64,000 nt of DNA from an uncultured Porphyromonadaceae bacterium (GTDB lineage: Bacteria > Bacteroidota > Bacteroidia > Bacteroidales > Muribaculaceae): contig CABUIC010000009.1 of NCBI GenBank assembly GCA_902491515.1, positions 486 to 64,485 of the forward strand. Reading direction: 5' to 3'. The position numbers and the translations under genes are program-made. Position 1 is the first letter of the stretch. Every line of letters starts with the position of its first letter. Below the pieces are notes generated by a model that was not told where the DNA came from, searched no databases, and was given only the letters and a program-made list of their open reading frames with translations. Shown piece after piece: positions 1 through 64,000 of this stretch.

Positions 1-17
1 AACACAATCCCTATATC

Positions 18-1733
18 ATGAAGAAACTGATGCAGAGCGCGCTTCTTGCTGTTGCGGCGCTCGGGTTCAGCCAGCAGGCTCTGGCCGATACCACCATCTA
101 CTACGACAACTCCGCCAGCGGATGGTCCCAGGTCAATATCCACTACTGGGGCGGCCCCGAAACCTCATGGCCAGGCGTGGCAATGACCTCCTCCTCCGAG
201 AACATCTGGGAATTCACCTTCACCGACGCTTCCGGCATCTCGGGCTTCCTCTTCTGCAACGGCGACGGCTCCGACCAGACCGCCGACGTCTCCGGCAAAC
301 CCGCCGCAAACCACCTCTATAAAGGCGCCGGCGGCAAAGGCAAGGTCAGCGACGAAGGCGAGTACAACCCCGACCCCTCCCGTCCTGTCATCACCGCCGA
401 CCCCGCTTCGGGCACGAAGTTCATCGACAACGTTACAGTGACTCTCTCCGTATCCCCCGAAGCCAAGCTCTACTACACCACCGACGGCACTACGGCAACG
501 GCTTCCTCCACGCCCTACACTGCGCCCATCGTGCTGACCGAATCTACGACCATCTCGGTTTACGCCCTCACCGCCGACAACAAGGACAATGTGCGCTCCT
601 TCTCCTACACCAAGCGCCACACCATCCCCGTCGGCGCCAAGAACCTCATCACGGACTACTACAAGGTCAACCCCGACGGCAAGGTGGGCACACGCCGCAC
701 CGTCAATATGTCCTTCGCCAACCAGAAGTCGTCCACGGCCCTCTCCAACTGGTCTGACGCCGACCTCATCGCCCAGGGTGTTGCACGCGACGTCTGCATG
801 GCCATCAAGGGCACCCACGAGCGTCCAGTGATCGACTCCTACGCCATCTACGCCTCCTACGACAACGAAAACCTCTACCTCGGCGCACAGTTCGTCTACA
901 CCGTATGGGATCTCGGCGGCGAAGGCAAGCAGCCCGGCGAATCCAAGCCCTACAACATGGACGGCGCTCTGATCTGGGCCTTCGACCTCGACCCCGAGGA
1001 ATCCTTCGACGGCCGAATCAACGGTCAGGGCCCAATCTGGAACCAGGACAAGAAGGGTATGTTCTTCCAGAACGGCGTGGACGCCGTATGGATCGGCTCG
1101 ACCAAGCCCGGTGTGGGCCAGCCCGGTTTCTTCACCCCCACCCCCGACGGACACGCAAGCTACGACGCTCCCTACCTGAAGTCGATTCCCGGATCTTACT
1201 ACGGGTACGCCGACGGTCTCCTTCCCTCCATCGACCACATCTGGGGACAGGCCCGCTTCGGATATGATCCCGAGAACCTCCTCGGCAACGACGGATTCGC
1301 CGACCTCAAGGACGAAGTGGCTGAAACCGCCCACACCTTCTACGAATGGAAATTCCCCCTCTCCGTCCTCGGAGTCACCGCCGACTTCATCGCCAGCCAC
1401 GGCATCGGCGTGATGTACCTCGACCAGTACGGCACAAGCCCCGTAGGCGGCACTCCCTACGATCCCTCCTACTTCGACAATGTCTCCGAGTCCTATTCCG
1501 CCGACAAGTCGACCTCGATGGAGAAGGAAGACGACGACATCATCACCTTCGCTCCCGCTCGCATCGGCAAGCTCGGCCACTCCACCAGCGGCGTGGATGA
1601 GATTGCCATCGACAACGCCGGCGAAGCCGAGCCCGTGTTCTACACGCTCCAGGGCATCCGCGTGGCTGAGCCCACAACCGGTATCTACATCAAAGTCACC
1701 GGCAAAAAGGCTGAAAAAGTGATGGTTCGCTAA
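18..1733 (+). CDS. Secreted starch-binding protein: CBM26-like module (TIYYDN...WSQVNIHYWGG...WPGVAM), FN3/chitobiase-like domain, unknown domain, C-terminal T9SS sorting domain
   Basis: N-terminal signal peptide MKKLMQSALLAVAALGFSQQALA. CBM25/26-type motif. C-terminus YTLQGIRVAEPTTGIYIKV... closely parallels the C-termini of the 57425 and 24738 proteins (Por secretion tail). Terminator hairpin at 1774-1801. Confidence 0.6.
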   Translation: MKKLMQSALLAVAALGFSQQALADTTIYYDNSASGWSQVNIHYWGGPETSWPGVAMTSSSENIWEFTFTDASGISGFLFCNGDGSDQTADVSGKPAANHLYKGAGGKGKVSDEGEYNPDPSRPVITADPASGTKFIDNVTVTLSVSPEAKLYYTTDGTTATASSTPYTAPIVLTESTTISVYALTADNKDNVRSFSYTKRHTIPVGAKNLITDYYKVNPDGKVGTRRTVNMSFANQKSSTALSNWSDADLIAQGVARDVCMAIKGTHERPVIDSYAIYASYDNENLYLGAQFVYTVWDLGGEGKQPGESKPYNMDGALIWAFDLDPEESFDGRINGQGPIWNQDKKGMFFQNGVDAVWIGSTKPGVGQPGFFTPTPDGHASYDAPYLKSIPGSYYGYADGLLPSIDHIWGQARFGYDPENLLGNDGFADLKDEVAETAHTFYEWKFPLSVLGVTADFIASHGIGVMYLDQYGTSPVGGTPYDPSYFDNVSESYSADKSTSMEKEDDDIITFAPARIGKLGHSTSGVDEIAIDNAGEAEPVFYTLQGIRVAEPTTGIYIKVTGKKAEKVMVR

Positions 1734-1773
1734 AAACAGCAAATAGCACCTCGTAGAGGTGCCACAATGTTAG

Positions 1774-1801
1774 GCAGGGGTTTACGAACCCCTGCTTTTT
1801 T
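1774..1801 (+). terminator. Rho-independent terminator (gcagggg-tttacgaa-cccctgc then T-run)
   Basis: Perfect 7-bp GC-rich stem followed by TTTTTT immediately after the stop of the 18..1733 CDS. Confidence 0.6.
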
Positions 1802-2184
1802 GTATAATCTATTCCCTCCCCGCCTTCGCCACATTTTTAACACTTGGAATTGCCGGTTTTCGCAAGGAAATTCGTAATTTTGCGGCGTCGTTGTGATAAC
1901 GCCAACTTAAAAGAACCTTTTTTCACGACAAGCGTTTATATAGTATATATTCCAATAAGTACAACAACTAATCAATTCAAGAAAGATGAACAATTCAGTA
2001 CTCGACTTAGCAAAAAAGGCAATGAAATGGTATATCAACACCACTGCCGAAGTCTACAACAACAGCAACAGACACTAAAGAACAGTTTAAAAACAATAGC
2101 AGCCGCGCCCTGATCGAGGAACGCGGTTTTTTTAGCACCTCTACAAACGGGGCGAATTTGAATTTTGACACACCTCAGCCCATT

Positions 2185-2892
2185 CTATCTCCCGAATTCA
2201 TAGGATATTGTCATGCCGAGGGAGTTGAGGGTCACGTCGTTCTGCCCGTACCAGTCCCAATTGTTGTTGGAAGTGAGGAGCTGATATGTGAGGGCTACGG
2301 TAAGGGCGCGCGCGGGCTTATTCTTGTCAAAGGCGAAGCGCACACCGAGAGAGGGACGAAGATAGAACTGCGTGGCGCCTCCGATGCGGCCCTTGTTGAG
2401 ACGCAGATAATCGTTGCCGAGCAACCATGCCGCGCCGAACTTCGCCCCCGCATAGAGGCTCACCCCCGGAGCTATGCCGACCTTGAAGCGGAAATCGCTG
2501 AAAACGGGAATCATGGCCTTGGTCCGCGTGCTTCCGTGGTTACCCCACGCCGGCTCCCCTTCGGGAACGACATCGGTATCCTTTTCGCGTGCGGTGGCAA
2601 CCACATCCACACCAAGCCCCACGCCCATATAGAACCAGTCGGCATACTGGAAGCCCTGGGAGGTGCTGACTCCGACGAAATTGGCGCGGTTTTCACCGAA
2701 ACCGGTCAGCCCTGAGAGCTCGACGAAGCCGCGGTAACTCATGGACCCGGAAAGAGCCGGCTGGACAAGCCCCGGAATCTGATTGGCAATCTCATAATAC
2801 TGAGCGTCTGCCCCGGGAGCGGCAAAGAAAGAGAAAACGGCCGTGAGAGCGGCGGCGATGGAGCGTAAAAGATGCGGTGTCTTCATAATCAT
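2185..2892 (-). CDS. Outer-membrane beta-barrel protein (OmpW/porin-like), hypothetical
   Basis: Signal peptide MIMKTPHLLRSIAAALTAVFSFFAAPGADAQ and alternating hydrophobic beta-strand pattern. No specific family recognised. Confidence 0.4.
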   Translation of the reverse strand: MIMKTPHLLRSIAAALTAVFSFFAAPGADAQYYEIANQIPGLVQPALSGSMSYRGFVELSGLTGFGENRANFVGVSTSQGFQYADWFYMGVGLGVDVVATAREKDTDVVPEGEPAWGNHGSTRTKAMIPVFSDFRFKVGIAPGVSLYAGAKFGAAWLLGNDYLRLNKGRIGGATQFYLRPSLGVRFAFDKNKPARALTVALTYQLLTSNNNWDWYGQNDVTLNSLGMTISYEFGR

Positions 2893-2951
2893 TCGTTCTT
2901 GAACAATATGAAAACACCGCAGACGGTCAAATAGTTTGCGCCGGGACGGAG

Positions 2952-4199
2952 TCAGCGGAGAAAGAGGCAGGCGTCGCCGTAGCTCAGAAAGCGGTAGCCG
3001 GCCTTGAGGGCGTGGTCGTAGACCGCACGCCAGTCGTCGCCTATGAAGGCGCCGACGAGGAGCAGGAGCGTCGATCGCGGCTGGTGGAAGTTCGTGACCA
3101 TGCCGGAGACGATGCGGTACTGATAGCCCGGGGCGATGATTATGCGCGTATAGGCGTTGAGGGTGTCGGACTCCTCGGCGTCCAGCCTGTCGACAATAGC
3201 CTGCAAGGCAATCTCGGGGGCCGGAAATTCAGCCGATGAATACGGAGCCCACTGAGGCAGCTCGCCGGTCCATTCTCCGCGGAGTATGGCACACCCGATG
3301 TGATACAGGCTCTCGAGGGAGCGGACGCTGGTTGTGCCGACAGCCACGACCGGACGCCCCGCGAGTATGTATTCGCGCAGCTCGGCGATGAAGTCGCGCG
3401 AGACGGATATGAACTCGCTGTGCATGTCGTGTTCGCCGATACTGTCGGACTTTACGGGGCGGAAGGTTCCGGCGCCGACGTGGAGCGTCAGCTCACGGCG
3501 CGCTATGCCCCGGCGGTCGATTTCGGCAAGCACACGGTCTGTGAAGTGGAGACCGGCGGTGGGAGCGGCAACTGAACCCTCGATGTGGGAGTAGACTGTC
3601 TGGTAATCGGACTCGTCGGAGCTTTCGGAGGCACGGTTGAGATAAGGCGGAATGGGTATTTCGCCGGCCGCCGCGATAATCTCGCTGAAAGACACGCCGC
3701 CTGTCCATGAAAAACGGATTTCGGGCGAACCGTCGGGCCCTGTGGCTCCTGTACGCTCCGCAGTGAGGACGCTCGCCCTACCCTCAGGCAACGACACCTC
3801 CATACTCAGGGTGCCCTCCTTCCAGCGCTTGGCATTGCCGATAAGGCAGCTCCAGGAGCAGGATGCGGACGCGGCGAAAGAGCGCTCATAGTCGGCGGGA
3901 GCGGTAGGCTCGAGGCAGAAAATCTCTATCAGGGCTCCCGAGGGCTTGCGGAAACGAAGGCGCGCGTTGATTACACGGGTATTGTTGTAGACGAGCATCG
4001 AGCCTTCGGGCAGAAGCGCGGGAAGGGATGAGAAAAGTTCGTCGGAAACAGCGCCGTCGGGATGGCGGAAGAGAAGGCGGCATGCGTCGCGCTCGGCCAG
4101 TGGGTGAAGGGCTATTCGTTCCGCGGGAAGGGGATAGTCGTAGTCCGCGATGGTGATTGAGCGGGGATCGGTGGATTGTGCCTGTGGCATATCTTTCAA
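2952..4199 (-). CDS. queA: S-adenosylmethionine:tRNA ribosyltransferase-isomerase QueA (with an internal insertion, 415 aa)
   Basis: N-terminal DYDYPLPAERIALHPLAERDACRLL and LHVGAGTFRPV motifs typical of QueA. Confidence 0.8.
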   Translation of the reverse strand: MKDMPQAQSTDPRSITIADYDYPLPAERIALHPLAERDACRLLFRHPDGAVSDELFSSLPALLPEGSMLVYNNTRVINARLRFRKPSGALIEIFCLEPTAPADYERSFAASASCSWSCLIGNAKRWKEGTLSMEVSLPEGRASVLTAERTGATGPDGSPEIRFSWTGGVSFSEIIAAAGEIPIPPYLNRASESSDESDYQTVYSHIEGSVAAPTAGLHFTDRVLAEIDRRGIARRELTLHVGAGTFRPVKSDSIGEHDMHSEFISVSRDFIAELREYILAGRPVVAVGTTSVRSLESLYHIGCAILRGEWTGELPQWAPYSSAEFPAPEIALQAIVDRLDAEESDTLNAYTRIIIAPGYQYRIVSGMVTNFHQPRSTLLLLVGAFIGDDWRAVYDHALKAGYRFLSYGDACLFLR

Positions 4200-4286
4200 G
4201 AATAGCGTCCCCGCACCGTGAGAAGTGCGGGGACGGATTTAACAAGTGTACGGGGTCCCGCCGGACGAGCCGGACCGCGAAGCGGG

Positions 4287-6710
4287 TTATTTCTCGGACT
4301 TGTGGTGATGGTGGTAGTGGGTCTTGCCGTCCTCGGAAGTGTAGCCGTAGCCGTAGGCGCGGCCCTGCGAGCCGTAGTTGCCGTACTGGCCGTAGCGACG
4401 GTAGAGATACGAGCCGGAACCCATGTCCACGCCGTTGAGGACGATGTAGACCTTCGAGAACTTGCCTTGTGCCACTGCCTGATGGAGCACGCGGAGGCTG
4501 CGGCGGGCGGAGTAGTTCGCGCGGGTGACGTGTATCTGAAGGTCGCTGAAACGCATCACAAGGAAGGTGTCGGAGACAATTCCGATAGGCGCGGAGTCGA
4601 TGATGATGTAGTCGAATTCCTTGCGGAGCTCAAGCATCATGTGCTCCATGGTCGGGGCCATCAGAAGCTCGTTGGGGTTCGGGGCCATGGGGCCGGCGGG
4701 GAGGACGTAGAGGCTGGGGTTGAGACCCGAGGGATGAATGAGGGAGCTGAGGTCCTTTTCCTGTCCCGAGAGATATGTCGTGACGCCGCGGCGGTTGTTG
4801 ATGTTTAAGCGGTGAGCAAGCGAGGGGCGCCGGATATCGAGACCGATTACGAGGGTCTTCTTTCCGGTGAGGGCGTAAGTCATCGCGAGGTTGACCAAGA
4901 TGAAGGTCTTGCCTTCGCCGGAGACAGCCGAGGTAACGAGCACGACCTGATTTTCGGCGCCCTGACGGGTAAAGCCGATGTTGTTGCGGAGGAGGCGGAA
5001 GAGCTCGGCCACAGGGGTGGAGACATTCTCGCCGATGACAACCTCATTGTCTGCAACCTTGCTGTTTACACGGCAGATTTCACCGAGGATGGGCACGTTT
5101 GTGATACGCTCCAGTTCTTCCTGATCCTTGAAAATGGGGAAGATGAGTCGGCGGAGGAGAATCACCACGGCGGGTACGAGGAGGCCTGCGAGAAGGCCGA
5201 CAAGGAGGATTCGGTTCCGCTTGGGAGCCACGGGACCTGAGCCCACGGGGTCGTCGATGAGGCGCGCGGTGTTGGTGGCGAGGGTTTTCTGGAGAGCGAT
5301 TTCCTCGCGGCGCTGGAGAAGGAAGGTGTAGATGTTGACCTTCACCTGCTGCTCGCGGAAGATTTCCTGAAGGCCCTTGTCTATCGGGGGCAGAGACGAA
5401 AGCTGGCCGAGGCTGCGGTTCTCGAGCGTGGCGATAGCGCCGCGACGTGTGGCGATAGTCTTGCGGGTCGTGCCGATATTCTGCAGGAGGCGCTGCTTGT
5501 CGTGCGAGAGGTCTTCCTGCATCTTTGCGACAAGGGGATTGTCGGGCGTGGAGGACTGGAGGGTGCGGTTAAGCTGGAGGACCTTGCGGTTGTAAGCCGA
5601 AATCAGGGAACCGATGGTCTCGTCGGAGACCGCGGAGGGGAGCGTCTCGTAGATTCCGGCAGAGGAAACCATGCGCTCGATGTCGTCGAGGAGACGGAGG
5701 TCGGCGTCGATGGAGGAGAGCTCCTGCTCGAAGCCTGTCTTCTGCGAGAGGTTCATCGAAGCCTGAGCCTCGATATTCACGATCTGGTGTTTCTGCCGGT
5801 ATTCCTGCAGGCGGTTCTCGACGTCCTTCAGCTCGCCGGAAATCAAGACGAGACGGTCGAGGATGAATGCCTCGGTCTGGATAGCCGAGCGATTCTTCTC
5901 CTCGATAATCTGACGGTTGTAGAAGTCGATGATGGCATTGATGATGTCAATGCCTTCCTCGATGACGGGAGTCGCGCAGGTGATGCGTACGATGCTGTAG
6001 GAATTGGGATTGAAGCCAATCTGAAGGGAGCCGGAAATGCGCGCGGCCACGGAGGCGCGGTTGCGGACATAGGCGTAGATAGGTCTTTCGAGATGGTTGG
6101 CTCCCGGGGTCTCGGAGAGGGTGACGGTGCCCTGGGAGAGTTCGACCTCGAGGGGGAACTTGACGTCCTTGAAGACCTTCTTCTCCTTCTCGCCGGCGAA
6201 CTGGGTCTCGACCTTGACATCGAACTTGTCCTTGCCAGAAGGCTCGATGAGGGCGGTGATGGGTGATTTCAGATTGTTGAGCGAGACGGAGTCAAGCCTG
6301 ATCTGCACGGGGTTCGTGGCATATACGGGATAGTTGCGGAAACGGCCCTTGTACGCGTAGCTGTAGGCGAGATTCAGCGAATCGACGATTTCGACGACGG
6401 TGTTGCGGCTCTTGAGCATCTCGAGCTCGGTCTCGTCGATGAACTGCTTGGTGTCGACCAGAGAGGTGCCCGTCATGGTGAGGGCGTTTGAGGCGGAATT
6501 CTTGTCGTCGCTGAGGAAAATGGATGCGCCTACCTCGTAAGTGGGGATAATAGTGGAATAGTAGTAGTAAGCGCAGGCGAGGGCAATAATGCCGCAGACG
6601 GCGAACCACTTCCAGTGGGCGAGGTAGTCGAGCACAAGGCCCATTGAGTCGAAGCCCTCGTCCTCGGAGTGCGAGGAATCGGCCTTGTTCTCGGAGGTGA
6701 AATCTTCCAT
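4287..6710 (-). CDS. Polysaccharide co-polymerase / tyrosine autokinase (Wzc/BY-kinase family)
   Basis: N-terminal Wzz chain-length domain with TM segment. P-loop VLVTSAVSGEGKTFILVNLA. C-terminal Tyr-rich cluster YGYGYTSEDGKTHYHHHH. Confidence 0.8.
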   Translation of the reverse strand: MEDFTSENKADSSHSEDEGFDSMGLVLDYLAHWKWFAVCGIIALACAYYYYSTIIPTYEVGASIFLSDDKNSASNALTMTGTSLVDTKQFIDETELEMLKSRNTVVEIVDSLNLAYSYAYKGRFRNYPVYATNPVQIRLDSVSLNNLKSPITALIEPSGKDKFDVKVETQFAGEKEKKVFKDVKFPLEVELSQGTVTLSETPGANHLERPIYAYVRNRASVAARISGSLQIGFNPNSYSIVRITCATPVIEEGIDIINAIIDFYNRQIIEEKNRSAIQTEAFILDRLVLISGELKDVENRLQEYRQKHQIVNIEAQASMNLSQKTGFEQELSSIDADLRLLDDIERMVSSAGIYETLPSAVSDETIGSLISAYNRKVLQLNRTLQSSTPDNPLVAKMQEDLSHDKQRLLQNIGTTRKTIATRRGAIATLENRSLGQLSSLPPIDKGLQEIFREQQVKVNIYTFLLQRREEIALQKTLATNTARLIDDPVGSGPVAPKRNRILLVGLLAGLLVPAVVILLRRLIFPIFKDQEELERITNVPILGEICRVNSKVADNEVVIGENVSTPVAELFRLLRNNIGFTRQGAENQVVLVTSAVSGEGKTFILVNLAMTYALTGKKTLVIGLDIRRPSLAHRLNINNRRGVTTYLSGQEKDLSSLIHPSGLNPSLYVLPAGPMAPNPNELLMAPTMEHMMLELRKEFDYIIIDSAPIGIVSDTFLVMRFSDLQIHVTRANYSARRSLRVLHQAVAQGKFSKVYIVLNGVDMGSGSYLYRRYGQYGNYGSQGRAYGYGYTSEDGKTHYHHHHKSEK

Positions 6711-6721
6711 AGGCGGCTGAA

Positions 6722-7567
6722 TTAATTTTTGGCGAGGTTAATGACACCGACAACGAGTCCGGCGATAGAGGAAAGTCCGCCGACAATGGTGATTGTGGCG
6801 CCGACGGCGGGGTTGAGAGTCCAGGCATTGTTCTTACGGGAGCTGTTGGGCTCGACGTAGATGATGTCGTTCTGCTGGAGGTTGTAGTAGGGCGAGAGGA
6901 GGAGGTTCTTGTCGGTGAGGTCGAGGCGGTGGATTTCGCGCTTTCCGTCGGCGTTGATGCGGTAGAGAAGCACATTGTCGCGCTGTGCCTGAATGTCGAG
7001 GTCGCCGGCGAGGGCCACGGCCTCGAGGATGTTGAGGCGCTCGTTCTTTGCCTGAATCCTTCCGGGGCTGCGGACCGCGCCGAGCATCGTTACGCTGAAA
7101 TTCATGAGACGCACGTCGACTGAGGGGCGTTCCTTGACATAACGGGGATAAACGCCGCTGAGAATCTCGGCGGCCAACTGGTCCTTGGTCATTCCGGCTA
7201 CGTGAATCTTGCCGAGCATAGGATAGTCAATATCGCCCTTGGCGTCGACGAGATAGAACTGCGTGTTGCTCTCCATCGTGCCCTGGTTGTAACGGTTGCC
7301 GTTAAGGTTGTTGGTATTTATCTTGCCCTCCTCGTCAACGTAAGAACCACGGTTGAAGGGCGCGAGGGCCACGGGATCCGAGCCCGACAGCTCGATATTC
7401 AGAAGGTCTCCGGCCATAAGCACGGGATCTGAAGGCGCGGGAATCTGGGCGAGAACATCAGCGGGAATAACGTCAGCCTGCTGGATATATGTTACCTTCT
7501 TAGGCGCGGTACAGCCTGCGAGGCCCAGAGCCACGGCAAGCGCCACCACAAATTCAAGTTTTTTCAT
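6722..7567 (-). CDS. Polysaccharide export outer-membrane lipoprotein (Wza/BexD family)
   Basis: Lipoprotein signal MKKLEFVVALAVALGLAGC. Poly_export and SLBB-like sequence. Adjacent to and co-oriented with the Wzc-like gene. Confidence 0.75.
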   Translation of the reverse strand: MKKLEFVVALAVALGLAGCTAPKKVTYIQQADVIPADVLAQIPAPSDPVLMAGDLLNIELSGSDPVALAPFNRGSYVDEEGKINTNNLNGNRYNQGTMESNTQFYLVDAKGDIDYPMLGKIHVAGMTKDQLAAEILSGVYPRYVKERPSVDVRLMNFSVTMLGAVRSPGRIQAKNERLNILEAVALAGDLDIQAQRDNVLLYRINADGKREIHRLDLTDKNLLLSPYYNLQQNDIIYVEPNSSRKNNAWTLNPAVGATITIVGGLSSIAGLVVGVINLAKN

Positions 7568-7669
7568 AACAGAAATTTGTGAGGAATAATTGGAGTTTAG
7601 AATACGACTTGATGTAAGTATTGATTATACTGCACTTTCATTTGCGGGGGCAAAGTTAGCTAAAATAGT

Positions 7670-8251
7670 TTAAATATGCAAGAAAAGTCGTCGATAGTAT
7701 TCCGCTTTTTTCTCGAGAGGCATCGGAAAAGCCCGGCTCGTCGACGGCATCCGCCAGATGCGGAGGCCGTCGGGGGCTGTCACGCATTCGCCCATCTTCG
7801 GGAGCTCCGTGCCGGTAATGCCCGCTATGACCGCCGCCGCTTTCTCGCCCGTGGTAGCCACAGTCCGGCATTCAGGCATCCTTTCGAGGAGGGCTTGGAG
7901 GTCCGCCGGCTCGACTATTTCGAGAAACTTGTCCGAAGCGTTGCCCTTCAGCCGCCGCACCGCACGGCCCGTGTCGGAGAGCGCGATGTGCCTATCCGAG
8001 AGCATGGCCTTTATTTTCGGGAGATTGTAGCCCTTTCCTTCGAGGAGAGCGTCCGGCGAGCCGAAAAAGAGGAGCCCGCAGACCTTCCAGAAGTCGTTTG
8101 TGCGGTTGGGGTAGTAGAAATCCATGCTCCAGCGGTGCGGTCCTGGAGGGAAGGTACCCATAATCAGCACTTTCGCGCCCTCGGGAATGAAGGGCTCCCA
8201 GGGATGCCGCTCGAGGGGCGCCGGGGCGTCGTTTGAAAATATTTGGCTCAT
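7670..8251 (-). CDS. Uracil-DNA glycosylase superfamily protein, likely deoxyinosine/hypoxanthine-DNA glycosylase (family 6-like)
   Basis: Motif VLIMGTFPPGPHRWSMDFYYPNRTNDFW resembles the UDG-superfamily motif A region of the Mug/HDG type. Confidence 0.55.
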   Translation of the reverse strand: MSQIFSNDAPAPLERHPWEPFIPEGAKVLIMGTFPPGPHRWSMDFYYPNRTNDFWKVCGLLFFGSPDALLEGKGYNLPKIKAMLSDRHIALSDTGRAVRRLKGNASDKFLEIVEPADLQALLERMPECRTVATTGEKAAAVIAGITGTELPKMGECVTAPDGLRIWRMPSTSRAFPMPLEKKAEYYRRLFLHI

Positions 8252-8328
8252 ATCGTCCGAAATCGGTTTTTATGTGTTATATTTGTAAAAGCTATATCAA
8301 TCCGGCATTAAAAACAACACCCGAAGCT

Positions 8329-8931
8329 ATGTCCCAGTTCTCCGACCGCCTTTTCAGAATCTACACGAGCGAACTTCCCGCCAACGGTTCCGTGCTGATC
8401 TCCCGTCCCTTTCTGGAGGACAGCAATTTCACACGCAGCGTGGTGCTGATGATTGACTGCGAGAACGAGAGCGGCGACGCCCTCGGTGTCATCCTCAACC
8501 GCCCCCTCGACCTCGGAATCAACGACGCCATAAGCGGAATCGACCTCCCGGGCAACCCTACCCTTTACCTCGGGGGGCCTGTGGGTCAGGACCGGCTTGT
8601 GGTGGTCCACACCCTGGGCGAGGAAATCATACCCGACAGCCTGCCCCTCGGCGAAGGGCTCTGGGCCGGAGGCGACTTCGAGGCCGTGAAAGAATACGTC
8701 CGGGGCGGAGGCGAGACCGACGGCTTCATAAAGCTCCTCGTGGGCTACTCGGGATGGGGCGAAGGACAGCTCGCCAAAGAGCTGGACGAAGGGACCTGGG
8801 CCGTAGGACAGCTTGACGTGTCCGAGATGATGGGCCCGGGAGGACCCGATATGTGGAAGGAGGCCGTCAGCCGTCTCGACAAGCGCTACGACTTCTGGAA
8901 ACGGCTGCCCAGGAAGTCGAGTCTCAATTGA
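8329..8931 (+). CDS. YqgE/AlgH family protein (UPF0301)
   Basis: SVVLMIDCENESGDALGVILNRP motif. Start moved to ATG 8329 (MSQFSDRLF) to avoid overlapping the divergent upstream gene. Confidence 0.7.
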   Translation: MSQFSDRLFRIYTSELPANGSVLISRPFLEDSNFTRSVVLMIDCENESGDALGVILNRPLDLGINDAISGIDLPGNPTLYLGGPVGQDRLVVVHTLGEEIIPDSLPLGEGLWAGGDFEAVKEYVRGGGETDGFIKLLVGYSGWGEGQLAKELDEGTWAVGQLDVSEMMGPGGPDMWKEAVSRLDKRYDFWKRLPRKSSLN

Positions 8932-9442
8932 GCTTCTGATATAATATCACATCGATAAAACGTCGTCCGACGCGCAGCCACGAGCGCAGCCGGCCGCAGG
9001 TCTTGTACCCGGCTTTCTCGAAAAGGGCGCGGGAGGCCTCGTTGCCGGCCGAGACCTCCGCCGCGAGCTGGTGGGCGCCGAGAGGCCCGAAAGCATAGGC
9101 GGAGAGAAGCGAAAGGGCGTGCGACGCCACTCCACGCCGACGGTAGCGTTCTTCGACGAAAATAGCCACGAACCCCCGGCGGTCCCTGGCCGAGAAGTCG
9201 TAAATATCGACGGAACCGACGGTCTCGCCCGTTTCCGTAAGATCAATCATAAACCGGAGAGAACCTGTTTCGTCTATGTCGGCCGAATAGTTCTCGATAT
9301 AGCGCTCGAGCATCCGGCGGGAGACAGGCGCCATGACCGTAGTCGAGTCCGGGGACTCGGGAGCGTTCTCATGCCGGAAGAGGGCGTCGAGGTCGGAAGG
9401 CTCGGGAGCACGGAGAGTGATAAGGCTGTCTGAAATCTTCAT
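8924..9442 (-). CDS. GNAT family N-acetyltransferase (RimJ/RimL-like)
   Basis: Acetyl-CoA binding motif RRGVASHALSLLSAYAF...FEKAGY. Confidence 0.7.
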   Translation of the reverse strand: MKISDSLITLRAPEPSDLDALFRHENAPESPDSTTVMAPVSRRMLERYIENYSADIDETGSLRFMIDLTETGETVGSVDIYDFSARDRRGFVAIFVEERYRRRGVASHALSLLSAYAFGPLGAHQLAAEVSAGNEASRALFEKAGYKTCGRLRSWLRVGRRFIDVILYQKLN

Positions 9443-10074
9443 CAGAGGGAATTTTCGAAGGGCGTGCGGTTCAGCAGAGAGCGCCCGAGAGTGACTTCGT
9501 CGGTGAACTCAAGGTCGTTGCCGACGGCGACGCCGCGTGCCAGTTGGGTTATTTTAACATTTTTGAGCGCCACACCCGGCTCTGAAAGGCGGCGGAAGAT
9601 GTAATAGTTGGTTGTGTCGCCCTCCATCGTGGCGCTGAGAGCGAGAATAACCTCCTCGACCTCTCCGGAGCGGACGCGCCCGACAAGGGAATCTATTTCC
9701 AGCATGTCGGGTCCGACGCCGTCGATGGGGGAAATCAGACCGCCGAGAACGTGATAGACTCCGTCGAACTGACCTGTAGCCTCGAAGCGCATGACGTCGC
9801 GGACGTTCTCCACGACGCAGACAGCGGAACGCCGCCGCGAGGGAGAGGCACAGATTGGGCATATGTCCGTCTCGGAGATGTTGTGGCAGACGCTGCAATA
9901 GCGGATGTTCTTTCGGAAATCGATAAGAGCCTGGCCGATTTCGACGGCAACGTTCTCGGGACGCCTCAGGAGATGGAATGCGAGACGCAGGGCGGTCCGC
10001 TGCCCCACCCCCGGGAGGCGCGACAGGGCCGAGACGGCATTGTTGAGAAGCGTAGAGGAAAATTCCTGTTCCAT
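9442..10074 (-). CDS. recR: Recombination protein RecR
   Basis: HhH motif LSRLPGVGQRTALRLAFHLL, C4 zinc finger CSVCHNISETDICPIC and Toprim region. ATG at 10074 (MEQEF) preferred over the TTG at 10089. Confidence 0.85.
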   Translation of the reverse strand: MEQEFSSTLLNNAVSALSRLPGVGQRTALRLAFHLLRRPENVAVEIGQALIDFRKNIRYCSVCHNISETDICPICASPSRRRSAVCVVENVRDVMRFEATGQFDGVYHVLGGLISPIDGVGPDMLEIDSLVGRVRSGEVEEVILALSATMEGDTTNYYIFRRLSEPGVALKNVKITQLARGVAVGNDLEFTDEVTLGRSLLNRTPFENSL

Positions 10075-10090
10075 TCCGCAAAGGTACAAA

Positions 10091-10750
10091 TTAAAATTTA
10101 TACCCGAGGTTAATCTGGAATGAATTTCTGCGCTGGGTCATTTCGTTGTGAAGAGAGGGGAACTTTCTGATGGGCGTCATGGCCACTCCGAAGCTCACAC
10201 CGAGAACATAATGGTCGCTCCACGTAAGCTTCAGACCGAACCCCCATTGGGCGTCGACCCTCTTGAAGCCCTCGCGGAAAAGGTTGGCGTTGTAGTACTT
10301 CTCGAATGGCGAGCCGGGAGCGGGACTGAGTGTCTGCCGCGCGGAGACATTGACGTTTAGCCACGGGCCGGTGTAGGCCTGAAGGACAAGGTTGGTGACA
10401 AGGGGAACGGTGTATCCGAAATTGAGCGGAATCCTTACGCCCCAGTTCCGCGCGGAGCCGCTGTAAAGTTTCAGAGCCTCAAGACGGTCGTTGTCGACGC
10501 TCCAGGCCGTGAAATATGCGAGCATGCCCGGCTCGAAGAAAAAGTTCCGCGGAAGCCGGACATTGGCGAAGACTCCGGCATTGAACCCGGCGCCGACATC
10601 ATAGAAAGGACGGACCCCGGTGTTGGAAGTGACATCGAAGGCAAGCTGTGCCTCGAAGGTGACAGGCGCGGGCTTCTCCGCTTCCTGCGCCCGGAGACTG
10701 ACGGCGCCTAAAACCAGCGCCGGGACTAAAATTATCGCACGGATATTCAT
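10091..10750 (-). CDS. Outer-membrane beta-barrel protein, hypothetical
   Basis: Signal peptide MNIRAIILVPALVLGAVSLRAQ, amphipathic strands and C-terminal aromatic residue (..LGYKF). Confidence 0.45.
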   Translation of the reverse strand: MNIRAIILVPALVLGAVSLRAQEAEKPAPVTFEAQLAFDVTSNTGVRPFYDVGAGFNAGVFANVRLPRNFFFEPGMLAYFTAWSVDNDRLEALKLYSGSARNWGVRIPLNFGYTVPLVTNLVLQAYTGPWLNVNVSARQTLSPAPGSPFEKYYNANLFREGFKRVDAQWGFGLKLTWSDHYVLGVSFGVAMTPIRKFPSLHNEMTQRRNSFQINLGYKF

Positions 10751-10806
10751 ACGGCAGTTTTTTATCAGGATTGATAAAAATTAAACGAGCCGGGGTGCGA
10801 AAGGGT

Positions 10807-11868
10807 TCAGAAACCGACGTTGTAACGGTCGAAAACAGCCTTGGCGCGGGCCACGAAGTCATTCCGGCGTCCCCGCCATGCGGGAGGCACAAGGCTGTCG
10901 GCGTCCGCGGGGACGACACGGAAGCCGGTGCCCGCGGGATTGCCGGCAGGCACAGTGAAGAGAAGGCGGAAATCGCCCCCGTCGACGCGCGCCACTCCGT
11001 CGGCTCCGCGGTGGAGCCTCACCCGGGCAAGAAGCCCACCCCGGGTGTCCGCGGTCTTCATGTTGGAAATGAAATTGCCGAGACTCCATGCCAGAAAAAT
11101 CTTCTTGTGGGGATAATAGCGATTGTCCCGGAACTCGAGGGGCTGGACCACGTGGGGATGGCCCCCTATGATAATGTCCACACCGAGGTTCTCGAGGAAA
11201 TCGGCTGTGGCGCGCTGGGAGGCATTCGGCGTCAGGCGGTATTCGTCGCCCCAATGGATGCAGACACAGACAATCTCCGCGCCGGCAACCCTCGAAGCTG
11301 CGATGTCCGCGGCCATTTTGCGGCGGTCGATGTAGTCCACGACCACGCCGTCGCCCGGCACGATTCCGTTGGTGCCGTAGGTATAGTTGAGGAATGCGAC
11401 CTTGATGCGGTTTATGTCCTTGACCAGAGGGAGGACCGAGCGGCGCTCTGCGGCGTTGCGGTAGGTGCCGACATGGTCGAGCTTTCTGCGGTCGAGGGAG
11501 TCGAGGGTGGCTCTCAGCCCGCGGTTGCGCCGGTCGAGCGTGTGGTTGTTGGCTGTAAGGAACAGGTCGAAACCCGCGTCGGCGAGCGCGTCGGCCCATG
11601 CCGCCGGGGCGTTGAAACAGGGATATCCCGTGTGTGGAGCCTCCCCGAGAGGCGTCTCGAGATTGGCCACGGCATAGTCCGCGCCCTCGACAAGGGTCTG
11701 AAGGTCAGCGAAGCAGCCCGAGTAGTCCCACTGTCCGGCGCCGCGCCTGGCGTCGTCAATCTGGGCCTGATGCTGCATTGCATCGCCGACGAAAAGCAAT
11801 TCCGCGTCGTCATAGCCCAGCAGCAGAGACAGCAGGTTTATGACGAGCGGAAGGAGCAATGCGGCCAT
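10807..11868 (-). CDS. CapA family protein (poly-gamma-glutamate synthesis / metallophosphoesterase-like)
   Basis: PGA_cap-like metallophosphatase motifs (GDAMQH, GGHPH). Confidence 0.7.
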   Translation of the reverse strand: MAALLLPLVINLLSLLLGYDDAELLFVGDAMQHQAQIDDARRGAGQWDYSGCFADLQTLVEGADYAVANLETPLGEAPHTGYPCFNAPAAWADALADAGFDLFLTANNHTLDRRNRGLRATLDSLDRRKLDHVGTYRNAAERRSVLPLVKDINRIKVAFLNYTYGTNGIVPGDGVVVDYIDRRKMAADIAASRVAGAEIVCVCIHWGDEYRLTPNASQRATADFLENLGVDIIIGGHPHVVQPLEFRDNRYYPHKKIFLAWSLGNFISNMKTADTRGGLLARVRLHRGADGVARVDGGDFRLLFTVPAGNPAGTGFRVVPADADSLVPPAWRGRRNDFVARAKAVFDRYNVGF

Positions 11869-11869
11869 A

Positions 11870-12757
11870 TCAGTCCTTGGCGCGGGCGGCGCGGAGGGTG
11901 TTCTGCATGAGCGAGCAGATCGTCATGGGCCCTACCCCGCCGGGGACAGGAGTGATGTAGGAGCAAAGAGGGGCCACGTTGTCGAAATCGACGTCGCCGC
12001 GGAGGCGGAAGCCGCTCTTGCGGGAGGCGTCGGGAACGCGGGTTGTGCCTACGTCGATAATCACGGCCCCGGCCTTGACCATATCCCGGGTGATGAATCC
12101 GGGGCGGCCGAGGGCTGCGACGAGGATGTCGGCGCGGCGGCAGATGTCGGCGAGGCCTTCGGTTGCGCTGTGGCAGACGGTGACGGTCGCGTCGCCGGGG
12201 TAGCCTTTCTGCATCAGCATGGAGGCGAGAGGCTTGCCGACGATATTGCTGCGGCCCACAATCACGACGTTCTTTCCGCGGGTGGGAATCTCATAACGGC
12301 GGAGAAGCTCGACAATGCCGGCGGGAGTGGCGGAATGGAAACAGGGAAGCCCGACACTCTGCTTTCCGACATTGACGGGGTGGAAACCGTCGACATCCTT
12401 GTCGGGGCGGATAGCCTCGATGACAGCCTGCTCGTCGATGTGCCGCGGGAGAGGGAGCTGGACGATGAATCCGTCCACGTCGGGGTCGTCGTTGAGGCGC
12501 GCGATGGTATCCATCAGTTCCCTGGGGTCGAGAGGAGCCTCCTCGGTGCTTTCAAAGCGGATGAGCGTGCTCTTGAAGCCGCATTCCTCGCAGGCGCGGA
12601 CCTTGTGGGCCACATAGGTCTCGCTTCCACCGTCGTGGCCGACAAGGATGGCGGCCAGATGCGGGCGCCGCTTTCCGGCGGCCACGCGGGCCTCGACTTC
12701 GCGGGCTATCTCGGATTTGATGTCGCTTGAGATTTTTTTACCGTCGATGAGTTGCAT
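11870..12757 (-). CDS. folD: Bifunctional methylenetetrahydrofolate dehydrogenase/cyclohydrolase FolD
   Basis: [17 protein letters not shown]... and [13 protein letters not shown] motifs. Confidence 0.9.
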
Positions 12758-12778
12758 ATGCGTGGGATATGTGTTTGA

Positions 12779-14113
12779 TTACTTTCGGCGCCCCTTCATC
12801 TGGCGCATCATGGCCATGGGATTCTTCATCGTAGTGGCCATGTGCATGACCTTGCGGGTCTGGTCGAACTGCTTGAGGACGCGGTTCACCTCCTGGACCG
12901 ACATGCCGGACCCCTTGGCGATACGCTGGACGCGCGAACCGCGGATCACCTCGGGCTTCTCGCGCTCGAGGGGGGTCATGGAATTGATGATGGCCTCGAT
13001 GCCCTTGAAGGCGTCGTTGCTGATTTCCACGTCCTTGAGGGCTTTGCCCATGCCGGGAATCATCGAAGCGAGATCCTTGAGGTTGCCCATCTTCTTGATT
13101 TGCTGGATCTGTTTGTAGAAATCGTTGAAGGTGAACTGATTCTTGCGGAGCTTGTGGGCCAGCTCCTCGGCCTCCTTCTCGTCGAACTGCTGCTGTGCGC
13201 GCTCGACGAGAGAAACGATGTCGCCCATGCCGAGGATTCGGTCGGCCATTCGGTTGGGGTGGAAGACATCGATGCCGTCGAGGGTCTCGCCCGTGCCGAC
13301 GAACTTGATAGGCTTCCGGACCACCGAGCGGATGGTAAGTGCCGCACCGCCGCGGGTGTCGCCGTCGAGCTTGGTGAGGACAACGCCGTCGAAGTCGAGG
13401 CGGTCGTTGAAGGTCTTGGCCGTATTGACGGCATCCTGACCGGTCATGGCATCCACGACGAAGAGGATTTCAGTGGGATTGACGGCCTTCTTGATGGCCT
13501 CGATTTCGTCCATCATCTGCTCGTCGACGGCGAGACGGCCGGCGGTGTCGACAATCACGAGGTCGTTGTGATTCCGCACGGCGAACTCAATACCTCTCTT
13601 CGCGATAGCCACGGGGTCCTTGACGCCGTCCTCGGTGTAGACATCCACACCGATGCTTTCGGCGAGCACCTTCAGCTGGTCGATTGCGGCGGGACGGTAT
13701 ACGTCGCCTGCCACGAGGAGGGGCCTCATGCTCTTCTCGCTCTTGAGCTTTTTGGCGAGCTTTCCGGTGAAAGTGGTCTTACCGGAGCCCTGAAGGCCGC
13801 TCATGAGAATTACGGAAGGCTTGCCGTCGAGACGCAACTGGGATGCGGTTCCGCCCATGAGCTCGGTGAGCTCGTCATGGACAATCTTGACCATCATCTC
13901 GCCGGGCTTCACGGCCGTGAGCACGTTCTGTCCGAGAGCTTTCTGCTTGACGGTGTCGGTGAAGGTCTTGGCCACCTTATAGTTCACGTCGGCGTCGAGA
14001 AGTGCCCTGCGGACATCCTTGAGGGTTTCGGCGACGTTGATTTCGGTGATGCGTCCTTCGCCTTTCAGCAGTTTGAAACTGCGTTCGAGTCTTTCGCTTA
14101 GTTTTTCAAACAT
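12779..14113 (-). CDS. ffh: Signal recognition particle protein Ffh
   Basis: N, G and M domains. GLQGSGKTTF P-loop and Met-rich C-terminal domain. Confidence 0.9.
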   Translation of the reverse strand: MFEKLSERLERSFKLLKGEGRITEINVAETLKDVRRALLDADVNYKVAKTFTDTVKQKALGQNVLTAVKPGEMMVKIVHDELTELMGGTASQLRLDGKPSVILMSGLQGSGKTTFTGKLAKKLKSEKSMRPLLVAGDVYRPAAIDQLKVLAESIGVDVYTEDGVKDPVAIAKRGIEFAVRNHNDLVIVDTAGRLAVDEQMMDEIEAIKKAVNPTEILFVVDAMTGQDAVNTAKTFNDRLDFDGVVLTKLDGDTRGGAALTIRSVVRKPIKFVGTGETLDGIDVFHPNRMADRILGMGDIVSLVERAQQQFDEKEAEELAHKLRKNQFTFNDFYKQIQQIKKMGNLKDLASMIPGMGKALKDVEISNDAFKGIEAIINSMTPLEREKPEVIRGSRVQRIAKGSGMSVQEVNRVLKQFDQTRKVMHMATTMKNPMAMMRQMKGRRK

Positions 14114-14118
14114 GGGGT

Positions 14119-14472
14119 TCAGTCTTTGAGGGAGTTAGTGGCCGTGTCTGGGAAAATCACGGCGGGGCGGAACGCCCGGGCCTCCTCGGGCGACATCAGG
14201 GCGTAGCTCATTATTATCACGATATCGCCGGGCTGCACGAGGCGGGCGGCGGCGCCGTTGAGGCAGATCACGCCGGAGCCCCTCGGGCCGGGGATGGTGT
14301 AGGTGTCGAGGCGTGCTCCGTTGTTGTTGTTGACGATGTACACGCGCTCGCCGGGCAGTATGTTGGCGGCGTCGAGGAGGTCTTCGTCAATGGTAATGCT
14401 GCCGATATAGTCGAGCCGCGCCTCTGTTACGGTGACGCGGTGGATTTTCGATTTGAGGACCTGAATCTGCAT
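14119..14472 (-). CDS. panD: Aspartate 1-decarboxylase PanD
   Basis: [29 protein letters not shown]; pyruvoyl-precursor GS site. Confidence 0.9.
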
Positions 14473-14479
14473 CTTTCAA

Positions 14480-15328
14480 TCAGTATCTAATATTGTCGAT
14501 GAGACGCACATCCCCGTCGAAGACTGTGACGCAGCCTACGGCGCCGTTGACGGCTTCGGCCCAGGATGCGACCGGCTGCATTGTCAGTGCGTCGACGATT
14601 TCATAGTACTCCGTTCTCAGGCCGGGGACAGCGTCGATGCGCGCGGTCACCGCCGCCTTGACTTCTGCCGGAGTACGTCCTTCGGCCTTGAGCGCGAGGC
14701 TGTCCACAAGCGCCTTGCGGATTTCCGGAGCGACCTTGCGGCCTTCAGGTGTGAGGCGTACATTGCGGGAGCTGAGTGCGAGGCCGTCGGACTCGCGGAC
14801 TATCGGGCAGTCCACTATGGTGAGGTCCCTGAAGCCTTCGAGCTGTACCATCCGGCGGATGACGGCAATCTGCTGGAAGTCCTTCTCGCCGAAGTACGCG
14901 CGGGTGGGCCTGGCATAGGCGAAAAGCTTGCTGACAATCTGCGCCACGCCGTTGAAATGGCCCGGGCGCATCGCGCCCTCCATCACTTCGGCAACCGGGC
15001 CGAGGTCGAACACACGGGTGTCGGGCTCAGGGTAAATTTCCTCGACAGAGGGCATGAACGCGAAATCCACGCCGCAGGCATCGAGCATAGCGGCGTCCGC
15101 CTCGGCGGTCCGGGGGTAAGTGCGGAGGTCGTCGGGGTTGTTGAACTGCGTAGGATTGACAAAAACACTGACAATGACCACGTCGTTTTCGCGACGTGCA
15201 CGCTCGACGAGCGAGCGGTGACCGGCATGAAGGGCGCCCATAGTGGGCACAAGGCCTATGGTTTTACCTTTTTCGCGTGCGTCCTCGACAACATCCTGAA
15301 GACGCGCTACAGTTTTGATTATTTCCAT
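14480..15328 (-). CDS. panC: Pantoate--beta-alanine ligase PanC
   Basis: VPTMGALHAGHRSL HIGH-like motif. Start set at ATG 15326-15328 (MEIIKT). Confidence 0.9.
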   Translation of the reverse strand: MEIIKTVARLQDVVEDAREKGKTIGLVPTMGALHAGHRSLVERARRENDVVIVSVFVNPTQFNNPDDLRTYPRTAEADAAMLDACGVDFAFMPSVEEIYPEPDTRVFDLGPVAEVMEGAMRPGHFNGVAQIVSKLFAYARPTRAYFGEKDFQQIAVIRRMVQLEGFRDLTIVDCPIVRESDGLALSSRNVRLTPEGRKVAPEIRKALVDSLALKAEGRTPAEVKAAVTARIDAVPGLRTEYYEIVDALTMQPVASWAEAVNGAVGCVTVFDGDVRLIDNIRY

Positions 15329-15402
15329 TTTAAAGACAAGCGCCCGATGGCGCAAGTGATAAACTCCGCAAAATTACACAAATTCCTTCAAATAGCAAAA
15401 TC

Positions 15403-15436
15403 AAAATAGCCGGAGGCCCGGCTATTTTGATTTTTG
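15403..15436. terminator. Bidirectional hairpin terminator (aaaatagccggaggcccggctatttt then T-run)
   Basis: Perfect palindrome flanked by A-run and T-run between panC and the upstream alcohol dehydrogenase gene. Confidence 0.55.
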
Positions 15437-15475
15437 GAATTCAGAGTTGGTGCCCTCCGGACACGGGAGGCGCGG

Positions 15476-16690
15476 TTACTGCCCTACGGTCTTTGCGAGC
15501 ATCAGCTCGTAGATCTGGCGGGTGTCCTCCGCGGTCAGACGGTAATATCCGCCGATGGTCTCGCCCTTGTTCTCATGGAGGCGCCGGGTGAGCTCGTCGA
15601 GGTCCGGGTCCGTGATTCCGAGGGCCTCGAGCGTGAGGGGCATCTTGAGGACAGTGCCGAAGAAAGCCCTCAGGGAGGCGACGGTCTCGATTGCCGCGGT
15701 GCGGTCGTCCTTGGCGTCCACGGCGAAGATGCGCCGGCCGAGCTGGGCGACTTTCGAGGGCTTGTGGTGGGCGATGTAGGCCATCCATGCGGGAAAAACC
15801 ACAGCGAGGCCTGCGCCGTGGGCGACATCCGGGTACTGAGCTGAAATCTCATGCTCCATGGCGTGGGAGGTCCAGTCCTCGCGGCGCCCGCATCCCGTCA
15901 GGCCGTTATGGGCGAGAGTCCCGGCCCATTCTATATTGGCGCGCGCGTGATAGTCGGTGGGATCGCCCATCGCCTTCGGAGCCTCGTTGATCAGAGCCAT
16001 GAGGAGACCTTCGGCGAGGCGGTCGCCGACCTCGACGTTGCTTGTGTTCGAAAAATAACGCTCCATGATGTGGCTCATCATGTCGACGATGCCTGTGGCG
16101 GTCTGCTTTGCGGAGAGGGTGAACGTCAGTTCAGGATTCATGACAGCGAACCTCGGGCGGAGGATGCTGTCGGTGCGCAGGCTGAGCTTGACGTTGTGGC
16201 CGGCGTCCTGTCCGTCGGGCGACTCGAGGGTTATTACGGAATTGCCGGAGGCTTCCGACCCTGACCCGGGGACCGTGAGAAGCACCCCGACGGGGAGCGC
16301 TTCCCTTATCTCGCACTTGCCGGTGTAGAAATCCCAGAAGTCGCCGTCATACTTCGCGCCCGCGGCTATGGCCTTGGCCGTGTCGATGACAGAGCCACCC
16401 CCCACAGCGAGAAGACCGTCGACGCCTTTCGCGCGTGCTATCCTTATGCCCTCGCGGACAAGCGTATCCGTAGGATTCGGGCGAACCCCTCCGAGTTCGA
16501 CATGCTCTATGCCTACCGTGTCGAGGGCGTTTGTGATTCGGTCGAGGAGACCGTTGTTCTTGACAAATTTCTGACCGTATACAATCATCACCTTCGAGGC
16601 TCCCATCATAAAGGTGAGAATACCGGTTTTTTCTTCGGCTCCGCGACCGAACTCGATTAGCGTGGGGCTGTAATACGTAAAGTTTTCCAT
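15476..16690 (-). CDS. Iron-containing alcohol dehydrogenase (butanol dehydrogenase-like)
   Basis: Fe-ADH family signature regions (GGGSVIDTAK, metal-binding His cluster). Confidence 0.8.
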   Translation of the reverse strand: MENFTYYSPTLIEFGRGAEEKTGILTFMMGASKVMIVYGQKFVKNNGLLDRITNALDTVGIEHVELGGVRPNPTDTLVREGIRIARAKGVDGLLAVGGGSVIDTAKAIAAGAKYDGDFWDFYTGKCEIREALPVGVLLTVPGSGSEASGNSVITLESPDGQDAGHNVKLSLRTDSILRPRFAVMNPELTFTLSAKQTATGIVDMMSHIMERYFSNTSNVEVGDRLAEGLLMALINEAPKAMGDPTDYHARANIEWAGTLAHNGLTGCGRREDWTSHAMEHEISAQYPDVAHGAGLAVVFPAWMAYIAHHKPSKVAQLGRRIFAVDAKDDRTAAIETVASLRAFFGTVLKMPLTLEALGITDPDLDELTRRLHENKGETIGGYYRLTAEDTRQIYELMLAKTVGQ

Positions 16691-16864
16691 AAATAAATAG
16701 TGAAATTTACCATTTTAACGGAGCGAAAGCTCAATTTGTTTTATCCCGCAAAAAAAAATTCGCGCGGGAACTATATCGCGCGAGGATTGTTATAAATACA
16801 AAAGGCCCGAAAAGACTGCAAGACATTCAACAAAATAAAAAACAACCCCAAAAACCGTTCAACT

Positions 16865-17428
16865 ATGAAACCTCTCGTAAACCTCACTTATTTAGGCCAG
16901 ACCCGCGCGTGGTGGCTGGTCCTCGCAGTCGGTATACTTCTTGTCTTAGGCGGCTTCGCCTATTGGTTCTGGCCTGCTGCAGGCTTCGCCGTAGCATCCC
17001 AGATTTTCGGCTGGCTGCTAATACTTGCCGGCATCGTGCAGCTGTGCGTGGCGGCCGGTCCGCACCACGGTAAAGGCTGGGGCTGGTGGCTTGCCGGCGG
17101 CATCATCGACATGTTCATCGGCTTCATGCTCGTGCGCTCGATTATCCTGAGCGAGGCTGTGTTCCCCTACTTCCTTGCCATCATCTTCATCTTCTGGGGC
17201 GCCGAAGGCCTTATTGCCGCATGCTGCCGCACGAACAGAAAGTACTGGTGGCTCGGACTTATCAACGGAATCCTTCTCTGCCTCATCGGATGCTTCTTCC
17301 TTGAAGCCGGCTACGTGAGCGACATGATGATGGTTTCGTTCCTCACCTCCATCGCCTTCATCTACTGGGGCTTCACCCTTGCGATTGCCTCCTACGAGAT
17401 GAAACCCACCGAGTCCGAGGACAAGTAA
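16865..17428 (+). CDS. HdeD/DUF308 family membrane protein
   Basis: Repeated short TM helices with GWLLILAGIVQL / GIIDMFIGFMLV pattern characteristic of DUF308. Confidence 0.55.
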   Translation: MKPLVNLTYLGQTRAWWLVLAVGILLVLGGFAYWFWPAAGFAVASQIFGWLLILAGIVQLCVAAGPHHGKGWGWWLAGGIIDMFIGFMLVRSIILSEAVFPYFLAIIFIFWGAEGLIAACCRTNRKYWWLGLINGILLCLIGCFFLEAGYVSDMMMVSFLTSIAFIYWGFTLAIASYEMKPTESEDK

Positions 17429-17451
17429 CCCCTCCTCAGCTAACGAATAAG

Positions 17452-17494
17452 AATCCGCGCAGCCCCTCCCGGGGACGCGCGGATTCCCTTTTTT
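17452..17494 (+). terminator. Rho-independent terminator (aatccgcgc...gcgcggatt plus T-run)
   Basis: 9-bp stem followed by TTTTTT after the stop of the 16865..17428 CDS. Confidence 0.6.
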
Positions 17495-17546
17495 AACCTA
17501 TTCTATCTTTGATACCTTATCTTTTTCTATCTTTGATACCTTATCT

Positions 17547-20500
17547 TCAGTTCATGCACTTGATTGTGCGGGATATTCCGGAGCCGTCGGGGGCGACAGC
17601 CGTCAGGGTGGCGAGATACATACCGGCGGGGAGCGCAGGGAAGCTGTACTGCGCAATGGTAGCTGAATCACCGGCAACCGGTATTTCCGCAAGGACAGCG
17701 CCGCGGAGGTCGCGGACGGTAATGAGCGCGCGGGACGCTCCTGCGGGAAGGGCGACGTCGAAAAGGCCGGTGACTTTTGAATGGGTAAAGACTATGCCCG
17801 GAGCGGCGAACGCACCGTCGGAAAGGCTCGTTGTGGAGCTGATGGAGAGGGTCTCGTTCTTGTCGGAATCGACGGATGCCTTGATTCTGAGAGTCATGTC
17901 GGGCGCGAGGTAGAACGCATCAGCTCCGGCAGCGTCAAAGGCCTCCAGAGAAGCGCACGGCGCAAGCGAGCGGCCTGAAGCTGTTGTGACAGCCGCTACC
18001 GGCCGGGGATAGGACGGAATCACGAATGTATACGTCCGCGTGGGCGGCATCCCTGCGTATGAGCCTGAGTTTTCAATCCTGATGTCATGCCCGGAGGAGG
18101 AATTGCGTCCCTCGAAGGCAGTGAGAAGACACTCGCCCGAGTCGAGTGTGCCCGTCGACTTTCGGTCGTCGTCGAAGAGCTCGGAGCGGCTGAGCTCGGC
18201 ATCCTTGTCGATAAGATAAGTGACGGTAATGCGGGAATTGTCGATTTCGCCGGTGCTGGAGAAGCTTGTCTGGGTAAAAGTGGGGATGAATGCGCCGAGG
18301 CGTCCGAAATGGGGAAGGGTCTCGAGCGGGGCGTCGTAGGCGACGGTCGAACCGCCGGCGTAGACCCTGGACATATCGTTGAGGTCGACCCACGAGCCCT
18401 GCGGGAAAGTGATGTCGCGTCTGTAGGTGTTGACGGTCAGAACGGGAGCGACGAGAATGTCGCGGCCCCAAAGATACTCGTCCTTGCAGTCGGCGGGAGA
18501 GGCCGGAAGGCCCTGCCTGTCGTGGAAATTAACCGGGCGTGCGAGCGGGGTGCCCTTGAGGGCGTTCTCCCGCGCAAGGGTGTAGGTATAGGGGAGGTAG
18601 CTGTAGTGCATCCCTATATACTTCTTCACTGCGGGGAAAACCTCGGCGTAGCAGTCGAGATGTGGTTCGGGGCTCATGGTGGAATGGGTGCGCATGACCG
18701 AGGAGAAAGTCGCGGCCTGAATCCAGCGGAGGTAGAGCCATGTGTCGATGCCCGAGGCCGCGAATCCGCCGATGTCGTTGCCCATGTATGCCACGCCGGA
18801 CATTCCTGCGCTGAGAAGGGCCGGCACCTGCGCCTCGAGCCCCTTGTACGAGCGGGCGATGTCGCCTGTCCAGGGGAATGCGGAATAGCGCTGCATCCCG
18901 GAGGTTCCCGCACGCGGCATGATGAAGGGGCGCACGTCGGGGAAATCTTCCTTGAATCCGCGGTAGACACGTGCGGTCCAGAGGTCGCCGAACTCGTTGT
19001 GAATCTGACTTACGGTTCCTCCGGCGTGGCGGCTGTCCTCGTCGTGGCGCTCAGGCTCCCCGAGGTCGAGCCACCATCCGGCCACGCCTTCCCGCGTGCG
19101 TTCCTTATAGAAATTCCACATCCAGTCCATGGCGTCGGGGTTGGAGGCGTCGATAAGTCCGGTTTTCGGAGCGCCAAGCCATTCCATGCCCGCCACGTCC
19201 TCGTCGGCGAAATATCCGAGAGTCCGCAGCGTCTCATAGTTGGAGGAGACCGAGGTGAAGAAGGGTTCGGTGATGCAGATGGTCTTTACGCCGCGGGCAT
19301 CGAAGGCTGACATCATTCCGGCGGGGTCGTCGAACTTCGGGGCGTACCAGTCGAGATTGCCCATCCCGTTGTTTCGCTCGCCCTGCCAGTAGAGATCAAA
19401 GACAATTCCGTCCAGAGGAAGACCGGCGTTCTTGATGCCGTCGACAATTTCCTCGGCCTCCTGGCGGGAATGGTATCCGTAGCGGGAGGTCAGGTATCCC
19501 AGCGCCCAGTAAGGGGGCAGTTCCTGACGTCCGGTAAGGAAAGTGTAGTTCTCGAGAACGGATGCCATTCCGCCGTCGGCACTTCCGATAAAATAGTAAG
19601 CCACGGGGTTGAGGCTCTCGGTTGAGAACTTCGTTCCTTCCGAGGATGAGGGACTGATGCGGGCGTGGCGGTAGTGGTCGTCGAAGTATAGACCGTAGCC
19701 CGAGGCGGAAACGATGAAGGGGATGCAGATGTTGTGGGGAGCGCTCCATGTTGCGTCCCAGCCGCCGGTCTGCGTATTGTTCATGTAGAGGACGGAACCA
19801 TCGTGGTCGATGCGCTGGCCGTTGTAGCCGCCGCCGTAGAAAGCGGCGTCGCCCATGCCTTCGAATGTGGCCCGTCGCGGACGGGAGCTGTTGTCGAGGC
19901 CTCCCTTCTCGCGCAGAACGAGGCGCCCGGAAGGGTCGCGGAAGGAAATGCGGCCGTCGACCTTGGCGACATCTACGCGAAGGGCCGGGGTCGAGAGGGT
20001 GACGGCGACGTCGCTCTCGGAGACGTCGGGGGTGCCCACAGGAGAGGCGCAGACGCTGATGGAGCGGCGTTCTCCCTCGGTCATGCCTGCGGGACGGGTG
20101 AAGACCTTGACCACCATGTCGTTGAAAAGCGTGAGCTCGAGTGTGCCGTATTCGGCCTCGACAAAGAGGGTGTGCCCTTCGGTACGCCAGGACTTCACCG
20201 GGCCAAGAGCGGTGGCATCGGAAAGAGCTACAATGGAGATGGACTTGTCGGAGAGGTTGACCGTCACGTTATATACACCCTCGGAATCGATTGTCCACTG
20301 GCGGTCGTCGGTGGAGTCCTCGGAGACTCGCGAGGAATCGGAGGGGTCGCGGAAATAGAATTTCTGCTCGTTGTAGCCGCCGTAGCAATTCGTGGCAATC
20401 TTGAATTTGCCGGGAGAGAGTGATACACGGGCAGAGAATATGAAGGGGTCCGAGGGCGACTGCGCCAGCGGGAGAGCTTCGCCGAGCATCCAGCGGCCGG

Positions 20501-20957
20501 GTGTGGCGTCGCCCACGAGATAAAGGACGTTATGGTAAACCTGAGCGGACTGGAATTCGGCCTTCGTCACGCTTATCTTCATCTCGGCGAGATTGCAGAC
20601 GATATCGTAGTTCGCCGATTCACGCACCTTGAATTTGTTGTCGTTTGCATTGGAGTTGCAGACAAACAGGGAGCCTTCGCCAAGAATATAAGGGTCTGCC
20701 GACGCGCTGCGATACTCGGTGCGGTCCCATGAGGTCTCGGTGAGGAATTTGAATTCCTTGTCGGCGAGGAGATAGCCGGTGTAGCGGAAAATGTCGGGAT
20801 TCTCCCCGTCGCGGAGCATCACGGAAGTGCGGTCGAGGCTCCACTGGCCCCATGTGGCGTCGCCGACCACGAAAAGATGGTCAGCCGCCGCAGCCGGGAA
20901 GGCGCAAAGTGCCGCGAGCACGACAAAAATGAGTTTTTTTACGGTGGAAAAGATCAT
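17547..20957 (-). CDS. GH31 family alpha-glucosidase with two N-terminal SusE/SusF-like starch-binding domains and a C-terminal T9SS sorting domain
   Basis: Signal peptide. Tandem LFVVGDATWGQW / LYLVGDATPGRW SusE/F-like repeats. GH31 motifs GWWLDLGEPE and AFPWTGDI...GNDIGGF. C-terminal beta-rich tail. Confidence 0.7.
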   Translation of the reverse strand: MIFSTVKKLIFVVLAALCAFPAAAADHLFVVGDATWGQWSLDRTSVMLRDGENPDIFRYTGYLLADKEFKFLTETSWDRTEYRSASADPYILGEGSLFVCNSNANDNKFKVRESANYDIVCNLAEMKISVTKAEFQSAQVYHNVLYLVGDATPGRWMLGEALPLAQSPSDPFIFSARVSLSPGKFKIATNCYGGYNEQKFYFRDPSDSSRVSEDSTDDRQWTIDSEGVYNVTVNLSDKSISIVALSDATALGPVKSWRTEGHTLFVEAEYGTLELTLFNDMVVKVFTRPAGMTEGERRSISVCASPVGTPDVSESDVAVTLSTPALRVDVAKVDGRISFRDPSGRLVLREKGGLDNSSRPRRATFEGMGDAAFYGGGYNGQRIDHDGSVLYMNNTQTGGWDATWSAPHNICIPFIVSASGYGLYFDDHYRHARISPSSSEGTKFSTESLNPVAYYFIGSADGGMASVLENYTFLTGRQELPPYWALGYLTSRYGYHSRQEAEEIVDGIKNAGLPLDGIVFDLYWQGERNNGMGNLDWYAPKFDDPAGMMSAFDARGVKTICITEPFFTSVSSNYETLRTLGYFADEDVAGMEWLGAPKTGLIDASNPDAMDWMWNFYKERTREGVAGWWLDLGEPERHDEDSRHAGGTVSQIHNEFGDLWTARVYRGFKEDFPDVRPFIMPRAGTSGMQRYSAFPWTGDIARSYKGLEAQVPALLSAGMSGVAYMGNDIGGFAASGIDTWLYLRWIQAATFSSVMRTHSTMSPEPHLDCYAEVFPAVKKYIGMHYSYLPYTYTLARENALKGTPLARPVNFHDRQGLPASPADCKDEYLWGRDILVAPVLTVNTYRRDITFPQGSWVDLNDMSRVYAGGSTVAYDAPLETLPHFGRLGAFIPTFTQTSFSSTGEIDNSRITVTYLIDKDAELSRSELFDDDRKSTGTLDSGECLLTAFEGRNSSSGHDIRIENSGSYAGMPPTRTYTFVIPSYPRPVAAVTTASGRSLAPCASLEAFDAAGADAFYLAPDMTLRIKASVDSDKNETLSISSTTSLSDGAFAAPGIVFTHSKVTGLFDVALPAGASRALITVRDLRGAVLAEIPVAGDSATIAQYSFPALPAGMYLATLTAVAPDGSGISRTIKCMN

Positions 20958-21106
20958 AAGGCTTCAGTCAGTTTGTAAATTTCACAGGCAAAATTAAGTA
21001 ATGCAAAAAAATCCCGCAAGGCCGAAACGCTTTAAGTAGTGTCAAACGGCCTTGCGTAAGTTGTAGATCAGCACCTTATATCTGTCCTGACGCAGATAAA
21101 TAGTAG

Positions 21107-22543
21107 CTAACAGTTCTTCTCGATAATTGCCCGGACGGCGTTTATTTCGAGGAAAGTCGCGCCGGTGCCGCAGATGGCGCCGAGGTACGCGATGCGGTCC
21201 TCAGGCTCGAGGAGGCCCTGGGCTATGAAGTCGCGGAGCGCCTCGACGGGATAACGCTGCTCGGGAGTGTAGTCCTTGTAATAATAAGCCTTGATTCCGT
21301 AGGAAAGGCTGAGCCAGCGCATGGTGCGCCGGCGGTAACAGATAGCGTAGACCGGACACGAGCCGCGGAAGGAGGCGATGAAGCGGGCCGTGCGGCCGTG
21401 GATAGCATCGGCGACTATAGCCTTTGTACCGATTTCGCGCTCGGAGACCACGGCCTGCCGGGCGAGGAAGGATGTGACGTGGGCGTCGACAAGAGGAGGA
21501 ATAGCGTCGCTGGTAGTTGTGGCTATAAGGGATTTCTCCACTTCCAGGGCCACCCGCGCCATGGTGGACACAGCCTCCACGGGGTATCGGCCGTTGGCCG
21601 TCTCGCCGGAAAGCATGAGGCAGTCCGCGCGCTGGTAGACGGCGTTGGCGATGTCGCTGACCTCGGCGCGCGTGGGCCGCGGATTCTCTATCATGGAGTG
21701 GAGCATCTGCGTGGCGACAATGACGGGGCGGTGCATGGCGATGCACTTGGCTATCATCTCGTGCTGGATTACCGGGATGCGCTCGGCGGCGACCTCGATG
21801 CCGAGGTCGCCGCGCGCGATCATTATTCCGTAGGATGCCTCGAGGATGGAATCGAAGTTGTCGACGCCCTGCTGGTTCTCGATCTTTGAGATAATCTTCA
21901 TGTCGGACCCGAGGGCGTCGAGCTCGGCCTGGACGGCACGGACATCCTCGGCGGAACGGACGAAAGAATGCGCCACGAAATCTACGCCGAGTTTTGCGGC
22001 GACTGCGAGAGTGGCCTTGTCGCGGTCGGAGAGCGCCGGGAGTCGGATGTCGCTGCCCGGAATATTGACGCTCTTTCGCGAGGCGAGGGTGCCGTCGTTC
22101 ATGCAGCGCGCGCGGATGATGCCCGTGGCGGGGTCGACCTCCTCGATGAGAAAATCGAGCTCGCCGTCGTCGATGAGGAAGTGCATCCCCGGACGGACGT
22201 CGCGGGCGATGCCGGCATAGTTGAGAGCGATGCGCGACTGGCTTGTGGAGCCGGAGGGATTGCCGACGAACTCGACGCGGGCGCCTTCAAGGAAAAAGAG
22301 CTTGTCGTCGGGATTCTCGTTCGCCGTGGTGCGGATTTCGGGACCCTTGGTGTCGATCATGACTCCGATTCGGGGAGACACTTCGCGGCAGTTCCCGACA
22401 ATGCGCGTGATTCCCTCGGGCCCGAGGTGGGCCGAGTTCATGCGCACTACGTTCATCCCCGCGTCGAAGAGCGCGCGGATGAAATCCGTGTCGCATCTTC
22501 GGTCGGAGACGGTGGTGATTATCTTAGTGCTTTTCTTGAGCAT
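21107..22543 (-). CDS. pyk: Pyruvate kinase
   Basis: MLKKSTKIITTVSDRR..., K+/Mg site residues, MIARGDLG motif. Confidence 0.9.
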   Translation of the reverse strand: MLKKSTKIITTVSDRRCDTDFIRALFDAGMNVVRMNSAHLGPEGITRIVGNCREVSPRIGVMIDTKGPEIRTTANENPDDKLFFLEGARVEFVGNPSGSTSQSRIALNYAGIARDVRPGMHFLIDDGELDFLIEEVDPATGIIRARCMNDGTLASRKSVNIPGSDIRLPALSDRDKATLAVAAKLGVDFVAHSFVRSAEDVRAVQAELDALGSDMKIISKIENQQGVDNFDSILEASYGIMIARGDLGIEVAAERIPVIQHEMIAKCIAMHRPVIVATQMLHSMIENPRPTRAEVSDIANAVYQRADCLMLSGETANGRYPVEAVSTMARVALEVEKSLIATTTSDAIPPLVDAHVTSFLARQAVVSEREIGTKAIVADAIHGRTARFIASFRGSCPVYAICYRRRTMRWLSLSYGIKAYYYKDYTPEQRYPVEALRDFIAQGLLEPEDRIAYLGAICGTGATFLEINAVRAIIEKNC

Positions 22544-22552
22544 ACGTATACA

Positions 22553-24550
22553 TTATTTTCTGGCGAGGATGAGGGCCGAGGTCGGAGGCACCACTACGTT
22601 GCCGCCCTTGGAGGAGCCCATGCCTTCGCTCCTGAGGCTTCCGTCGCGGGCCACGACAATCCAGTCGCCCTTGGGAACCTTGGCAACGAAGGGGTCGGCG
22701 GAACCGTTGAAGACAAGCTTGATTTCCTTCCATTCGTCGCCGTTGGCGTTGTTGCGGATGGAGTAGCTTACGACGTTGGGGGCGTCGACCTTGTCGAAGA
22801 CTATGTTCTTGGCGATTTCCTCGGCCGTAGTCATGCGGAACGCGGGGTGGGCCTTGCGGAGGGCGATGAGTTCGCGGTAGTAGTCGAACTGTTCGGCATT
22901 TTTGTGTTTGAGGCTCCAGTCGATGGCGTTGATGCTGTCAGGGCTCTTGTAGGAGTTGTGGACGCCCTTCTTGTCGCGGAAGATTTCCTCGCCGGCAAAC
23001 ATGAAGGGTGTGCCCTGCGATGTGAAGACGATGGTCTGGGCGAGACGCGCGGCGCGCTGGCGCTCGGCCTCGGTGCTTCCGGGCATCGACTTGGCGAGCT
23101 TGTCCGTGAGGGTGAGGTCGTCGTGACAGGAAACGTAGTTGATGATCTGCGTGGGAGCTCCGGCATAAGGGAACTTGGAGTTGTTGCCCTTGGAGTAATC
23201 GACCTGGGGATGGGCGGTGGAGGCGACGATGCCGATTTTGACGGTCTCCTCGTTGCCGGGCTTCCCGGTTGCGAAGCCGCGGTCGGCGGCGTTGCTGTAG
23301 TGGCCCTTCACGGCGTCGCGGATGTCGTCGGAGAATACGGCGATACCCTTCATCTTGTCGACGTTCTCCTTGAGGGCGCGGCGCTCGACAGGCAGGGGAG
23401 AGTCGCCGGCGGTCCAGCCTTCGCCGTAGACGAAAATCGAGGGGTTGATTTTCTTGAGTTCGGCGGCCACCTGATTCATCGTCTCGGTGTCGTGGATTGC
23501 CATGAGGTCGAAACGGAAGCCGTCGATGTGGTATTCCTTGGCCCAGTACTTCACAGAGTTTACAATGAAGTCGCGCATCTGCTGGCGCTCGGAGGCCGTT
23601 TCGTTTCCGCAGCCCGAGGCGTCGCTGTAGGAGCCGTCGGGACGGTGGCGGTAGTAATAGCCGGGAGCGGTGAGGGAGAAGTTAGAGTCGTCGTTGTTGG
23701 CCGTGTGGTTATATACAACGTCCATGACCACGCCGATTCCAGCGTCGTGGAGAGCCTTGACCATCTCCTTCATCTCGCGGACACGGGCCTCGGGATTGGC
23801 GGGATCGGTGGAGTACGAGCCTTCGGGGATGTTGTAGTTGAAGGGATCATAGCCCCAGTTGTACTGGTTGGAGGGAAGGTTCGACTCGTCGACGGAATTG
23901 TAGTCGTAGCTCGGAAGGATATGGACGTGGGTCACGCCGAGTTCCTTGAGATGGTCGATGCCGGTCTTGTCGCCGAGGATGCTGCGGGTCTCGGGCTCTG
24001 TGAGGGCGAGGAACTTGCCCTTATGGACGATTCCGGAGGAGGGGTGTACGCTGAAGTCGCGGTGGTGCATCTCGTAGAGAACGGCATCGGTGATGCTCTT
24101 GAGCTCGGGGCCTTTGTCGGCGCTCCACCCTTCGGGATCGGTCTTGGCGAAGTCGATGATGGCTGCACGATGGCCGTTGGTACCAGTGGCCTTCGCCCAT
24201 ACGCCCGGAGTTTCGGCGAGGCGCTTGCCCGTGGCGTCGGTGATGCGGAAGGTATAGAACTTGCCGTAGAGGGGTCTGTCAACGGAAGCGCGCCAGACGC
24301 CGTTGTCGCCAAGACGCATCTCGAGGGAGTCGTATGGCGCGGTGTTGCGGTCCGTGTTGTAGAGATAGACAGTGGCGGCCTTAGCCTTTGGCGACCAGAG
24401 GGCGAAGTTCGTTCCCTTTGCATCGACAGTCATTTCAAGGTCTGTGCCTCCGTAAGCGGGCCATGAGGCGTATTCGGATTCCATGTTCTGTGAAAATACA
24501 GGAGCGGCGGCTACGAAAGTCAGCGCCGCCGCGCTGAGGAGTGTTTTCAT
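22553..24550 (-). CDS. pulA: Type I pullulanase (GH13_14)
   Basis: Signal peptide. GH13 conserved regions VVYNHT, GFRFDLM, YGEGW, YVSCHDDLTL. Confidence 0.8.
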   Translation of the reverse strand: MKTLLSAAALTFVAAAPVFSQNMESEYASWPAYGGTDLEMTVDAKGTNFALWSPKAKAATVYLYNTDRNTAPYDSLEMRLGDNGVWRASVDRPLYGKFYTFRITDATGKRLAETPGVWAKATGTNGHRAAIIDFAKTDPEGWSADKGPELKSITDAVLYEMHHRDFSVHPSSGIVHKGKFLALTEPETRSILGDKTGIDHLKELGVTHVHILPSYDYNSVDESNLPSNQYNWGYDPFNYNIPEGSYSTDPANPEARVREMKEMVKALHDAGIGVVMDVVYNHTANNDDSNFSLTAPGYYYRHRPDGSYSDASGCGNETASERQQMRDFIVNSVKYWAKEYHIDGFRFDLMAIHDTETMNQVAAELKKINPSIFVYGEGWTAGDSPLPVERRALKENVDKMKGIAVFSDDIRDAVKGHYSNAADRGFATGKPGNEETVKIGIVASTAHPQVDYSKGNNSKFPYAGAPTQIINYVSCHDDLTLTDKLAKSMPGSTEAERQRAARLAQTIVFTSQGTPFMFAGEEIFRDKKGVHNSYKSPDSINAIDWSLKHKNAEQFDYYRELIALRKAHPAFRMTTAEEIAKNIVFDKVDAPNVVSYSIRNNANGDEWKEIKLVFNGSADPFVAKVPKGDWIVVARDGSLRSEGMGSSKGGNVVVPPTSALILARK

Positions 24551-24737
24551 TCGGTATACGTTTAGTAATTGTTTTGTACAAAAATAGCAAAAAATCGGGC
24601 GTAATCCAAACGGACTCCACGGATTTTCGTTTTTTTAAGTCTTGAAATGCGTGAAGTGTGGCTGTGGAGAGATAAAAAATCACTTACTTTACACCGCAAA
24701 AACCAAGCATAAAAATCCTGTTTCAACTTTACCCGAC

Positions 24738-26636
24738 ATGACCTTCAAGAAAATCATTGTCACGGCCGCCCTCGCGGGCTGCCTCGGCATGCCGTGTGCC
24801 GCCGTGGACTCCAGACTCAGCGGCACCATTATCGGCTCGCCCTCCTCCGACTCCAACGGCGGACAGATTGACCTCGTGAACACCCGCGACCGGGCCTTCG
24901 ACGGGGATGTCTCCACCCACTACCGCGCATACGTGGAGGACTGGAGCTATTCGCGCCCCTGGATTGGCCTCGACCTCGGCGAGGCACACGTGATAACTAA
25001 AATAGGCTTCTGCCCGCTGCCCGACCGCGCCGAGAAAACGGTGCTTTCAGTCTTCCAGGGCGCGAACCGCGCGGACTTCTCGGACGCGATGCCGATAGCA
25101 ATGGTCAGGGAGGCTTGGGGCGATTCCCGCGTGCATTATATTCCTGTGGACGTAAGCCGCGGCTTCCGCTACGTGCGCATGGTCTCTGCGCCCTCGGCGG
25201 CCTGCAACGTGGCCGAGCTGGAATTCTACGGCCATCCCGGCGAAGGCGACGACTCCCGCTTCTTTCAGGTGTCGAACCTGCCGACCGTCGCCTTCAACAC
25301 TCCCGGCATGGAGCAGATCATGAGCAAGGACGACAAAAAGAAAGGCTCGACAGTATATGTTATCGCCGAAGACGGAACATACCTCCTCTCCGACGACAAT
25401 GCCCAGATGAAGGGGCGCGGAAACGCCTCGTGGACAATGGACAAGAAGCCCTTCCAGATCAAATTCGACAAAAAACAGCGTATCCTCCCTGACGCGCCCG
25501 CAAAGGCCAAGAAGTGGACGCTCATCAACAACCACGGCGACAAAACCCTCATGCGAAACAAAATAGCCTTCGAGATGAGCCGCCTCGCAGGAATCGCATA
25601 CACCCCCTACTGCCGCTTCGTCGACGTAATCTACAACGGAGAATACGAAGGATGCTATCAGCTCTGCGATCAGGTGGAAGTCAATCCGGGGCGTGTGGAA
25701 GTCACGGAGATGACCCCGGAAGATAGCGAGGGCGAGAACCTGACAGGGGGCTACCTCATAGAGGTCGACGCTTACGCCGACCAGGAAAAATCGTGGTTCC
25801 GGAGCCGGCGCGGCACGCCCGTCACCATCAAGTCGCCCGACGAGGACGAAATCACACCGGCCCAGGCGAAATACATCACGGATTTCTACAACAGCCTCGA
25901 GGACGCCGTTTTTTCCCGGGATTTCACCGACCCCGAAAACGGGTTCAGAAAGTACATCGACATCCAGAGCCTCATCAACTACTTCATTGTCGGCGAGCTC
26001 GACGGCAACCCGGACCAGTACTGGAGCACCTACATGTACAAGGACCGCAACGACCCGAGGCTCCACGTTGGGCCGATTTGGGACGTGGACCTTGGCTTCG
26101 ACAACGACAACCGCCACTACCCCATCGACAACAAGCGCGACTACCTCTATCTGACGGGCTCGGTTGCGGGCGAGAATTTCCGCTCGGCCATCACCCGCAT
26201 GGTCCTCACCGACAGCGGGTCGAAAAAAGCCTTGCAGGAAACCTGGAGCCGCCTCCGCGAGTACGGCAACTTCACAAGCGAGTACTTCTCGGACCGTATC
26301 GACGAATGGGCGGCGGAAATCGACGAGTCGCAGAAGCTCAACTTCCGCCGCTGGAACATACTCAACACCCTCGTACACCAGAATCCCCGGGCTCTCGGAA
26401 GCTTCAAGGCCGAGGTAGAGGCCGTGAAGGACTATCTGACCAAGCGCTTCGCGAGACTTGACTCTTTCATAGGACGTGTTCCCGTGTCGAGCGGCGTGGA
26501 CGGAGTGGAAACCGCCCCGGCCACGAAGGTCCGCTACATCACTCCCTCAGGCCTCGAGGCCGATCCGGCCAATCTCACCCCCGGAATCTACATCCGCCTG
26601 ACCCCCAAAGGCGCAGAAAAAATAGTGGTGAGGTAA
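24738..26636 (+). CDS. CotH kinase-family protein with N-terminal F5/8 type C (discoidin) domain and C-terminal T9SS sorting domain
   Basis: Signal peptide MTFKKIIVTAALAGC. Discoidin-like block (...FRYVRMVSAPSAACNVAELEFYG). CotH-like core (NASWTMDKKPFQIKFDKKQ..., GCYQLCDQVEVN). C-terminus TPGIYIRLTPKGAEKIVVR. Start moved to ATG 24738. Confidence 0.6.
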   Translation: MTFKKIIVTAALAGCLGMPCAAVDSRLSGTIIGSPSSDSNGGQIDLVNTRDRAFDGDVSTHYRAYVEDWSYSRPWIGLDLGEAHVITKIGFCPLPDRAEKTVLSVFQGANRADFSDAMPIAMVREAWGDSRVHYIPVDVSRGFRYVRMVSAPSAACNVAELEFYGHPGEGDDSRFFQVSNLPTVAFNTPGMEQIMSKDDKKKGSTVYVIAEDGTYLLSDDNAQMKGRGNASWTMDKKPFQIKFDKKQRILPDAPAKAKKWTLINNHGDKTLMRNKIAFEMSRLAGIAYTPYCRFVDVIYNGEYEGCYQLCDQVEVNPGRVEVTEMTPEDSEGENLTGGYLIEVDAYADQEKSWFRSRRGTPVTIKSPDEDEITPAQAKYITDFYNSLEDAVFSRDFTDPENGFRKYIDIQSLINYFIVGELDGNPDQYWSTYMYKDRNDPRLHVGPIWDVDLGFDNDNRHYPIDNKRDYLYLTGSVAGENFRSAITRMVLTDSGSKKALQETWSRLREYGNFTSEYFSDRIDEWAAEIDESQKLNFRRWNILNTLVHQNPRALGSFKAEVEAVKDYLTKRFARLDSFIGRVPVSSGVDGVETAPATKVRYITPSGLEADPANLTPGIYIRLTPKGAEKIVVR

Positions 26637-26666
26637 GAATCTCACTCAACTGCCCCCGGCCACACG

Positions 26667-26708
26667 AGACAAGCGCCCCTCCGCTACAATGCAGACGGGC
26701 GCTTGTCT
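26667..26708. terminator. Bidirectional hairpin (agacaagcgccc...gggcgcttgtct)
   Basis: 12-bp perfect stem between the convergent CotH-like and cca genes. Confidence 0.55.
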
Positions 26709-28075
26709 TATTCTTTCTTTCCGGGGTTGGGACGGGGGCGACGGCGGCGCTTTCCGCCGCGGTGGGTGCGCTTGCGGGGCTTCGCGGAGCCGGGGGACGG
26801 GGCTTCGGCGCTTGCCGGAGCGGGAGGATTGTCGTTGGCGAAATTCGACTCTCCGGCCTCGCTCATCTCGCGGGAGGTCCGGCGAATCCATTCGATGCGG
26901 TCGGGCACGCGCTCGGCCTCGGGCACGGCATCGCGGTCGGCCTGCATCAGGGCGAGCAGGCGTTCAAGCCTTTCCGGGGAACGGCATTCCATCTGGAGCT
27001 TTCTCAGACGCTTGCGGGCCCGCTGGTCGCTTCTGAGCTCACGCGGGCCCGGGAAGTGGTGATGCCCGACAAGAAAAACGGTCTCGCTGACTACAGGGCG
27101 GTCGAAGCGGAGACGCGAGAGGAGCTTTCGGGCCATCCGGGCGCCGCGGGAATCATGGTCGGGATAGCTTACGGCACCCGTCACGGGGTCCTCCTTGCGG
27201 CTCGAGACCTTCCCGAGGTCGTGGAACATGGCGGCAAGGCGCACCGGGAGCCGGCGGTCGAGAACCGCCACATTGGAGAGCGTGGCCCGGAGGTGGTCCA
27301 TCAGCGGCTTCCCGCCCTCCTCAAATCCGCGCGCGCGGCAAAGGTCGGGGAAGACATATCCGAGAGCGTGGGTGCGGTCCATGAGTTCAAGCGCGCGGGC
27401 CGGGTCGGGGCCCGCGAACATTTTCTCGACCTCCTGACGCATGCGCTCCACCTTGATTGCGCGAAGGCCGGGAGCAACCTCGGTCATGGCGTCGATCATC
27501 TCGTCGGAGAGGTCCCAGCCGAGGGTTGTGGCAAAGCGGATTACGCGCAGGATCCGCACCGGGTCGTCCTCGAACACGCGGAGAGGCGCGTCGGGAGTGC
27601 GAAGGCAGCGGGCCTTGATGTCCTCGAAGGCTCGTCCCGAGGGGTCGAGAAGCTCGCCGGTGCTGACGTTCAGATATATCGAATTGATGCTAAGGTCGCG
27701 AAGCAGACAGTCGCCTTTCATCGGTCCGAACATTTCGGCAGGGTCGGAGTCTTCCAGCCCGCTGTATTTTCCACGGCGCGTCTGGACTATCTCTATTTCA
27801 TCGTCAGGAAAATTCCTTAGCCGGAGCATCGCGGTGCCATATCGCGGGAATGTCGTGGGAACCCCTACCGTGAGATGGCGTGAATGCAGCCACTCGGCGA
27901 GCCGCAGACCGCCATTGGGCAGCTCCACGGCGAGATCGATGTCCTTCACTTCCTGCTTTCCGAGGGCTTCGTCGCGTGTACATCCGCCCACAGCGAATAC
28001 TTTCCCTTCAAACTCCGTTCCGGCGATTATTCCGCGGAACCAGTCGATGATAAGATGATATTCCTTGATGTCCAT
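26708..28075 (-). CDS. cca: CCA tRNA nucleotidyltransferase / poly(A) polymerase family protein with HD domain and Lys/Arg-rich C-terminal tail
   Basis: Pol-beta NTase head (GGCTRDEALGKQEVKDIDLAV), HD domain (HDLGK) and basic tail ...PRKRTHRGGKRRRRPRPNPGKKE. Confidence 0.75.
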   Translation of the reverse strand: MDIKEYHLIIDWFRGIIAGTEFEGKVFAVGGCTRDEALGKQEVKDIDLAVELPNGGLRLAEWLHSRHLTVGVPTTFPRYGTAMLRLRNFPDDEIEIVQTRRGKYSGLEDSDPAEMFGPMKGDCLLRDLSINSIYLNVSTGELLDPSGRAFEDIKARCLRTPDAPLRVFEDDPVRILRVIRFATTLGWDLSDEMIDAMTEVAPGLRAIKVERMRQEVEKMFAGPDPARALELMDRTHALGYVFPDLCRARGFEEGGKPLMDHLRATLSNVAVLDRRLPVRLAAMFHDLGKVSSRKEDPVTGAVSYPDHDSRGARMARKLLSRLRFDRPVVSETVFLVGHHHFPGPRELRSDQRARKRLRKLQMECRSPERLERLLALMQADRDAVPEAERVPDRIEWIRRTSREMSEAGESNFANDNPPAPASAEAPSPGSAKPRKRTHRGGKRRRRPRPNPGKKE

Positions 28076-28178
28076 ATATATTTAACCGGCTGCAAAGGTA
28101 CGAATTTTTAGCTTTCATCCGAACTTTTTCCTCCACTTACTATGTTTTAAGTTAAACAAAAACAGTCAGAAGCAAAAC

Positions 28179-31100
28179 ATGAAGCAAATAATGGACGGCT
28201 GTACGGCCGCTACACACGTTGCCTTCGCGCTGAGCGATGTCGCCACGATATACCCCATCACGCCTGTAGCGGAGATGGGTGAGATAGCCCGGGAGTGGGG
28301 GATGGAAGGACGCCGGAACTATGCCGGAGCGGCATTGGATGTCCGCGAGATGGAGTCGGAGCTGGGCGCCGCAGGTGCCACGCACGGCGCCCTGGCGGCC
28401 GGAGCCCTCGCCACGACTTTCACCAACTCGCAGGGACTCCTTCTGATGATTCCGAGCATGTACAAGATTGCCGGGGAATGCCTTCCCGGCGTGTTCCATA
28501 TAGGCACACGCTCGCTCGCCTCACACGCCCTGTCGATATTCGGCGACCATCAGGACATCATGGCCTGCCGCGCTACGGGCTTCGCCTTCCTTGGCTCGGC
28601 TTCCGTGCAGGAAACCATGGACCTCGCGATAGTTGCGCATCTTGCCGCCATCGAGGGTTCGCTCCCCGTGGTGCATTTCTTCGACGGCTGGCGCACCTCC
28701 GGCGAAATGCAGACCATCGACGCCGTCGACTATGATACCATTTTCTCACTGCTCGACAAAGAAGCGCTGACACGCTTCCGCGGGCGCGCCCTCAACCCCG
28801 ACCATCCCATCCTCCGGGGCTCGGCCCAGAATCCCGACGTCTACTTCCAGAACCGCGAGGCCTGCAACAGCGCCTACAATGCTTTTCCGGGAATCGTCAA
28901 GGCGGTTATGGCGCGCGTGGGGAAAGCCATCGGGCGAAATTACCATCTCTTCGACTACTATGGCGCACCCGACGCCGAGCGCGTGGTCGTGGCAATGGGT
29001 TCGGGCGCGGAAGTCGCCCGCGCGACATCCGAGGCCCTGAACGCGGCGGGCGAGAAGACCGGAGTGGTGGTCGTGCGGCTCTTCAGACCCTGGTCGACAG
29101 ACGACTTCATAGCCGCCCTCCCCTCCTCCGTCAGGTCCATCGCCGTGCTCGACCGGACCAAGGAACCCGGCGCCCAGGGCGAACCGCTGTACGGCGACGT
29201 GGCCGTGAGTGTCCTGCGGTCAGGAAGGCCCATAAGGGTAATCGGAGGCCGCTACGGCCTGTCGAGCAAGGATTTCAGTCCCGCCATGGCACGCGCGGTT
29301 TTCGACGAGCTGAAGAAGCCCGAGCCCATGCGTGAGTTTACGGTGGGCATAACCGACGACGTGACGCATCTGTCGCTCCGCGTCGACCCCGCTTTCCAAA
29401 TCAAGGCCAAGGGCCTGACCGAGACAATCTTCTACGGCTTCGGCTCAGACGGAACTGTAGGTGCGGCCAAACAGATTGCCTCAATCGTCGGCTCGCAGGA
29501 CGGAATGTATGCCCAGGCCTTCTTCAACTATTCGGCCAAGAAATCCGGAGGCTATACCCTCTCCCAGCTCCGCTTCTGCACGGAACCCGTGGCGGCGGCA
29601 TGGCAGATCGAGAGCGCCGACTTCGTGTTCTGCAACAAGGCGGCATACGTCGGGCGCTTCGACATGCTCTCGAAACTGCGTCCCGGCGGAGTGTTCGTGC
29701 TGAACGCTCCGTGGACCGTCGGAGAGATGGCCAAGCGCCTGCCCGCGGATATGCGGCGTTCCCTTGTCGATAAAAAAGTGCGGTTCTACACAATCGACGC
29801 AACGGCCATCGCCGCCTCCGAACAGCTGGGCGCGCGAATCAACACGATAATGGAGGCCGTTTACTTCCACCTTTCAGGCGTGCTCCCCGAAGAGGTCTGG
29901 CACCCCGCGATGCAGGCCATTGTCCGGAAAACATACATACACGAGGGCGGCGAGACCGTGGCCCGCAATCTCAAAGCGATAGACAAGGCCGTCGGCGCCA
30001 TCCGCCCGGTAGCCGTGCCGACGGAATGGGCAACAGCCATGGTACAGGCCGCCCCGGCTCAGGACGTCCCGGCCTTCGTCTCGGAAGTTGCCGAACCCTG
30101 CGACCGCCTCGAGGGCGACGCCCTGCCGGTCTCGCGTTTCACCCCTGACGGCTCCATGCCTATGGGCACGACAGCCTACGAGAAGCGCAGGATTGCCATT
30201 GACATTCCCCGCTGGGACCCGGCCAAGTGCGTACAGTGTATGATATGCTCCACCGTCTGCTCCCATGCCGCCATACGCCCCTACCTCCTCGACAAGGACG
30301 AGATGGCGAAAAAGCCGGCGGACATAGCCACCGCGACCACCAAGGACCCGAAACTCGCCGGCTATCAGTTCAGAATTCAGGTTTATCCCGCCGACTGCAC
30401 CGGCTGCGGTTCGTGCGCCACGATGTGCCCGGGCAACGCCCTGACTATGGTGCCTCTCTACCCCGAAATAGAGAACGAGGAACCCCGCTGGAAGTGGGTG
30501 ACGGGGAACGTGTCCGAAAAACCGGACATCCTGCCTCGCTTCACGGTGCGCGGCGCTCAGTTCCACCGCCCGCTCATGGAATTCTCCGGAGCCTGCGGCG
30601 GCTGCGGCGAGACGCCTTACGTCAAACTTCTAACCCAGCTCTTCGGCGAGCGGCTGCTCATAGCCAACGCCACTGGTTGCTCGAGCATCTGGGGCGCCAA
30701 CTACCCCTCAAACGCCTACTGTACTTTGGGCGACGGCCGTGGACCGGCATGGGGCAACTCGCTCTTCGAGGACAACGCCGAGTACGGCTACGGCATGGCC
30801 GTGGCAATGGAACACCGCCGCGCCCGCGCACGGCAAATAGCCGAAACGCTTGCCGCCGACCCGAAAGCTCCCGGGGAGGCCGTCAGCGCGGCCAAGGCAT
30901 GGACAGCAGCCTTCGACGACCCCACGGCCTCCTATACCGAAGGTGCCCGGCTCGCAAAAGCGGCGCCCGAGCTCGCTCCCTTCGCCGACGTCCTCGGAAA
31001 GAAGAGCATCTGGGCCATCGGCGGCGACGGATGGGCCTACGACATCGGCTTCGCCGGCCTCGACCATGTGCTTGCCTCCGGGGAGAACATCAATATCCTT

Positions 31101-31631
31101 GTTATGGACACAGAATGCTACTCCAACACAGGCGGACAGTCCTCCAAGGCCACGCCGCTGAGCGCCGTCACGAAATATACCCCCGACGGCAAGCGGACCT
31201 ACAAGAAAGACCTCGGACGCATGATGATGACATATCCCGACGTCTACGTGGCCTCCGTGGCACTCGGCGCCAATATGCAGCAGACCATCGACGCACTCCG
31301 CGAGGCCGAGGCCTTCCCGGGCCCCTCGATAGTAATTACATACTGCCCTTGCATCAACCACGGCCTCCGCACGGGCATGAGCCATTCGGCAGTAGAACAG
31401 CGCAACGCCGTGCGATGCGGCTACTGGCCCCTCTACCGCTACGACCCGCGCAACGCCTCCCCGCTCACCCTCGACTCCCCGCAAATCGCCCCCGACACCT
31501 TCCCCGCCTTCATCAACAACCAGGACCGCTACGCCGACCTCCGGCTCGTCGACCCCGCCGACGCCCCCACCCTCCAGTCTGCCCTCTGCAAACGCTGCGT
31601 AAAAGTCCACGAACTGTTAGGAGGAAAGTAG
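28179..31631 (+). CDS. nifJ: Pyruvate:ferredoxin (flavodoxin) oxidoreductase
   Basis: N-terminal MKQIMDGCTAATHVAFALSDVATIYPITP, two 4Fe-4S ferredoxin Cys motifs (CVQCMICSTVC / CTGCGSCATMCP), TPP-binding GDGW. Confidence 0.9.
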   Translation: MKQIMDGCTAATHVAFALSDVATIYPITPVAEMGEIAREWGMEGRRNYAGAALDVREMESELGAAGATHGALAAGALATTFTNSQGLLLMIPSMYKIAGECLPGVFHIGTRSLASHALSIFGDHQDIMACRATGFAFLGSASVQETMDLAIVAHLAAIEGSLPVVHFFDGWRTSGEMQTIDAVDYDTIFSLLDKEALTRFRGRALNPDHPILRGSAQNPDVYFQNREACNSAYNAFPGIVKAVMARVGKAIGRNYHLFDYYGAPDAERVVVAMGSGAEVARATSEALNAAGEKTGVVVVRLFRPWSTDDFIAALPSSVRSIAVLDRTKEPGAQGEPLYGDVAVSVLRSGRPIRVIGGRYGLSSKDFSPAMARAVFDELKKPEPMREFTVGITDDVTHLSLRVDPAFQIKAKGLTETIFYGFGSDGTVGAAKQIASIVGSQDGMYAQAFFNYSAKKSGGYTLSQLRFCTEPVAAAWQIESADFVFCNKAAYVGRFDMLSKLRPGGVFVLNAPWTVGEMAKRLPADMRRSLVDKKVRFYTIDATAIAASEQLGARINTIMEAVYFHLSGVLPEEVWHPAMQAIVRKTYIHEGGETVARNLKAIDKAVGAIRPVAVPTEWATAMVQAAPAQDVPAFVSEVAEPCDRLEGDALPVSRFTPDGSMPMGTTAYEKRRIAIDIPRWDPAKCVQCMICSTVCSHAAIRPYLLDKDEMAKKPADIATATTKDPKLAGYQFRIQVYPADCTGCGSCATMCPGNALTMVPLYPEIENEEPRWKWVTGNVSEKPDILPRFTVRGAQFHRPLMEFSGACGGCGETPYVKLLTQLFGERLLIANATGCSSIWGANYPSNAYCTLGDGRGPAWGNSLFEDNAEYGYGMAVAMEHRRARARQIAETLAADPKAPGEAVSAAKAWTAAFDDPTASYTEGARLAKAAPELAPFADVLGKKSIWAIGGDGWAYDIGFAGLDHVLASGENINILVMDTECYSNTGGQSSKATPLSAVTKYTPDGKRTYKKDLGRMMMTYPDVYVASVALGANMQQTIDALREAEAFPGPSIVITYCPCINHGLRTGMSHSAVEQRNAVRCGYWPLYRYDPRNASPLTLDSPQIAPDTFPAFINNQDRYADLRLVDPADAPTLQSALCKRCVKVHELLGGK

Positions 31632-31892
31632 TGTAATTTGGAATTTGGAATTTAGAGTTTTTTGGGGAGTTTAGAATTTAGAGTCTAGAGTTTTTGCCGG
31701 GGAGTGGGAGGCACATTCGCGCATTCGGGGCGGAGGCGCCGGTCCGGGCAATGGCACGTCCGACTACAATACATTGATATTCAATCTATTAAGTGTAGGG
31801 ACGTGCCATGACACGTCCGCGCCGTAAAGAACATTTCAATACCCGGAGGCACGTGGAGGATGACAATCGCCTAATCGGTAGGTGACATAAAC

Positions 31893-32036
31893 CGAATTCG
31901 CGCATTCGGGGCGGACGTGCCATGGCACATCCCTACATGTAGTATGCTGCAAATCAATGAAACACAAATAGACGCACGGGCCTTGCGTTTTTACAATTCG
32001 ATGATTGATTTGGCAGTTTTGCGACATCTTCACGGT
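31893..32036 (+). repeat. Left copy of an imperfect direct repeat of about 145 bp (double-hairpin REP-like unit plus conserved tail) flanking the Type III RM cassette
   Basis: First 50 nt 49/50 identical and last 38 nt about 36/38 identical to 37115-37258. Contains the 18-bp palindrome GACGTGCCATGGCACaTC. Confidence 0.7.
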
Positions 32037-32039
32037 AGG

Positions 32040-34829
32040 TTATAGGAATTTTTCCTTCATTGCTTCCGCAAATTCGCGTTCAACACTGTGTGTGTAGAAT
32101 GGCATTCCCCATATCTCGAATTTATCGTTTGCTGTCCTGAAATTAAGGATTGCGTCATCTTGAATGCTTTGTTGGAATAGCATCTTCCACTGGTCCGTGC
32201 GTCTAAGATGTTCTCCTTTCGGTTCGATGAAGATTTGAATATTATCGTATTGGCCTTCTTCACTATTTTTGCGCAAAAACAGTACAAAGTCAGGCTCTGT
32301 TGCACGACCATCATCGAATGCAAAAATTTTTAAGTCTTTATAATTGCGCAGAAGGTACACTTCGCTGTACTTCTCTTTCAGTTTGTCTAAGATAGACTCG
32401 ATATACTTTATCAGATATTTTTCTTCTTCGGTGCCAAAGTTATCTTCGTAACCATACCATGCACAAGTCATGAGGTCAAGACGCAAAAATGAATTTGTTG
32501 TTTCTTTCATCGAAACACCATCTTCCTTGCTTTCTTTCCCGATGGCAACCCTATAACAGTGGTCATGGAATACATCTTTAACTTGCTTTGGTGTGAAACG
32601 TTTACTTCCGCGAGTAGCGCTTCCACCTTTAGCAAGCATAGGTTCAATTTGATTTAGTACTTCAACCGCGGTGAAAAGTTTCTCTTTCTGAGAAAGATTT
32701 GTAATGACTTCCTCGCGTCCATATATCGTCACACTTAAATTTGCCAAATAATCCTCGCTCTCAATAAATTGCTTTATAGACTTGAGATTGGGGAATATTC
32801 CATGAAGCGCTTCGAATGTCATGCCGTCAAATCTGTTTAGAGCGGCTCGCAAAATATGCTTGCCGAATTCGCCAAGCCGACAGCTTCTTTTCTGCAATGA
32901 AATTGTTTCGCTTTCCGTAGCTTTTGAAAACACAAGGCTCGTTGACATTTCGCCAGTGCTTATTCTTACAGAAAATTCCTTATCAAGAATGTTTTTGCCA
33001 ATATTTGCAAGTTCCTCATTACGCAAATATACCTCCTGCTCATTGGCAAAAACATAGCCCTCCACATAGAGCCTCGAATTCTTAAAACTATCTTTCAACT
33101 TTTCCACAACCTCTACACTTCTGGGCTCAATTATGCCTGAGGCAGCAAGAGCAGAATTCAACTCCTGTATGTAACGCGGATTGCTGGGACTGTGGTACGA
33201 GAGCGTTTCAAGGTGTCGCAGAGGATTGTTTAGCTGATTATCATACTTTCGCTTAGCGGCATATTCAGAAAGCGGCTTTTGAGCTCCATATGTTGTTTCC
33301 GCATCTACAATAACAGCTTGTCCACAGACGTCTGCATCACAAGCCAAGCCTTCTCCTGAGACTGATGAAGCTTTCTGTTCCGATTTGTCGGTGAACGGCA
33401 GATACCTAGCTCCTCTCCCAATCAATTGCGCCTCACTATTAGTCGTCTTCCCGACGGCACCCCCTCGGGAATCGCGGGTATCATAGAGACGCACTATATC
33501 AAAAAGATTAAGGACGTCCCAACCCTCATTTAGCATATCGACAGCAAATACAGCACGGAATTCGTTATCTTTATTTTCCAACGAGTTGAGATACTGCTGT
33601 TTTTCGGCGCTTATCGTACTCCCGTCCACCAACAGCAAATTGTCCTCCTTAAAATCTTCTTTTATTTCAAGGAGCAAATTTTCAAGAGCAATTCCTCGCG
33701 CGTCAAAATAATTGAAAGCATCAAGCAGAGCCTCTTTTGCATTAGTTTGTATGCGCTGCAATGTATCAGTTGTCAAGTTCTTAACAGTGTCGATAAATAA
33801 GTTGAAGAACTCTTTGTTTTCCTTTATAGTCTTTGACTTTAACATTACGACAGGTTTTATATCCTGACGAATCTGATTACCTAACTTCCTGCGGAACTGA
33901 CTCATTATCACCGCTTGCAAAGCGCGGTCTATAGGCTGCATATCACTTTGTAGTACTGCAATATCCTTAGAGTAACCTTCCTCACGGAATTTTTTCAAAG
34001 GATAATCAAAGATTACCTTGTCTTTGTACTTATCAGCAATGTTAGCATTGGCGAAGTCTTCTGTTGCAGTAAACTCGAGCAAAACATTCGCGTTATTAGC
34101 TTTGAAAATTCGCATCACAGTAGTTTCCCAATCATCGCTCTGAGCATATTCTTCTGAATAATCCTCAATGTCTAATTCCAATTGCAATGACGAGCCGGAT
34201 TTTTTAGTCGCAGTATTGATATGGTGCGCTTCGTCAGCTATCATCACAACCTTCAAATTGCTGAAGTCATCATAAGAGATACCCCCTTCTTTTGGGGTGT
34301 TAAGATCGCAGTGCAATCCTTGGATTGTCTGCAAGCAGAAGTTAATTGCGTCAGGGTCGCTATTCTGAAAGTTGTCAACTTGCTTTACTTCCACACGTTT
34401 GTTAGCAATCGTGATTGAAGGACCGAAAAGATATTTCGATGATGCAGAGTTGAAGAAGTTATCTTTCGTCTTTTCGATAACATTGCCACTGTTCACGAAA
34501 AACAGGAAATTGCGATATCCTTTCTCGTACAGATATAGGATTATGCCGGCCATTATCAGGGTCTTACCGCTACCTGTTGCCATATGGAAGAGCAGCTGAG
34601 GTTTAGCTGCTTTTCCTTCGAAGTCATTCTCCCAATAAGATAAAAAATATTGGAATGCCTCAGTCTGATACTGACGGAGACGCATCATCGGGTTCAATGC
34701 CGTGGAGAAACTCGATGGCATTTTCACACGCTCAATCTGCTGTTTGCCCAACTCCATGCGAAGGGTGTTTTGCAGATTGTCGCGAAGGAAATCGTCTATG
34801 CTTACTTCTTGCTGTTTCTTCGCCATCAT
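32040..34829 (-). CDS. res: Type III restriction endonuclease Res subunit (SF2 helicase plus PD-(D/E)xK nuclease)
   Basis: Helicase motif I HMATGSGKT, motif II MIADEAHH, C-terminal FIEPKGEH nuclease-like motif. About 40% GC against a 60% background. Start overlaps the mod stop (TGATG). Confidence 0.85.
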   Translation of the reverse strand: MMAKKQQEVSIDDFLRDNLQNTLRMELGKQQIERVKMPSSFSTALNPMMRLRQYQTEAFQYFLSYWENDFEGKAAKPQLLFHMATGSGKTLIMAGIILYLYEKGYRNFLFFVNSGNVIEKTKDNFFNSASSKYLFGPSITIANKRVEVKQVDNFQNSDPDAINFCLQTIQGLHCDLNTPKEGGISYDDFSNLKVVMIADEAHHINTATKKSGSSLQLELDIEDYSEEYAQSDDWETTVMRIFKANNANVLLEFTATEDFANANIADKYKDKVIFDYPLKKFREEGYSKDIAVLQSDMQPIDRALQAVIMSQFRRKLGNQIRQDIKPVVMLKSKTIKENKEFFNLFIDTVKNLTTDTLQRIQTNAKEALLDAFNYFDARGIALENLLLEIKEDFKEDNLLLVDGSTISAEKQQYLNSLENKDNEFRAVFAVDMLNEGWDVLNLFDIVRLYDTRDSRGGAVGKTTNSEAQLIGRGARYLPFTDKSEQKASSVSGEGLACDADVCGQAVIVDAETTYGAQKPLSEYAAKRKYDNQLNNPLRHLETLSYHSPSNPRYIQELNSALAASGIIEPRSVEVVEKLKDSFKNSRLYVEGYVFANEQEVYLRNEELANIGKNILDKEFSVRISTGEMSTSLVFSKATESETISLQKRSCRLGEFGKHILRAALNRFDGMTFEALHGIFPNLKSIKQFIESEDYLANLSVTIYGREEVITNLSQKEKLFTAVEVLNQIEPMLAKGGSATRGSKRFTPKQVKDVFHDHCYRVAIGKESKEDGVSMKETTNSFLRLDLMTCAWYGYEDNFGTEEEKYLIKYIESILDKLKEKYSEVYLLRNYKDLKIFAFDDGRATEPDFVLFLRKNSEEGQYDNIQIFIEPKGEHLRRTDQWKMLFQQSIQDDAILNFRTANDKFEIWGMPFYTHSVEREFAEAMKEKFL

Positions 34830-36511
34830 CAGTTAGTTTTATCATAGAACTCATCGTTCTGTTTCTTGTCGGCATATGAAATCTCAAACTCGGAATTATC
34901 AATTTCCGAAAGTGGGACATACAGCATGTTCTTATCGAGACATTCGATTAAGAACATCTTTTGCTCATCAAGGCTCAACGCCTCGAAATCTTTCACATTC
35001 TCGTTGAATGTCTTTGGGTTGATTTTCCAGGAAAGAAATCCGGTTTTCTGCATTTCCTCCCATATATTCTTCAACTCGTCGGCGGTCCCGGCAGAATTTA
35101 TTTGGTCAACGAATCGTTGATTAGCTAATGCCAATTCGCAATAAACGAACGAGCCGCCACCCTGCCAATTATTTCTCTTAGATACACCGCTTTGCTCTCC
35201 TGAGATTACTTTTTTAAGCCTTCTTTGGATAATACTGAGATGCTTGTCCAATTGTTCTGCCAATATAAATTTTCTGCCCATTTTCAATGCTACAGCACCG
35301 GTCGTGCCAGTTCCTCCGAAAAAATCAAGAACAATGTCACCTTCCTGCGTATGCGCTTTAATGATTCGTTCTATAAGTTTTTCGGATTTCTGCCCTTTAA
35401 CCTCATCATCCGGATTCAACAATTTAGATACAGTCTCACCAGCAAAAGATACGATAGCAATGCTGTTTAAATCGTCATATTCATTGCCGTTCCAGACATC
35501 TTCAATTGGATATCTGTCTGAATTCCCTTGAGCTATGGGCTTATATTCTCTTCGGGGAATATAAAACTTTTTAAATGCCAACTGTGTAGCATCTTTAGAA
35601 TAGAAAAGGATTGTATCGTGATTACGAATCCAATTATTATCTACGGTCTTATAGCCTGAAAGCCATCCTATCCGCCAGATTATTTCTCTTTGGAAGTTTT
35701 CTTCTCCGAATATTTCATCCATGAGAACTTTTAGGTAATGGACTTCATGATAATCTAATTGAACATAAATAGCGCCATCAGAGGACAAAAGTTGTTTAGC
35801 AAGTTCAAGCCTATTACGCATAAATGTCAACCAACTTGAACGATTAAAACTGTCGTTGTAGCTAAATGAATCAGAACCTGTATTGTAGGGAGGGTCAAGG
35901 TAAATCAGTTTTACCTTACCGGCGTATTTGGGTAATAAGGAATGTAAAACAAGCAGGTTATTCCCTTTAATGACGAAGTTATCTTTCGAGGAAACCTCAG
36001 TCGGTACAGTTTCGCCATTGCGGTCGTGACGACGAAAGTTTGCGAGGACTTTCGGCTCTGTGAGGCGGTTGATTTCGTCAGGAGCGAGTATTTCGTTCCA
36101 AAACACCTCGTTGCGTTTTGCATCCTCTTTAGTCTGACCGCCTTCGAGTATGCAATCTTTATATGGCCACGAGAGCACGACTTCGCGACTCTCGGATATG
36201 AAATTATCGTTCTCGTCGGTAAGCCCTATCTTGTTTTTAAAACAGGTGTAGCTGTCAGGAAGAAAGCGTTTGTTCATCACAAATTTTTGAAAGCGAACTT
36301 TGTCGAACACGAGCACGCCTTCAACTTCTGTGAAAAAGTTGGCCTTCAATCCATTATTAGAAAGAAGTAGCTTTATAAGGTCCGGACGCAAAGCGAGCGC
36401 AGCTTCGACTATAGCATTCTTAAGCAGAATACCATCTTCAGAGCAGTAGCGGCTTTCCTTGCGAAGCAACTTCTCCAATTCGTGGAAAAGATTAAGGTTA
36501 TTCATTTTCAA
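34829..36511 (-). CDS. mod: Type III DNA adenine methyltransferase Mod subunit (beta-class N6A MTase)
   Basis: DPPYNTG (motif IV) precedes FFGGTGTTGAVA (motif I); low GC; translationally coupled to res. Confidence 0.85.
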   Translation of the reverse strand: MKMNNLNLFHELEKLLRKESRYCSEDGILLKNAIVEAALALRPDLIKLLLSNNGLKANFFTEVEGVLVFDKVRFQKFVMNKRFLPDSYTCFKNKIGLTDENDNFISESREVVLSWPYKDCILEGGQTKEDAKRNEVFWNEILAPDEINRLTEPKVLANFRRHDRNGETVPTEVSSKDNFVIKGNNLLVLHSLLPKYAGKVKLIYLDPPYNTGSDSFSYNDSFNRSSWLTFMRNRLELAKQLLSSDGAIYVQLDYHEVHYLKVLMDEIFGEENFQREIIWRIGWLSGYKTVDNNWIRNHDTILFYSKDATQLAFKKFYIPRREYKPIAQGNSDRYPIEDVWNGNEYDDLNSIAIVSFAGETVSKLLNPDDEVKGQKSEKLIERIIKAHTQEGDIVLDFFGGTGTTGAVALKMGRKFILAEQLDKHLSIIQRRLKKVISGEQSGVSKRNNWQGGGSFVYCELALANQRFVDQINSAGTADELKNIWEEMQKTGFLSWKINPKTFNENVKDFEALSLDEQKMFLIECLDKNMLYVPLSEIDNSEFEISYADKKQNDEFYDKTN

Positions 36512-37033
36512 GAATTCTTATTACCCATTTATATCCGGGAGCTTGGTCTACATGCCTTTACAATAGACATCAGCGCCCGCCCTCCAAAAAAAAGCCATTA
36601 GCTCCAGGATGGCCGGAAATGATTGATTGAATTGGATAAAAGAAAAGCGGGAGCTTTACCTCGCTCATTCCGCCTTCAGGGTCGTAGGAAATACCATTGC
36701 AACAGAACGAGCAATGGTAGAAGCGCCCCGCGGAGTATGTATATGCAATTTATCTCTCCTAATCTTCCATGAGACAAGAGATATACATAGACGTACTTAT
36801 GGGGCGTCTGCTATTGCTTTATCCTGGTTGCAAATTCAAAATTTCCTACGTTTTGAAGGCCAAGAACAAAGCGCCGAGTAAACGCCTTTCGTATTATAAA
36901 TATGACCCGAAGAAGGGTGCGTTAGTCCTCCTCTGAGGCACACCGCAACTGCCGGGTTCACCTGCAAAGATACGACTTTTTTATGAGAAATTAGATTAAA
37001 TGAAAAAATTTAAGATTTCGAGAGAGAAAATAA

Positions 37034-37082
37034 GCGAATTCGGCGAATCGGGGCGGATGCGGCAATGGCGCGCCCCCACATG
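37034..37082 (+). repeat. Degenerate copy of the double-hairpin REP-like unit
   Basis: gcgaattcggcgaatcggggcggatgcggcaatggcgcgcccccacatg aligns to the unit ccgaattcgcgcattcggggcggacgtgccatggcacgtccctacatg. Confidence 0.6.
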
Positions 37083-37114
37083 CAACAAGCTAATAGTCCA
37101 TGCGTTATAGAGTA

Positions 37115-37258
37115 CCGAATTCGCGCATTCGGGGCGGACGTGCCATGGCACGTCCCTACATGTTACAGACTATATACCAGCTCTATACAAATAAATGTGC
37201 GTGCGGGCCGTGCGTGTTTACACGTCGATGATCGATTTGGCAATTTTGCGACATCTTC
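37115..37258 (+). repeat. Right copy of the direct repeat of about 145 bp flanking the RM cassette
   Basis: See 31893-32036. Contains the perfect 18-bp palindrome GACGTGCCATGGCACGTC (includes an NcoI site). Confidence 0.7.
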
Positions 37259-37335
37259 GGGAGGAATGGTTGAAAAATTCGGCCCGCGCTTCCGTGGGGG
37301 GAGTGCGGGCCGTTGTGGTGCGGGTAGGAGGAGGG

Positions 37336-38034
37336 TTATTCGATTGCGCGCTTGCCGCCGGCGAGGGCTTTCCATGCGAGGGCTGCGAGGATAGCACCTA
37401 CCACAGGGCCTACGACCATAATCCAGAAGTCACCCCAGGCGCTGGGATCGAATACGGCCGGGCCGAAGGAGCGGGCCGGGTTGACGGAGCAGTTGTCGAC
37501 GGGAATGCCTACGATGTTGACAAGGCCGAGGGCGAGACCGATGGCCAGGCCCGCGAACTTGCCGAAGCCCTTGTTGGCATCGGTTGCTCCGAGAACGACG
37601 AGAACGAAGAAGAAGGTGAAGAGAGCCTCGACGAGGAGGGCCATGCCCGAGGTTGCTCCGGGCTGAAGCACGTTGGTGGCGAGGTAGGAGCCGGAAGCGG
37701 CTGTAGTGCCGCCGAACTGGAACGTTCCGTCGGCCATATGCATCAGGGCATAGAGGAATCCTGCGCCGATAGTCGCGCCGATAAGCTGCGAGATGATGTA
37801 GCCTACGCACTCACGGCCGGACATGCGTCCCGAGAGATACACGCCGAGCGAGACGGCCGGGTTGACATGACAGCCTGAGATGTTTCCGAGGCAGTAGCAA
37901 AGACAGATCAGCACGAGGCCGAAGCAGAGGCCGATTCCGAGGACTCCGATTGCCGGACCTGCGAGGACGGCGCTGCCGCAGGCGAAGAGCACGAGGAACA
38001 TAGTGCCGAGGCCTTCTGCGAGATACTTGTTCAT
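37336..38034 (-). CDS. aqpZ: Aquaporin (MIP family, AqpZ-like)
   Basis: Two NPA motifs (HVNPAVS, NPARSFG), six TM helices. Confidence 0.85.
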   Translation of the reverse strand: MNKYLAEGLGTMFLVLFACGSAVLAGPAIGVLGIGLCFGLVLICLCYCLGNISGCHVNPAVSLGVYLSGRMSGRECVGYIISQLIGATIGAGFLYALMHMADGTFQFGGTTAASGSYLATNVLQPGATSGMALLVEALFTFFFVLVVLGATDANKGFGKFAGLAIGLALGLVNIVGIPVDNCSVNPARSFGPAVFDPSAWGDFWIMVVGPVVGAILAALAWKALAGGKRAIE

Positions 38035-38081
38035 AGCGATGAAATTTGAAGGTTATTAATAGATGTTGTTGTGAATCTAAT

Positions 38082-39224
38082 TTAATAACTATGCGACTCG
38101 TCTTTAAGTTCACTCTCGGTGAGCGGTGTGGAGTTCATCTTCCGCCATACGACCACGATGTAGGCCAGGACGAAGGGAATGATGACGCTCACCACGCTCA
38201 TGACACGGAGCGTGAAGAGGCTCGAAGAGGAATTGGCGATGCTCAGCGAGGAAGCCGGGTCGAGAGTCGAGGGATAGTACGCCGCACCCTGATAGCCCGC
38301 AAGGCAGAAAAGGACGAGCACCACGACGAAGGCGCCGATGCCGCTCCACCAGATGCCGGACTTCCATTTCGCGTCCAGAGCGGTGCGGAACACGGCATAG
38401 AGCACGGCAACGACCCCGAGCACGAAGGCGAGACCCATCGGCCACCAGGCCACAAGGCTGTTGAAATACATGTTGGGCTCGGCGACAAAAGCACCGGCGC
38501 CGTCGGCGCGCAGGCCCGTAGTTGTGAAGAGTACAAGGAGGAAGGCCACGAAGAGGACGGCGAAGACGATGCCGTTGTAGAGCGTGACCGAGCGCATGCG
38601 CCGGGTGAGCTCGGGCTGGCCGCCGATATTGTTCACGAAGTACATGGCCGCCTGGGTGCGGGCGAGGAAGAACACGGCGAAGCCCAGGACAAGGTTGCGC
38701 CACGAGGCTATGGCCTCGAGGCCGCGCGTCGGGGCCCAGCGGGAGATGACGGGACTGCCGGCGTCAAGGATATTGCCCTTGGTCACTGTAAATTCAGCGC
38801 CGAAGAACATTCCGCCGACAGCTACTCCGAGAAGCACGCATCCGAAAAGGCCGTTGAACATCAGGAAGGCGTCGTACGCGCGGGTGCCGTAGAGGTTTCC
38901 CGACTTGCGGCGGAACTCATAGCTCACCGCCTGAAGCACGAAGCTCAGCAGAATGAGCATCCAGAGCCAGTACGCGCCCCCGAAGCTCGTGGAATAGAAC
39001 AGCGGGAAGGAGGCGAAGAAAGCTCCGCCGAAGACCACGAGAGTCGTGAAGGTGAATTCCCACTTGCGTCCCAGGGAATTGACCATGAGGCCGCGCTGGG
39101 CCTCGGTCATCCGCGAGCAGAGCATCGACTGCCCGCCCTGCACGAAAAGGAGAAAAACGAGGGCTGCGCCAAGCACGCCGATGAGCAGCCACCAGTAGTG
39201 TTGTAAAAGAGATAGTTCGGTCAT
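38082..39224 (-). CDS. cydB: Cytochrome bd ubiquinol oxidase subunit II
   Basis: N-terminus MTELSLLQHYWWLLIGVLG typical of CydB; polytopic. Confidence 0.85.
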   Translation of the reverse strand: MTELSLLQHYWWLLIGVLGAALVFLLFVQGGQSMLCSRMTEAQRGLMVNSLGRKWEFTFTTLVVFGGAFFASFPLFYSTSFGGAYWLWMLILLSFVLQAVSYEFRRKSGNLYGTRAYDAFLMFNGLFGCVLLGVAVGGMFFGAEFTVTKGNILDAGSPVISRWAPTRGLEAIASWRNLVLGFAVFFLARTQAAMYFVNNIGGQPELTRRMRSVTLYNGIVFAVLFVAFLLVLFTTTGLRADGAGAFVAEPNMYFNSLVAWWPMGLAFVLGVVAVLYAVFRTALDAKWKSGIWWSGIGAFVVVLVLFCLAGYQGAAYYPSTLDPASSLSIANSSSSLFTLRVMSVVSVIIPFVLAYIVVVWRKMNSTPLTESELKDESHSY

Positions 39225-39250
39225 TGTCTTGAGAATTTTATACTTGTGGC

Positions 39251-40810
39251 TTATTTCATGATGTCGGTCTTGGAGGCCTTGGAGATATAGCGGAGCATGA
39301 TGCTGATTTCAGCGGCAAGCATGAGGGTGAAGATAGCGGCGAAAATACAGAACGTGAGCTGCACGGAAGAAGCGGGCACGTCGGAGATGGCGGCGTTCAC
39401 GGGCAGAAGGTCCTGGATGGTCCACGGCTGGCGCCCGACCTCGGCCGTTACCCACCCGGCCTGGCTGCATATCCAGACCACGGGAATCGACAGGATGCCC
39501 ACCCAGTGGAGCCAGGGCTTCTCGAGGAGCGGCGTGCGCCAGTAGCTTGCGGCGAGCACGAGGATGAAGAACACGAGGAGGTATCCGCCGAGAAGTACCA
39601 TTATATGGAAGGAGTAGAACGTGAGGGCCACGGGAGGCACGGCAGCCTCGCCCGAAGCGAGATAACCGTAGCCGAAGTCAGCGAAACGGGCGCGGACTTT
39701 CTCCGCCGCGGCGGCCATGGCGGCGGAATCGCCGGCCTGACGGGCGGCCTCATAGTCGCGCAGGGCCTGCTGTCCGAGTTTGCCGGAGGCTATGCGGTCG
39801 GCATAGCTCACACCGTAGACTGTATCGCCGTCAGCTGTGATGGAGCGACCGGCGATAAGGTCATCGATGCCCGGCACAAACAGAGTTGTCGAGCCGTCAA
39901 TAAGCAGCGACAGGCCCTTGGGAATATCTACGCTGAAAAGCATGGGGTCGGCGTTGTCACCCGGACGCTTCGACGGATTTAGGATGCCTATGGCCACAAG
40001 GTCCTGTCCGCGCGAGCCTTCGTAGAGTCCTTCCATGGCCGCGAGCTTCATGGGCTGGACGCGGCTCACCTGCTGGGCCGAGCCGTGACCCGTCGAGAGC
40101 GTGAACAGGATGCCGATAAGGCCAACCCAGGCGCCGACCTTCATCGACAGCCGCGCGGCCTCGACATTGCGCTTGCGGAAAAGAAGCCAGCTGCTGACTC
40201 CAACCACAAACACTCCGGCGAGTGTCCACCCAGAGAGGACGGCATGGAAAAACTTGTTCATCGACACGGGGTTGAAGGCCACTTCCCAGAAATTGTCCAT
40301 GACGTTGCGCATCTGGGCCGGGTCGAACTCCATGCCCACGGGGTTCTGCATCCATGCGTTGGCTATGAGAATCCAGAGCGCCGAAAGCGACACGCCTATG
40401 GCCGTCAGCCATGTCGAGGCAAGATGGAATCCGCGGCTGACCTTGTTCCAGCCAAAGAACATCACGGCCACGAAAGTTGCCTCCATGAAGAAGGCCAGAA
40501 GCCCTTCGATGGCGAGCGGAGCGCCGAAAATATCGCCGACAAACCAGCTGTAGTTGCTCCAGTTGGTTCCGAACTCGAATTCGAGGATGATGCCTGTTGC
40601 CACGCCGCAGGCGAAATTAATGCCGAAAAGAGTCATCCAGAACTTGGTGATTCCCTTCCAGCACTCCCGGCCGGTGCGGACGTAGATAGTCTCCATTATG
40701 GCGACTATCAGCGCGAGGCCGATGGTCAGCGGCACGAATAGCCAGTGGTACATGGCCGTGAGAGCGAACTGCGCCCTCGACCAGTCGACGGTCTGAATTA
40801 AGTCTGTCAT
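39251..40810 (-). CDS. cydA: Cytochrome bd ubiquinol oxidase subunit I
   Basis: N-terminus ...FALTAMYHWLFVPLTIGL, Q-loop, haem-ligand His residues. Confidence 0.9.
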   Translation of the reverse strand: MTDLIQTVDWSRAQFALTAMYHWLFVPLTIGLALIVAIMETIYVRTGRECWKGITKFWMTLFGINFACGVATGIILEFEFGTNWSNYSWFVGDIFGAPLAIEGLLAFFMEATFVAVMFFGWNKVSRGFHLASTWLTAIGVSLSALWILIANAWMQNPVGMEFDPAQMRNVMDNFWEVAFNPVSMNKFFHAVLSGWTLAGVFVVGVSSWLLFRKRNVEAARLSMKVGAWVGLIGILFTLSTGHGSAQQVSRVQPMKLAAMEGLYEGSRGQDLVAIGILNPSKRPGDNADPMLFSVDIPKGLSLLIDGSTTLFVPGIDDLIAGRSITADGDTVYGVSYADRIASGKLGQQALRDYEAARQAGDSAAMAAAAEKVRARFADFGYGYLASGEAAVPPVALTFYSFHIMVLLGGYLLVFFILVLAASYWRTPLLEKPWLHWVGILSIPVVWICSQAGWVTAEVGRQPWTIQDLLPVNAAISDVPASSVQLTFCIFAAIFTLMLAAEISIMLRYISKASKTDIMK

Positions 40811-40870
40811 CTTGTTTGCTTAGTTTTTGAGGTCTTGCGCGCGCCCGGGGCGCACGCAAGGATTCAGGGG

Positions 40871-41089
40871 TTAATTTTTATGGATTGTCAGGTTGTTCCG
40901 GACGGCGGCGGCGCGGTCCGTGTCGTTGTCGTAGCGCGTGGCCAGCAGGTCGGGGAAGAAAAAGAGCTTCAGAACCGCAAACAGCACGAAGAGCTTGATG
41001 AGAATCAGCACCCAGAGCGAGCGTCCGACGGTCATCGACCGGAAACCGTCGGCGTACATGCGGTATGCCCTTGTCAGAAACTCCTTCAT
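40871..41089 (-). CDS. Small membrane protein upstream of cydAB (DUF4492-like)
   Basis: 72 aa with a single TM helix (LWVLILIKLFVLFAVLKLFFF), co-oriented and immediately upstream of cydA, as in Bacteroides cyd operons. Confidence 0.5.
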   Translation of the reverse strand: MKEFLTRAYRMYADGFRSMTVGRSLWVLILIKLFVLFAVLKLFFFPDLLATRYDNDTDRAAAVRNNLTIHKN

Positions 41090-41092
41090 CTT

Positions 41093-42046
41093 TCATCGGC
41101 AGGAGCCGTCCTTGCGGATTTCCTCCTGTTTATATGGTTCGACATGGATGTTCACTATCGAAAGAGGGCCGAAGGCGCCGCGGATCTGCTTCTCGAGGGC
41201 CGTGGCGATGGCGTGGCCGTCGGCCACCGAGATGTCCGGGTCGACCTTGATGTGCATATCGAGAATAATCCGCGAGCCGTTGCGCCGGGAGCGCAGATGA
41301 TGGAAGGTGATGACTCCCGGAGTGGAGGCCGCAAGCGCCCGTACTTCCTCGAGCTGGACTTCCGGAATGCTCGCGTCAAGAAGCTCACGGCAGGCGGGAA
41401 CTATCATCCTGACACCGACAATGGCAATAAAGACGGCCACCACAACGACAGCCACCGGATCGAGCACCCTCCATTCGGGGCTGAGAAGAACGGCTCCGCC
41501 CACACCTATCAGCGTCGCCAAGGACGAAAGGGCGTCCGAGCGGTGGTGCCACGCATTGGCGATGAGCACCCCGGAATGGAGTCGCCGCCCCACCTTCCGG
41601 GTGTAGCGGAAAAGCCATTCCTTCGACACGATTGACGCCACTATTATAATAAGGGCAAGCGGAGCGGGAGCCTCCAGACGGCCCCCTCTAGCCCAATAGA
41701 CGATTTTCTCCACGCCGTCAATCATCAGCCCGACGGCCACCGCCACGAGCATGACCGCCACAAGAAGCGTCGCTCCGGTCTCGTACTTTCCGCGACCGTA
41801 CTGATACTCCTCGTCAGGCTTTCGCCGGGCGATGCCGACCACGGCAAGAACTATGGCGTCGGTAATGAAATCAGAAAACGAATGCAGTCCGTCGGCCACG
41901 AGTGCCCCGGAGCGGCCTGCAATACCGCCCCAGACCTTGACGGCCCCCAGAACGGCATTGACCCAGAATCCGGTCCATGTCACCCTACGGGCCTCGCTGA
42001 TCTGCCGGGACGTCGATTCCGTTTCGTTGTGTTTGATATCAGTCAT
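41093..42046 (-). CDS. Cation diffusion facilitator (CDF) family transporter
   Basis: ADGLHSFSDFITD motif and six TM helices plus C-terminal cytoplasmic domain. Confidence 0.8.
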   Translation of the reverse strand: MTDIKHNETESTSRQISEARRVTWTGFWVNAVLGAVKVWGGIAGRSGALVADGLHSFSDFITDAIVLAVVGIARRKPDEEYQYGRGKYETGATLLVAVMLVAVAVGLMIDGVEKIVYWARGGRLEAPAPLALIIIVASIVSKEWLFRYTRKVGRRLHSGVLIANAWHHRSDALSSLATLIGVGGAVLLSPEWRVLDPVAVVVVAVFIAIVGVRMIVPACRELLDASIPEVQLEEVRALAASTPGVITFHHLRSRRNGSRIILDMHIKVDPDISVADGHAIATALEKQIRGAFGPLSIVNIHVEPYKQEEIRKDGSCR

Positions 42047-42600
42047 GCATTGCTTGTGCTAATATTGCGCAAGATAATAAAAAAAAATGGAACACACAAA
42101 AAAATGTTCACTCAAAAACGCTCTGAGCGGCGTGTGAAATTTTTAAGCGTCTGAAAGCAATTAGCTTAAAATTTCTAACAGCTCCGGGAAAGCGCCGACA
42201 ACCTCACTGCCAAAAAGAAAGCCGGATATTTACTATCCATACTCCACGGGGGCTACAACATGCCATAAAGCTATACTGAATAACATATTTCTACAACACA
42301 TCTACGAATTAAATTTTTTTAATAAAAATTATTGCAATACCGGTTAGCTATGGTTTTACTTAAAATTTCAAATCATATTCAGCGCTATCCCTTAACAAAA
42401 TTCCCACAACAGCCAGAATTTAGATTTTCATTAAGTCCATTCGCTCTCAGGTTGCCCTGAAGGAATTTGGACAATTCAAAATTGTAAGCTACCTTTGTAC
42501 TCGGAAATGATACAACAAGCCTAAGCATTGAGTGAATGCTTTCATATTAAAACAAATCTGGAATAGACATATAATCTAACATTAAGTACTATGTGTAAGA

Positions 42601-42634
42601 CAAACAGAGCCGCCCGGGAGGGTGGCTCTGTTTG
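42601..42634. terminator. Hairpin terminator (caaacagagcc gcccgggagggt ggctctgtttg)
   Basis: 11-bp perfect stem directly downstream of the rubredoxin stop, followed by a T-rich tract on the plus strand. Confidence 0.55.
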
Positions 42635-42655
42635 TCTTTTCGTTGCGCTGAATCG

Positions 42656-42817
42656 TCATTCTTCCGGCTTGAACTGGTCCTTGCCAACGCCGCAGACGGG
42701 GCACACCCAGTCGTCGGGAAGATCGGCGAAAGCTGTTCCGGGAGCGATTCCGTTGTCAGGATCGCCTGTTGACGGGTCATATTCCCATCCGCATACTTCA
42801 CATACGTACTTTTCCAT
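42656..42817 (-). CDS. Rubredoxin (53 aa); not in the supplied ORF track because it is under 60 aa
   Basis: Manual translation [53 protein letters not shown] with CxxCG...CPxCG motifs. Directly upstream of hcp. Confidence 0.85.
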
Positions 42818-42830
42818 AATTCAGAGAGTT

Positions 42831-44468
42831 TTAGGGGTTGATTAATGTTTTCATATCTTCGTCTATGGTAGTTATCGTACCGATGTTGAATTTCTCCTGA
42901 AGTACCTTCACTACGTCGGGGGTGAAAAACGCAGGAAGCGTCGGCCCGGTATGGATGTTCTTGACTCCGAGAGCCAGAAGGGCGAGAAGTACAATCACCG
43001 CTTTCTGCTCGTACCACGCGATGTTGTACACAATCGGGAGCTCGTTCAGACTCTTCAGCCCGAAAGCATCCTTAAGCGCAGTCGCTATCACAACGAGAGA
43101 ATAGCTGTCGTTGCACTGGCCGGCGTCAAGAACGCGGGGCACACCCTCGATGTCTCCGAGCGGCAGTTTGTTGTAGCGGTATTTGGCACATCCCGCAGTC
43201 AGAATCACACAGTCCTCAGGCAGTTTTTCGGCGAATTCCGTATAGTACTTTCTAGAAAGCATGCGGCCGTCGCAGCCCGCCATCACCACAAACTTGCGGA
43301 TTTTGCCTCTCTTGATGAGGTCTGTCACCTTCGGCGCGAGCTCTATCACCTGGTGGTGGGCGAATCCGGCGACGATCTTACCGCTCTCGAGAGCCTTGGG
43401 TGGCTGACACTTCCGCGCGCGCTCGATTATCTCCGAGAAATCCTTCTTGCCGTCCTTTCCTGCCGTGATATGGCGGGTGCCGGGCATTCCCACCACTCCT
43501 GTCGTGTAGACACGGTCCATGTATGTGGTCGAAGGCCGCGGGGGCACGATGCAGTTGGAGGTGAAGAGGAACATTCCGTTGAACGACTCGAATTCCTCGG
43601 TCTGCCGCCACCATGCGTTGCCGTAGTTGCCGGCGAAGTGCGGAAATTTCTTGAAGAAGGGATAGCTCTGCGCGGGAAGCATTTCCGAGTGTGTGTAAAT
43701 ATCCACACCTTTGCCTTCCGACTGCTCGAGAAGCTCTTCCAGGTCCTTGAGGTCGTGGCCACTGACAAGGATTCCGGGGCGTTCGCGCACGCCGGTTTCC
43801 ACTTCAGTGATTTCGGGGTTGCCATAGGTGGAGGTATTGGCCTCGTCAAGAAGAGCCATGGCCTTCACCCCGCCTTCGCCAACGCCGAGCACAAGAGAGA
43901 AGAGCGCGTCGGTGTCGATGTCCTGTCGGCTCACCTCGGCGAGCGCGTCCTCGATAACGGCATAGACGTCCTCGTTTTCAAATCCGAGATTCAGCGCATG
44001 CCGCGCATATGCCGCCATACCCTTGCAACCATAGATTGCGAGCTGTTTGAGACCGCGGATATCGGGGTCCTTCTCGGCGAGGACTCCGGTAAGAGCCTCG
44101 TATTTTTCATAATCCTCAGGCTTGGCCTCGAACTCCACTTCAGGCATTTCCGGGAGCGCCACGCCTTCCTTCTTGGCGCGGCCGCAGAGAAGGTTCTTCA
44201 GCTCGAAGGCGCGGCGTATATAGACGTCAAGCATGGGATTGTCGAAATTCGCGTTGGTGATTGTCGTAAACAGCGCGTCGATTAAGAAATGCGAGGCCTC
44301 GCGTGAGGCACTGTGCTTTTCGCGCAGGGCGCGGTTCACAGCCGCCATACCCCTCACTGCGTAAAGCAACAGATCCATACGGCCGGAAGTGTCGGCCTTC
44401 TTGCCGCAGACGCCCTGGATTTCACATCCTTTGCCACGTGCAGTCTCCTGGCACTGGTAGCAGAACAT
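42831..44468 (-). CDS. hcp: Hydroxylamine reductase / hybrid-cluster protein
   Basis: N-terminal MFCYQCQETARGKGC Cys cluster. Start set at ATG 44466-44468. Confidence 0.9.
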   Translation of the reverse strand: MFCYQCQETARGKGCEIQGVCGKKADTSGRMDLLLYAVRGMAAVNRALREKHSASREASHFLIDALFTTITNANFDNPMLDVYIRRAFELKNLLCGRAKKEGVALPEMPEVEFEAKPEDYEKYEALTGVLAEKDPDIRGLKQLAIYGCKGMAAYARHALNLGFENEDVYAVIEDALAEVSRQDIDTDALFSLVLGVGEGGVKAMALLDEANTSTYGNPEITEVETGVRERPGILVSGHDLKDLEELLEQSEGKGVDIYTHSEMLPAQSYPFFKKFPHFAGNYGNAWWRQTEEFESFNGMFLFTSNCIVPPRPSTTYMDRVYTTGVVGMPGTRHITAGKDGKKDFSEIIERARKCQPPKALESGKIVAGFAHHQVIELAPKVTDLIKRGKIRKFVVMAGCDGRMLSRKYYTEFAEKLPEDCVILTAGCAKYRYNKLPLGDIEGVPRVLDAGQCNDSYSLVVIATALKDAFGLKSLNELPIVYNIAWYEQKAVIVLLALLALGVKNIHTGPTLPAFFTPDVVKVLQEKFNIGTITTIDEDMKTLINP

Positions 44469-44491
44469 TTTCGGTGTGCCGTCCATAGTCC

Positions 44492-44821
44492 TTACGCCTT
44501 GATTTTGACAAGCATGATTTTCGTATCCGTCCTGGCAACGACGCTGTGCTGGACCTGCTGGCCCATGAGCAAAAACTCACCGGTCTTCAGCTCGTGGGGA
44601 ACGCCAAGCATCGTAAACTCGACGTTTCCTTCAAGCACATACACCATCACCTCGGCGGGAGCTGTATGGGTAGGAAGATTCTGCCCGGCTTTGAAATCGA
44701 GCAGGACAACGCCGCCGTTGGCGTTTTCAAAAATTCTTTGGAACCGGACCTTTTCATCGTCCGGAGTAATGGTCGAGGACAGGTTATGAACCTCTCCGAA
44801 TCTGAAATCAGTACTCAACAT
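44492..44821 (-). CDS. Cupin domain protein
   Basis: Cupin His motifs (PTHTAP...VYVLEG...H). Sits 5 bp upstream of hcp. Confidence 0.6.
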   Translation of the reverse strand: MLSTDFRFGEVHNLSSTITPDDEKVRFQRIFENANGGVVLLDFKAGQNLPTHTAPAEVMVYVLEGNVEFTMLGVPHELKTGEFLLMGQQVQHSVVARTDTKIMLVKIKA

Positions 44822-44955
44822 ATCGCTTCGTTTTTTTAAATGTCAAGGGCTAAGAAGCCGTCTGCTCTAAAAACACGGAACCTGCGTTCAAAGTTCACAC
44901 CTCCCGAAATGCAAAAATAAAAATACCGGGGCTTGCTTTGTTCGCATAAAAAGAG

Positions 44956-44963
44956 TAACTTTG
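44956..44963 (+). promoter_or_regulatory. Bacteroidota sigma-A -7 element TAACTTTG upstream of tRNA-Arg
   Basis: Matches the TAnnTTTG consensus about 18 nt before the mature tRNA 5' end. Confidence 0.45.
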
Positions 44964-44980
44964 CAGACCGAAAACCGCAT

Positions 44981-45052
44981 GGCCTGGTAGTTCAATGGAT
45001 AGAACGAGGGTTTCCTAAACCTTAAATCGGGGTTCGATTCCCCGCCGGGCTA
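44981..45052 (+). tRNA. tRNA-Arg (anticodon CCT)
   Basis: Cloverleaf by hand: acceptor GGCCTGG/CCGGGCT (two G-U pairs), D arm GTTC-AATGGATA-GAAC, anticodon loop TTCCTAA, T arm CGGGG-TTCGATT-CCCCG. Followed by a hairpin at 45062-45100. Confidence 0.8.
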
Positions 45053-45242
45053 CGAAGAGAGAAGAGCAAATCGCTATCAATAAGCGACTTGCTCTTTCAT
45101 TTAACGAATCATTGCTTGACGGAAGAGGTGTCCCTTGGAAACCTCTTCCGATTTTTTCGCAAAATAATGCAATATAATTTGGAAATTAACAATTTAATAT
45201 GTAACTTTGCACCGTAAACCTTTATCTAAAAAATCAAATTCT

Positions 45243-45998
45243 ATGAATACCCCCTTCCGGATTCTCGGCGCCGCCGCGTGGTTCGAACTCGCCACCAAAG
45301 CTGCAAACCGTGTGAAAATCTACTCAAGCTGCTGGCACGAAGGCGAATTTGCCTGCGTCCTCGGCTCCAACCCTGCCGATGCCGCCCAAAAGGCCCTTCG
45401 CGTGGCCGAAACTGTTGCCGAAACCCGCAGGGTTCTCCTTTTCGACCTCCAGGGAGACCTCCGCAACTACGCCGCCTGCGCCCGCGCCCCCCGCAAGCTC
45501 CTCCGCGTAAACCTCGACCTCGCAAGCCTGGACCCCAAGGACATCGATGGCTTAATGACCGGAATCGAACAGACCATAACCGCCTCCGGAGCAGGCGTCT
45601 GCGTCATCGACTCCCTCTTCCACCTCTGCGAGTGGCGAGGCAAGTCCGCAGGCGCGCGCTTCTTCATCCTAAAGCTCCGCGAACTGACCCGTCGCCTCGG
45701 CATTTCCCTCCTCATCGGCGCCACCGCCTGCAAACGAATCCCCAAAAACACCGGCCCCGGCGCCGAACACCTCCCAAAAGGCACAGCCCCGTTCATCGAC
45801 GCGATAATAACCGAAGACCCGGCTCCGGAAGCCGAAAAAAATACCGCCATCCCGGCGCCCTCAGTCGCCGGGGCCGATAAGTCTGTCAGGGCCGACAGGT
45901 CGGTAGAACCCGGCCGGTCCGAAAAACCGGATACCCCCTCCCCTATCCGCCAAAAGCTTTCCCACCGTCTCTCCCACCCCGGCGTCAGGTACCGCTAA
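45243..45998 (+). CDS. Hypothetical protein with a RecA/DnaB-like fold lacking Walker A, and a Pro/Ala-rich C-terminal tail
   Basis: Walker-B-like GVCVIDSL and a DnaB-like C-terminal strand region, but no GxxxxGK[ST]. TAACTTTG -7 box at 45202-45209. Start at ATG 45243. Confidence 0.35.
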   Translation: MNTPFRILGAAAWFELATKAANRVKIYSSCWHEGEFACVLGSNPADAAQKALRVAETVAETRRVLLFDLQGDLRNYAACARAPRKLLRVNLDLASLDPKDIDGLMTGIEQTITASGAGVCVIDSLFHLCEWRGKSAGARFFILKLRELTRRLGISLLIGATACKRIPKNTGPGAEHLPKGTAPFIDAIITEDPAPEAEKNTAIPAPSVAGADKSVRADRSVEPGRSEKPDTPSPIRQKLSHRLSHPGVRYR

Positions 45999-46120
45999 TT
46001 GCCGCGACAAGAAGTATTCCGGACAGCGTTTCAATTGTTTTTCTTATGCCCGAAGGAAATTCAATCAAAACCGCTATCTTTGCAGTCTGATTTGGAGTTC
46101 TTATATTTTACATTTAGATT

Positions 46121-46885
46121 ATGACTGAATCGATTTTTATTACCGGTGGAGCTTCGGGGATGGGGGCGGCCTGCGCGCGGCTGTTCCTCGAGAGAGGCTG
46201 GCGCGTGGCTGTCTATGACTTGCAGGACTCAGAAGGACTTCAGAAACTCCGGGAGCGCTTCGGGGAGGAGCGTCTGGCATTTTTCCGCGGCGACACCCTC
46301 GACCGCGGGGCGCTTGAACAGGCGGCCTCGGAAGCGGAAAAGCGCTTCGGTGGACTCGGCTCCGTGTTCGCCGGGGCCGGAGTGCATCATTCGGACACGG
46401 TCTTGTCCGTGACCGACGAGGACCTGCACCGCCTGATTGACATCAATATTGTTGGCACAATCAACACCCTGCGCGCCACTCTGCCCCACATCATCGCCTC
46501 GGGCGGGGGCTCGGCGGTGTTGAACGCTTCCGACCAGTCGTTCATCGGAAAGCCCCACAGCTTCGCATACGGACTCACCAAGGGAGCCATCGGCCAGATG
46601 TGCAAGGGCATGGCTCTCGACCTCGCACCGAAAGGCGTGCGCGTAAACGCAATATGCCCCGGGACCATACGCACACCGATGGTCGACGCTATTTTCGAGC
46701 GTTGCTCGGCCTCGGGAGCGGGGAGCATCGAAGATCTCTGGGCCGGGGAAGCCGCCCTCTTCCCGCTCGGCCGCGTCGGCCAACCGGAGGAAGTGGCAAA
46801 GCTTGTATATTTCCTTGCTTCGGACGACTCGTCGTTCACCACCGGTTCGCTCTACCCCATCGACGGCGGCATCACTGCCGGATAA
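46121..46885 (+). CDS. SDR family NAD(P)-dependent oxidoreductase
   Basis: TGGASGMG Rossmann motif and YxxxK catalytic motif. -7 box TATCTTTG at 46075-46082. Confidence 0.8.
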   Translation: MTESIFITGGASGMGAACARLFLERGWRVAVYDLQDSEGLQKLRERFGEERLAFFRGDTLDRGALEQAASEAEKRFGGLGSVFAGAGVHHSDTVLSVTDEDLHRLIDINIVGTINTLRATLPHIIASGGGSAVLNASDQSFIGKPHSFAYGLTKGAIGQMCKGMALDLAPKGVRVNAICPGTIRTPMVDAIFERCSASGAGSIEDLWAGEAALFPLGRVGQPEEVAKLVYFLASDDSSFTTGSLYPIDGGITAG

Positions 46886-49712
46886 GCACCGACACGGCCG
46901 AGGAATTGCGCCCCGGCATCTGGTCGACGCATATCTGCACCGGAAATCGGTCGCGGAGGCTTTCGATATGGCTTATTATTCCAACGCGGCGTCCGCCGTG
47001 GCGCCGGAGGGCGTCGAGAGTGTTGACGGCGTCCTCGAGGGCCTGACCGCTCAGGTTGCCGAACCCCTCGTCGATAAAAAGGGTGTCGACAGCGAGACCG
47101 GACGAGATGTCGGCCAGGGCGAGAGCAAGGGCAAGAGACACCACGAAAGTCTCGCCGCCGGAGATGTGCTGGGCCGAGCGCCGGGCATTGCCGTCGTAGC
47201 TGTCCACGACGTATATCGCATAGCTGTTGGGCTCGCCTTCGAGCCGATAGCGGTCCATAAGGCTCTTCATATAGAAATTGGCGCTGTGGATGAGGTTGGC
47301 AAGGACGTAGCTCTGAGCTATGGTTCTGAATTTCTTGCCGTCGGCGCTCCCGAAGAGGTCGGAGAGGCGTCTGTACATCCCGGCCCTTTTCTCAAGGACC
47401 TCGACCTGCTCCATTATTGCCTTCCGCCGGCTGGCGTTACGGGCGTCGGCATCGAGCTGCGCCTGAAGCTTGCCCACGGCCTCCCTTGCCGATGCCAGTT
47501 CGCTGTCGGCGACATCCGCAAGGGCTTTGAGTTCTTCGGGAGCCGCCCCCTCCGGAAGCTCGGGCGGACATTTATCCGCATGGGCCCGCAACGCTCTTTC
47601 GGAGTCCTCCGCGGAGGTCCGGGCGGCTGTCAGGCCGTCGGCAAGGGCCTTTTCTTCGGCTCTCTGTCCTTGAATTTCCGATCTGTCCGCAGAGCACAGC
47701 CGGGCGAAATACGCCTCGCCGTAGCCATGTTCCTTTCTGAAAGAATCGAGCACAAGCCCGAGTCTCGCGGCCTCGGCGCGGGCGGCGGCGAGGCGTGACT
47801 CGAGGGACGAGTGGCGCCCCATAAACTGCGAGGCCTCCGCCAAAAGCTTCTCGTCGAAGGATTTCGCGGGAGCCGCCGGCTCGCTGAACCATTCCGGCCT
47901 GCTCTCGCGCATGGCCTCCATCGCGGGACCGAGGGCCGCACGGCGGTTGCGCAGCGTTGTACGCTCGCTCTCGAGCTTGCCGCGGACATCGGCGAGATGG
48001 ACGCGCGCGCTGTTCGTGGCATTCCGCGCAGAATCATGTACTTTCGCCGCCTCATCCCTGACTTTCAGAGCCTTGGAATGGCGGGCGTCAACTGCCTCCG
48101 CATCCTCCGGCTCCAGCGTCGCCGCAAGTTCCGCCACATCGGGGTGGCGTTCCTTGTGGGTCTTCAACCGAGCTTCAAGCTGAGGCACAGCCTTTTCCGA
48201 CTGCGCAAGAATGGTCTCCAGTCTTACAATCTCATCATTGCAGGCCTTCACGGCCGCCGTGGCCTCCTCGGCAAGACGCTTCTGCCCGGCGAGAGTTGCC
48301 GAGAAAACGCTGTCGACAGCGGGTATGGCCTCTTCGATTCCCCTCAGACACACGGGACAGACATCCCCTACCTTCAGCTTCGAGCGCAGTTTGGCGATAG
48401 CCTCGCTGAAGGAGAGTTCCACGGTATTGTACGCGTGGACCGCCTTCTCCTCCCGGACTTTCAGTCCCGGAAGTTCCGCCCGTTTCCGCCCGAGGGCTAC
48501 CGCATTCCGGCCAGCCTCGGCCCGCATTTCCCCGAGCATACGCTCCTCCGAGCAAATCTTCAGCGCACGGCTCACTGTGAGTTCTTTCTCGGCGCTTTCA
48601 AGCGCCTCGCGCGCCGATTTCTCCTTCTCTTCAGCCGCGGCGAGGGCCTTTTCCGCGGCCTTCTCCCTGTTTATACAGTCGTCAAGAAAATCATCCTTGC
48701 AGATAAGCGCATAAGCGCTCCTCAGCCGTCCCAGCTGTGAAGTCATCCCGGCAAGGTCGCGGTCAATCGCGGCGATTTCCTTTCTCCTCAGCGCGAGGGC
48801 CGCCGCATCGGCGCGGGGAGCCTCGGCGCCCTCCCAGTCCGTCAGGAACTTCCGGCGCTCCGCCGCCTTGTCGGAGTTATAGGCCCGCTCGGCCTCCGCA
48901 AGCCTCGTCCCCGCGGTCCTGCGGGCCGTCTCGAGCTCAATCCCCGTGCACACATATCTGTACATGGAATCCGCCTTGCGGAATCTTTCCTGAGCCGCCG
49001 CGGACTTTGCTTTTTCTTCCGCGAGGGAGGCGCGTATGGCATCCGCCTCCTCATCGCTGAGACAGCTGAGCACCGTCAGTTTTCCTTTCTCGTTCTCCAG
49101 AGCCTGACGGGCATCGGCCGCGGCATTGTATATCGCTATGCCCATGCGCGTATAATGCTGAGTGCCGGTCAGTTTTTCAAGGATTACGGCCTTGTCGTCG
49201 TCGGTCCCCTTGAGGAAGCTCGCGAACTGCCCCTGGGCGAGGACTGTCGTCCGGCAGAAGTCGGCGAAGTCGAGGCCGATAAGCCCGGTCAGCACCGGGT
49301 CTACCTCCTTGTTTCTGTATGTTGTTTCTTCGGGAGTGCCGGGGTTCACGGTCAGCAGGCGCAGGGCGGCGCGGACCTTACCCTCGGGCGATTTTTTGGC
49401 CGTGCGCCTCTCCCACGAGGCCACGCAGGGGCTGCCGTCGTTGGCCGTGAATTCCAGTTCCACCGACGAGCAAGATGTTCCCCGGCGCATTATCCGCACC
49501 GTATCGGACTCCTCGCCCTTTTTCCTTGGCGACAGGCGGGGAGTGCCGCCGAAGAGCGCGAGGCAGACGGAGTCGAGAATCGTGGATTTGCCCGCCCCGA
49601 CGTTCCCGCAAATCAGAAACACGTCCGTATCGACAAGCGGCGAGGCCGAGAAGTCGATTTCCGCGTCCTCTATCGAGGCTATGTTGTGGATTTTGAGTCG
49701 CCGGATTTTCAT
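46872..49712 (-). CDS. sbcC: SbcC-like DNA repair exonuclease ATPase subunit
   Basis: N-terminal Walker A FLICGNVGAGKSTILD, long coiled coil with central CxxC zinc hook (CPVC), C-terminal signature/D-loop. Confidence 0.8.
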   Translation of the reverse strand: MKIRRLKIHNIASIEDAEIDFSASPLVDTDVFLICGNVGAGKSTILDSVCLALFGGTPRLSPRKKGEESDTVRIMRRGTSCSSVELEFTANDGSPCVASWERRTAKKSPEGKVRAALRLLTVNPGTPEETTYRNKEVDPVLTGLIGLDFADFCRTTVLAQGQFASFLKGTDDDKAVILEKLTGTQHYTRMGIAIYNAAADARQALENEKGKLTVLSCLSDEEADAIRASLAEEKAKSAAAQERFRKADSMYRYVCTGIELETARRTAGTRLAEAERAYNSDKAAERRKFLTDWEGAEAPRADAAALALRRKEIAAIDRDLAGMTSQLGRLRSAYALICKDDFLDDCINREKAAEKALAAAEEKEKSAREALESAEKELTVSRALKICSEERMLGEMRAEAGRNAVALGRKRAELPGLKVREEKAVHAYNTVELSFSEAIAKLRSKLKVGDVCPVCLRGIEEAIPAVDSVFSATLAGQKRLAEEATAAVKACNDEIVRLETILAQSEKAVPQLEARLKTHKERHPDVAELAATLEPEDAEAVDARHSKALKVRDEAAKVHDSARNATNSARVHLADVRGKLESERTTLRNRRAALGPAMEAMRESRPEWFSEPAAPAKSFDEKLLAEASQFMGRHSSLESRLAAARAEAARLGLVLDSFRKEHGYGEAYFARLCSADRSEIQGQRAEEKALADGLTAARTSAEDSERALRAHADKCPPELPEGAAPEELKALADVADSELASAREAVGKLQAQLDADARNASRRKAIMEQVEVLEKRAGMYRRLSDLFGSADGKKFRTIAQSYVLANLIHSANFYMKSLMDRYRLEGEPNSYAIYVVDSYDGNARRSAQHISGGETFVVSLALALALADISSGLAVDTLFIDEGFGNLSGQALEDAVNTLDALRRHGGRRVGIISHIESLRDRFPVQICVDQMPGRNSSAVSVLIRQ

Positions 49713-50938
49713 TGGTCGTCGATCGATGTATAGATTTCACGAAAAAGCGCCTGAAGCTCGGGCGTAAAATCACAGCCGATGTCGCCGGCATAGCGGCAGG
49801 CGAGACTGAAGGGGTCAACGTCCTTGAACTCAGCCACGGAGAAACCTCTTCCCGCCTCCCCGGATTCCCTGTCGGCCCCGGCGTCGCGGGAATTTATGGC
49901 GCAAAGTATGGCTTCCTTGCCCTCCAGCGCTCTGAGAGCCTCCTCCCTCGCTCCGGCGTGGAGAAATCCGTCAACAAGCACATTAAGCCTCAGGAGGCAC
50001 TTCTTTCCGGCCGGAAGCGCGACTAAAGCCGCCATGCACTCCTCCCAGCGGGCGAAGCCGCGGGCCGGAATATTGACGAGCGGACAGGGGTCGTCCATCG
50101 GCACCGTGGATATTTCCACTCCTGCGTCCTCTCCGTGGCCGCTTATGCGCACGATGCTCAGAGAGTGCGCGAACCGCTCGTCGAAGGACACACCCATCGG
50201 CGTGCCGCAGTAGCGCGCCACCGCCGGGCCTCCGGCTATCCTGAACGTGGCCGGGTGATGTATATGTCCCAGCGCGAGATAGTCGAAGCCCTCGCCGAAG
50301 TCCTCGAGACGCACCACATCGATGCCGCCGACCGAATCCGGGTTCTCCTCGTCCGTAACATCCTTGAAGTACTGCGCGTTACCGACCGAGGTATGCGCCA
50401 TCGCAACCACCGGAAGGCCTTCCCGGTTTCTGCCGGATATATACGCGAGCATCGCGGGCCAGAGCCCTTCCGGCATATTCCGGGGATGGACATACGGCAC
50501 CGCCAGAATAAACCCGCACCCCGGCACCTCCACAACAAGGCGCCTGTTGGCCTCGGCAAGAGCCTCGGGTCCGGCTACAGGCTCCACGCGGGAGACGGTG
50601 CCGACCATGTCGACGCCCGCGAAATCCCAGAGCTCGCGGAAGGCCTCGTGGCGGGAGGAACTGTCGTGGTTCCCCGCCGTGATGACGATGCGCATCTCCG
50701 GACCGCCGACGCGCCGCATAGCGGCGACGCCTTCGGCGAGCAGCCGCTCGGCGCGGACCGAGGGCTGGGACGTGTTGTACACGTCGCCGCTCACAAGCAC
50801 GGCGTGCGGATGTGTTTCCGACACCGCCCGGACTATCTGACGCATCATATCTTCCTGTCGTTCAATACAGTTGAAGTCATGCAAACTGAGTCCGAGGTGT
50901 AGGTCGGAGGTATGGAGGATGGTGAAGGGTTCTTGCAT
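49709..50938 (-). CDS. sbcD: SbcD/Mre11-like nuclease
   Basis: Calcineurin-like phosphoesterase motifs (HTSDLHLG, GDVYN, GNHD). Start set at ATG 50936-50938 (MQEPFTIL); the longer track ORF begins with TTG. Confidence 0.8.
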   Translation of the reverse strand: MQEPFTILHTSDLHLGLSLHDFNCIERQEDMMRQIVRAVSETHPHAVLVSGDVYNTSQPSVRAERLLAEGVAAMRRVGGPEMRIVITAGNHDSSSRHEAFRELWDFAGVDMVGTVSRVEPVAGPEALAEANRRLVVEVPGCGFILAVPYVHPRNMPEGLWPAMLAYISGRNREGLPVVAMAHTSVGNAQYFKDVTDEENPDSVGGIDVVRLEDFGEGFDYLALGHIHHPATFRIAGGPAVARYCGTPMGVSFDERFAHSLSIVRISGHGEDAGVEISTVPMDDPCPLVNIPARGFARWEECMAALVALPAGKKCLLRLNVLVDGFLHAGAREEALRALEGKEAILCAINSRDAGADRESGEAGRGFSVAEFKDVDPFSLACRYAGDIGCDFTPELQALFREIYTSIDDQ

Positions 50939-51082
50939 GAAAGTGGCTTCTTTTTGCAAATTTAAGAAAAAAAACACAGCTTCCGGGCCCAAAACCCAAA
51001 AAAAAGTCGTATCTTTGCACCCTGACTTGGCAAAACGAAGCCATGCCGGATAGTTTATCCCGTCCAATCATTAAACTATAAT

Positions 51083-52270
51083 ATGAAGCTCCTTCAAGAA
51101 AAGCTCTCCAAGTATACTGCCCCCCAGGAAGCCAAGGCCGCCGGTGTATATCCCTATTTCCGCGCCATATCCTCCGAGCAGGATCCTGAAGTGATTATCA
51201 ACGGCAAGCGTGTTCTTATGTTCGGCTCGAACTGCTACACCGGACTTGTCAACGACCCCAGAATCAAGGAAGCGGCCATCGAGGCCGTGAAAAAGTACGG
51301 CACAGGCTGCGCCGGCTCCCCCTTCCTCAACGGCACCCTCGACCTTCACAAGCAGCTCGAGGCCCGAATCGCCGAATACATCGGAAAGGAGGACGTGATG
51401 ATCTATTCCACCGGTTTCGGCGTCAACCTCGGCGTCGTGTCCTGCCTTACCGGCCGCGAAGACTACATTCTCTGGGACGAACAGGACCACGCCTCCATTA
51501 TCGAAGGCCGGCGTCTCTCCTTCTCCCAGTCGCTGAAGTACAAGCACAACGACATGGAGAGCCTCGAGAACCAGCTCCGCAAATGCGCGCCCGACAAGGT
51601 CAAGCTCATCGTCACAGACGGTGTCTTCTCGATGGAGGGCGACGTGGCCAACCTCCCCAAAATAGTCGAGCTCGCCAAGAAGTACAACGCCACCGTCATG
51701 GTCGACGAGGCTCACTCAATCGGCGTATTCGGCGAAGGCGGACGCGGTGTCTGCAACCACTTCGGTGTGACCGGCGACGTGGACCTCGTGATGGGTACCT
51801 TCTCCAAGAGCTTCGCCTCCCTCGGCGGATTCATCGCCACGGACAAGGAAATCACCAACTTCCTCCGCCACCACTCCCGCTCCTATATCTTCACGGCGTC
51901 AATCACTCCCGCCTCAACCGCAGCCGCTCTCAAGGCCATCGACATCATGATTGCCGAGCCCGAGCGCCAGCAGAACCTCTGGGACCTCACAAACTACGCC
52001 CTGGAAGGCTTCCGCAACATGGGCCTCGAAATCGGCAACACTTCCACGCCGATTATCCCCCTCTACATCCGCGACAACTTCAAGACCTTCCAGATTACCA
52101 CAGACCTCTTCCACGAGGGCATTTTCGTGAACCCCGTCGTATCTCCCGCCGTGGCTCCCCAGGACACCCTCATCCGCTTCAGCCTCATGGCCACGCACAC
52201 CAAGGAGCAGGTGACCGAAGCCCTCGAGAAAATCGAAAAAGTATTCCGCAAGAACGGCGTCCTCAAATAA
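51083..52270 (+). CDS. spt: PLP-dependent alpha-oxoamine synthase family acyltransferase; Bacteroidota serine palmitoyltransferase-like (Kbl/BioF fold)
   Basis: MKLLQEKLSKY...GVYPYFR...MFGSNCYTGL N-terminus closely resembles Bacteroides Spt. PLP-Lys motif GTFSKSF. -7 box TATCTTTG at 51010-51017. Confidence 0.7.
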   Translation: MKLLQEKLSKYTAPQEAKAAGVYPYFRAISSEQDPEVIINGKRVLMFGSNCYTGLVNDPRIKEAAIEAVKKYGTGCAGSPFLNGTLDLHKQLEARIAEYIGKEDVMIYSTGFGVNLGVVSCLTGREDYILWDEQDHASIIEGRRLSFSQSLKYKHNDMESLENQLRKCAPDKVKLIVTDGVFSMEGDVANLPKIVELAKKYNATVMVDEAHSIGVFGEGGRGVCNHFGVTGDVDLVMGTFSKSFASLGGFIATDKEITNFLRHHSRSYIFTASITPASTAAALKAIDIMIAEPERQQNLWDLTNYALEGFRNMGLEIGNTSTPIIPLYIRDNFKTFQITTDLFHEGIFVNPVVSPAVAPQDTLIRFSLMATHTKEQVTEALEKIEKVFRKNGVLK

Positions 52271-52295
52271 GCCGTTTCCTGACATTTTTACGCGC

Positions 52296-52327
52296 GGGAC
52301 GGGGCCTTCGAGCCTCGTCCCGCGTCG
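52296..52327 (+). terminator. Hairpin after spt (cgcgggacg...cgtcccgcg), member of the GGACG/CGTCC stem family
   Basis: 9-bp perfect stem. No T-run, so the terminator assignment is tentative. Confidence 0.4.
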
Positions 52328-52438
52328 CTTAACCAAATATAACAGCCTGACATTTTGCGGCCACGGGAAAAATTCGTATCTTTGAGCCGCAATTCGCGAA
52401 CTTCAGAAGTCTAATCAGATAACAAACTACAATACACT

Positions 52439-53983
52439 ATGGCACAGCAAGACGACGTGTTCAAAAAGATTGTTTCCCACGCCAAGGAATACGGCTTCGT
52501 GTTCCCCTCGAGCGACATTTACGACGGCCTATCCGCCGTCTACGACTACGGCCAGAACGGCGTGGAACTCAAAAACAACATCAAGCGCTACTGGTGGGAG
52601 GCCATGACCCTTCTCCATGAGAACATCGTGGGCATCGACTCCGCGATTTTCATGCACCCCACCATCTGGAAGGCTTCCGGACACGTCGACGCCTTCAACG
52701 ACCCCCTCATCGACAACCGCGACTCCAAGAAGCGCTACCGCGCAGACGTCCTCATTGAGGAACAGATCGCCAAGTACGACGACAAAATCGAGAAGGAAGT
52801 CGCCAAGGCCGCCAAGCGCTTCGGCGACAGCTTCGACGCCGAACTCTACCGCACGACCAATCCCCGCGTCCTCGAACACAAGGCCAAGCGCGACGCCCTC
52901 CACGAGCGCTTCGCAAAGGCCATGAACGACAACAACCTCGACGAGCTCCGCCAGATTATCATCGACGAGGAAATCGTCTGCCCCATTTCCGGCACCAAGA
53001 ACTGGACCGAGGTGCGCCAGTTCAACCTCATGTTCAAGACCGAGATGGGCTCCACCTCCGAGGGCGCGATGACCGTATACCTCCGTCCCGAGACCGCCCA
53101 GGGCATCTTCGTAAACTATCTCAACGTCCAGAAGACGGGCCGCATGCGCATCCCCTTCGGCATAGCCCAGATCGGCAAGGCCTTCCGCAACGAAATCGTC
53201 GCCCGCCAGTTCATCTTCCGCATGCGCGAGTTCGAGCAGATGGAAATGCAGTTCTTCGTCCGTCCCGGCGAGGAGATGAAATGGTTCGCGCACTGGAAGG
53301 AATGGCGTCTCCGCTGGCACAAGGCCCTCGGCCTCGGCGACGACAAGTACCGCTACCACGACCACGAGAAGCTCGCCCACTACGCCAACGCCGCGACCGA
53401 CATCGAGTTCCTCATGCCCTTCGGTTTCAAGGAAGTGGAAGGAATCCACTCCCGCACCAATTTCGACCTCTCCCAGCACGAGAAGTTCTCCGGCAAGAAA
53501 ATCCAGTACTTCGACCCCGAGCTCAACGAGAGCTACACCCCCTACGTCATCGAGACCTCAATCGGCGTCGACCGCATGTTCCTCTCCGTTCTCTGCTCCA
53601 GCTATGAGGAACAGGCCCTCGAGGGCGGCGACACCCGCGTGGTGCTCCACCTCCCCGCGCCCCTCGCGCCCGTGAAGTGCGCCGTGCTCCCGCTCGTCCG
53701 CAAGGACGGACTCCCCGAGAAGGCCCGCGAGATTGTCGACGACCTCAAGTTCGACTTCGCCACCCACTACGAGGAAAAGGACACCATCGGCAAGCGCTAC
53801 CGCCGTCAGGACGCCATCGGCACCCCCTACTGCATCACCGTTGACCACCAGACCCTCGAGGACAACACCGTCACCCTCCGCGAGCGCGACTCCATGGAGC
53901 AGAAGCGCGTGGCTATCGCCGACCTCCACCGCCTCATCCACGAGAACGTAAGCCTCAATTCCCTCCTCCGTAAACTCAAGTAA
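52439..53983 (+). CDS. glyQS: Glycine--tRNA ligase (class II, homodimeric GlyQS type)
   Basis: N-terminal ...FVFPSSDIYDGLSAVYDYGQNGVELKNNIKRYWW and class II motifs. -7 box TATCTTTG at 52377-52384. Confidence 0.9.
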   Translation: MAQQDDVFKKIVSHAKEYGFVFPSSDIYDGLSAVYDYGQNGVELKNNIKRYWWEAMTLLHENIVGIDSAIFMHPTIWKASGHVDAFNDPLIDNRDSKKRYRADVLIEEQIAKYDDKIEKEVAKAAKRFGDSFDAELYRTTNPRVLEHKAKRDALHERFAKAMNDNNLDELRQIIIDEEIVCPISGTKNWTEVRQFNLMFKTEMGSTSEGAMTVYLRPETAQGIFVNYLNVQKTGRMRIPFGIAQIGKAFRNEIVARQFIFRMREFEQMEMQFFVRPGEEMKWFAHWKEWRLRWHKALGLGDDKYRYHDHEKLAHYANAATDIEFLMPFGFKEVEGIHSRTNFDLSQHEKFSGKKIQYFDPELNESYTPYVIETSIGVDRMFLSVLCSSYEEQALEGGDTRVVLHLPAPLAPVKCAVLPLVRKDGLPEKAREIVDDLKFDFATHYEEKDTIGKRYRRQDAIGTPYCITVDHQTLEDNTVTLRERDSMEQKRVAIADLHRLIHENVSLNSLLRKLK

Positions 53984-53989
53984 CAGAAA

Positions 53990-54613
53990 ATGAAGAAATC
54001 ATATATCGTCATCGGCGTCATAGTTGTCCTCGCTCTCGTCCTCTTCTTCTCGGGCAAGAGCTCCTACAATTCCTTTGTCTCCCTTGACCAGACCGTCGAA
54101 CAGAGCTGGGCTCAGGTCGAGAACCAGTACCAGCGCCGCCTCGACCTTATCCCCAACCTCGTCGAGACCGTCAAGGGCTATGCCGCCCACGAGAGCGAGA
54201 CCTTCGAGAACGTCACCCGCGCGCGCGCCGGCCTCTCCGACGCATACAACAGCGCCAGCGCAGCCGCCGAGGGCGCAAAGGGAGCAGCAGCCCCCTCCCA
54301 GGAACAGCTCGACAGCTTCATGGACGCCCAGCAGGGCCTCCAGCGCGCACTCAGCATCTACGTCAACGCAGTGCGCGAGGCTTATCCCGACCTCAAGGCC
54401 AACGAACAGTTCGCCGACCTTCAGGTCCAGCTCGAAGGTACCGAAAACCGCATCTCCACCGAGCGCCAGCGCTATACCGAGACTGTCCGCGAGTACAATG
54501 TCCGCGTAAAGAGCTTCCCTGCAAACATCTGGGCCTCAATCTTCGGATACGGCCCCAAGGCCCAGTTCAAGGCTGACCCCGAGGCTGCCCACGCGCCGAA
54601 AGTACAGTTCTGA
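53990..54613 (+). CDS. lemA: LemA family protein
   Basis: N-terminal TM helix then ...SFVSLDQTVEQSWAQVENQYQRRLDLIPNLVETVKGYAAHE.... Confidence 0.85.
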   Translation: MKKSYIVIGVIVVLALVLFFSGKSSYNSFVSLDQTVEQSWAQVENQYQRRLDLIPNLVETVKGYAAHESETFENVTRARAGLSDAYNSASAAAEGAKGAAAPSQEQLDSFMDAQQGLQRALSIYVNAVREAYPDLKANEQFADLQVQLEGTENRISTERQRYTETVREYNVRVKSFPANIWASIFGYGPKAQFKADPEAAHAPKVQF

Positions 54614-54615
54614 AA

Positions 54616-55176
54616 ATGAAGAAAATCCTCTTTTTCATCACTCTTCTCGGCACCCTCGCCGCTGTGGTCGCCTGCAACGACGACGAACAGTCGACGTGGG
54701 ACAAGTACGCCGACTGGCGCGAGCTCAACAACGCATGGCTCGCCGAGCTTCAGGCCAAGACCAACGCAGACGGCACTCCTTACTATAAGGTAGTCGTCCC
54801 CCAGTGGAATCCCGCGAACTTCATCCTCATCCACTACTTCAACGACCGCGCGGAGACCGAGGGCAAGCTCTCGCCTCTCTACACCAGCTACACCGACACG
54901 CGCTACGTCGTCCACAACTGTCAGGGCCTCGGCATCGACTCCTCCACCCTCCTCACCAACGCCGGAGTGAAGGGAATCTACCGCAGCCAGGTGTCGGCCA
55001 ACGTTCAGGGATTCTCCGCGGCAGTCATGGACATGCGCTGCGGCGACACCGCCGAAGTCATCGTGCCCTACGGCCTCGCCTACGGAGCCCAGGAGCGCGG
55101 CATCATCAAGCCCTACTCCACTCTCCGCTTCAATATCCGCCTCGTGGACATTCCTTACTACGAGACTATCCCCTGA
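54616..55176 (+). CDS. FKBP-type peptidyl-prolyl cis-trans isomerase lipoprotein
   Basis: Lipoprotein signal MKKILFFITLLGTLAAVVAC. C-terminal FKBP domain (VIVPYGLAYG...LRFNIRLVDI). Confidence 0.7.
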   Translation: MKKILFFITLLGTLAAVVACNDDEQSTWDKYADWRELNNAWLAELQAKTNADGTPYYKVVVPQWNPANFILIHYFNDRAETEGKLSPLYTSYTDTRYVVHNCQGLGIDSSTLLTNAGVKGIYRSQVSANVQGFSAAVMDMRCGDTAEVIVPYGLAYGAQERGIIKPYSTLRFNIRLVDIPYYETIP

Positions 55177-55311
55177 CCCGAAGAGCGGCAGTACTGCGGA
55201 TTATTCCGGGACACTCCATTCCTGACGAACTGATTTTAAATTCTTACTGTAAGGACGCACGGTTCGTGCGTCCTTTTCGATGTATCACGTGACTTTCCCT
55301 GATTTCGGATT

Positions 55312-56190
55312 ATGAGCAAATCCGGCAAAGGTTTCATTCTCGGCGTCGTCGCAGCTGTAAGCTACGGCACAAATCCCCTTTTCGCTGTGCCCCTCTATGC
55401 CTCCGGGATGTCAACGGAATCGGTTCTGTTCTACCGCTACGGCTTCGCCACCCTTATTCTCGCGGCGATAATGCTCATTCGCGGCGAGAGCTTCCGCCTG
55501 CCCCGTCGCGCCCTTCTCCCCATGGCCGCGATGGGCATCGTCTTCGCCCTCTCCTCCCTCCTCCTCTTCGAGGCGTACAGGCATATGGACGTCGGCATCG
55601 CGTCGACCCTCCTTTTCATGGAGCCCGTATTCCTCGCGCTGATTATGCGCGTGGTCTATCACGAACACCTCTCCACGGGCACCGTCGCCTCCATCGCAAT
55701 CTGCGTCCTCGGCATAATCCTCCTCTGCAACCCGGGCCCGGGCGCCAGAGTCACGGACACTGGAGTCCTGCTCGTAATGCTCTCCGCAATCGCTTACGGC
55801 ATCTACATGGCCATGGTCAACAAGTCGGCCGCCGGGCGGCTCCCGGGCATGCCCCTGACCTTCTACTCCCTCCTTTTCGGAATGACGGTCTTCGCATTCG
55901 CCACGCGGGGCTTCACCGCCGTGCAGCCCGTGAGTCCTGACATCGTGAGCATTGTCTGCGTGGCGGGAATAGCCGTCGTGCCCACAATCGTCTCGCTCGT
56001 GGCCGTAAACGTGGCCATTCAGGACATAGGCGCTGTCCCCGTCTCCATCCTCGGTGCCCTCGAGCCAATCACGGGCGCCCTCGTCGGCGTCCTTCTCTTC
56101 GGAGAAGTGCTCACTCCGAGAGGAGCGGCCGGAATGGTCCTCATCATCGGAGCCGTCATGCTCCTCGTCTACAGCAAGCGCAGGAAATGA
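55312..56190 (+). CDS. DMT superfamily transporter (EamA family)
   Basis: Ten TM helices, two EamA repeats. Confidence 0.8.
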   Translation: MSKSGKGFILGVVAAVSYGTNPLFAVPLYASGMSTESVLFYRYGFATLILAAIMLIRGESFRLPRRALLPMAAMGIVFALSSLLLFEAYRHMDVGIASTLLFMEPVFLALIMRVVYHEHLSTGTVASIAICVLGIILLCNPGPGARVTDTGVLLVMLSAIAYGIYMAMVNKSAAGRLPGMPLTFYSLLFGMTVFAFATRGFTAVQPVSPDIVSIVCVAGIAVVPTIVSLVAVNVAIQDIGAVPVSILGALEPITGALVGVLLFGEVLTPRGAAGMVLIIGAVMLLVYSKRRK

Positions 56191-57329
56191 ATCTCCATCT
56201 CTTCAATCCCGAGAACGACCTCGCCCTCGCCCGCGACCTTGCCAACTACACGGCTCCTCCGGCCGCCGTCGCGCTCGCGCGTGCAGGAGCCGTCCTCCCC
56301 CTATGGTACGGCGAGCCCGGGGACTCCTTCGTCTGCGACGGACTGAACGCCGGCTGGCTCAGGCGCATGACCGACACTTTCGGCCTCCGGACGCGTCTCT
56401 GGGACCATTCCGGCGCTGGTATCACACCTGCGCCCTGGGGATGGTCAAAGGCCGTGCGAAGCCGTTTCAAAAACCTCGGTTTCGGCCCGGAAACACTGCC
56501 TTCCGACGAAATCCTCGACCGCCTGCGCCTCCTCTCAAGCCGCCGGAGCGCCTGCTTTCTCGGCGCAGACCTCGCCCGGGCAGGTCTGATGCGCCCAGCG
56601 TTCGTCCCTCGCGAAATCTCGTCTCTCCCTCAGGCGAAGGAATATTGCCGGGAGTACCCCGACGCCCTTTTCAAGCTTCCCTGGTCGTCGAGCGGAAGAG
56701 GACAGATCCGCGTAAACAGCGAGGCCGCCTTCGACGCACGCGCCACGGCCATCGAAGGCGCTCTCCGCCGCTACGGCTTCCTCACCGCCGAACCCTTCCA
56801 CCGCGACAAGGCCCTCGACCTTGCCCTGCTCTTCACAGCCCGTACATCCGGCGCAGTCACCCCTGCCGGCATATCACTTTTCCGAACTTTCCCTAACGGC
56901 GACTACGCCGGAAACATCCTCGCCTCCGACGAAGACCTGCTCCGCTCAATCGACAGCCCCTTCGGCATCGCCGGCACGCTCGGGGCTATAAGCCACAGGC
57001 TTTGCGAATCCCTCGGGACCCTCCTCGGGGGCGACTACTCCGGTCCTCTCGGTGTCGACATGATGGTGCTCCGCAGCGGCGAGACCGTCCCGTGCGTCGA
57101 ACTGAACCTCCGCATGACAATGGGCCACGTCGCCCGCCACTTCCACGACCGCTTCTGCGCGCAGGACTCCACCGGTCTTTTCTCCATTTCCTCCCTGAAG
57201 CCTGATGCTCCCGGCGAGCCGGAGATCTCGGGCGGACGCCTTGTCCGCGGCGACCTAAGGCTCAATCCTCCCGGACCCGCAATTGCCTTTACCGCCTCAG
57301 TTGACACCGGCAAAATTGTTCTCATCTGA
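56187..57329 (+). CDS. Hypothetical protein, possible ATP-grasp fold, translationally coupled to the EamA transporter
   Basis: Start ATG overlaps the transporter stop (ATGA). Segment ALFKLPWSSSGRGQIRV resembles an ATP-grasp glycine-rich loop. No confident family. Confidence 0.35.
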   Translation: MNLHLFNPENDLALARDLANYTAPPAAVALARAGAVLPLWYGEPGDSFVCDGLNAGWLRRMTDTFGLRTRLWDHSGAGITPAPWGWSKAVRSRFKNLGFGPETLPSDEILDRLRLLSSRRSACFLGADLARAGLMRPAFVPREISSLPQAKEYCREYPDALFKLPWSSSGRGQIRVNSEAAFDARATAIEGALRRYGFLTAEPFHRDKALDLALLFTARTSGAVTPAGISLFRTFPNGDYAGNILASDEDLLRSIDSPFGIAGTLGAISHRLCESLGTLLGGDYSGPLGVDMMVLRSGETVPCVELNLRMTMGHVARHFHDRFCAQDSTGLFSISSLKPDAPGEPEISGGRLVRGDLRLNPPGPAIAFTASVDTGKIVLI

Positions 57330-57354
57330 AAATACACTGTATTGATTTTTTTTG

Positions 57355-57362
57355 TAAATTTG
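57355..57362 (+). promoter_or_regulatory. -7 element TAAATTTG upstream of the GH57 gene
   Basis: TAnnTTTG match about 60 nt upstream of ATG 57425. Confidence 0.4.
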
Positions 57363-57424
57363 CCTTCGGATTATATCCGCCGTACTTACTTACTATTTTA
57401 ATCAATCTTTTACCAAAACTCACC

Positions 57425-59803
57425 ATGAAAAAAGCAATTTTGGGTGCGGCTCTGCTGGCTTGCCTTTCCGCAGGAGCGCAGCAGCCTAAGATCTACATTG
57501 CCTTCCAATGGCACATGCACCAGCCGATCTACACCCCCGGCGAGACAGTTCTCGAAACCCACGAGGGAGGCTCCCTCAGCTACGACCTCCTCGACGTCTT
57601 CACATCACGCACCGGCGCCTACACCAACTGGCCCGCGCAGGCCGTCGACAAGCTCATTGCCGCAAATCTCCCCGGAGGCGCGCAGGTGTCCTTCTCCGGC
57701 TCCCTCGTCGAGAACCTCAACGTAATCGAGAAATCCACAAGCCACTTCCAGAACTGGAAAAAACACTGGACCGACTTCGTCTCCAAGAAAACCGACCTCG
57801 GCAACCAGCGAATCGACATGGTAGGCTTCGGCTACTACCATCCCCTCATGGCTCTCATCGACGAGGAGGACGCCCGCAAGCAGATTCAGAAACACCGCGA
57901 GTGCTTCGCCGAGAACTTCCCCGGCATGGCATATTCCAAAGGCATCTTCCCGCCTGAGAACGCCTTCGAGGAGCACATGATTCCCGCTCTCGTAAAAGAA
58001 GGCATCGAGTGGGCCATGGTCGACAACTCCCACTTCGACCGCACAGCCAAAAACTACCCCTGGGTAAAGGGCTTCTCCATGGTCGAGCCCAACAAGGCCG
58101 ACGTTCTCAACGATAATCCCGCCGACTGGACCCACATCGACGGACTCTACTGCCCCGGACAGATTTCCGCCGGATGGGGCCACCGGCCCCACTGGATGAA
58201 GTACGTCGACCCCACAGACGGACACGAGTACAAAATGATTGCCGTGCCCACCTCCCTCGTCTTCGGCAATGAGGACGGCCGCGGCGGCTTCGGCGCTCTC
58301 CAGTACGAGAAGTGCATCAGCCAGCTCGAGGCCTTCAACGACGACCCCGAACACCCCATCCTCGTTGTCCTCCACCACGACGGCGACAACCACGGCGGCG
58401 GCTCAGCAAGCTACTACGGCTCGAACTTCCAGAACTTCGTCGACTGGCTCAGGGCAAACCCCGACCGCTTCGAATGCACCACCATCCAGGACTACCTCGA
58501 CCGCTTCCCGCCCGAGGACAACGACATAATCCACGTCGAGAGCGGCAGCTGGTGGGGAGCCGGAGCTGACCCCGAATTCCTCAAGTGGAACGGCGACAAA
58601 GGCACATACGCCGGAGCTTCCGAGCCCTACAGCCCCGACCACAACAGCTGGGGAATCATCACCGCCGCCTCCAACCACGTGAAGACCGCCGCCGCCATTG
58701 CCCCCGACAATGCCGACGTCCGCGCCGCCTGGAACGAGCTCATGTGCGGCGAGACAAGCTGCTACTGGTACTGGGACGGCACCGAGGAATGGGACTCCAA
58801 GCCCGCCACCGCCGCTAACCTCGCTGTAGCCAAAGTAGCCTCCGTCCTCGCCTCCGGCGCCGACAAGACCGGCCCCTCCATCTACCATCCCCAGCGCGAA
58901 CCCTACAACCCCGGCGCCACCGAATGGGGAATCGTACAGTCCTCCGACTTCACCGTCTGGAGCTACGTCTACGACCTCAGCGGCCTCGCCTCCGTCAAGC
59001 TCAAGTACCGCCTCGACAAAGACGGCGTCAACCCCCTCGCCTCCAACCAGAACGAGACATACGCAGGCGGCGACGAAGTAGGCCCCTGGCAGGAAATCGA
59101 GATGACAGGCAAGACCATCGCTTCCATCACAAATCCCCTCCCCGCACACAAGGCTCAGGAATTCTCCGCAAAGGTCCAGGGAGTCAAGGACGCACTCGTC
59201 GACTACTACATCGAGGCAACCGACGCCAAAGGCAACGTAGCCCGTTCCCAGATTCTCCACGTATACGTAGGCAACGGCAACGGCTCCGATCCCATCGACC
59301 CGGAGGACCCCGACAAGCCCTCGGTACTCGGCTCATACACCGTATCCCCCGCACAGCCCACCGTGGACGACGTAATCACCATCACGGCCTCCAACGGCCG
59401 CGAAGGCATCATCCTCCACTGGGGTGTGAATAAATTCGAGAAACCCATCCAGGCATACCTCCCCGACGGTTCCACATACCATACCGACGGAAAAGCAGCC
59501 CGCACCCCCTTCACCCGCAATGCCGAAGGCAAATACGAAGTAAAGATCGGCCCCTTCAACAACCCCGAACAGGCCGTCAGCTACATCAGCTTCGTCACCA
59601 ACACCGGCAGCCAGTGGGACAACAACGGCGGAAGCGACTACCGCATCAACCTCAACCGCCCGACCGGCATTGACGCCGTAGAGGCTCCCGCCGACGCTCC
59701 CGCCGAATATTACACCCTCCAGGGCGTACGCGTCGACAGCCCCACCTCCGGCATCTACCTCTGCCGCAAAGGCGCCAAAGTCACGAAAGTAATCATCCGC
59801 TGA
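57425..59803 (+). CDS. GH57 family alpha-glucan-active enzyme with C-terminal beta-rich extension and T9SS sorting domain
   Basis: Signal peptide. GH57 N-terminal region IAFQWHMHQPIY...GFGYYHPLMALIDEED...GIFPPENAF...GIEWAMVD. C-terminus YYTLQGVRVDSPTSGIYLCRKGAKVTKVIIR parallels the 18..1733 protein. Confidence 0.65.
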   Translation: MKKAILGAALLACLSAGAQQPKIYIAFQWHMHQPIYTPGETVLETHEGGSLSYDLLDVFTSRTGAYTNWPAQAVDKLIAANLPGGAQVSFSGSLVENLNVIEKSTSHFQNWKKHWTDFVSKKTDLGNQRIDMVGFGYYHPLMALIDEEDARKQIQKHRECFAENFPGMAYSKGIFPPENAFEEHMIPALVKEGIEWAMVDNSHFDRTAKNYPWVKGFSMVEPNKADVLNDNPADWTHIDGLYCPGQISAGWGHRPHWMKYVDPTDGHEYKMIAVPTSLVFGNEDGRGGFGALQYEKCISQLEAFNDDPEHPILVVLHHDGDNHGGGSASYYGSNFQNFVDWLRANPDRFECTTIQDYLDRFPPEDNDIIHVESGSWWGAGADPEFLKWNGDKGTYAGASEPYSPDHNSWGIITAASNHVKTAAAIAPDNADVRAAWNELMCGETSCYWYWDGTEEWDSKPATAANLAVAKVASVLASGADKTGPSIYHPQREPYNPGATEWGIVQSSDFTVWSYVYDLSGLASVKLKYRLDKDGVNPLASNQNETYAGGDEVGPWQEIEMTGKTIASITNPLPAHKAQEFSAKVQGVKDALVDYYIEATDAKGNVARSQILHVYVGNGNGSDPIDPEDPDKPSVLGSYTVSPAQPTVDDVITITASNGREGIILHWGVNKFEKPIQAYLPDGSTYHTDGKAARTPFTRNAEGKYEVKIGPFNNPEQAVSYISFVTNTGSQWDNNGGSDYRINLNRPTGIDAVEAPADAPAEYYTLQGVRVDSPTSGIYLCRKGAKVTKVIIR

Positions 59804-59827
59804 TCCCAACCCTCCCCCACCCAATAG

Positions 59828-59861
59828 CCGCGCCCGGTTGGCGCGGCTATTTTTTCATCTC
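59828..59861 (+). terminator. Rho-independent terminator (aatagccgcgcc-cggt-tggcgcggctatt then T-run)
   Basis: 12-bp stem with T-run just after the GH57 stop. Confidence 0.6.
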
Positions 59862-59931
59862 AATGATTCAATACCTCGTTGAAAATAATGTTGGACCAAT
59901 GTTGCAGAACGGCAAAATCAATAATCGAATT

Positions 59932-60010
59932 GTAAGGACGCACGGCTCGTGCGTCGGGATAACCACCTAATGTGCAGGGCGTTGCCAACGGACGCACGAG
60001 CCGTGCATTA
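59932..60010 (+). repeat. Pair of inverted REP-like hairpins (GGACGCACGGCTCGTGCGTC ... GGACGCACGAGCCGTGCAT)
   Basis: The second copy is the reverse complement of the first with the loop inverted. The same hairpin (GTAAGGACGCACGGtTCGTGCGTCC) is present at 55249-55276. Confidence 0.6.
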
Positions 60011-60250
60011 CGAGGTTCTGCGACACCCCCCCAAAAAATCCCTGTCCGATAAGTCCGAGCAGGCTTAGCCTCGTCCGAGCCTTCTGGTCCAAGTGGCAGA
60101 GCATCAGCTCTGCGTGTAACCCGGGCGCCCAAAGGCGGCAGCGAAGCGCCCCGCCTCCCCTATCGACTGAAAACCACTGCCTTCTGTGTGCCCGAATAAA
60201 ATTTCCGCAAAAAACTCCCCGAAAAATTTGGCAGACTCAAAAATAATTCC

Positions 60251-60258
60251 TAACTTTG
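60251..60258 (+). promoter_or_regulatory. -7 element TAACTTTG upstream of tRNA-Phe
   Basis: TAnnTTTG match about 40 nt upstream of the tRNA. Confidence 0.45.
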
Positions 60259-60299
60259 CATCGCAAAACCGAGGAACACACCTCCGGGGCGTGCAAAAA

Positions 60300-60372
60300 G
60301 GTGCCATAGCTCAGTTGGTAGAGCAAAGGACTGAAAATCCTTGTGTCACTGGTTCGATTCCCGTTGGCACCA
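60300..60372 (+). tRNA. tRNA-Phe (anticodon GAA)
   Basis: GGTGCCATAGCTCAGTTGGTAGAGC...GGACTGAAAATCC...TGGCACC with perfect acceptor stem. Followed by hairpin terminator aaaagaccgctaa...ttagcggtctttt at 60375-60415. Confidence 0.85.
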
Positions 60373-60411
60373 CAAAAGACCGCTAATTCTCATAGAGTTA
60401 GCGGTCTTTTG

Positions 60412-60624
60412 TTTAATAGCTCATGGCAGAAAGGAGCTGTCGAAAATATCAACAAGTTAATAAGGCAATACATTCCTAAAAAATCTAACTTCAATGAATT
60501 TTCTGACCTTTATATCAAGAACGTGGCAAAGAAACTGAACCTCAGACCTCGTAAAAAACTCGGTTTTTCAAACCCAAAGACTGAGTTCTTCAAACAAATC
60601 GCTAATTTTGCACTTGCCAGTTGA
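60412..60624 (+). pseudogene. IS30-family transposase C-terminal fragment (about 68 aa) with no upstream catalytic region
   Basis: Translation ...SSWQKGAVENINKLIRQYIPKKSNFNEFSDLYIKNVAKKLNLRPRKKLGFSNPKTEFFKQ matches the conserved IS30 transposase C-terminus (SWQRG..EN.NGLLRQY.PK...LN.RPRK.LG..P.E.F). AT-rich (about 35% GC). Confidence 0.7.
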
Positions 60625-60680
60625 ACCTGCAGGGTACTTTTTTTGTCACAAAATCTTGCACTTTTCTCGATTTTATTTGT

Positions 60681-60688
60681 TAACTTTG
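60681..60688 (+). promoter_or_regulatory. -7 element TAACTTTG upstream of the GLUG-repeat protein gene
   Basis: TAnnTTTG match about 75 nt upstream of ATG 60762. Confidence 0.4.
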
Positions 60689-60761
60689 CGGTGTTTTTTT
60701 TACTTTTAGGCAATTAACCAACTTTTGTTTAACCTTCAAACCTTACTAATTACCATCCAAA

Positions 60762-62369
60762 ATGAAGAGAGGATTAATCCCAATCGCCTTGGGAATGCTC
60801 GCCGTGATGCCGGCCTATGCCGACGGCGATCAGGCGACGGTCACCTCGACGCCCTCGCCGATTGTATCGACCAAGGCTTTCGAAGTGAAAATCCAGACCT
60901 CCGATTTCGGACCAGACGTGTATTGCTACACCTGGGCAATCATCGGAGGCACTGAAAAAGAGGTCACTAACTGGGCCGGAAGCATCAACCCGAAGTTCAA
61001 AATGCAGGGCAGCGGCGGCACATACACCCTGAAAGTCGCTGACATCCAGGCCTTCTACAACCTTATGGACAGCGAACTCGAACAGCTCACGCGTCTTGGA
61101 TTCATCGCCCGTACCTCCGACGGCCGTCAGACAGCCAACTGCTTCGCCGAGGTGGTGCAGGGGCGCCGCAACGCCTATTCGGGCGGCGAAGGCACCCAGG
61201 AGTCGCCATTTATCCTCACCACCGCCGATGACCTCGCCGCGCTCGCAGCCACACCCGCCGACTGGGAGTCAGACGTATGGATGCGCCTCGACGCGGACAT
61301 CGCCCTCTCCTCATTCGCCGGAATCGGATCGAAAGGCAGCCCCTTCAAGGGCCACTTCGACGGCAACGGCCACGTCGTGAAGGGAGCCGTGATCTCAGGC
61401 GCCACGCTCGGCGGCGCCACAGGCTTCTTCAACGCCATCGACGGCGCCACAATCACCCGCCTCGGCCTCACCGGCGCCGAAGTCTCCGGCGTAACATTCA
61501 CCGGCGCGCTCGTCGGCTACGCCGCCTCCGGCTCGATAAGCCGCTGCTTCACAGCCGGAAAAGTTTCTGCCACGTCGATTTGCGTCGGCGGTCTGGTAGG
61601 CGAGAACCACGCCTCGATTTCCGACTGCTACTCGACCGCCACCGTCACCAACGTCACCGACTACGTGGCCGGGGGCCTCGTGGGCAAGAACAAAGGCACC
61701 GTGGCCAACTGCTATGCCTCGGGCAAAGTCGCGGCCTACAACTACGCCGGCGGACTCGTAGGCGCCAACTACGGCAACGTGGCGACCTCAACCAGCTTCA
61801 ACCCGCAGGTGAACATCAGCACCGGCAACTACGCCGGCCGCTTCGGCGGCAACGACAACCCTCGGAATTCCACCACGATGGTGCTGGGCTGGGCCGCCAT
61901 GAAATTGGACCTCACCGCCACGCACGGCCACAACGCCGACGGCCACTCGTATAGGTTCATCGACAAAGCCACCTACGCCGACGTGCTCGGTTGGGACTTC
62001 GACTCCGTCTGGGAGTGGAAAGTCGAAGGCCAGCACCAGTATCCCGTGCTGGCCGGCCTCGCCGGACAGACCGACCCTGGCCACAGCTCATTCTATGAAA
62101 CCGTGACCGGCATCGACATCATCGACACCGACAGCAACGCGCTCAGCGTCTTCCCCAATCCGGTGGGCGACATCCTGCATGTTGCCTCAGCCAAGGGAAT
62201 GACACGCATCGGTCTCTTCAATCTCAACGGTGTCACCGCCGGCATCGCCGAGCCCCGGGGAGCGGCCGACGCCGAAATCGACTGCTCAAGCCTCGAGAGC
62301 GGCATGTATCTGCTCGACGTCGCATTCTCCGACGGCTCGCACGCCGTCAAGAAAATCATCAAGAAATAA
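60762..62369 (+). CDS. Secreted GLUG-motif repeat protein with C-terminal T9SS sorting domain
   Basis: Signal peptide. Multiple G-L-x-G repeats (GGLVGEN, AGGLVGKN, AGGLVGAN). C-terminal FPNPVGDILHV...GMYLLDVAFSDGSHAVKKIIKK Por_Secre_tail-like. Confidence 0.6.
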   Translation: MKRGLIPIALGMLAVMPAYADGDQATVTSTPSPIVSTKAFEVKIQTSDFGPDVYCYTWAIIGGTEKEVTNWAGSINPKFKMQGSGGTYTLKVADIQAFYNLMDSELEQLTRLGFIARTSDGRQTANCFAEVVQGRRNAYSGGEGTQESPFILTTADDLAALAATPADWESDVWMRLDADIALSSFAGIGSKGSPFKGHFDGNGHVVKGAVISGATLGGATGFFNAIDGATITRLGLTGAEVSGVTFTGALVGYAASGSISRCFTAGKVSATSICVGGLVGENHASISDCYSTATVTNVTDYVAGGLVGKNKGTVANCYASGKVAAYNYAGGLVGANYGNVATSTSFNPQVNISTGNYAGRFGGNDNPRNSTTMVLGWAAMKLDLTATHGHNADGHSYRFIDKATYADVLGWDFDSVWEWKVEGQHQYPVLAGLAGQTDPGHSSFYETVTGIDIIDTDSNALSVFPNPVGDILHVASAKGMTRIGLFNLNGVTAGIAEPRGAADAEIDCSSLESGMYLLDVAFSDGSHAVKKIIKK

Positions 62370-62396
62370 CCGGTCTCCTTTTTAGAATCCACAGCA

Positions 62397-62880
62397 ATGA
62401 ATTTCCATAATATATCGCGCAGGCTCGGCGCTGCCCTGTCGGCTCTGCTGCTGGCAGGCACGCTGTCGGCCGCCGCAGCCGTCAATTCAGGCAACCCCGC
62501 CCTATCCGACCTCGAGATTAGGGCCAACGGCGTCAACCTCATCAACTTCGACCCGTCCACGACATCATATTCGATCGAGGTCGAGGATGTCTCGATGATC
62601 ACCCTCTCGGCCGCCCCTCAGGCCTCGGACGCCACCGTCGACATCACCGTCAACGGCCGGGCATACGACAACCACTCGCTCTCCTCGCTCGACGGCGGCG
62701 AGAACGTAATCGTCTACACCGTGAAGTCGGCCGGCTCCGAACGCGCCTACACCATCAACGTCAAGACACCCCTCGTGGTGCGCTCGGAGCATTTCAGCTG
62801 GAAGAACGCCACGATTTACTTCGTCATCACCGACCGCTTCTACAACGGCGACACCTCCAACGACAAGAGCTACCACCGCC
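62397..62880 (+). pseudogene. GH13 alpha-amylase N-terminal fragment (signal peptide, Ig/cadherin-like domain, start of catalytic domain), truncated by insertion of AT-rich foreign DNA
   Basis: ...FSWKNATIYFVITDRFYNGDTSNDKSYH is the canonical start of a GH13 catalytic domain. After about 62870 the reading frame runs into AT-rich sequence unrelated to amylase and ends at 63074. Confidence 0.6.
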
Positions 62881-62924
62881 AGCGCGGCGATAATTTTCGA
62901 CATCATATCAGTCAGTTAGGAATT

Positions 62925-62946
62925 GTTGGTCAACAGTTGGTCAACA
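62925..62946 (+). repeat. Tandem 11-bp direct repeat GTTGGTCAACA x2 at the insertion boundary
   Basis: Two perfect adjacent copies located about 45 bp inside the GC-to-AT transition. Confidence 0.6.
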
Positions 62947-63062
62947 AAATCGACGATTCGATGCTTGACTTGAAAATTCTCTCGCGGGCGGTGTCTAACT
63001 TGCAGTTATCCACGGCGTTATATGTTGTGGCTACATTCATATATTATCTGATGTTTGTTTTT

Positions 63063-63515
63063 TTACTTCTTTAATAGGTTAATTATCTCGTCCTTGTCGT
63101 GCAGGTTGGACTTCAACTGCTCGACATTATCTTTGAGACCGTTAATCTGGTCGCGCAAGTCCTTTTCAGTACCTTCCGCTTTTTCCAACTTTACTTTCAT
63201 CACTTCAAGTTGAGACAAGACTGCGGTCTCGCCGAGGCTATTGTTCGCATCTCCATCGCCCAACGCGACTGCCGAGAGGTAGGCGCTGATGTTGGTCGGG
63301 AACTGACAGAACAACGCGAAGAAATTGAAGTCAAGTGCTCGACTTATCTTCACCAGCTTCTTCGTCTCAATCGTCTCTCTTTCAAAGATTCGATTGACGT
63401 GCTGCTGAGGAACACCAATGAGACGACCAAACTCTGTCTTGGTCATCTTCAATGCGTCAAGGCGCTCTTTGATAGCCTTTCCGATGTGTACCTCTTTTAG
63501 TTCAATATTAAACAT
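63063..63515 (-). CDS. XRE-family helix-turn-helix transcriptional regulator with C-terminal coiled coil (mobile-element or phage repressor-like)
   Basis: HTH LKMTKTEFGRLIGVPQQHVNRIF, then a heptad-rich C-terminus. Low GC. Divergent from the small plus-strand ORFs downstream. Confidence 0.6.
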   Translation of the reverse strand: MFNIELKEVHIGKAIKERLDALKMTKTEFGRLIGVPQQHVNRIFERETIETKKLVKISRALDFNFFALFCQFPTNISAYLSAVALGDGDANNSLGETAVLSQLEVMKVKLEKAEGTEKDLRDQINGLKDNVEQLKSNLHDKDEIINLLKK

Positions 63516-63660
63516 TAAACAGTGAATAAATCTTAAAACGACAAACCATTTCTTGTTTAGATAAACATTAAATGGTTACTTTGCGTTCTCAAATTAAGCT
63601 AATATTCTGAGTGCAAAGTTAATCATTAATCATTAAACAAACAAATAAAACGGCACAAAA

Positions 63661-63852
63661 ATGACAAATACTGCTCAAAAAATCCGCCCGACTCTCTACG
63701 AGATGGCGGTTGGGGCAACGGTTCAGTTCCCCATAACTCGGCTAAAGAGTGTTCGCACACAGGCTTCTGAGCTTGGTATCATGTACGAACGCCAGTACAC
63801 GACCAGAACCGACCGCGAGGCTAAGATAATCGAGGTAACAAGAATTGCGTAA
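63661..63852 (+). CDS. Small hypothetical protein (63 aa) of the inserted element
   Basis: ORF in AT-rich foreign segment, divergent from the XRE regulator. No family recognised. Confidence 0.3.
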   Translation: MTNTAQKIRPTLYEMAVGATVQFPITRLKSVRTQASELGIMYERQYTTRTDREAKIIEVTRIA

Positions 63853-63863
63853 CCCTCTGGACT

Positions 63864-64000
63864 ATGGCATTTCTTCAATTCCTCGACCATCTCATCCCTT
63901 ACGACACCTTCCTCAACGATGTTGCGGCAAGGGTCGTAAAGATGTTGAAAACCGACAAGGACGACCCGGAATATGTTAGCCAAAGAAAGGCTTATGAGAT
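63864..64000 (+). CDS. Hypothetical protein, 5' partial at the window edge (MAFLQFLDHLIPYDTFLNDVAARVVKMLKTDKDDPEYVSQRKAYE...)
   Basis: ATG at 63864 and an open frame to the end of the window. Part of the foreign segment. Confidence 0.3.
   Translation, partial: MAFLQFLDHLIPYDTFLNDVAARVVKMLKTDKDDPEYVSQRKAYE

What the first reader, a model, noticed from the sequence alone, without database searches (positions are those of the whole stretch)
31632..37335. Low-GC Type III RM cassette bracketed by direct repeats of about 145 bp, dropped between nifJ and aqpZ
mod and res (34829-36511, 32040-34829, minus strand) are about 40% GC in a roughly 60% GC backbone. The res start overlaps the mod stop (TGATG), indicating translational coupling. 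The cassette is bounded by two imperfect direct repeats (31893-32036 and 37115-37258) that share near-identical 50-nt heads and 38-nt tails. Further partial copies of the head unit lie outside them at 31716-31768, 31793-31824 and 37034-37082. No integrase or transposase is present. This suggests the RM system was acquired or exchanged by recombination between repeat copies rather than by a classical mobile element.
Basis: seen in the sequence. Interest (0 to 1): 0.6.

Follow-up and report, generated by a model that had tools for sequence, protein, structure and literature searches.

The report
Strain-variable Type III restriction cassette between repeats
A complete, foreign-looking Type III restriction-modification operon sits between two housekeeping genes of an uncultured gut Bacteroidales bacterium; related strains have it, lack it entirely, or keep a single-repeat scar, which is a known way for such defence genes to come and go, but the operon also has a conserved folded RNA leader that matches no Rfam family.

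Summary
An intact mod-res operon (GC 0.41 against 0.59 for the rest of the window) fills the nifJ-aqpZ spacer. It is bracketed by two direct repeats of about 145 bp, with no mobility gene.

Six contigs 99.5-99.9% identical in both flanks have a 100-bp spacer with no cassette and no repeat. One diverged relative (L008) has exactly left flank + one repeat + right flank, the product expected from a crossover inside the 50-nt repeat head. A fourth allele (L012) has the cassette plus an extra gene, no left repeat, and a recombination breakpoint inside res.

The repeats are composite and are not recent duplicates. The head (49/50 identical) belongs to a dispersed GTAG-tagged palindrome family (REP-like). 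The middle is unalignable. The tail is 83% identical and specific to this locus.

Best reading: an ordinary RM presence/absence polymorphism, reshuffled by homologous recombination, with loss (or gain) of the cassette through the REP-like heads. [quoted passage not shown]

The most novel item is a structured leader of about 320 nt upstream of mod. It is conserved in front of every related Bacteroidales Type III operon fetched, shows strong covariation, and has no Rfam match.

The parts
28179..31631 (+). nifJ / pyruvate:ferredoxin(flavodoxin) oxidoreductase; conserved left anchor of the variable spacer
   Evidence: Pfam POR_N, PFOR_II, POR, EKR, Fer4, TPP_enzyme_C. It is 99.5-99.9% identical to cassette-free contigs up to 31625.
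31632..31890 (.). Left spacer flank: short AATTTAGAG-type tandem repeats (31637-31695), a degenerate REP-like copy (31709-31761) and an oppositely oriented REP-like copy (GTAG + palindrome, 31795-31824)
   Evidence: The flank is present in the solo-repeat allele L008 and absent from the naive alleles.
31891..31940 (-). Left repeat head: REP-like element. On the minus strand it reads GTAG-GGATGTGCCATGGCACGTCC-GCCCCGAATGCGCGAATTCGGT
   Evidence: It is 49/50 identical to 37114-37163. The same GTAG + 20-bp palindrome + GCCCCGAA motif occurs in 34 of 49 palindrome hits in metagenome contigs. The crossover interval inferred from L008 is 31891-31928.
31941..32036 (.). Left repeat middle (31941-31965, no homology to the right copy) and tail (31966-32031, 83% to 37193-37258); it ends 4-8 nt from the res stop codon
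   Evidence: The tail has no match in any other fetched locus. A terminator-like hairpin lies at 31988-31972 on the minus strand.
32040..34829 (-). res, Type III restriction subunit, 929 aa, full length
   Evidence: PF04851 and PADLOC REase_III 7.8e-119. Homologues are 927-935 aa. Against allele L012 there is a recombination breakpoint at about 33960: about 100% identity on the mod side of it and about 80% on the other side.
34829..36505 (-). mod, Type III methyltransferase, 558 aa (ATG at 36505; the ORF list gives TTG at 36511); its stop overlaps the res start by one base
   Evidence: PF12564 + PF01555; PADLOC MTase_III 3.6e-168; DPPY at 204 and FGGTG at 396. The target-recognition region is shared with the L019/L079 Mods and unrelated to the L013/L084/L087/L088 Mods. 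Junction sequence.
36580..36899 (-). Conserved structured leader: small hairpin + T-run (36888-36869), long covarying hairpin (36863-36669), terminator-like hairpin + TTTTCTTTT (ending at 36638), then the conserved GGAGCTAATGGC (36605-36594)
   Evidence: nhmmer finds one copy upstream of every related Type III operon and one in the window. RNAalifold gives 54 pairs, 24 of them compensatory. 94.2% of cells are paired against 36-47% in the slid controls, and 26 pairs change on both sides against 4-8. There are 60 G-U cells against 11 A-C cells. Single-sequence fold z = -5.1. No Rfam match.
36965..36972 (-). Bacteroidetes-type -7 promoter box TATCTTTG (TAnnTTTG), candidate operon promoter
   Evidence: TAnnTTTG lies at the same distance upstream of the leader in 5 of 6 distinct homologous loci. 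The consensus itself comes from established knowledge of Bacteroides promoters.
37032..37075 (-). Degenerate REP-like copy in tandem with the right head (81-nt spacing)
   Evidence: families D1 and D5.
37114..37258 (-). Right repeat: head 37114-37163 (perfect palindrome GGACGTGCCATGGCACGTCC at 37136-37155), middle 37164-37192, tail 37193-37258
   Evidence: The single unit in L008 is this copy at about 99% identity.
37281..37311 (-). Hairpin GGCCCGCGCT..AGTGCGGGCC just downstream of the aqpZ stop, probably the aqpZ terminator; it stands where the naive allele has its own terminator hairpin
   Evidence: Read directly from the sequence.
37336..38034 (-). aqpZ (MIP family); conserved right anchor
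   Evidence: PF00230. The exact protein occurs on 145 contigs. Identity to cassette-free contigs resumes at 37330.

Best explanation
The nifJ-aqpZ spacer of this uncultured gut Bacteroidales bacterium is a small variable site. In this strain it holds an intact Type III restriction-modification operon acquired from elsewhere. The operon consists of its own promoter, a structured leader, mod, and a translationally coupled res.

The cassette is a minimal operon with no mobility genes. It moves and is reshuffled by ordinary homologous recombination:
- whole-spacer haplotypes are exchanged through the conserved flanking genes;
- diverged cassette alleles recombine with each other, as shown by the breakpoint inside res;
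- the cassette can be deleted, or re-integrated from a circle, by a crossover between the two 50-nt heads.

The heads are copies of a dispersed GTAG-tagged palindromic (REP-like) element that has accumulated in this spacer haplotype. The solo-repeat allele is most likely the deletion scar.

What is shown: gene identities, the four allelic states, the position of the crossover interval, the mosaic structure of the repeats, and the dispersed nature of the head.

What is inferred: the direction of the event (loss rather than gain, about 65:35), dependence on RecA rather than a site-specific enzyme, and activity of the enzymes.
For: Four alleles at one locus:
- Naive spacer of 87-129 bp with a terminator hairpin and no repeats (L001, L002, L004-7, L009, L010).
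- Solo unit of 488 bp (L008).
- Cassette with two units (the window, and L003 which is 100% identical over 20.7 kb).
- Cassette + a 294-aa ORF without the left unit (L012).

The naive-allele contigs L004-7, L009 and L010 are 99.5-99.86% identical to the window right up to 31625 and from 37330. The window flanks carry no L008-type SNPs.

L008 equals window 31602-31890 + 37114-37365. Its unit is the right-hand type, which places the crossover inside the head.

L012 is about 100% identical to the window from 37155 down to about 33960, about 80% identical in the rest of res, and unrelated beyond res. The left tail is 83% identical to the right tail. That is similar to the roughly 80% divergence of the 3' part of res, and fits co-import of both from one diverged allele.

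The head motif GTAG + palindrome + GCCCCGAA occurs in 34 of 49 palindrome hits across 47 metagenome loci, and 31 of those 34 lie outside long ORFs. Variants with compensatory stem changes are visible.

The tail is unique to this locus. Homologous cassettes sit in at least five other chromosomal contexts with no mobility genes and no flanking long repeats.

The exact Mod protein occurs on 9 contigs and the exact AqpZ on 145.
Against: Direction cannot be proved. Integration of a circle into a solo-unit allele through the head would give the same structures.

L008 is a single metagenome contig (one further similar place was reported but not shown). An assembler that collapsed the 37-50-nt identical heads could in principle create the solo form.

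How the cassette first reached this spacer is not seen. The left junction of L012 lies inside the naive allele's terminator and shows no homology, which implies at least one illegitimate event.

No methylome or expression data were available, so activity of the enzymes is inferred only from intact motifs and full length.
Confidence: 0.6

Rival explanations
1. [quoted passage not shown] The solo-unit spacer (L008 type) is the ancestral target. The cassette inserted into it and duplicated the 145-bp unit, so the repeats are the footprint of the insertion.
For: All of Furuta's formal criteria are met: R and M genes are both inside the insert, the insert is under 20 kb, the repeat is longer than 30 bp, there is no mobility gene, and a related genome has one copy at the empty site (criteria read in PMC2853133).
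Against: A fresh duplication should give two like copies. Here the head is 98% identical, the middle is unalignable and the tail is 83% identical, while the L008 unit is about 99% identical to the right copy only. Published cases have repeat identities of 93-100%. The head is a dispersed element, not a unique target. L012 carries the cassette with no left unit. This model survives only if the left copy was later replaced by recombination with a diverged allele.
Confidence: 0.2
2. Site-specific mobility. The perfect 20-bp palindrome in the head is the core site of a recombinase supplied in trans (Xer-like, or a REP-associated Y1 transposase). The cassette would excise and integrate as a 5.2-kb circle, like IMEX or dif modules.
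For: The crossover interval contains the palindrome GGACGTGCCATGGCACGTCC, which reads as 7-bp arms around CCATGG. The same GTAG-tagged element is strongly conserved in contigs of 40-64% GC. Several decayed copies are stacked on both sides, as at sites of repeated integration.
Against: The head is also the only identical stretch of 30 nt or more between the two sides, so RecA would choose it too. No HUH/Y1-type ORF was found in any of the fetched loci by a motif search. No recombinase gene lies within +/-10 kb. L012 lacks the left site. Two direct copies in L025 bracket ordinary genes, a two-component system and an LRR protein. Other cassettes of this family have no such sites.
Confidence: 0.12
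3. Chance bracket. The cassette simply landed within a pre-existing cluster of REP-like repeats, and the repeats have nothing to do with its gain or loss. The L008 form would then be either an independent older haplotype or an assembly artefact.
For: Heads are dispersed elements that form clusters. Furuta 2010 lists 'chance insertions between repeated sequences' as a recognised class. Metagenome assemblers break or collapse at these repeats: L012 ends inside the head, and the 5245-nt Logan contigs match the segment between the heads.
Against: The tails are also repeated and are not dispersed. The L008 spacer matches the window's two flanks at about 99%, while genes further out are 92-97% identical. 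That is not expected for an old independent haplotype. The junction is exactly in register within the head.
Confidence: 0.08

Closest known systems
RM gene complexes inserted with long target duplication / RM-linked rearrangements (Nobusato et al. 2000; Furuta, Abe & Kobayashi 2010, PMC2853133)
   Same: An R+M pair with deviant GC and no integrase or transposase, flanked by direct repeats of more than 30 bp. A related genome has one repeat copy at the empty site. Allelic substitution occurs at the same locus. Type III examples are reported.
   Different: The two copies here are a mosaic (98% / unalignable / 83%) rather than 93-100% identical. The part that actually recombined is a copy of a dispersed REP-like element. 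Most close relatives have a spacer with no repeat at all. The host is a Bacteroidales bacterium, a phylum not among the cases I read in that paper.
EcoP1I/EcoP15I-type Type III restriction-modification systems
   Same: mod precedes res and the two overlap. Mod has the N-terminal TypeIII_RM_meth domain and the order motif IV (DPPY) - target-recognition region - motif I (FGGTG). Res has the ResIII helicase domain. The variable region of Mod is swapped between homologues.
   Different: The operon has a conserved structured leader with two terminator-like hairpins. I know of no counterpart in the enterobacterial or phage systems (own knowledge, not tested). No simple-sequence repeat for phase variation was seen in mod. 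The recognition site is unknown.
GTAG-tagged REP elements / REPINs associated with RAYT transposases (Di Nocera et al. 2013, PMC3733652)
   Same: A GTAG tetranucleotide next to an 8-9-bp stem with a short loop. The element is mostly extragenic, occurs as singletons, inverted pairs and clusters, and stem variants keep their pairing.
   Different: That survey found GTAG repeats in Proteobacteria, Cyanobacteria, Chloroflexi and the PVC group, and only CGTC repeats in Bacteroidetes. No RAYT-like gene was found near any copy. Copy number per genome is unknown and looks low: all copies in the 64 kb are in this one spacer.
Control elements of RM establishment (C-proteins of Type II systems; post-transcriptional delay of EcoP1I restriction)
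   Same: A conserved regulatory module placed in front of an RM operon that has to avoid killing a new host. This comparison rests on inference and my own knowledge.
   Different: Here the module is a covarying RNA hairpin of about 195 nt flanked by terminator-like hairpins, not a protein. Its function is untested.

Membership tests
Type III restriction-modification system | Mod subunit: N6/N4 methyltransferase with the Type III N-terminal domain and beta-class motif order (DPPY before FxGxG, with the target-recognition region between them) | tested here: met
   PF12564 5e-23 and PF01555 5e-46; PADLOC MTase_III 3.6e-168; DPPY at 204 and FGGTG at 396, with a variable middle region.
Type III restriction-modification system | Res subunit with a superfamily-2 helicase (ResIII) domain and a C-terminal nuclease region, full length | tested here: met
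   PF04851 1e-25; PADLOC REase_III 7.8e-119; precomputed PF27159/PF27365 on the identical protein; 929 aa against 927-935 aa in homologues. The nuclease catalytic residues were not inspected one by one.
Type III restriction-modification system | mod-res operon order with coupled genes | tested here: met
   The mod TGA and the res ATG share one base (TGATG).
Type III restriction-modification system | Hemi-methylation of an asymmetric site and ATP-dependent cleavage requiring two inversely oriented sites | not testable with these tools
   This needs a methylome (SMRT/ONT) and biochemistry.
[quoted passage not shown] | Both R and M genes inside the insert; insert under 20 kb; no other mobility gene | tested here: met
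   The heads are 5223 bp apart. Only mod and res give Pfam hits.
[quoted passage not shown] | Direct repeat longer than 30 bp that aligns with a single copy at the empty site of a related genome | tested here: met
   L008 has one unit between the same flanks.
[quoted passage not shown] | The two copies are near-identical to each other and to the target, as expected of a duplication (93-100% in published cases) | tested here: not met
   Head 49/50, middle unalignable, tail 55/66. The L008 unit matches only the right copy.
[quoted passage not shown] | The repeated sequence is otherwise unique, not a dispersed repeat | tested here: inconclusive
   The tail is unique in all sequence fetched. The 5' part of the head is absent from the 185,579 species-representative genomes. 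But the head's palindrome with its GTAG/GCCCCGAA flanks is dispersed in metagenomes. The host's complete genome was not available.
GTAG REP / REPIN elements | [quoted passage not shown] | tested here: met
   All three palindrome copies in the window and 34 of 49 metagenome hits carry the tag.
GTAG REP / REPIN elements | Many extragenic copies within one genome | tested here: inconclusive
   Several contigs per metagenome sample carry copies (for example 7 contigs of ERZ808037), and 31 of 34 tagged copies lie outside long ORFs. Assignment to one genome, and the copy number, are unknown. In this window copies occur only in the one spacer.
GTAG REP / REPIN elements | A cognate RAYT (Y1 HUH transposase) gene flanked by the repeats | tested here: inconclusive
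   A motif search (HxH...YxxNP) over all ORFs of 90 aa or more in every fetched locus and in the window found none. Only fragments of genomes were searched, and a regular expression is a weak test.
Integrase/transposase-borne genomic island | A recombinase gene within the element, and an att or inverted-repeat end structure | tested here: not met
   No such gene lies in 31632-37335, nor within +/-10 kb in ten related contigs. No tRNA gene is adjacent; the nearest is tRNA-Arg at 44981.
Any Rfam family (for the leader at 36580-36899) | Match to a curated covariance model | tested here: not met
   No hit at gathering thresholds in the whole window. At E<=10 only chance-level hits appeared, all far below threshold (mir-466 and Flavo-1 on the opposite strand, ST7-OT3_4).

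The most novel reading that the evidence does not exclude
The conserved leader in front of mod (promoter box at 36972-36965, small hairpin, a covarying hairpin of about 195 nt at 36863-36669, an intrinsic-terminator-like hairpin ending at 36638, then a conserved GGAG..RTGGCT) is an undescribed cis-acting RNA. It would gate transcription or translation of Type III RM operons in Bacteroidales, for example by attenuation that lets methylation get ahead of restriction when the cassette enters a new genome. It travels with the cassette as part of the minimal mobile unit.
Probability: 0.45. Interest if true: 0.65.

Novelty: new member of a known kind. Interest (0 to 1): 0.4.

Why it matters
For the finding as stated, the value is a clean natural series at one locus in an uncultured gut bacterium: a naive allele, a cassette allele, a solo-repeat scar and a recombinant allele. 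The series shows that a minimal RM operon is shuffled by homologous recombination alone, and that a REP-like palindrome can supply the short homology used to delete it. This extends a pattern known from Helicobacter, Haemophilus and Neisseria to Bacteroidales, and it is relevant to strain-level differences in phage and plasmid susceptibility in the gut.

The leader RNA would matter more. How Type III systems are switched on safely after transfer is poorly understood. A conserved structured leader with strong covariation is a concrete and testable candidate regulator, and it is also a new RNA motif for gut Bacteroidales.

Tried and rejected
- **Head as a ubiquitous genomic repeat.** A scan of 185,579 species-representative genomes with 22 nt of the head gave only three chance hits, in Actinobacteria and Sphingomonadales. 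So the full head is not a common element of any representative genome. The palindrome with its immediate flanks, however, is dispersed in metagenomes.
- **Phage origin.** The palindrome and the leader pattern are both absent from IMG/VR.
- **RAYT gene near the repeats.** A motif search found none.
- **REP copies as general brackets of defence cargo.** Two direct copies in L025 enclose a two-component system and an LRR protein.
- **Long repeats as a property of this cassette family.** None flank the cassettes in L013, L019, L078, L079, L084 or L087.
- **Import of the cassette from an L008-like lineage together with flanking DNA.** The window flanks carry no L008-type SNPs.
- **Which of the two res 3' halves is the recombinant one.** Both are about 80% identical to all other homologues, so this could not be decided.
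- **The leader as an invertible promoter.** Pairing runs through the whole 195 nt rather than being confined to two terminal inverted repeats. All homologues are in the same orientation. G-U pairs favour an RNA.
- **Small ORFs over the repeat units and the leader** (65 aa, 84 aa, 45 aa). They have no Pfam hit (the 45-aa ORF was not scanned), and the substitutions between the two unit copies do not look like protein conservation (and my reading of the sequence).
- **5245-nt Logan contigs as circles.** Their length equals the segment between the heads when assembly breaks at k=31 (31898-37143 = 5246 by my arithmetic), so they say nothing about circles. L088 (5241 nt) has no heads.
- **Literature.** No paper in the searched library contains the palindrome sequence. 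I found none describing the leader.


Full report
**1. What is in the sequence**

The region between 31632 and 37335 is the spacer between two convergent-side housekeeping genes. On the left is nifJ (28179-31631, +), with the full pyruvate:ferredoxin oxidoreductase domain set. On the right is aqpZ (37336-38034, -), a MIP-family protein; cydB and cydA follow it.

The spacer holds two long minus-strand ORFs.
- The upstream ORF (34829-36511 as listed) has the TypeIII_RM_meth and N6_N4_Mtase domains and matches PADLOC MTase_III at 3.6e-168. Related contigs call it as 558 aa, so the ATG at 36505 is probably the true start.
- The downstream ORF (32040-34829, 929 aa) has the ResIII helicase domain and matches PADLOC REase_III at 7.8e-119.
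- Mod has DPPY at residue 204 and FGGTG at 396, with a variable region between them.
- The junction reads AAC TGA TGA TGG, so the mod stop and the res start share one base.
- GC is 0.406 for mod and 0.415 for res, against 0.588 for the rest of the window and 0.62-0.63 for the adjacent genes.

The two direct repeats are real.
- The heads, 31891-31940 and 37114-37163, are 49/50 identical.
- The tails, 31966-32031 and 37193-37258, are 55/66 identical.
- The 25-29 nt between head and tail do not align.
- Weaker head copies lie at 31709-31761, 31799-31818 (opposite orientation) and 37032-37075.
- None of these motifs occurs elsewhere in the 64 kb, and shuffles predict none.
- Nothing in the spacer resembles an integrase or transposase.

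**2. The host**

The genes around the locus are typical of Bacteroidales (DUF4492-cydAB, SusE/F-type and GH31 genes, CotH). For the neighbouring CCA-adding enzyme, the closest named proteins are from Muribaculaceae MAGs at 72% identity. Everything closer than that is unnamed metagenome sequence. I therefore call the host an uncultured gut Bacteroidales bacterium, possibly related to Muribaculaceae.

**3. The same locus in related genomes**

An exact-protein look-up with AqpZ returned ten contigs. Aligning them to the window, together with L012 (a contig recovered through a close Res homologue), gives four allelic states.

- **A, naive.** L004-L007, L009 and L010 are 99.5-99.86% identical to the window in both flanks, up to 31625 and from 37330. 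Their spacer is 100 bp, consists of a bidirectional terminator hairpin, and has no cassette and no repeat. L001 (about 97% identical, 87-bp spacer) and L002 (129-bp spacer) have variants of this form.
- **B, solo.** L008 has flanks 92-96% identical to the window and a 488-bp spacer. That spacer equals window 31602-31890 joined directly to 37114-37365 at about 99%, apart from a 6-nt change in a short tandem repeat. It therefore has the left flank, one unit of the right-hand type, and the right flank.
- **C, cassette.** L003 is 100% identical to the window over 20.7 kb. The exact Res protein is found only in this context.
- **D, recombinant.** L012 was recovered through a Res homologue of 89% identity. 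It starts in nifJ and continues with the first half of a naive-type spacer, up to the terminator. Next come a low-GC 294-aa ORF of unknown function and then res-mod. It ends 644 bp upstream of mod, inside the right head. It has no left unit.

Against the window, L012 is about 100% identical from 37155 down to about 33960. It is about 80% identical through the rest of res, and unrelated beyond the res stop.

The exact AqpZ protein occurs on 145 contigs and the exact Mod on 9. This suggests that the cassette is a minority allele, although contig counts are only a rough guide.

**4. What the alleles say about mechanism**

- The cassette and its repeats form a presence/absence polymorphism inside one very tight clade. 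The difference from the naive allele begins in the last codons of nifJ and ends 6 nt before the aqpZ stop. The window's flanks carry no SNPs of the L008 lineage. So in this lineage whole spacer haplotypes are exchanged between near-identical chromosomes. The naive allele offers no repeat to recombine with.
- Allele B is exactly what one crossover between the two heads would leave. The base before the head is of the left type. The A/G difference at 31928/37151 and everything to its right are of the right type. This places the exchange in 31891-31928.
- The same structures would arise if a 5.2-kb circle integrated into a B allele through the head, so the direction is not proved. I favour deletion for one reason. 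The L008 spacer is about 99% identical to the window's flanking pieces, while its genes further out are 92-97% identical. That pattern suggests a recently shared cassette-type haplotype rather than an old independent spacer.
- The two units are not a fresh duplication. The left tail (83%) and the 3' two-thirds of res (about 80% against L012) show similar divergence. This fits one import from a diverged allele, with one crossover in the conserved head and the other at about 33960. This step is inference.
- Allele D shows that the cassette can sit at this locus without a left unit. It also shows that at least one junction, inside the naive terminator, was made without homology.

**5. What the repeats are**

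A scan of the species-representative genomes with the 5' 22 nt of the head found only three chance hits in unrelated high-GC bacteria. A metagenome scan with the 20-bp palindrome found 47 loci, with several contigs per sample.

When oriented, 34 of 49 hits share GTAG-GGACGTGCCATGGCACGTCC-GCC(C/T)CG. Many continue with ..AAC...CGAATTTGAATTTTG, which corresponds to the rest of the window's head. Of the 34 tagged copies, 31 lie outside long ORFs. Variants keep the stem: GGACATGCCATGGCATGTCC in L036, and GGACGTGCGAAACGCACGTCC in L058.

In the window, the copy at 31795-31824 and the left head form an inverted pair of 53-nt arms that are 79% complementary (I1). These are the hallmarks of GTAG-tagged REP elements. 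The 2013 survey of such elements did not report them in Bacteroidetes.

I found no RAYT-like ORF near any copy, so membership of the REP/RAYT system stays open. The tail has no match in any other locus. Two direct copies in L025 enclose ordinary genes. Homologous cassettes elsewhere are not bracketed by repeats.

The head is thus a dispersed element that happens to supply 37-50 nt of identity on both sides of the cassette. It is not an end of the cassette.

**6. Where the cassette comes from**

Res homologues of 72-84% identity sit in at least five other chromosomal contexts in contigs of 42-48% GC. They occur either as plain mod-res or with an SNF2 (DrmD-like) helicase and a 119-aa ORF. None has mobility genes. 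Named homologues are from Muribaculaceae MAGs. The variable region of Mod is shared with the L019 and L079 Mods and is unrelated in the others.

What is conserved across contexts runs from a promoter box to the res stop, and no further.

**7. A conserved structured leader (seen in passing and followed up)**

Window 36580-36899 (-) is 77% identical to the DNA upstream of the SNF2-mod-res operons. nhmmer finds one copy directly upstream of the first gene of every related operon fetched, always on the operon strand. It finds one copy in the 64-kb window and none elsewhere.

Evidence for a conserved structure comes from an alignment of eight distinct sequences:
- RNAalifold predicts 54 pairs, 24 of them with compensatory changes.
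- In the counting test, 94.2% of cells pair, against 36-47% when the partners are slid by 1-3 columns.
- 26 pairs change on both sides, against 4-8 in the slid controls.
- No shuffle out of 500 reaches the observed covariation score.
- There are 60 G-U cells against 11 A-C cells, so the structure is better on the mod-sense strand (94% against 83% paired). This points to RNA rather than a DNA cruciform.
- The window copy alone folds at -102 kcal/mol, z = -5.1.

The layout, in order:
- a Bacteroidetes-type -7 box at 36972-36965 (TATCTTTG; TAnnTTTG at the same distance in 5 of 6 distinct homologues);
- a small hairpin followed by a T-run (36888-36869);
- the long hairpin (36863-36669);
- a GCGG..GAGC/GCTC.CGC hairpin followed by TTTTCTTTT (ending at 36638);
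- a conserved GGAGyc..RTGGCT (36605-36594);
- the mod ATG at 36505.

No Rfam family matches, and I found no description in the searched literature. The likeliest role is a cis-regulatory leader or attenuator of the operon. That role is inference.

**8. Comparison with what is known**

The gene pair is a standard Type III RM system by every sequence criterion I could test. Its activity and recognition site are untested.

[quoted passage not shown] This case meets their formal screening criteria but fails the expectation of two like copies. Part of the repeat is also a dispersed element. I therefore file it as working like those cases (repeat-mediated gain or loss without a mobility gene), but not as a proven target duplication. 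A site-specific route through the palindrome is not excluded, but nothing requires it.

**9. Verdict**

But they are neither the means by which this lineage differs from its nearest kin nor a signature of the cassette.

As an RM islet this is a new member of a known kind and of modest interest. The structured leader is the part most likely to be new.

**Caveats**
- All comparison sequences are metagenome contigs.
- L008 is a single shown contig.
- The host genome is incomplete.
- No expression or methylation data were available.

Noticed in passing
window 36580-36972 (-); also L013:2338-2656, L079:1818-2136, L084:1663-1987, L019:5980-6301, L087:1734-2053, L078:3995-4315: Conserved structured leader upstream of every related Type III RM operon: a promoter box, a small hairpin, a hairpin of about 195 nt with 24-26 compensatory pairs, a terminator-like hairpin, and a conserved GGAG..RTGGCT. 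It matches no Rfam family.
   Followed up: yes
window 31795-31824, 31891-31940, 37114-37163; L025-L071: A dispersed GTAG-tagged 20-bp palindrome family (GTAG GGACGTGCCATGGCACGTCC GCCCCGAA..) occurs in gut and environmental metagenome contigs of 40-64% GC. It is REP-like, whereas a 2013 survey reported no GTAG REPs in Bacteroidetes. No RAYT-like gene was seen nearby.
   Followed up: partly
L013-L018, L072-L077 (e.g. L013:2687-10596): A four-gene variant of the cassette: an SNF2 helicase (best PADLOC match DrmD, 1e-203), a 640-aa Type III Mod, a 119-aa ORF with no family, and Res. It sits behind the same leader, and the helicase may be an accessory to Type III restriction.
   Followed up: no
L012:5191-6075 (-): A 294-aa low-GC ORF with no Pfam or PADLOC match lies between nifJ and res in the recombinant allele. 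In the same contig mod is split into two ORFs (276 + 250 aa) by a point change.
   Followed up: partly
L002 versus window 28876-31426: One related contig (SRR32767420) lacks 2.55 kb from the interior of nifJ, leaving a 288-aa product. This is either a real deletion or an assembly artefact.
   Followed up: no
window about 42548-44931 (next to tRNA-Arg at 44981) and about 24644-26676: There are further presence/absence differences among the related contigs. The cupin/prismane (hybrid-cluster protein) genes are missing in L001 and L008 and partly missing in L002. The CotH-like gene is missing in L008.
   Followed up: no
window 31637-31695; L013:11261-11399: Short AT-rich tandem repeats of the type (T)TTGGAATTT / AATTTAGAG vary in copy number between alleles. 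Similar GAATTTTGAAT repeats occur downstream of an unrelated cassette locus.
   Followed up: no
window 31999-32031 and 37226-37258 (-): The best-conserved part of the tail begins, on the minus strand, with GAAGATGTCGCAAAAYTGCCAAATC. It could start a tiny ORF (MSQNCQI...), but the two copies diverge without a protein-like pattern, so it is probably not coding.
   Followed up: partly

What the first reader, a model, noticed from the sequence alone, without database searches (positions are those of the whole stretch)
62397..64000. GH13 alpha-amylase gene truncated by insertion of an AT-rich foreign element with a repressor-like switch
The amylase frame is canonical up to ...FVITDRFYNGDTSNDKSYH at about 62866 and then runs into unrelated AT-rich sequence. 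That sequence carries a tandem GTTGGTCAACA x2 repeat at 62925-62946, a minus-strand XRE HTH protein with a coiled-coil tail, and divergent small plus-strand ORFs. This is the left end of an integrated element (prophage, mobilizable element or conjugative transposon) that has inactivated a starch-degrading enzyme. The rest of the element lies beyond the window.
Basis: partly seen in the sequence, partly recalled or inferred. Interest (0 to 1): 0.55.

Follow-up and report, generated by a model that had tools for sequence, protein, structure and literature searches.

The report
Prophage splitting a starch-degrading amylase gene
A temperate phage of about 65 kb has inserted at an off-target site inside a secreted alpha-amylase gene of a gut Muribaculaceae bacterium and cut it in two; this is a familiar kind of event, and both ends of it are documented here.

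Summary
Window 62397-62889 encodes residues 1-164 of a secreted MalS-like GH13 alpha-amylase, which is 873-876 aa with a C-terminal CBM26 when intact. At 62887-62889 the sequence switches to the left end of a temperate tailed phage, and GC falls from about 0.60 to 0.43.

An empty site in a 99.2%-identical relative (L030) has the gene intact. The missing 3' part lies beside the phage integrase at the other junction. One 69.8-kb IMG/VR contig, 100% identical to the window where they overlap, carries both junctions about 65 kb apart. attB, attL, attR and attP are exactly reciprocal around a 3-bp GCG.

This phage family normally integrates into the 3' end of ppdK and carries a replacement gene tail. 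The identical integrase protein sits at ppdK in other genomes. The amylase site is therefore a secondary site (22/43 identity, no identical run over 4 bp), which implies a heterology-tolerant, IntDOT-like tyrosine integrase.

GTTGGTCAACA x2 is most likely an arm-type integrase site. The XRE protein with its divergent early operon is a plausible immunity switch.

It is a new member of a known kind, of modest interest.

The parts
62397..62889 (+). 5' fragment of a secreted MalS-like GH13 alpha-amylase gene. It holds codons 1-164 of 873/876: signal peptide, Cadherin-like domain, and the first ~22 residues of the catalytic domain.
   Evidence: Cadherin-like hit in Pfam. 99.2% nt identity to L030, whose intact 876-aa ORF has PF00128 at 142-566 plus CBM26. 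PDB and NCBIfam matches are to MalS-type amylases.
62878..62900 (.). attL core-like region. The crossover is the shared GCG at 62887-62889. Host-specific bases are A62881 and G62886; phage-specific bases start at A62890.
   Evidence: Four-way comparison of attB (L030), attL (window), attR (L118/L031) and attP. The 23-nt attP core matches here with 2 mismatches and nowhere else in the window.
62890..64000 (.). Left (immunity) end of a ~65-kb temperate tailed prophage. The rest lies beyond the window.
   Evidence: 99.0-99.8% identical to the same phage end in L001-L010, which have unrelated flanks. Phage genes follow in L012/L133.
62890..63074 (+). Phage-derived out-of-context tail (61 codons, hydrophobic end) fused to the amylase fragment. 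Together they give the chimeric 225-aa ORF 62397-63074.
   Evidence: ORF list. The sequence right of 62889 is phage DNA.
62925..62946 (+). Tandem GTTGGTCAACA x2, 36-57 nt from the crossover. It is a putative arm-type integrase-binding site.
   Evidence: Exact tandem. The same motif TTGGT[CA]AAC occurs 3 times within 45 nt beside the integrase gene on the other arm and nowhere else in the 22 kb of L031. A different left arm paired with the same integrase (L122) has an analogous 11-nt tandem, ACTGTTTACAG x2.
62930..63040 (-). Conserved 36-aa ORF between the repressor gene and the phage end; function unknown.
   Evidence: Called as a gene in most phage copies. No family hit.
63063..63515 (-). XRE-family HTH protein (150 aa) and candidate lysogeny repressor. 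It has an N-terminal HTH_3 and a C-terminal helical or coiled-coil region, and no S24 peptidase domain.
   Evidence: Pfam HTH_3 E=9e-8. PHROG transcriptional repressor/regulator families. The identical protein is indexed in 118 blocks of the collection.
63516..63660 (.). Divergent control region. It holds 23-nt direct repeats at 63499-63521 and 63617-63639, a 16-nt inverted repeat at 63544-63577, and the Bacteroidota -7-like motif TAACTTTG on the minus strand at 63614-63621.
   Evidence: Repeat finder and motif scan. The operator and promoter roles are inferred, not shown.
63661..63852 (+). First gene of the divergent early operon (63 aa, no family). Beyond the window it is followed by 95-, 84- and 74-aa ORFs and a 1164-aa primase.
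   Evidence: ORFs. Gene order in L012/L133. Primase PHROG_6444 E=9e-85.
63864..64000 (+). Start of the 95-aa early ORF, cut by the window end.
   Evidence: The full ORF in L012 hits PHROG_17289 (unknown function).

Best explanation
A temperate tailed phage of Muribaculaceae, about 65 kb long, integrated by its own tyrosine integrase into a secondary (pseudo-att) site inside the coding sequence of a secreted GH13 alpha-amylase.

Shown:
- The gene is split after codon 164.
- The 5' fragment is fused to 61 phage codons (window 62397-63074).
- The 3' fragment (709 codons; longest ORF 669 aa) lies about 65 kb away beside the integrase gene, without its promoter or signal peptide.
- The phage's normal target is the 3' end of ppdK, and attP carries a copy of that gene's last codons (...AAQAAIED*) plus a terminator hairpin, so ppdK stays intact after canonical integration. 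No such compensation exists at the amylase site.
- The exchange happened at exactly the same attP position as at ppdK.
- Identity between attP and the amylase site is patchy: 22/43, with no identical run over 4 bp.

Inferred:
- The amylase is inactivated.
- The integrase tolerates mismatches in the overlap region, as IntDOT of CTnDOT does.
- GTTGGTCAACA x2 is an arm-type integrase site.
- The XRE protein, transcribed divergently from the early replication operon, maintains lysogeny.
- Int-mediated excision would restore an intact 873-aa ORF.
For: Empty site: L030 is 99.2% identical to window 60632-62889 and continues into an intact 876-aa amylase. L021, a sister lineage at 94.7%, is the same.

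attR: L031, L118, L119, L120 and L131 carry the integrase, then the core, then the amylase 3' part.

Reciprocity (amylase strand): attB ..CAGCGCG GCG GCAATC..; attL ..CAGCGCG GCG ATAATT..; attR ..CTGCGCC GCG GCAATC..; attP ..CTGCGCC GCG ATAATT..

One contig: IMGVR_UViG_3300029623_000526 (69,752 bp) holds both L130, which is 100% identical to window 60343-64000, and the attR junction L131. Run ERR911995 yields both an attL contig (L013) and an attR contig (L119).

Phage identity: primase, ArdA, head-maturation protease, tape measure and integrase. attP-type junctions of relatives occur in L006, L008 and L122.

Canonical site: integrases P0024, P0127, P0128 and P0248 lie directly downstream of ppdK in many different genomic backgrounds. 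The host flank of canonical attL copies carries the ppdK tail.

Same enzyme at both kinds of site: the identical 497-aa integrase P0248 is at ppdK in L121, L123, L124 and L126, and at the amylase in L120.

Other off-target insertions: L115 and L125.

In-silico excision gives an uninterrupted 873-aa ORF.

IntDOT precedent for recombination with mismatched overlap regions: PMC2817482.
Against: - No experimental or read-level evidence of integration, excision or induction.
- The exact attP of this phage was not found in IMG/VR.
- The integrase catalytic domain does not reach Pfam PF00589 at E<=0.1 and has no PDB relative by sequence. Its assignment rests on PF13102, PHROG_1 (E=2e-26) and database names.
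- The arm-site reading is weakened by L006 and L008. There the same left arm with GTTGGTCAACA x2 is paired with integrases whose int-proximal repeats are different (CTTACAC, TATAGAG).
- The 65-kb size is deduced from locus ends that coincide with gene boundaries, not read directly. About 45 kb of the element was not examined.
- Why the ppdK site was not used in this host is unknown, because ppdK of this genome was not recovered.
Confidence: 0.9

Rival explanations
1. Active lysogeny. The prophage acts as a reversible regulatory switch: it excises without killing the cell under some condition (for example when starch is available), restores the amylase, and later reintegrates.
For: Joining the two halves restores a clean 873-aa ORF with no decay mutation in either half. 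The identical lysogen allele recurs in several independent samples. Intact and interrupted alleles both exist at about 98-99% identity.
Against: The insertion is at an off-target site of a phage whose regular site is ppdK, so there is no sign of an evolved association. The exact restored protein is absent from about 15 billion sequences. The intact alleles seen (L030) differ by SNPs and so belong to other strains. Intact halves are equally expected for a recent insertion.
Confidence: 0.06
2. The amylase site is the regular (primary) attachment site of this particular integrase variant, not a secondary one.
For: The integrase beside the amylase is only 64% identical to that of L006 and has its own arm-repeat motif.
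Against: The very same 497-aa protein (P0248) sits downstream of ppdK in at least four other backgrounds. The attP it carries is a mimic of the ppdK 3' end, not of the amylase. Intact amylase alleles are common (one on 118 contigs), while the split allele is on 4-8 contigs.
Confidence: 0.02
3. The element is a conjugative transposon or an integrative mobilizable element, not a phage.
For: The integrase carries the PF13102 domain that is typical of Bacteroidota mobile-element integrases. ArdA is also common on conjugative elements.
Against: A head-maturation protease, a 1501-1539-aa tape-measure protein and phage-type primase modules are present. No relaxase or T4SS families appear in the ~30 kb examined.
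Confidence: 0.01
4. Assembly chimera, or a frameshifted pseudogene with no insertion.
For: The source is metagenomic. One short contig (P0004) does look chimeric.
Against: The same junction is 100% identical in contigs from ENA, Logan, JGI and NCBI. A reciprocal attR exists. No downstream frame encodes GH13.
Confidence: 0.01

Closest known systems
Secondary attachment-site lysogeny of lambdoid phages (lambda integrating into pseudo-attB sites and inactivating genes; from established knowledge, Shimada, Weisberg and Gottesman 1972)
   Same: A site-specific integrase uses a sequence with partial similarity to the normal core. The crossover is at the normal attP position, and the target gene is disrupted.
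   Different: The host is Bacteroidota. The integrase is of the PF13102-containing type. Identity around the crossover is much lower (no run over 4 bp) than lambda Int, with its 7-bp identical overlap, would normally accept.
IntDOT of the Bacteroides conjugative transposon CTnDOT (PMC2817482)
   Same: A tyrosine recombinase of Bacteroidota with an arm-binding function. It needs identity only at the cleavage site and recombines substrates with mismatches in the overlap region, and it uses several attB sites. Here the exchange also starts at a shared GC(G), and a mismatch follows directly.
   Different: This enzyme belongs to a phage, has a clearly preferred site (the ppdK 3' end), and has not been tested biochemically. 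Sequence relatedness to IntDOT itself was not tested here.
Phages that integrate into the 3' end of a protein gene and carry a replacement end (phage 21 and e14 in icd of E. coli; from established knowledge)
   Same: At the canonical site, attP duplicates the last codons of ppdK (...AAQAAIED*) and a terminator hairpin, so the host gene stays functional.
   Different: The target gene is ppdK. In the window the phage missed that site, so the carried gene tail serves no purpose.
Gene-disrupting prophages that act as regulatory switches (Listeria phi10403S in comK; B. subtilis SPbeta in spsM and skin in sigK; from established knowledge)
   Same: A prophage sits inside an ORF, and precise excision would restore the gene.
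   Different: Those insertions are at the element's regular, evolved site and are conserved in the species. This one is a minority allele at an off-target site, with no evidence of regulated excision.

Membership tests
GH13 alpha-amylase (MalS-like, with CBM26) | Complete (beta/alpha)8 catalytic domain (PF00128) | tested here: not met
   The window ORF gives no PF00128 hit. It keeps only about 22 of the ~425 domain residues. The intact orthologue L030 has PF00128 at 142-566 (E=2e-33) and CBM26. The window ORF is therefore a truncated remnant, not a functional member.
GH13 alpha-amylase (MalS-like, with CBM26) | Orthology of the retained part to an intact amylase | tested here: met
   99.2% nt identity to L030 up to 62889. 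The intact protein matches R. bromii Amy4 and periplasmic alpha-amylase structures (E=1e-121 to 3e-124) and the NCBIfam PRK09505 alpha-amylase models.
Integrated temperate tailed phage | Virion and replication genes | tested here: met
   Head-maturation protease (PHROG_94, E=4e-25), tape measure (PHROG_25337, E=2e-32), primase (E=9e-85) and ArdA. Terminase, portal and major capsid were not identified: the ORFs after the protease have no family hits.
Integrated temperate tailed phage | Reciprocal attL/attR junctions, with a matching empty attB and an attP | tested here: met
   Both junctions are on one contig.
Integrated temperate tailed phage | Free or circular form; inducibility | tested here: inconclusive
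   attP-type junctions exist for close relatives (L006, L008, L122). The exact attP of this phage was not found in IMG/VR. Induction cannot be tested here.
Tyrosine recombinase / IntDOT-like integrase | Core-binding SAM-like domain | tested here: met
   PF13102, E=1e-6, residues 95-175.
Tyrosine recombinase / IntDOT-like integrase | Catalytic domain with the R-K-H-R-H/W-Y signature | tested here: inconclusive
   No PF00589 hit at E<=0.1 and no PDB relative. PHROG_1 'integrase' covers residues 10-410 (E=2e-26). Motifs resembling box II (YTFRHTWGT) and the Tyr region (HSHGL.VTRGYV) are visible by eye in the homologues L006 and L008. Sources name cluster members site-specific integrase.
Tyrosine recombinase / IntDOT-like integrase | Recombination despite heterology in the overlap region | tested here: met
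   attP and the amylase attB share no identical run over 4 bp around the crossover. Any 6-8-bp overlap must therefore contain at least one mismatch. This is an inference from the products, not biochemistry.
Tyrosine recombinase / IntDOT-like integrase | Arm-type repeats on both arms | tested here: inconclusive
   The motif TTGGT[CA]AAC occurs x2 on the left arm (window 62926, 62937) and x3 on the int-proximal arm (L031 9787, 9798, 9831). But L006 and L008 pair the same left arm with other int-proximal repeats. Binding is not testable here.
Conjugative transposon / integrative mobilizable element | Relaxase, coupling protein, T4SS or mobilization genes | tested here: not met
   None among the called genes of the ~30 kb examined. 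The middle ~35 kb was not examined.
CI/Cro-type lysogeny switch | HTH repressor gene divergent from the early lytic operon | tested here: met
   HTH_3 protein on the minus strand; a 63-aa ORF and the primase operon on the plus strand.
CI/Cro-type lysogeny switch | Operators in the intergenic region; a repressor inactivation mechanism | tested here: inconclusive
   Repeats at 63499-63521 / 63617-63639 and an inverted repeat at 63544-63577 are candidates only. No S24 peptidase domain was detected. No Cro-like family hit for the 63-aa ORF.
Phage regulatory switch (active lysogeny) | Precise excision restores the interrupted ORF | tested here: met
   The in-silico join gives an 873-aa ORF with a single terminal stop.
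Phage regulatory switch (active lysogeny) | Regulated, non-lytic, reversible excision; conserved association with the target gene | tested here: not met
   The association is not conserved: the regular site is ppdK. The restored allele was not found. Regulation is not testable here.

The most novel reading that the evidence does not exclude
The insertion is a functional, reversible switch. A heterology-tolerant phage integrase lets this Muribaculaceae lineage toggle a secreted starch-degrading amylase off and on through integration and precise excision, and the off-target lysogen persists across hosts because that toggling is useful.

A weaker version: this ppdK-targeting phage family, with its swappable integrase and arm-site modules, is a frequent insertional mutagen of carbohydrate-utilisation genes in gut Bacteroidales.
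Probability: 0.06. Interest if true: 0.6.

Novelty: new member of a known kind. Interest (0 to 1): 0.3.

Why it matters
It gives a complete example, resolved at both junctions, of a gut Muribaculaceae prophage knocking out a polysaccharide-degrading enzyme, which is a strain-level phenotype difference caused by a phage.

It also defines an abundant, uncultured phage family: its integrase relatives run to about 2,000 clusters. For that family it establishes the regular target (the ppdK 3' end), a carried replacement gene tail, interchangeable integrase and arm-repeat modules, and demonstrable off-target integration. These facts are useful for prophage boundary calling and for engineering Bacteroidales with phage integrases.

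It does not overturn anything known.

Tried and rejected
- IMG/VR search with the L006 integrase protein found no relative.
- Megablast of 10 kb of the phage against GenBank phages found no match, so no named relative is known.
- An exact search for the reconstructed attP in IMG/VR found nothing.
- The integrase has no PDB relative by sequence and no PF00589 hit.
I got round this through the listing of cluster members.
- I first suspected that a divergent integrase (64% identical to L006) explained the unusual site. This was rejected because the identical protein P0248 is at ppdK elsewhere.
- I looked for ppdK or a second core copy in the window, to ask whether the regular site is occupied. 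Neither is present, so the question stays open.
- Walking across the whole prophage stalled. The look-up of P0277 returned only a 1-kb contig, so about 35 kb in the middle remain unread.
- Literature searches for a described Muribaculaceae phage or a ppdK attB returned nothing relevant.
Full report
**What is in the window.** ORF 62397-63074 (225 aa) starts with a signal-peptide-like N-terminus and a Cadherin-like beta-sandwich domain (aa 36-123, E=2e-9). It then reads ...NATIYFVITDRFYNGDTSNDKSYHRQRG, the start of a GH13 catalytic domain. GC is 0.59-0.63 up to about 62850 and 0.36-0.49 from there to the window end. GTTGGTCAACA is exactly duplicated in tandem at 62925-62946. The minus-strand ORF 63063-63515 is an HTH_3/XRE protein (E=9e-8) with PHROG repressor/regulator hits. 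It faces a plus-strand 63-aa ORF (63661-63852) and the start of a 95-aa ORF. The description is therefore accurate. Only the breakpoint needs moving, from about 62866 to 62887-62889.

**The foreign DNA is a temperate phage.** The identical XRE protein is indexed in 118 blocks of the public collection. Window 62878-64000 is 99.0-99.8% identical to the same module in loci whose other flank is unrelated host DNA. Reading on from the XRE gene, the element encodes small early ORFs, a 1164-aa primase (PHROG_6444, E=9e-85), ArdA and a ClpP-type head-maturation protease (E=4e-25). At the far end it encodes a 1501-1539-aa tape-measure protein (E=2e-32), a 608-aa protein and a 497-aa integrase (PF13102; PHROG_1, E=2e-26). 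Contigs L006, L008 and L122 join the XRE end directly to the integrase end. These are attP-type junctions of circular or excised relatives. No conjugation genes were seen.

**The amylase is really interrupted, and both ends are recovered.**
- A GTDB genome scan found full-length homologues in Muribaculaceae. L021 (MGBC120460) is 94.7% identical to window 60640-62895 and has an intact 876-aa gene.
- A metagenome scan with the C-terminal 713 residues found L030. It is 99.2% identical to window 60632-62889 and continues into an intact 876-aa amylase: PF00128 at 142-566, CHB_HEX_C, CBM26; MalS- and Amy4-like.
- The same scan found L031, where the integrase gene is followed by the amylase sequence from codon 165 on.
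- The 669-aa 3'-fragment ORF (P0247) has the same source profile as the 225-aa 5' fragment (P0001). It occurs with the integrase in JGI 3300029623 (L118) and in run ERR911995 (L119). ERR911995 also yields the attL contig L013.
- IMGVR_UViG_3300029623_000526 (69,752 bp) contains both L130, 100% identical to window 60343-64000, and the attR junction L131.
- Both locus ends coincide with gene boundaries, so they are taken as the contig ends. That puts the two crossovers about 65.07 kb apart. This is an inference. It is supported by near-coincident attL coordinates in two independent assemblies (73,868 deduced for the JGI contig, 73,901 in ENA k119_26648).
- tblastn finds no GH13 continuation in any frame of the window.

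**The junctions** (amylase strand):

| site | left | shared | right |
|---|---|---|---|
| attB | TACCACCGCCAGCGCG | GCG | GCAATCTCCCCGAC |
| attL | TACCACCGCCAGCGCG | GCG | ATAATTTTCGACATC |
| attR | CAATCGCAGCCTGCGCC | GCG | GCAATCTCCCCGAC |
| attP | CAATCGCAGCCTGCGCC | GCG | ATAATTTTCGACATC |

The pattern is exactly reciprocal, with the crossover in GCG (window 62887-62889). attB and attP share 22 of 43 positions, and the longest identical run is 4 bp. Joining the attL-left and attR-right sequences gives an uninterrupted 873-aa ORF. Neither half has decayed, and precise excision would restore the gene. That exact protein is not in the 15-billion-sequence collection. Intact alleles of the cluster are common, one of them on 118 contigs, while the split allele is on 4-8 contigs.

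**This is a secondary site; the regular target is ppdK.**
- In the other integrated copies, the host flank beside the XRE end continues ...GCGGCGCAGGCxGCxATxGAxGAxTAA (AAQAAIED*) followed by a hairpin.
- Looking up integrases of this family (P0024, P0127, P0128, P0248) shows the gene directly downstream of a 904/905-aa pyruvate phosphate dikinase in many different neighbourhoods. That protein ends ...RVAAAQAAIED*.
- attP thus carries a copy of the ppdK 3' end plus terminator. This is the classical arrangement that keeps the target gene intact.
- The very same integrase protein (P0248, 100% aa identity) is at ppdK in L121, L123, L124 and L126, at the amylase in L120, and at a further unrelated site in L125. 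The 92%-identical P0127 is at ppdK in L116 and at an intergenic site in L115.
- In every case the host/phage switch is at the same attP position (...xGCG|GCxCAGGC).
- Off-target integration by the normal enzyme at the normal attP position is therefore the best explanation. It recurs in this phage group.
- Any 6-8-bp overlap region at the amylase site must contain mismatches, so the enzyme must tolerate heterology. This has been shown biochemically for IntDOT, which needs identity only at the cleavage site (PMC2817482). I infer that behaviour here from the products only.

**The tandem repeat.** TTGGT[CA]AAC occurs twice at 62926 and 62937, which is 36-57 nt from the crossover. It occurs three times within 45 nt just upstream of the integrase gene on the other arm (L031 9787, 9798, 9831), in the same orientation, and nowhere else in the 22 kb of L031. 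Int-proximal repeats covary with integrase type: CTTACAC x6 in L006, TATAGAG x4 in L008, CATACAC-type in L110. L122 has the same integrase with another left arm, and it carries an analogous 11-nt tandem (ACTGTTTACAG x2) at the equivalent place. I read the repeat as an arm-type integrase site, with confidence about 0.6. The caveat is that L006 and L008 keep this left arm with non-matching integrase modules, so it could instead bind an excision factor.

**The 'switch'.** The XRE gene and the early operon are divergent. Between them lie two 23-nt direct repeats abutting each gene start (63499-63521, 63617-63639), a 16-nt inverted repeat (63544-63577), and a Bacteroidota -7-like TAACTTTG on the XRE strand (63614-63621). 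A CI-like immunity function is the most likely role, but it is inferred. There is no S24 domain, and the 63-aa ORF has no family hit.

**Consequence.** The 5' fragment keeps the signal peptide and the Cadherin-like domain but only about 22 catalytic-domain residues. The 3' fragment lacks its promoter and signal peptide. Loss of this amylase is near certain, though untested. The window also encodes a CBM26 protein (18-1733), a pullulanase-type GH13 (22553-24550, minus strand) and a GH57 (57425-59803), so starch use is probably reduced rather than abolished.

**Why here rather than at ppdK?** This is unresolved. The host (GC 0.58-0.60) lies above the canonical hosts' flanks (0.43-0.56) and the phage (about 0.52). 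A diverged ppdK 3' end is therefore possible, as is prior occupancy of that site. ppdK of this genome was not recovered.

**Verdict.** The element is a prophage at a secondary att site that splits a GH13 amylase. It is a new member of a known kind and of modest interest. The only reading that would raise it, a reversible regulatory switch, has no positive evidence beyond the intact halves.

Noticed in passing
window 60300-60640: tRNA-Phe(GAA) at 60300-60373 is followed by an AT-rich stretch with a 93-aa ORF (60343-60624). That ORF matches only the last 46 positions of the IS30 transposase model (E=8e-16), so it is an IS30 remnant. Synteny with the closest relatives (L030, L021) starts only at 60632-60640, right after the remnant. 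The region upstream (GH57 and the rest) is arranged differently in those genomes, probably through an IS-mediated rearrangement or another insertion.
   Followed up: partly
L006 8593-8711: One attP-type contig has an extra ~118 bp with a second copy of the ppdK tail (GGCGCAGGCCGCGATAGAGGACTAA). It looks like host DNA picked up by an imprecise or secondary-site excision, or a trace of recombination between two prophages.
   Followed up: no
L006 8830-8915; L008 7850-7900; L110 5920-5985; L031 9778-9840: Integrase modules are exchanged among otherwise near-identical phages (64-78% aa identity). Each brings its own short repeat family beside int (CTTACAC, TATAGAG, CATACAC, TTGGTCAAC), while the core and the ppdK target stay the same.
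   Followed up: partly
L115 9674-9740; L125 3575-3740: There are two further off-target insertions of the same phage group. One is in an intergenic spot downstream of a Big_5 protein. The other is next to AAA_21 and DUF4134 genes, possibly inside a conjugative element. The host sides share a ..GC(N)GCG-like end with ppdK.
   Followed up: partly
L117 10001-12700: An integrase at ppdK is followed not by phage tail genes but by an rve transposase and host genes. It appears to be a decayed prophage remnant that still occupies the ppdK site.
   Followed up: no
proteins P0266 (706 aa) and P0265 (150 aa): In the sister lineage the same amylase is split in the PT-rich linker (..PPTPPTP) on several contigs. 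This is probably a frameshift in the repetitive linker that separates the CBM26 end from the enzyme.
   Followed up: no
protein P0004 (752-nt contig): The amylase N-terminus (residues 1-89) is fused to an ABC-transporter ATPase segment. This is probably a chimeric short contig.
   Followed up: no
window 18-1733, 22553-24550 (-), 57425-59803, 60762-62369: The window holds other glycan-related genes: a CBM26/CHB_HEX_C protein, a pullulanase-type GH13 with CBM48, a GH57 with an Ig-like starch-related domain, and a T9SS-sorted Glug-repeat protein just upstream of the amylase. The last pairing is conserved in relatives.
   Followed up: partly
whole window: The Bacteroidota -7 promoter motif TAnnTTTG occurs 33 times against 15 +/- 4 expected from shuffles.
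   Followed up: no
window 62565-62906 (-): A 113-aa antisense ORF starts with the phage's ATGATGTCGAAAATTATC (the 'MMSKII' head of the ppdK-tail mimic) and reads antisense through the amylase fragment. It is most likely a by-product of the junction and not a gene.
   Followed up: no
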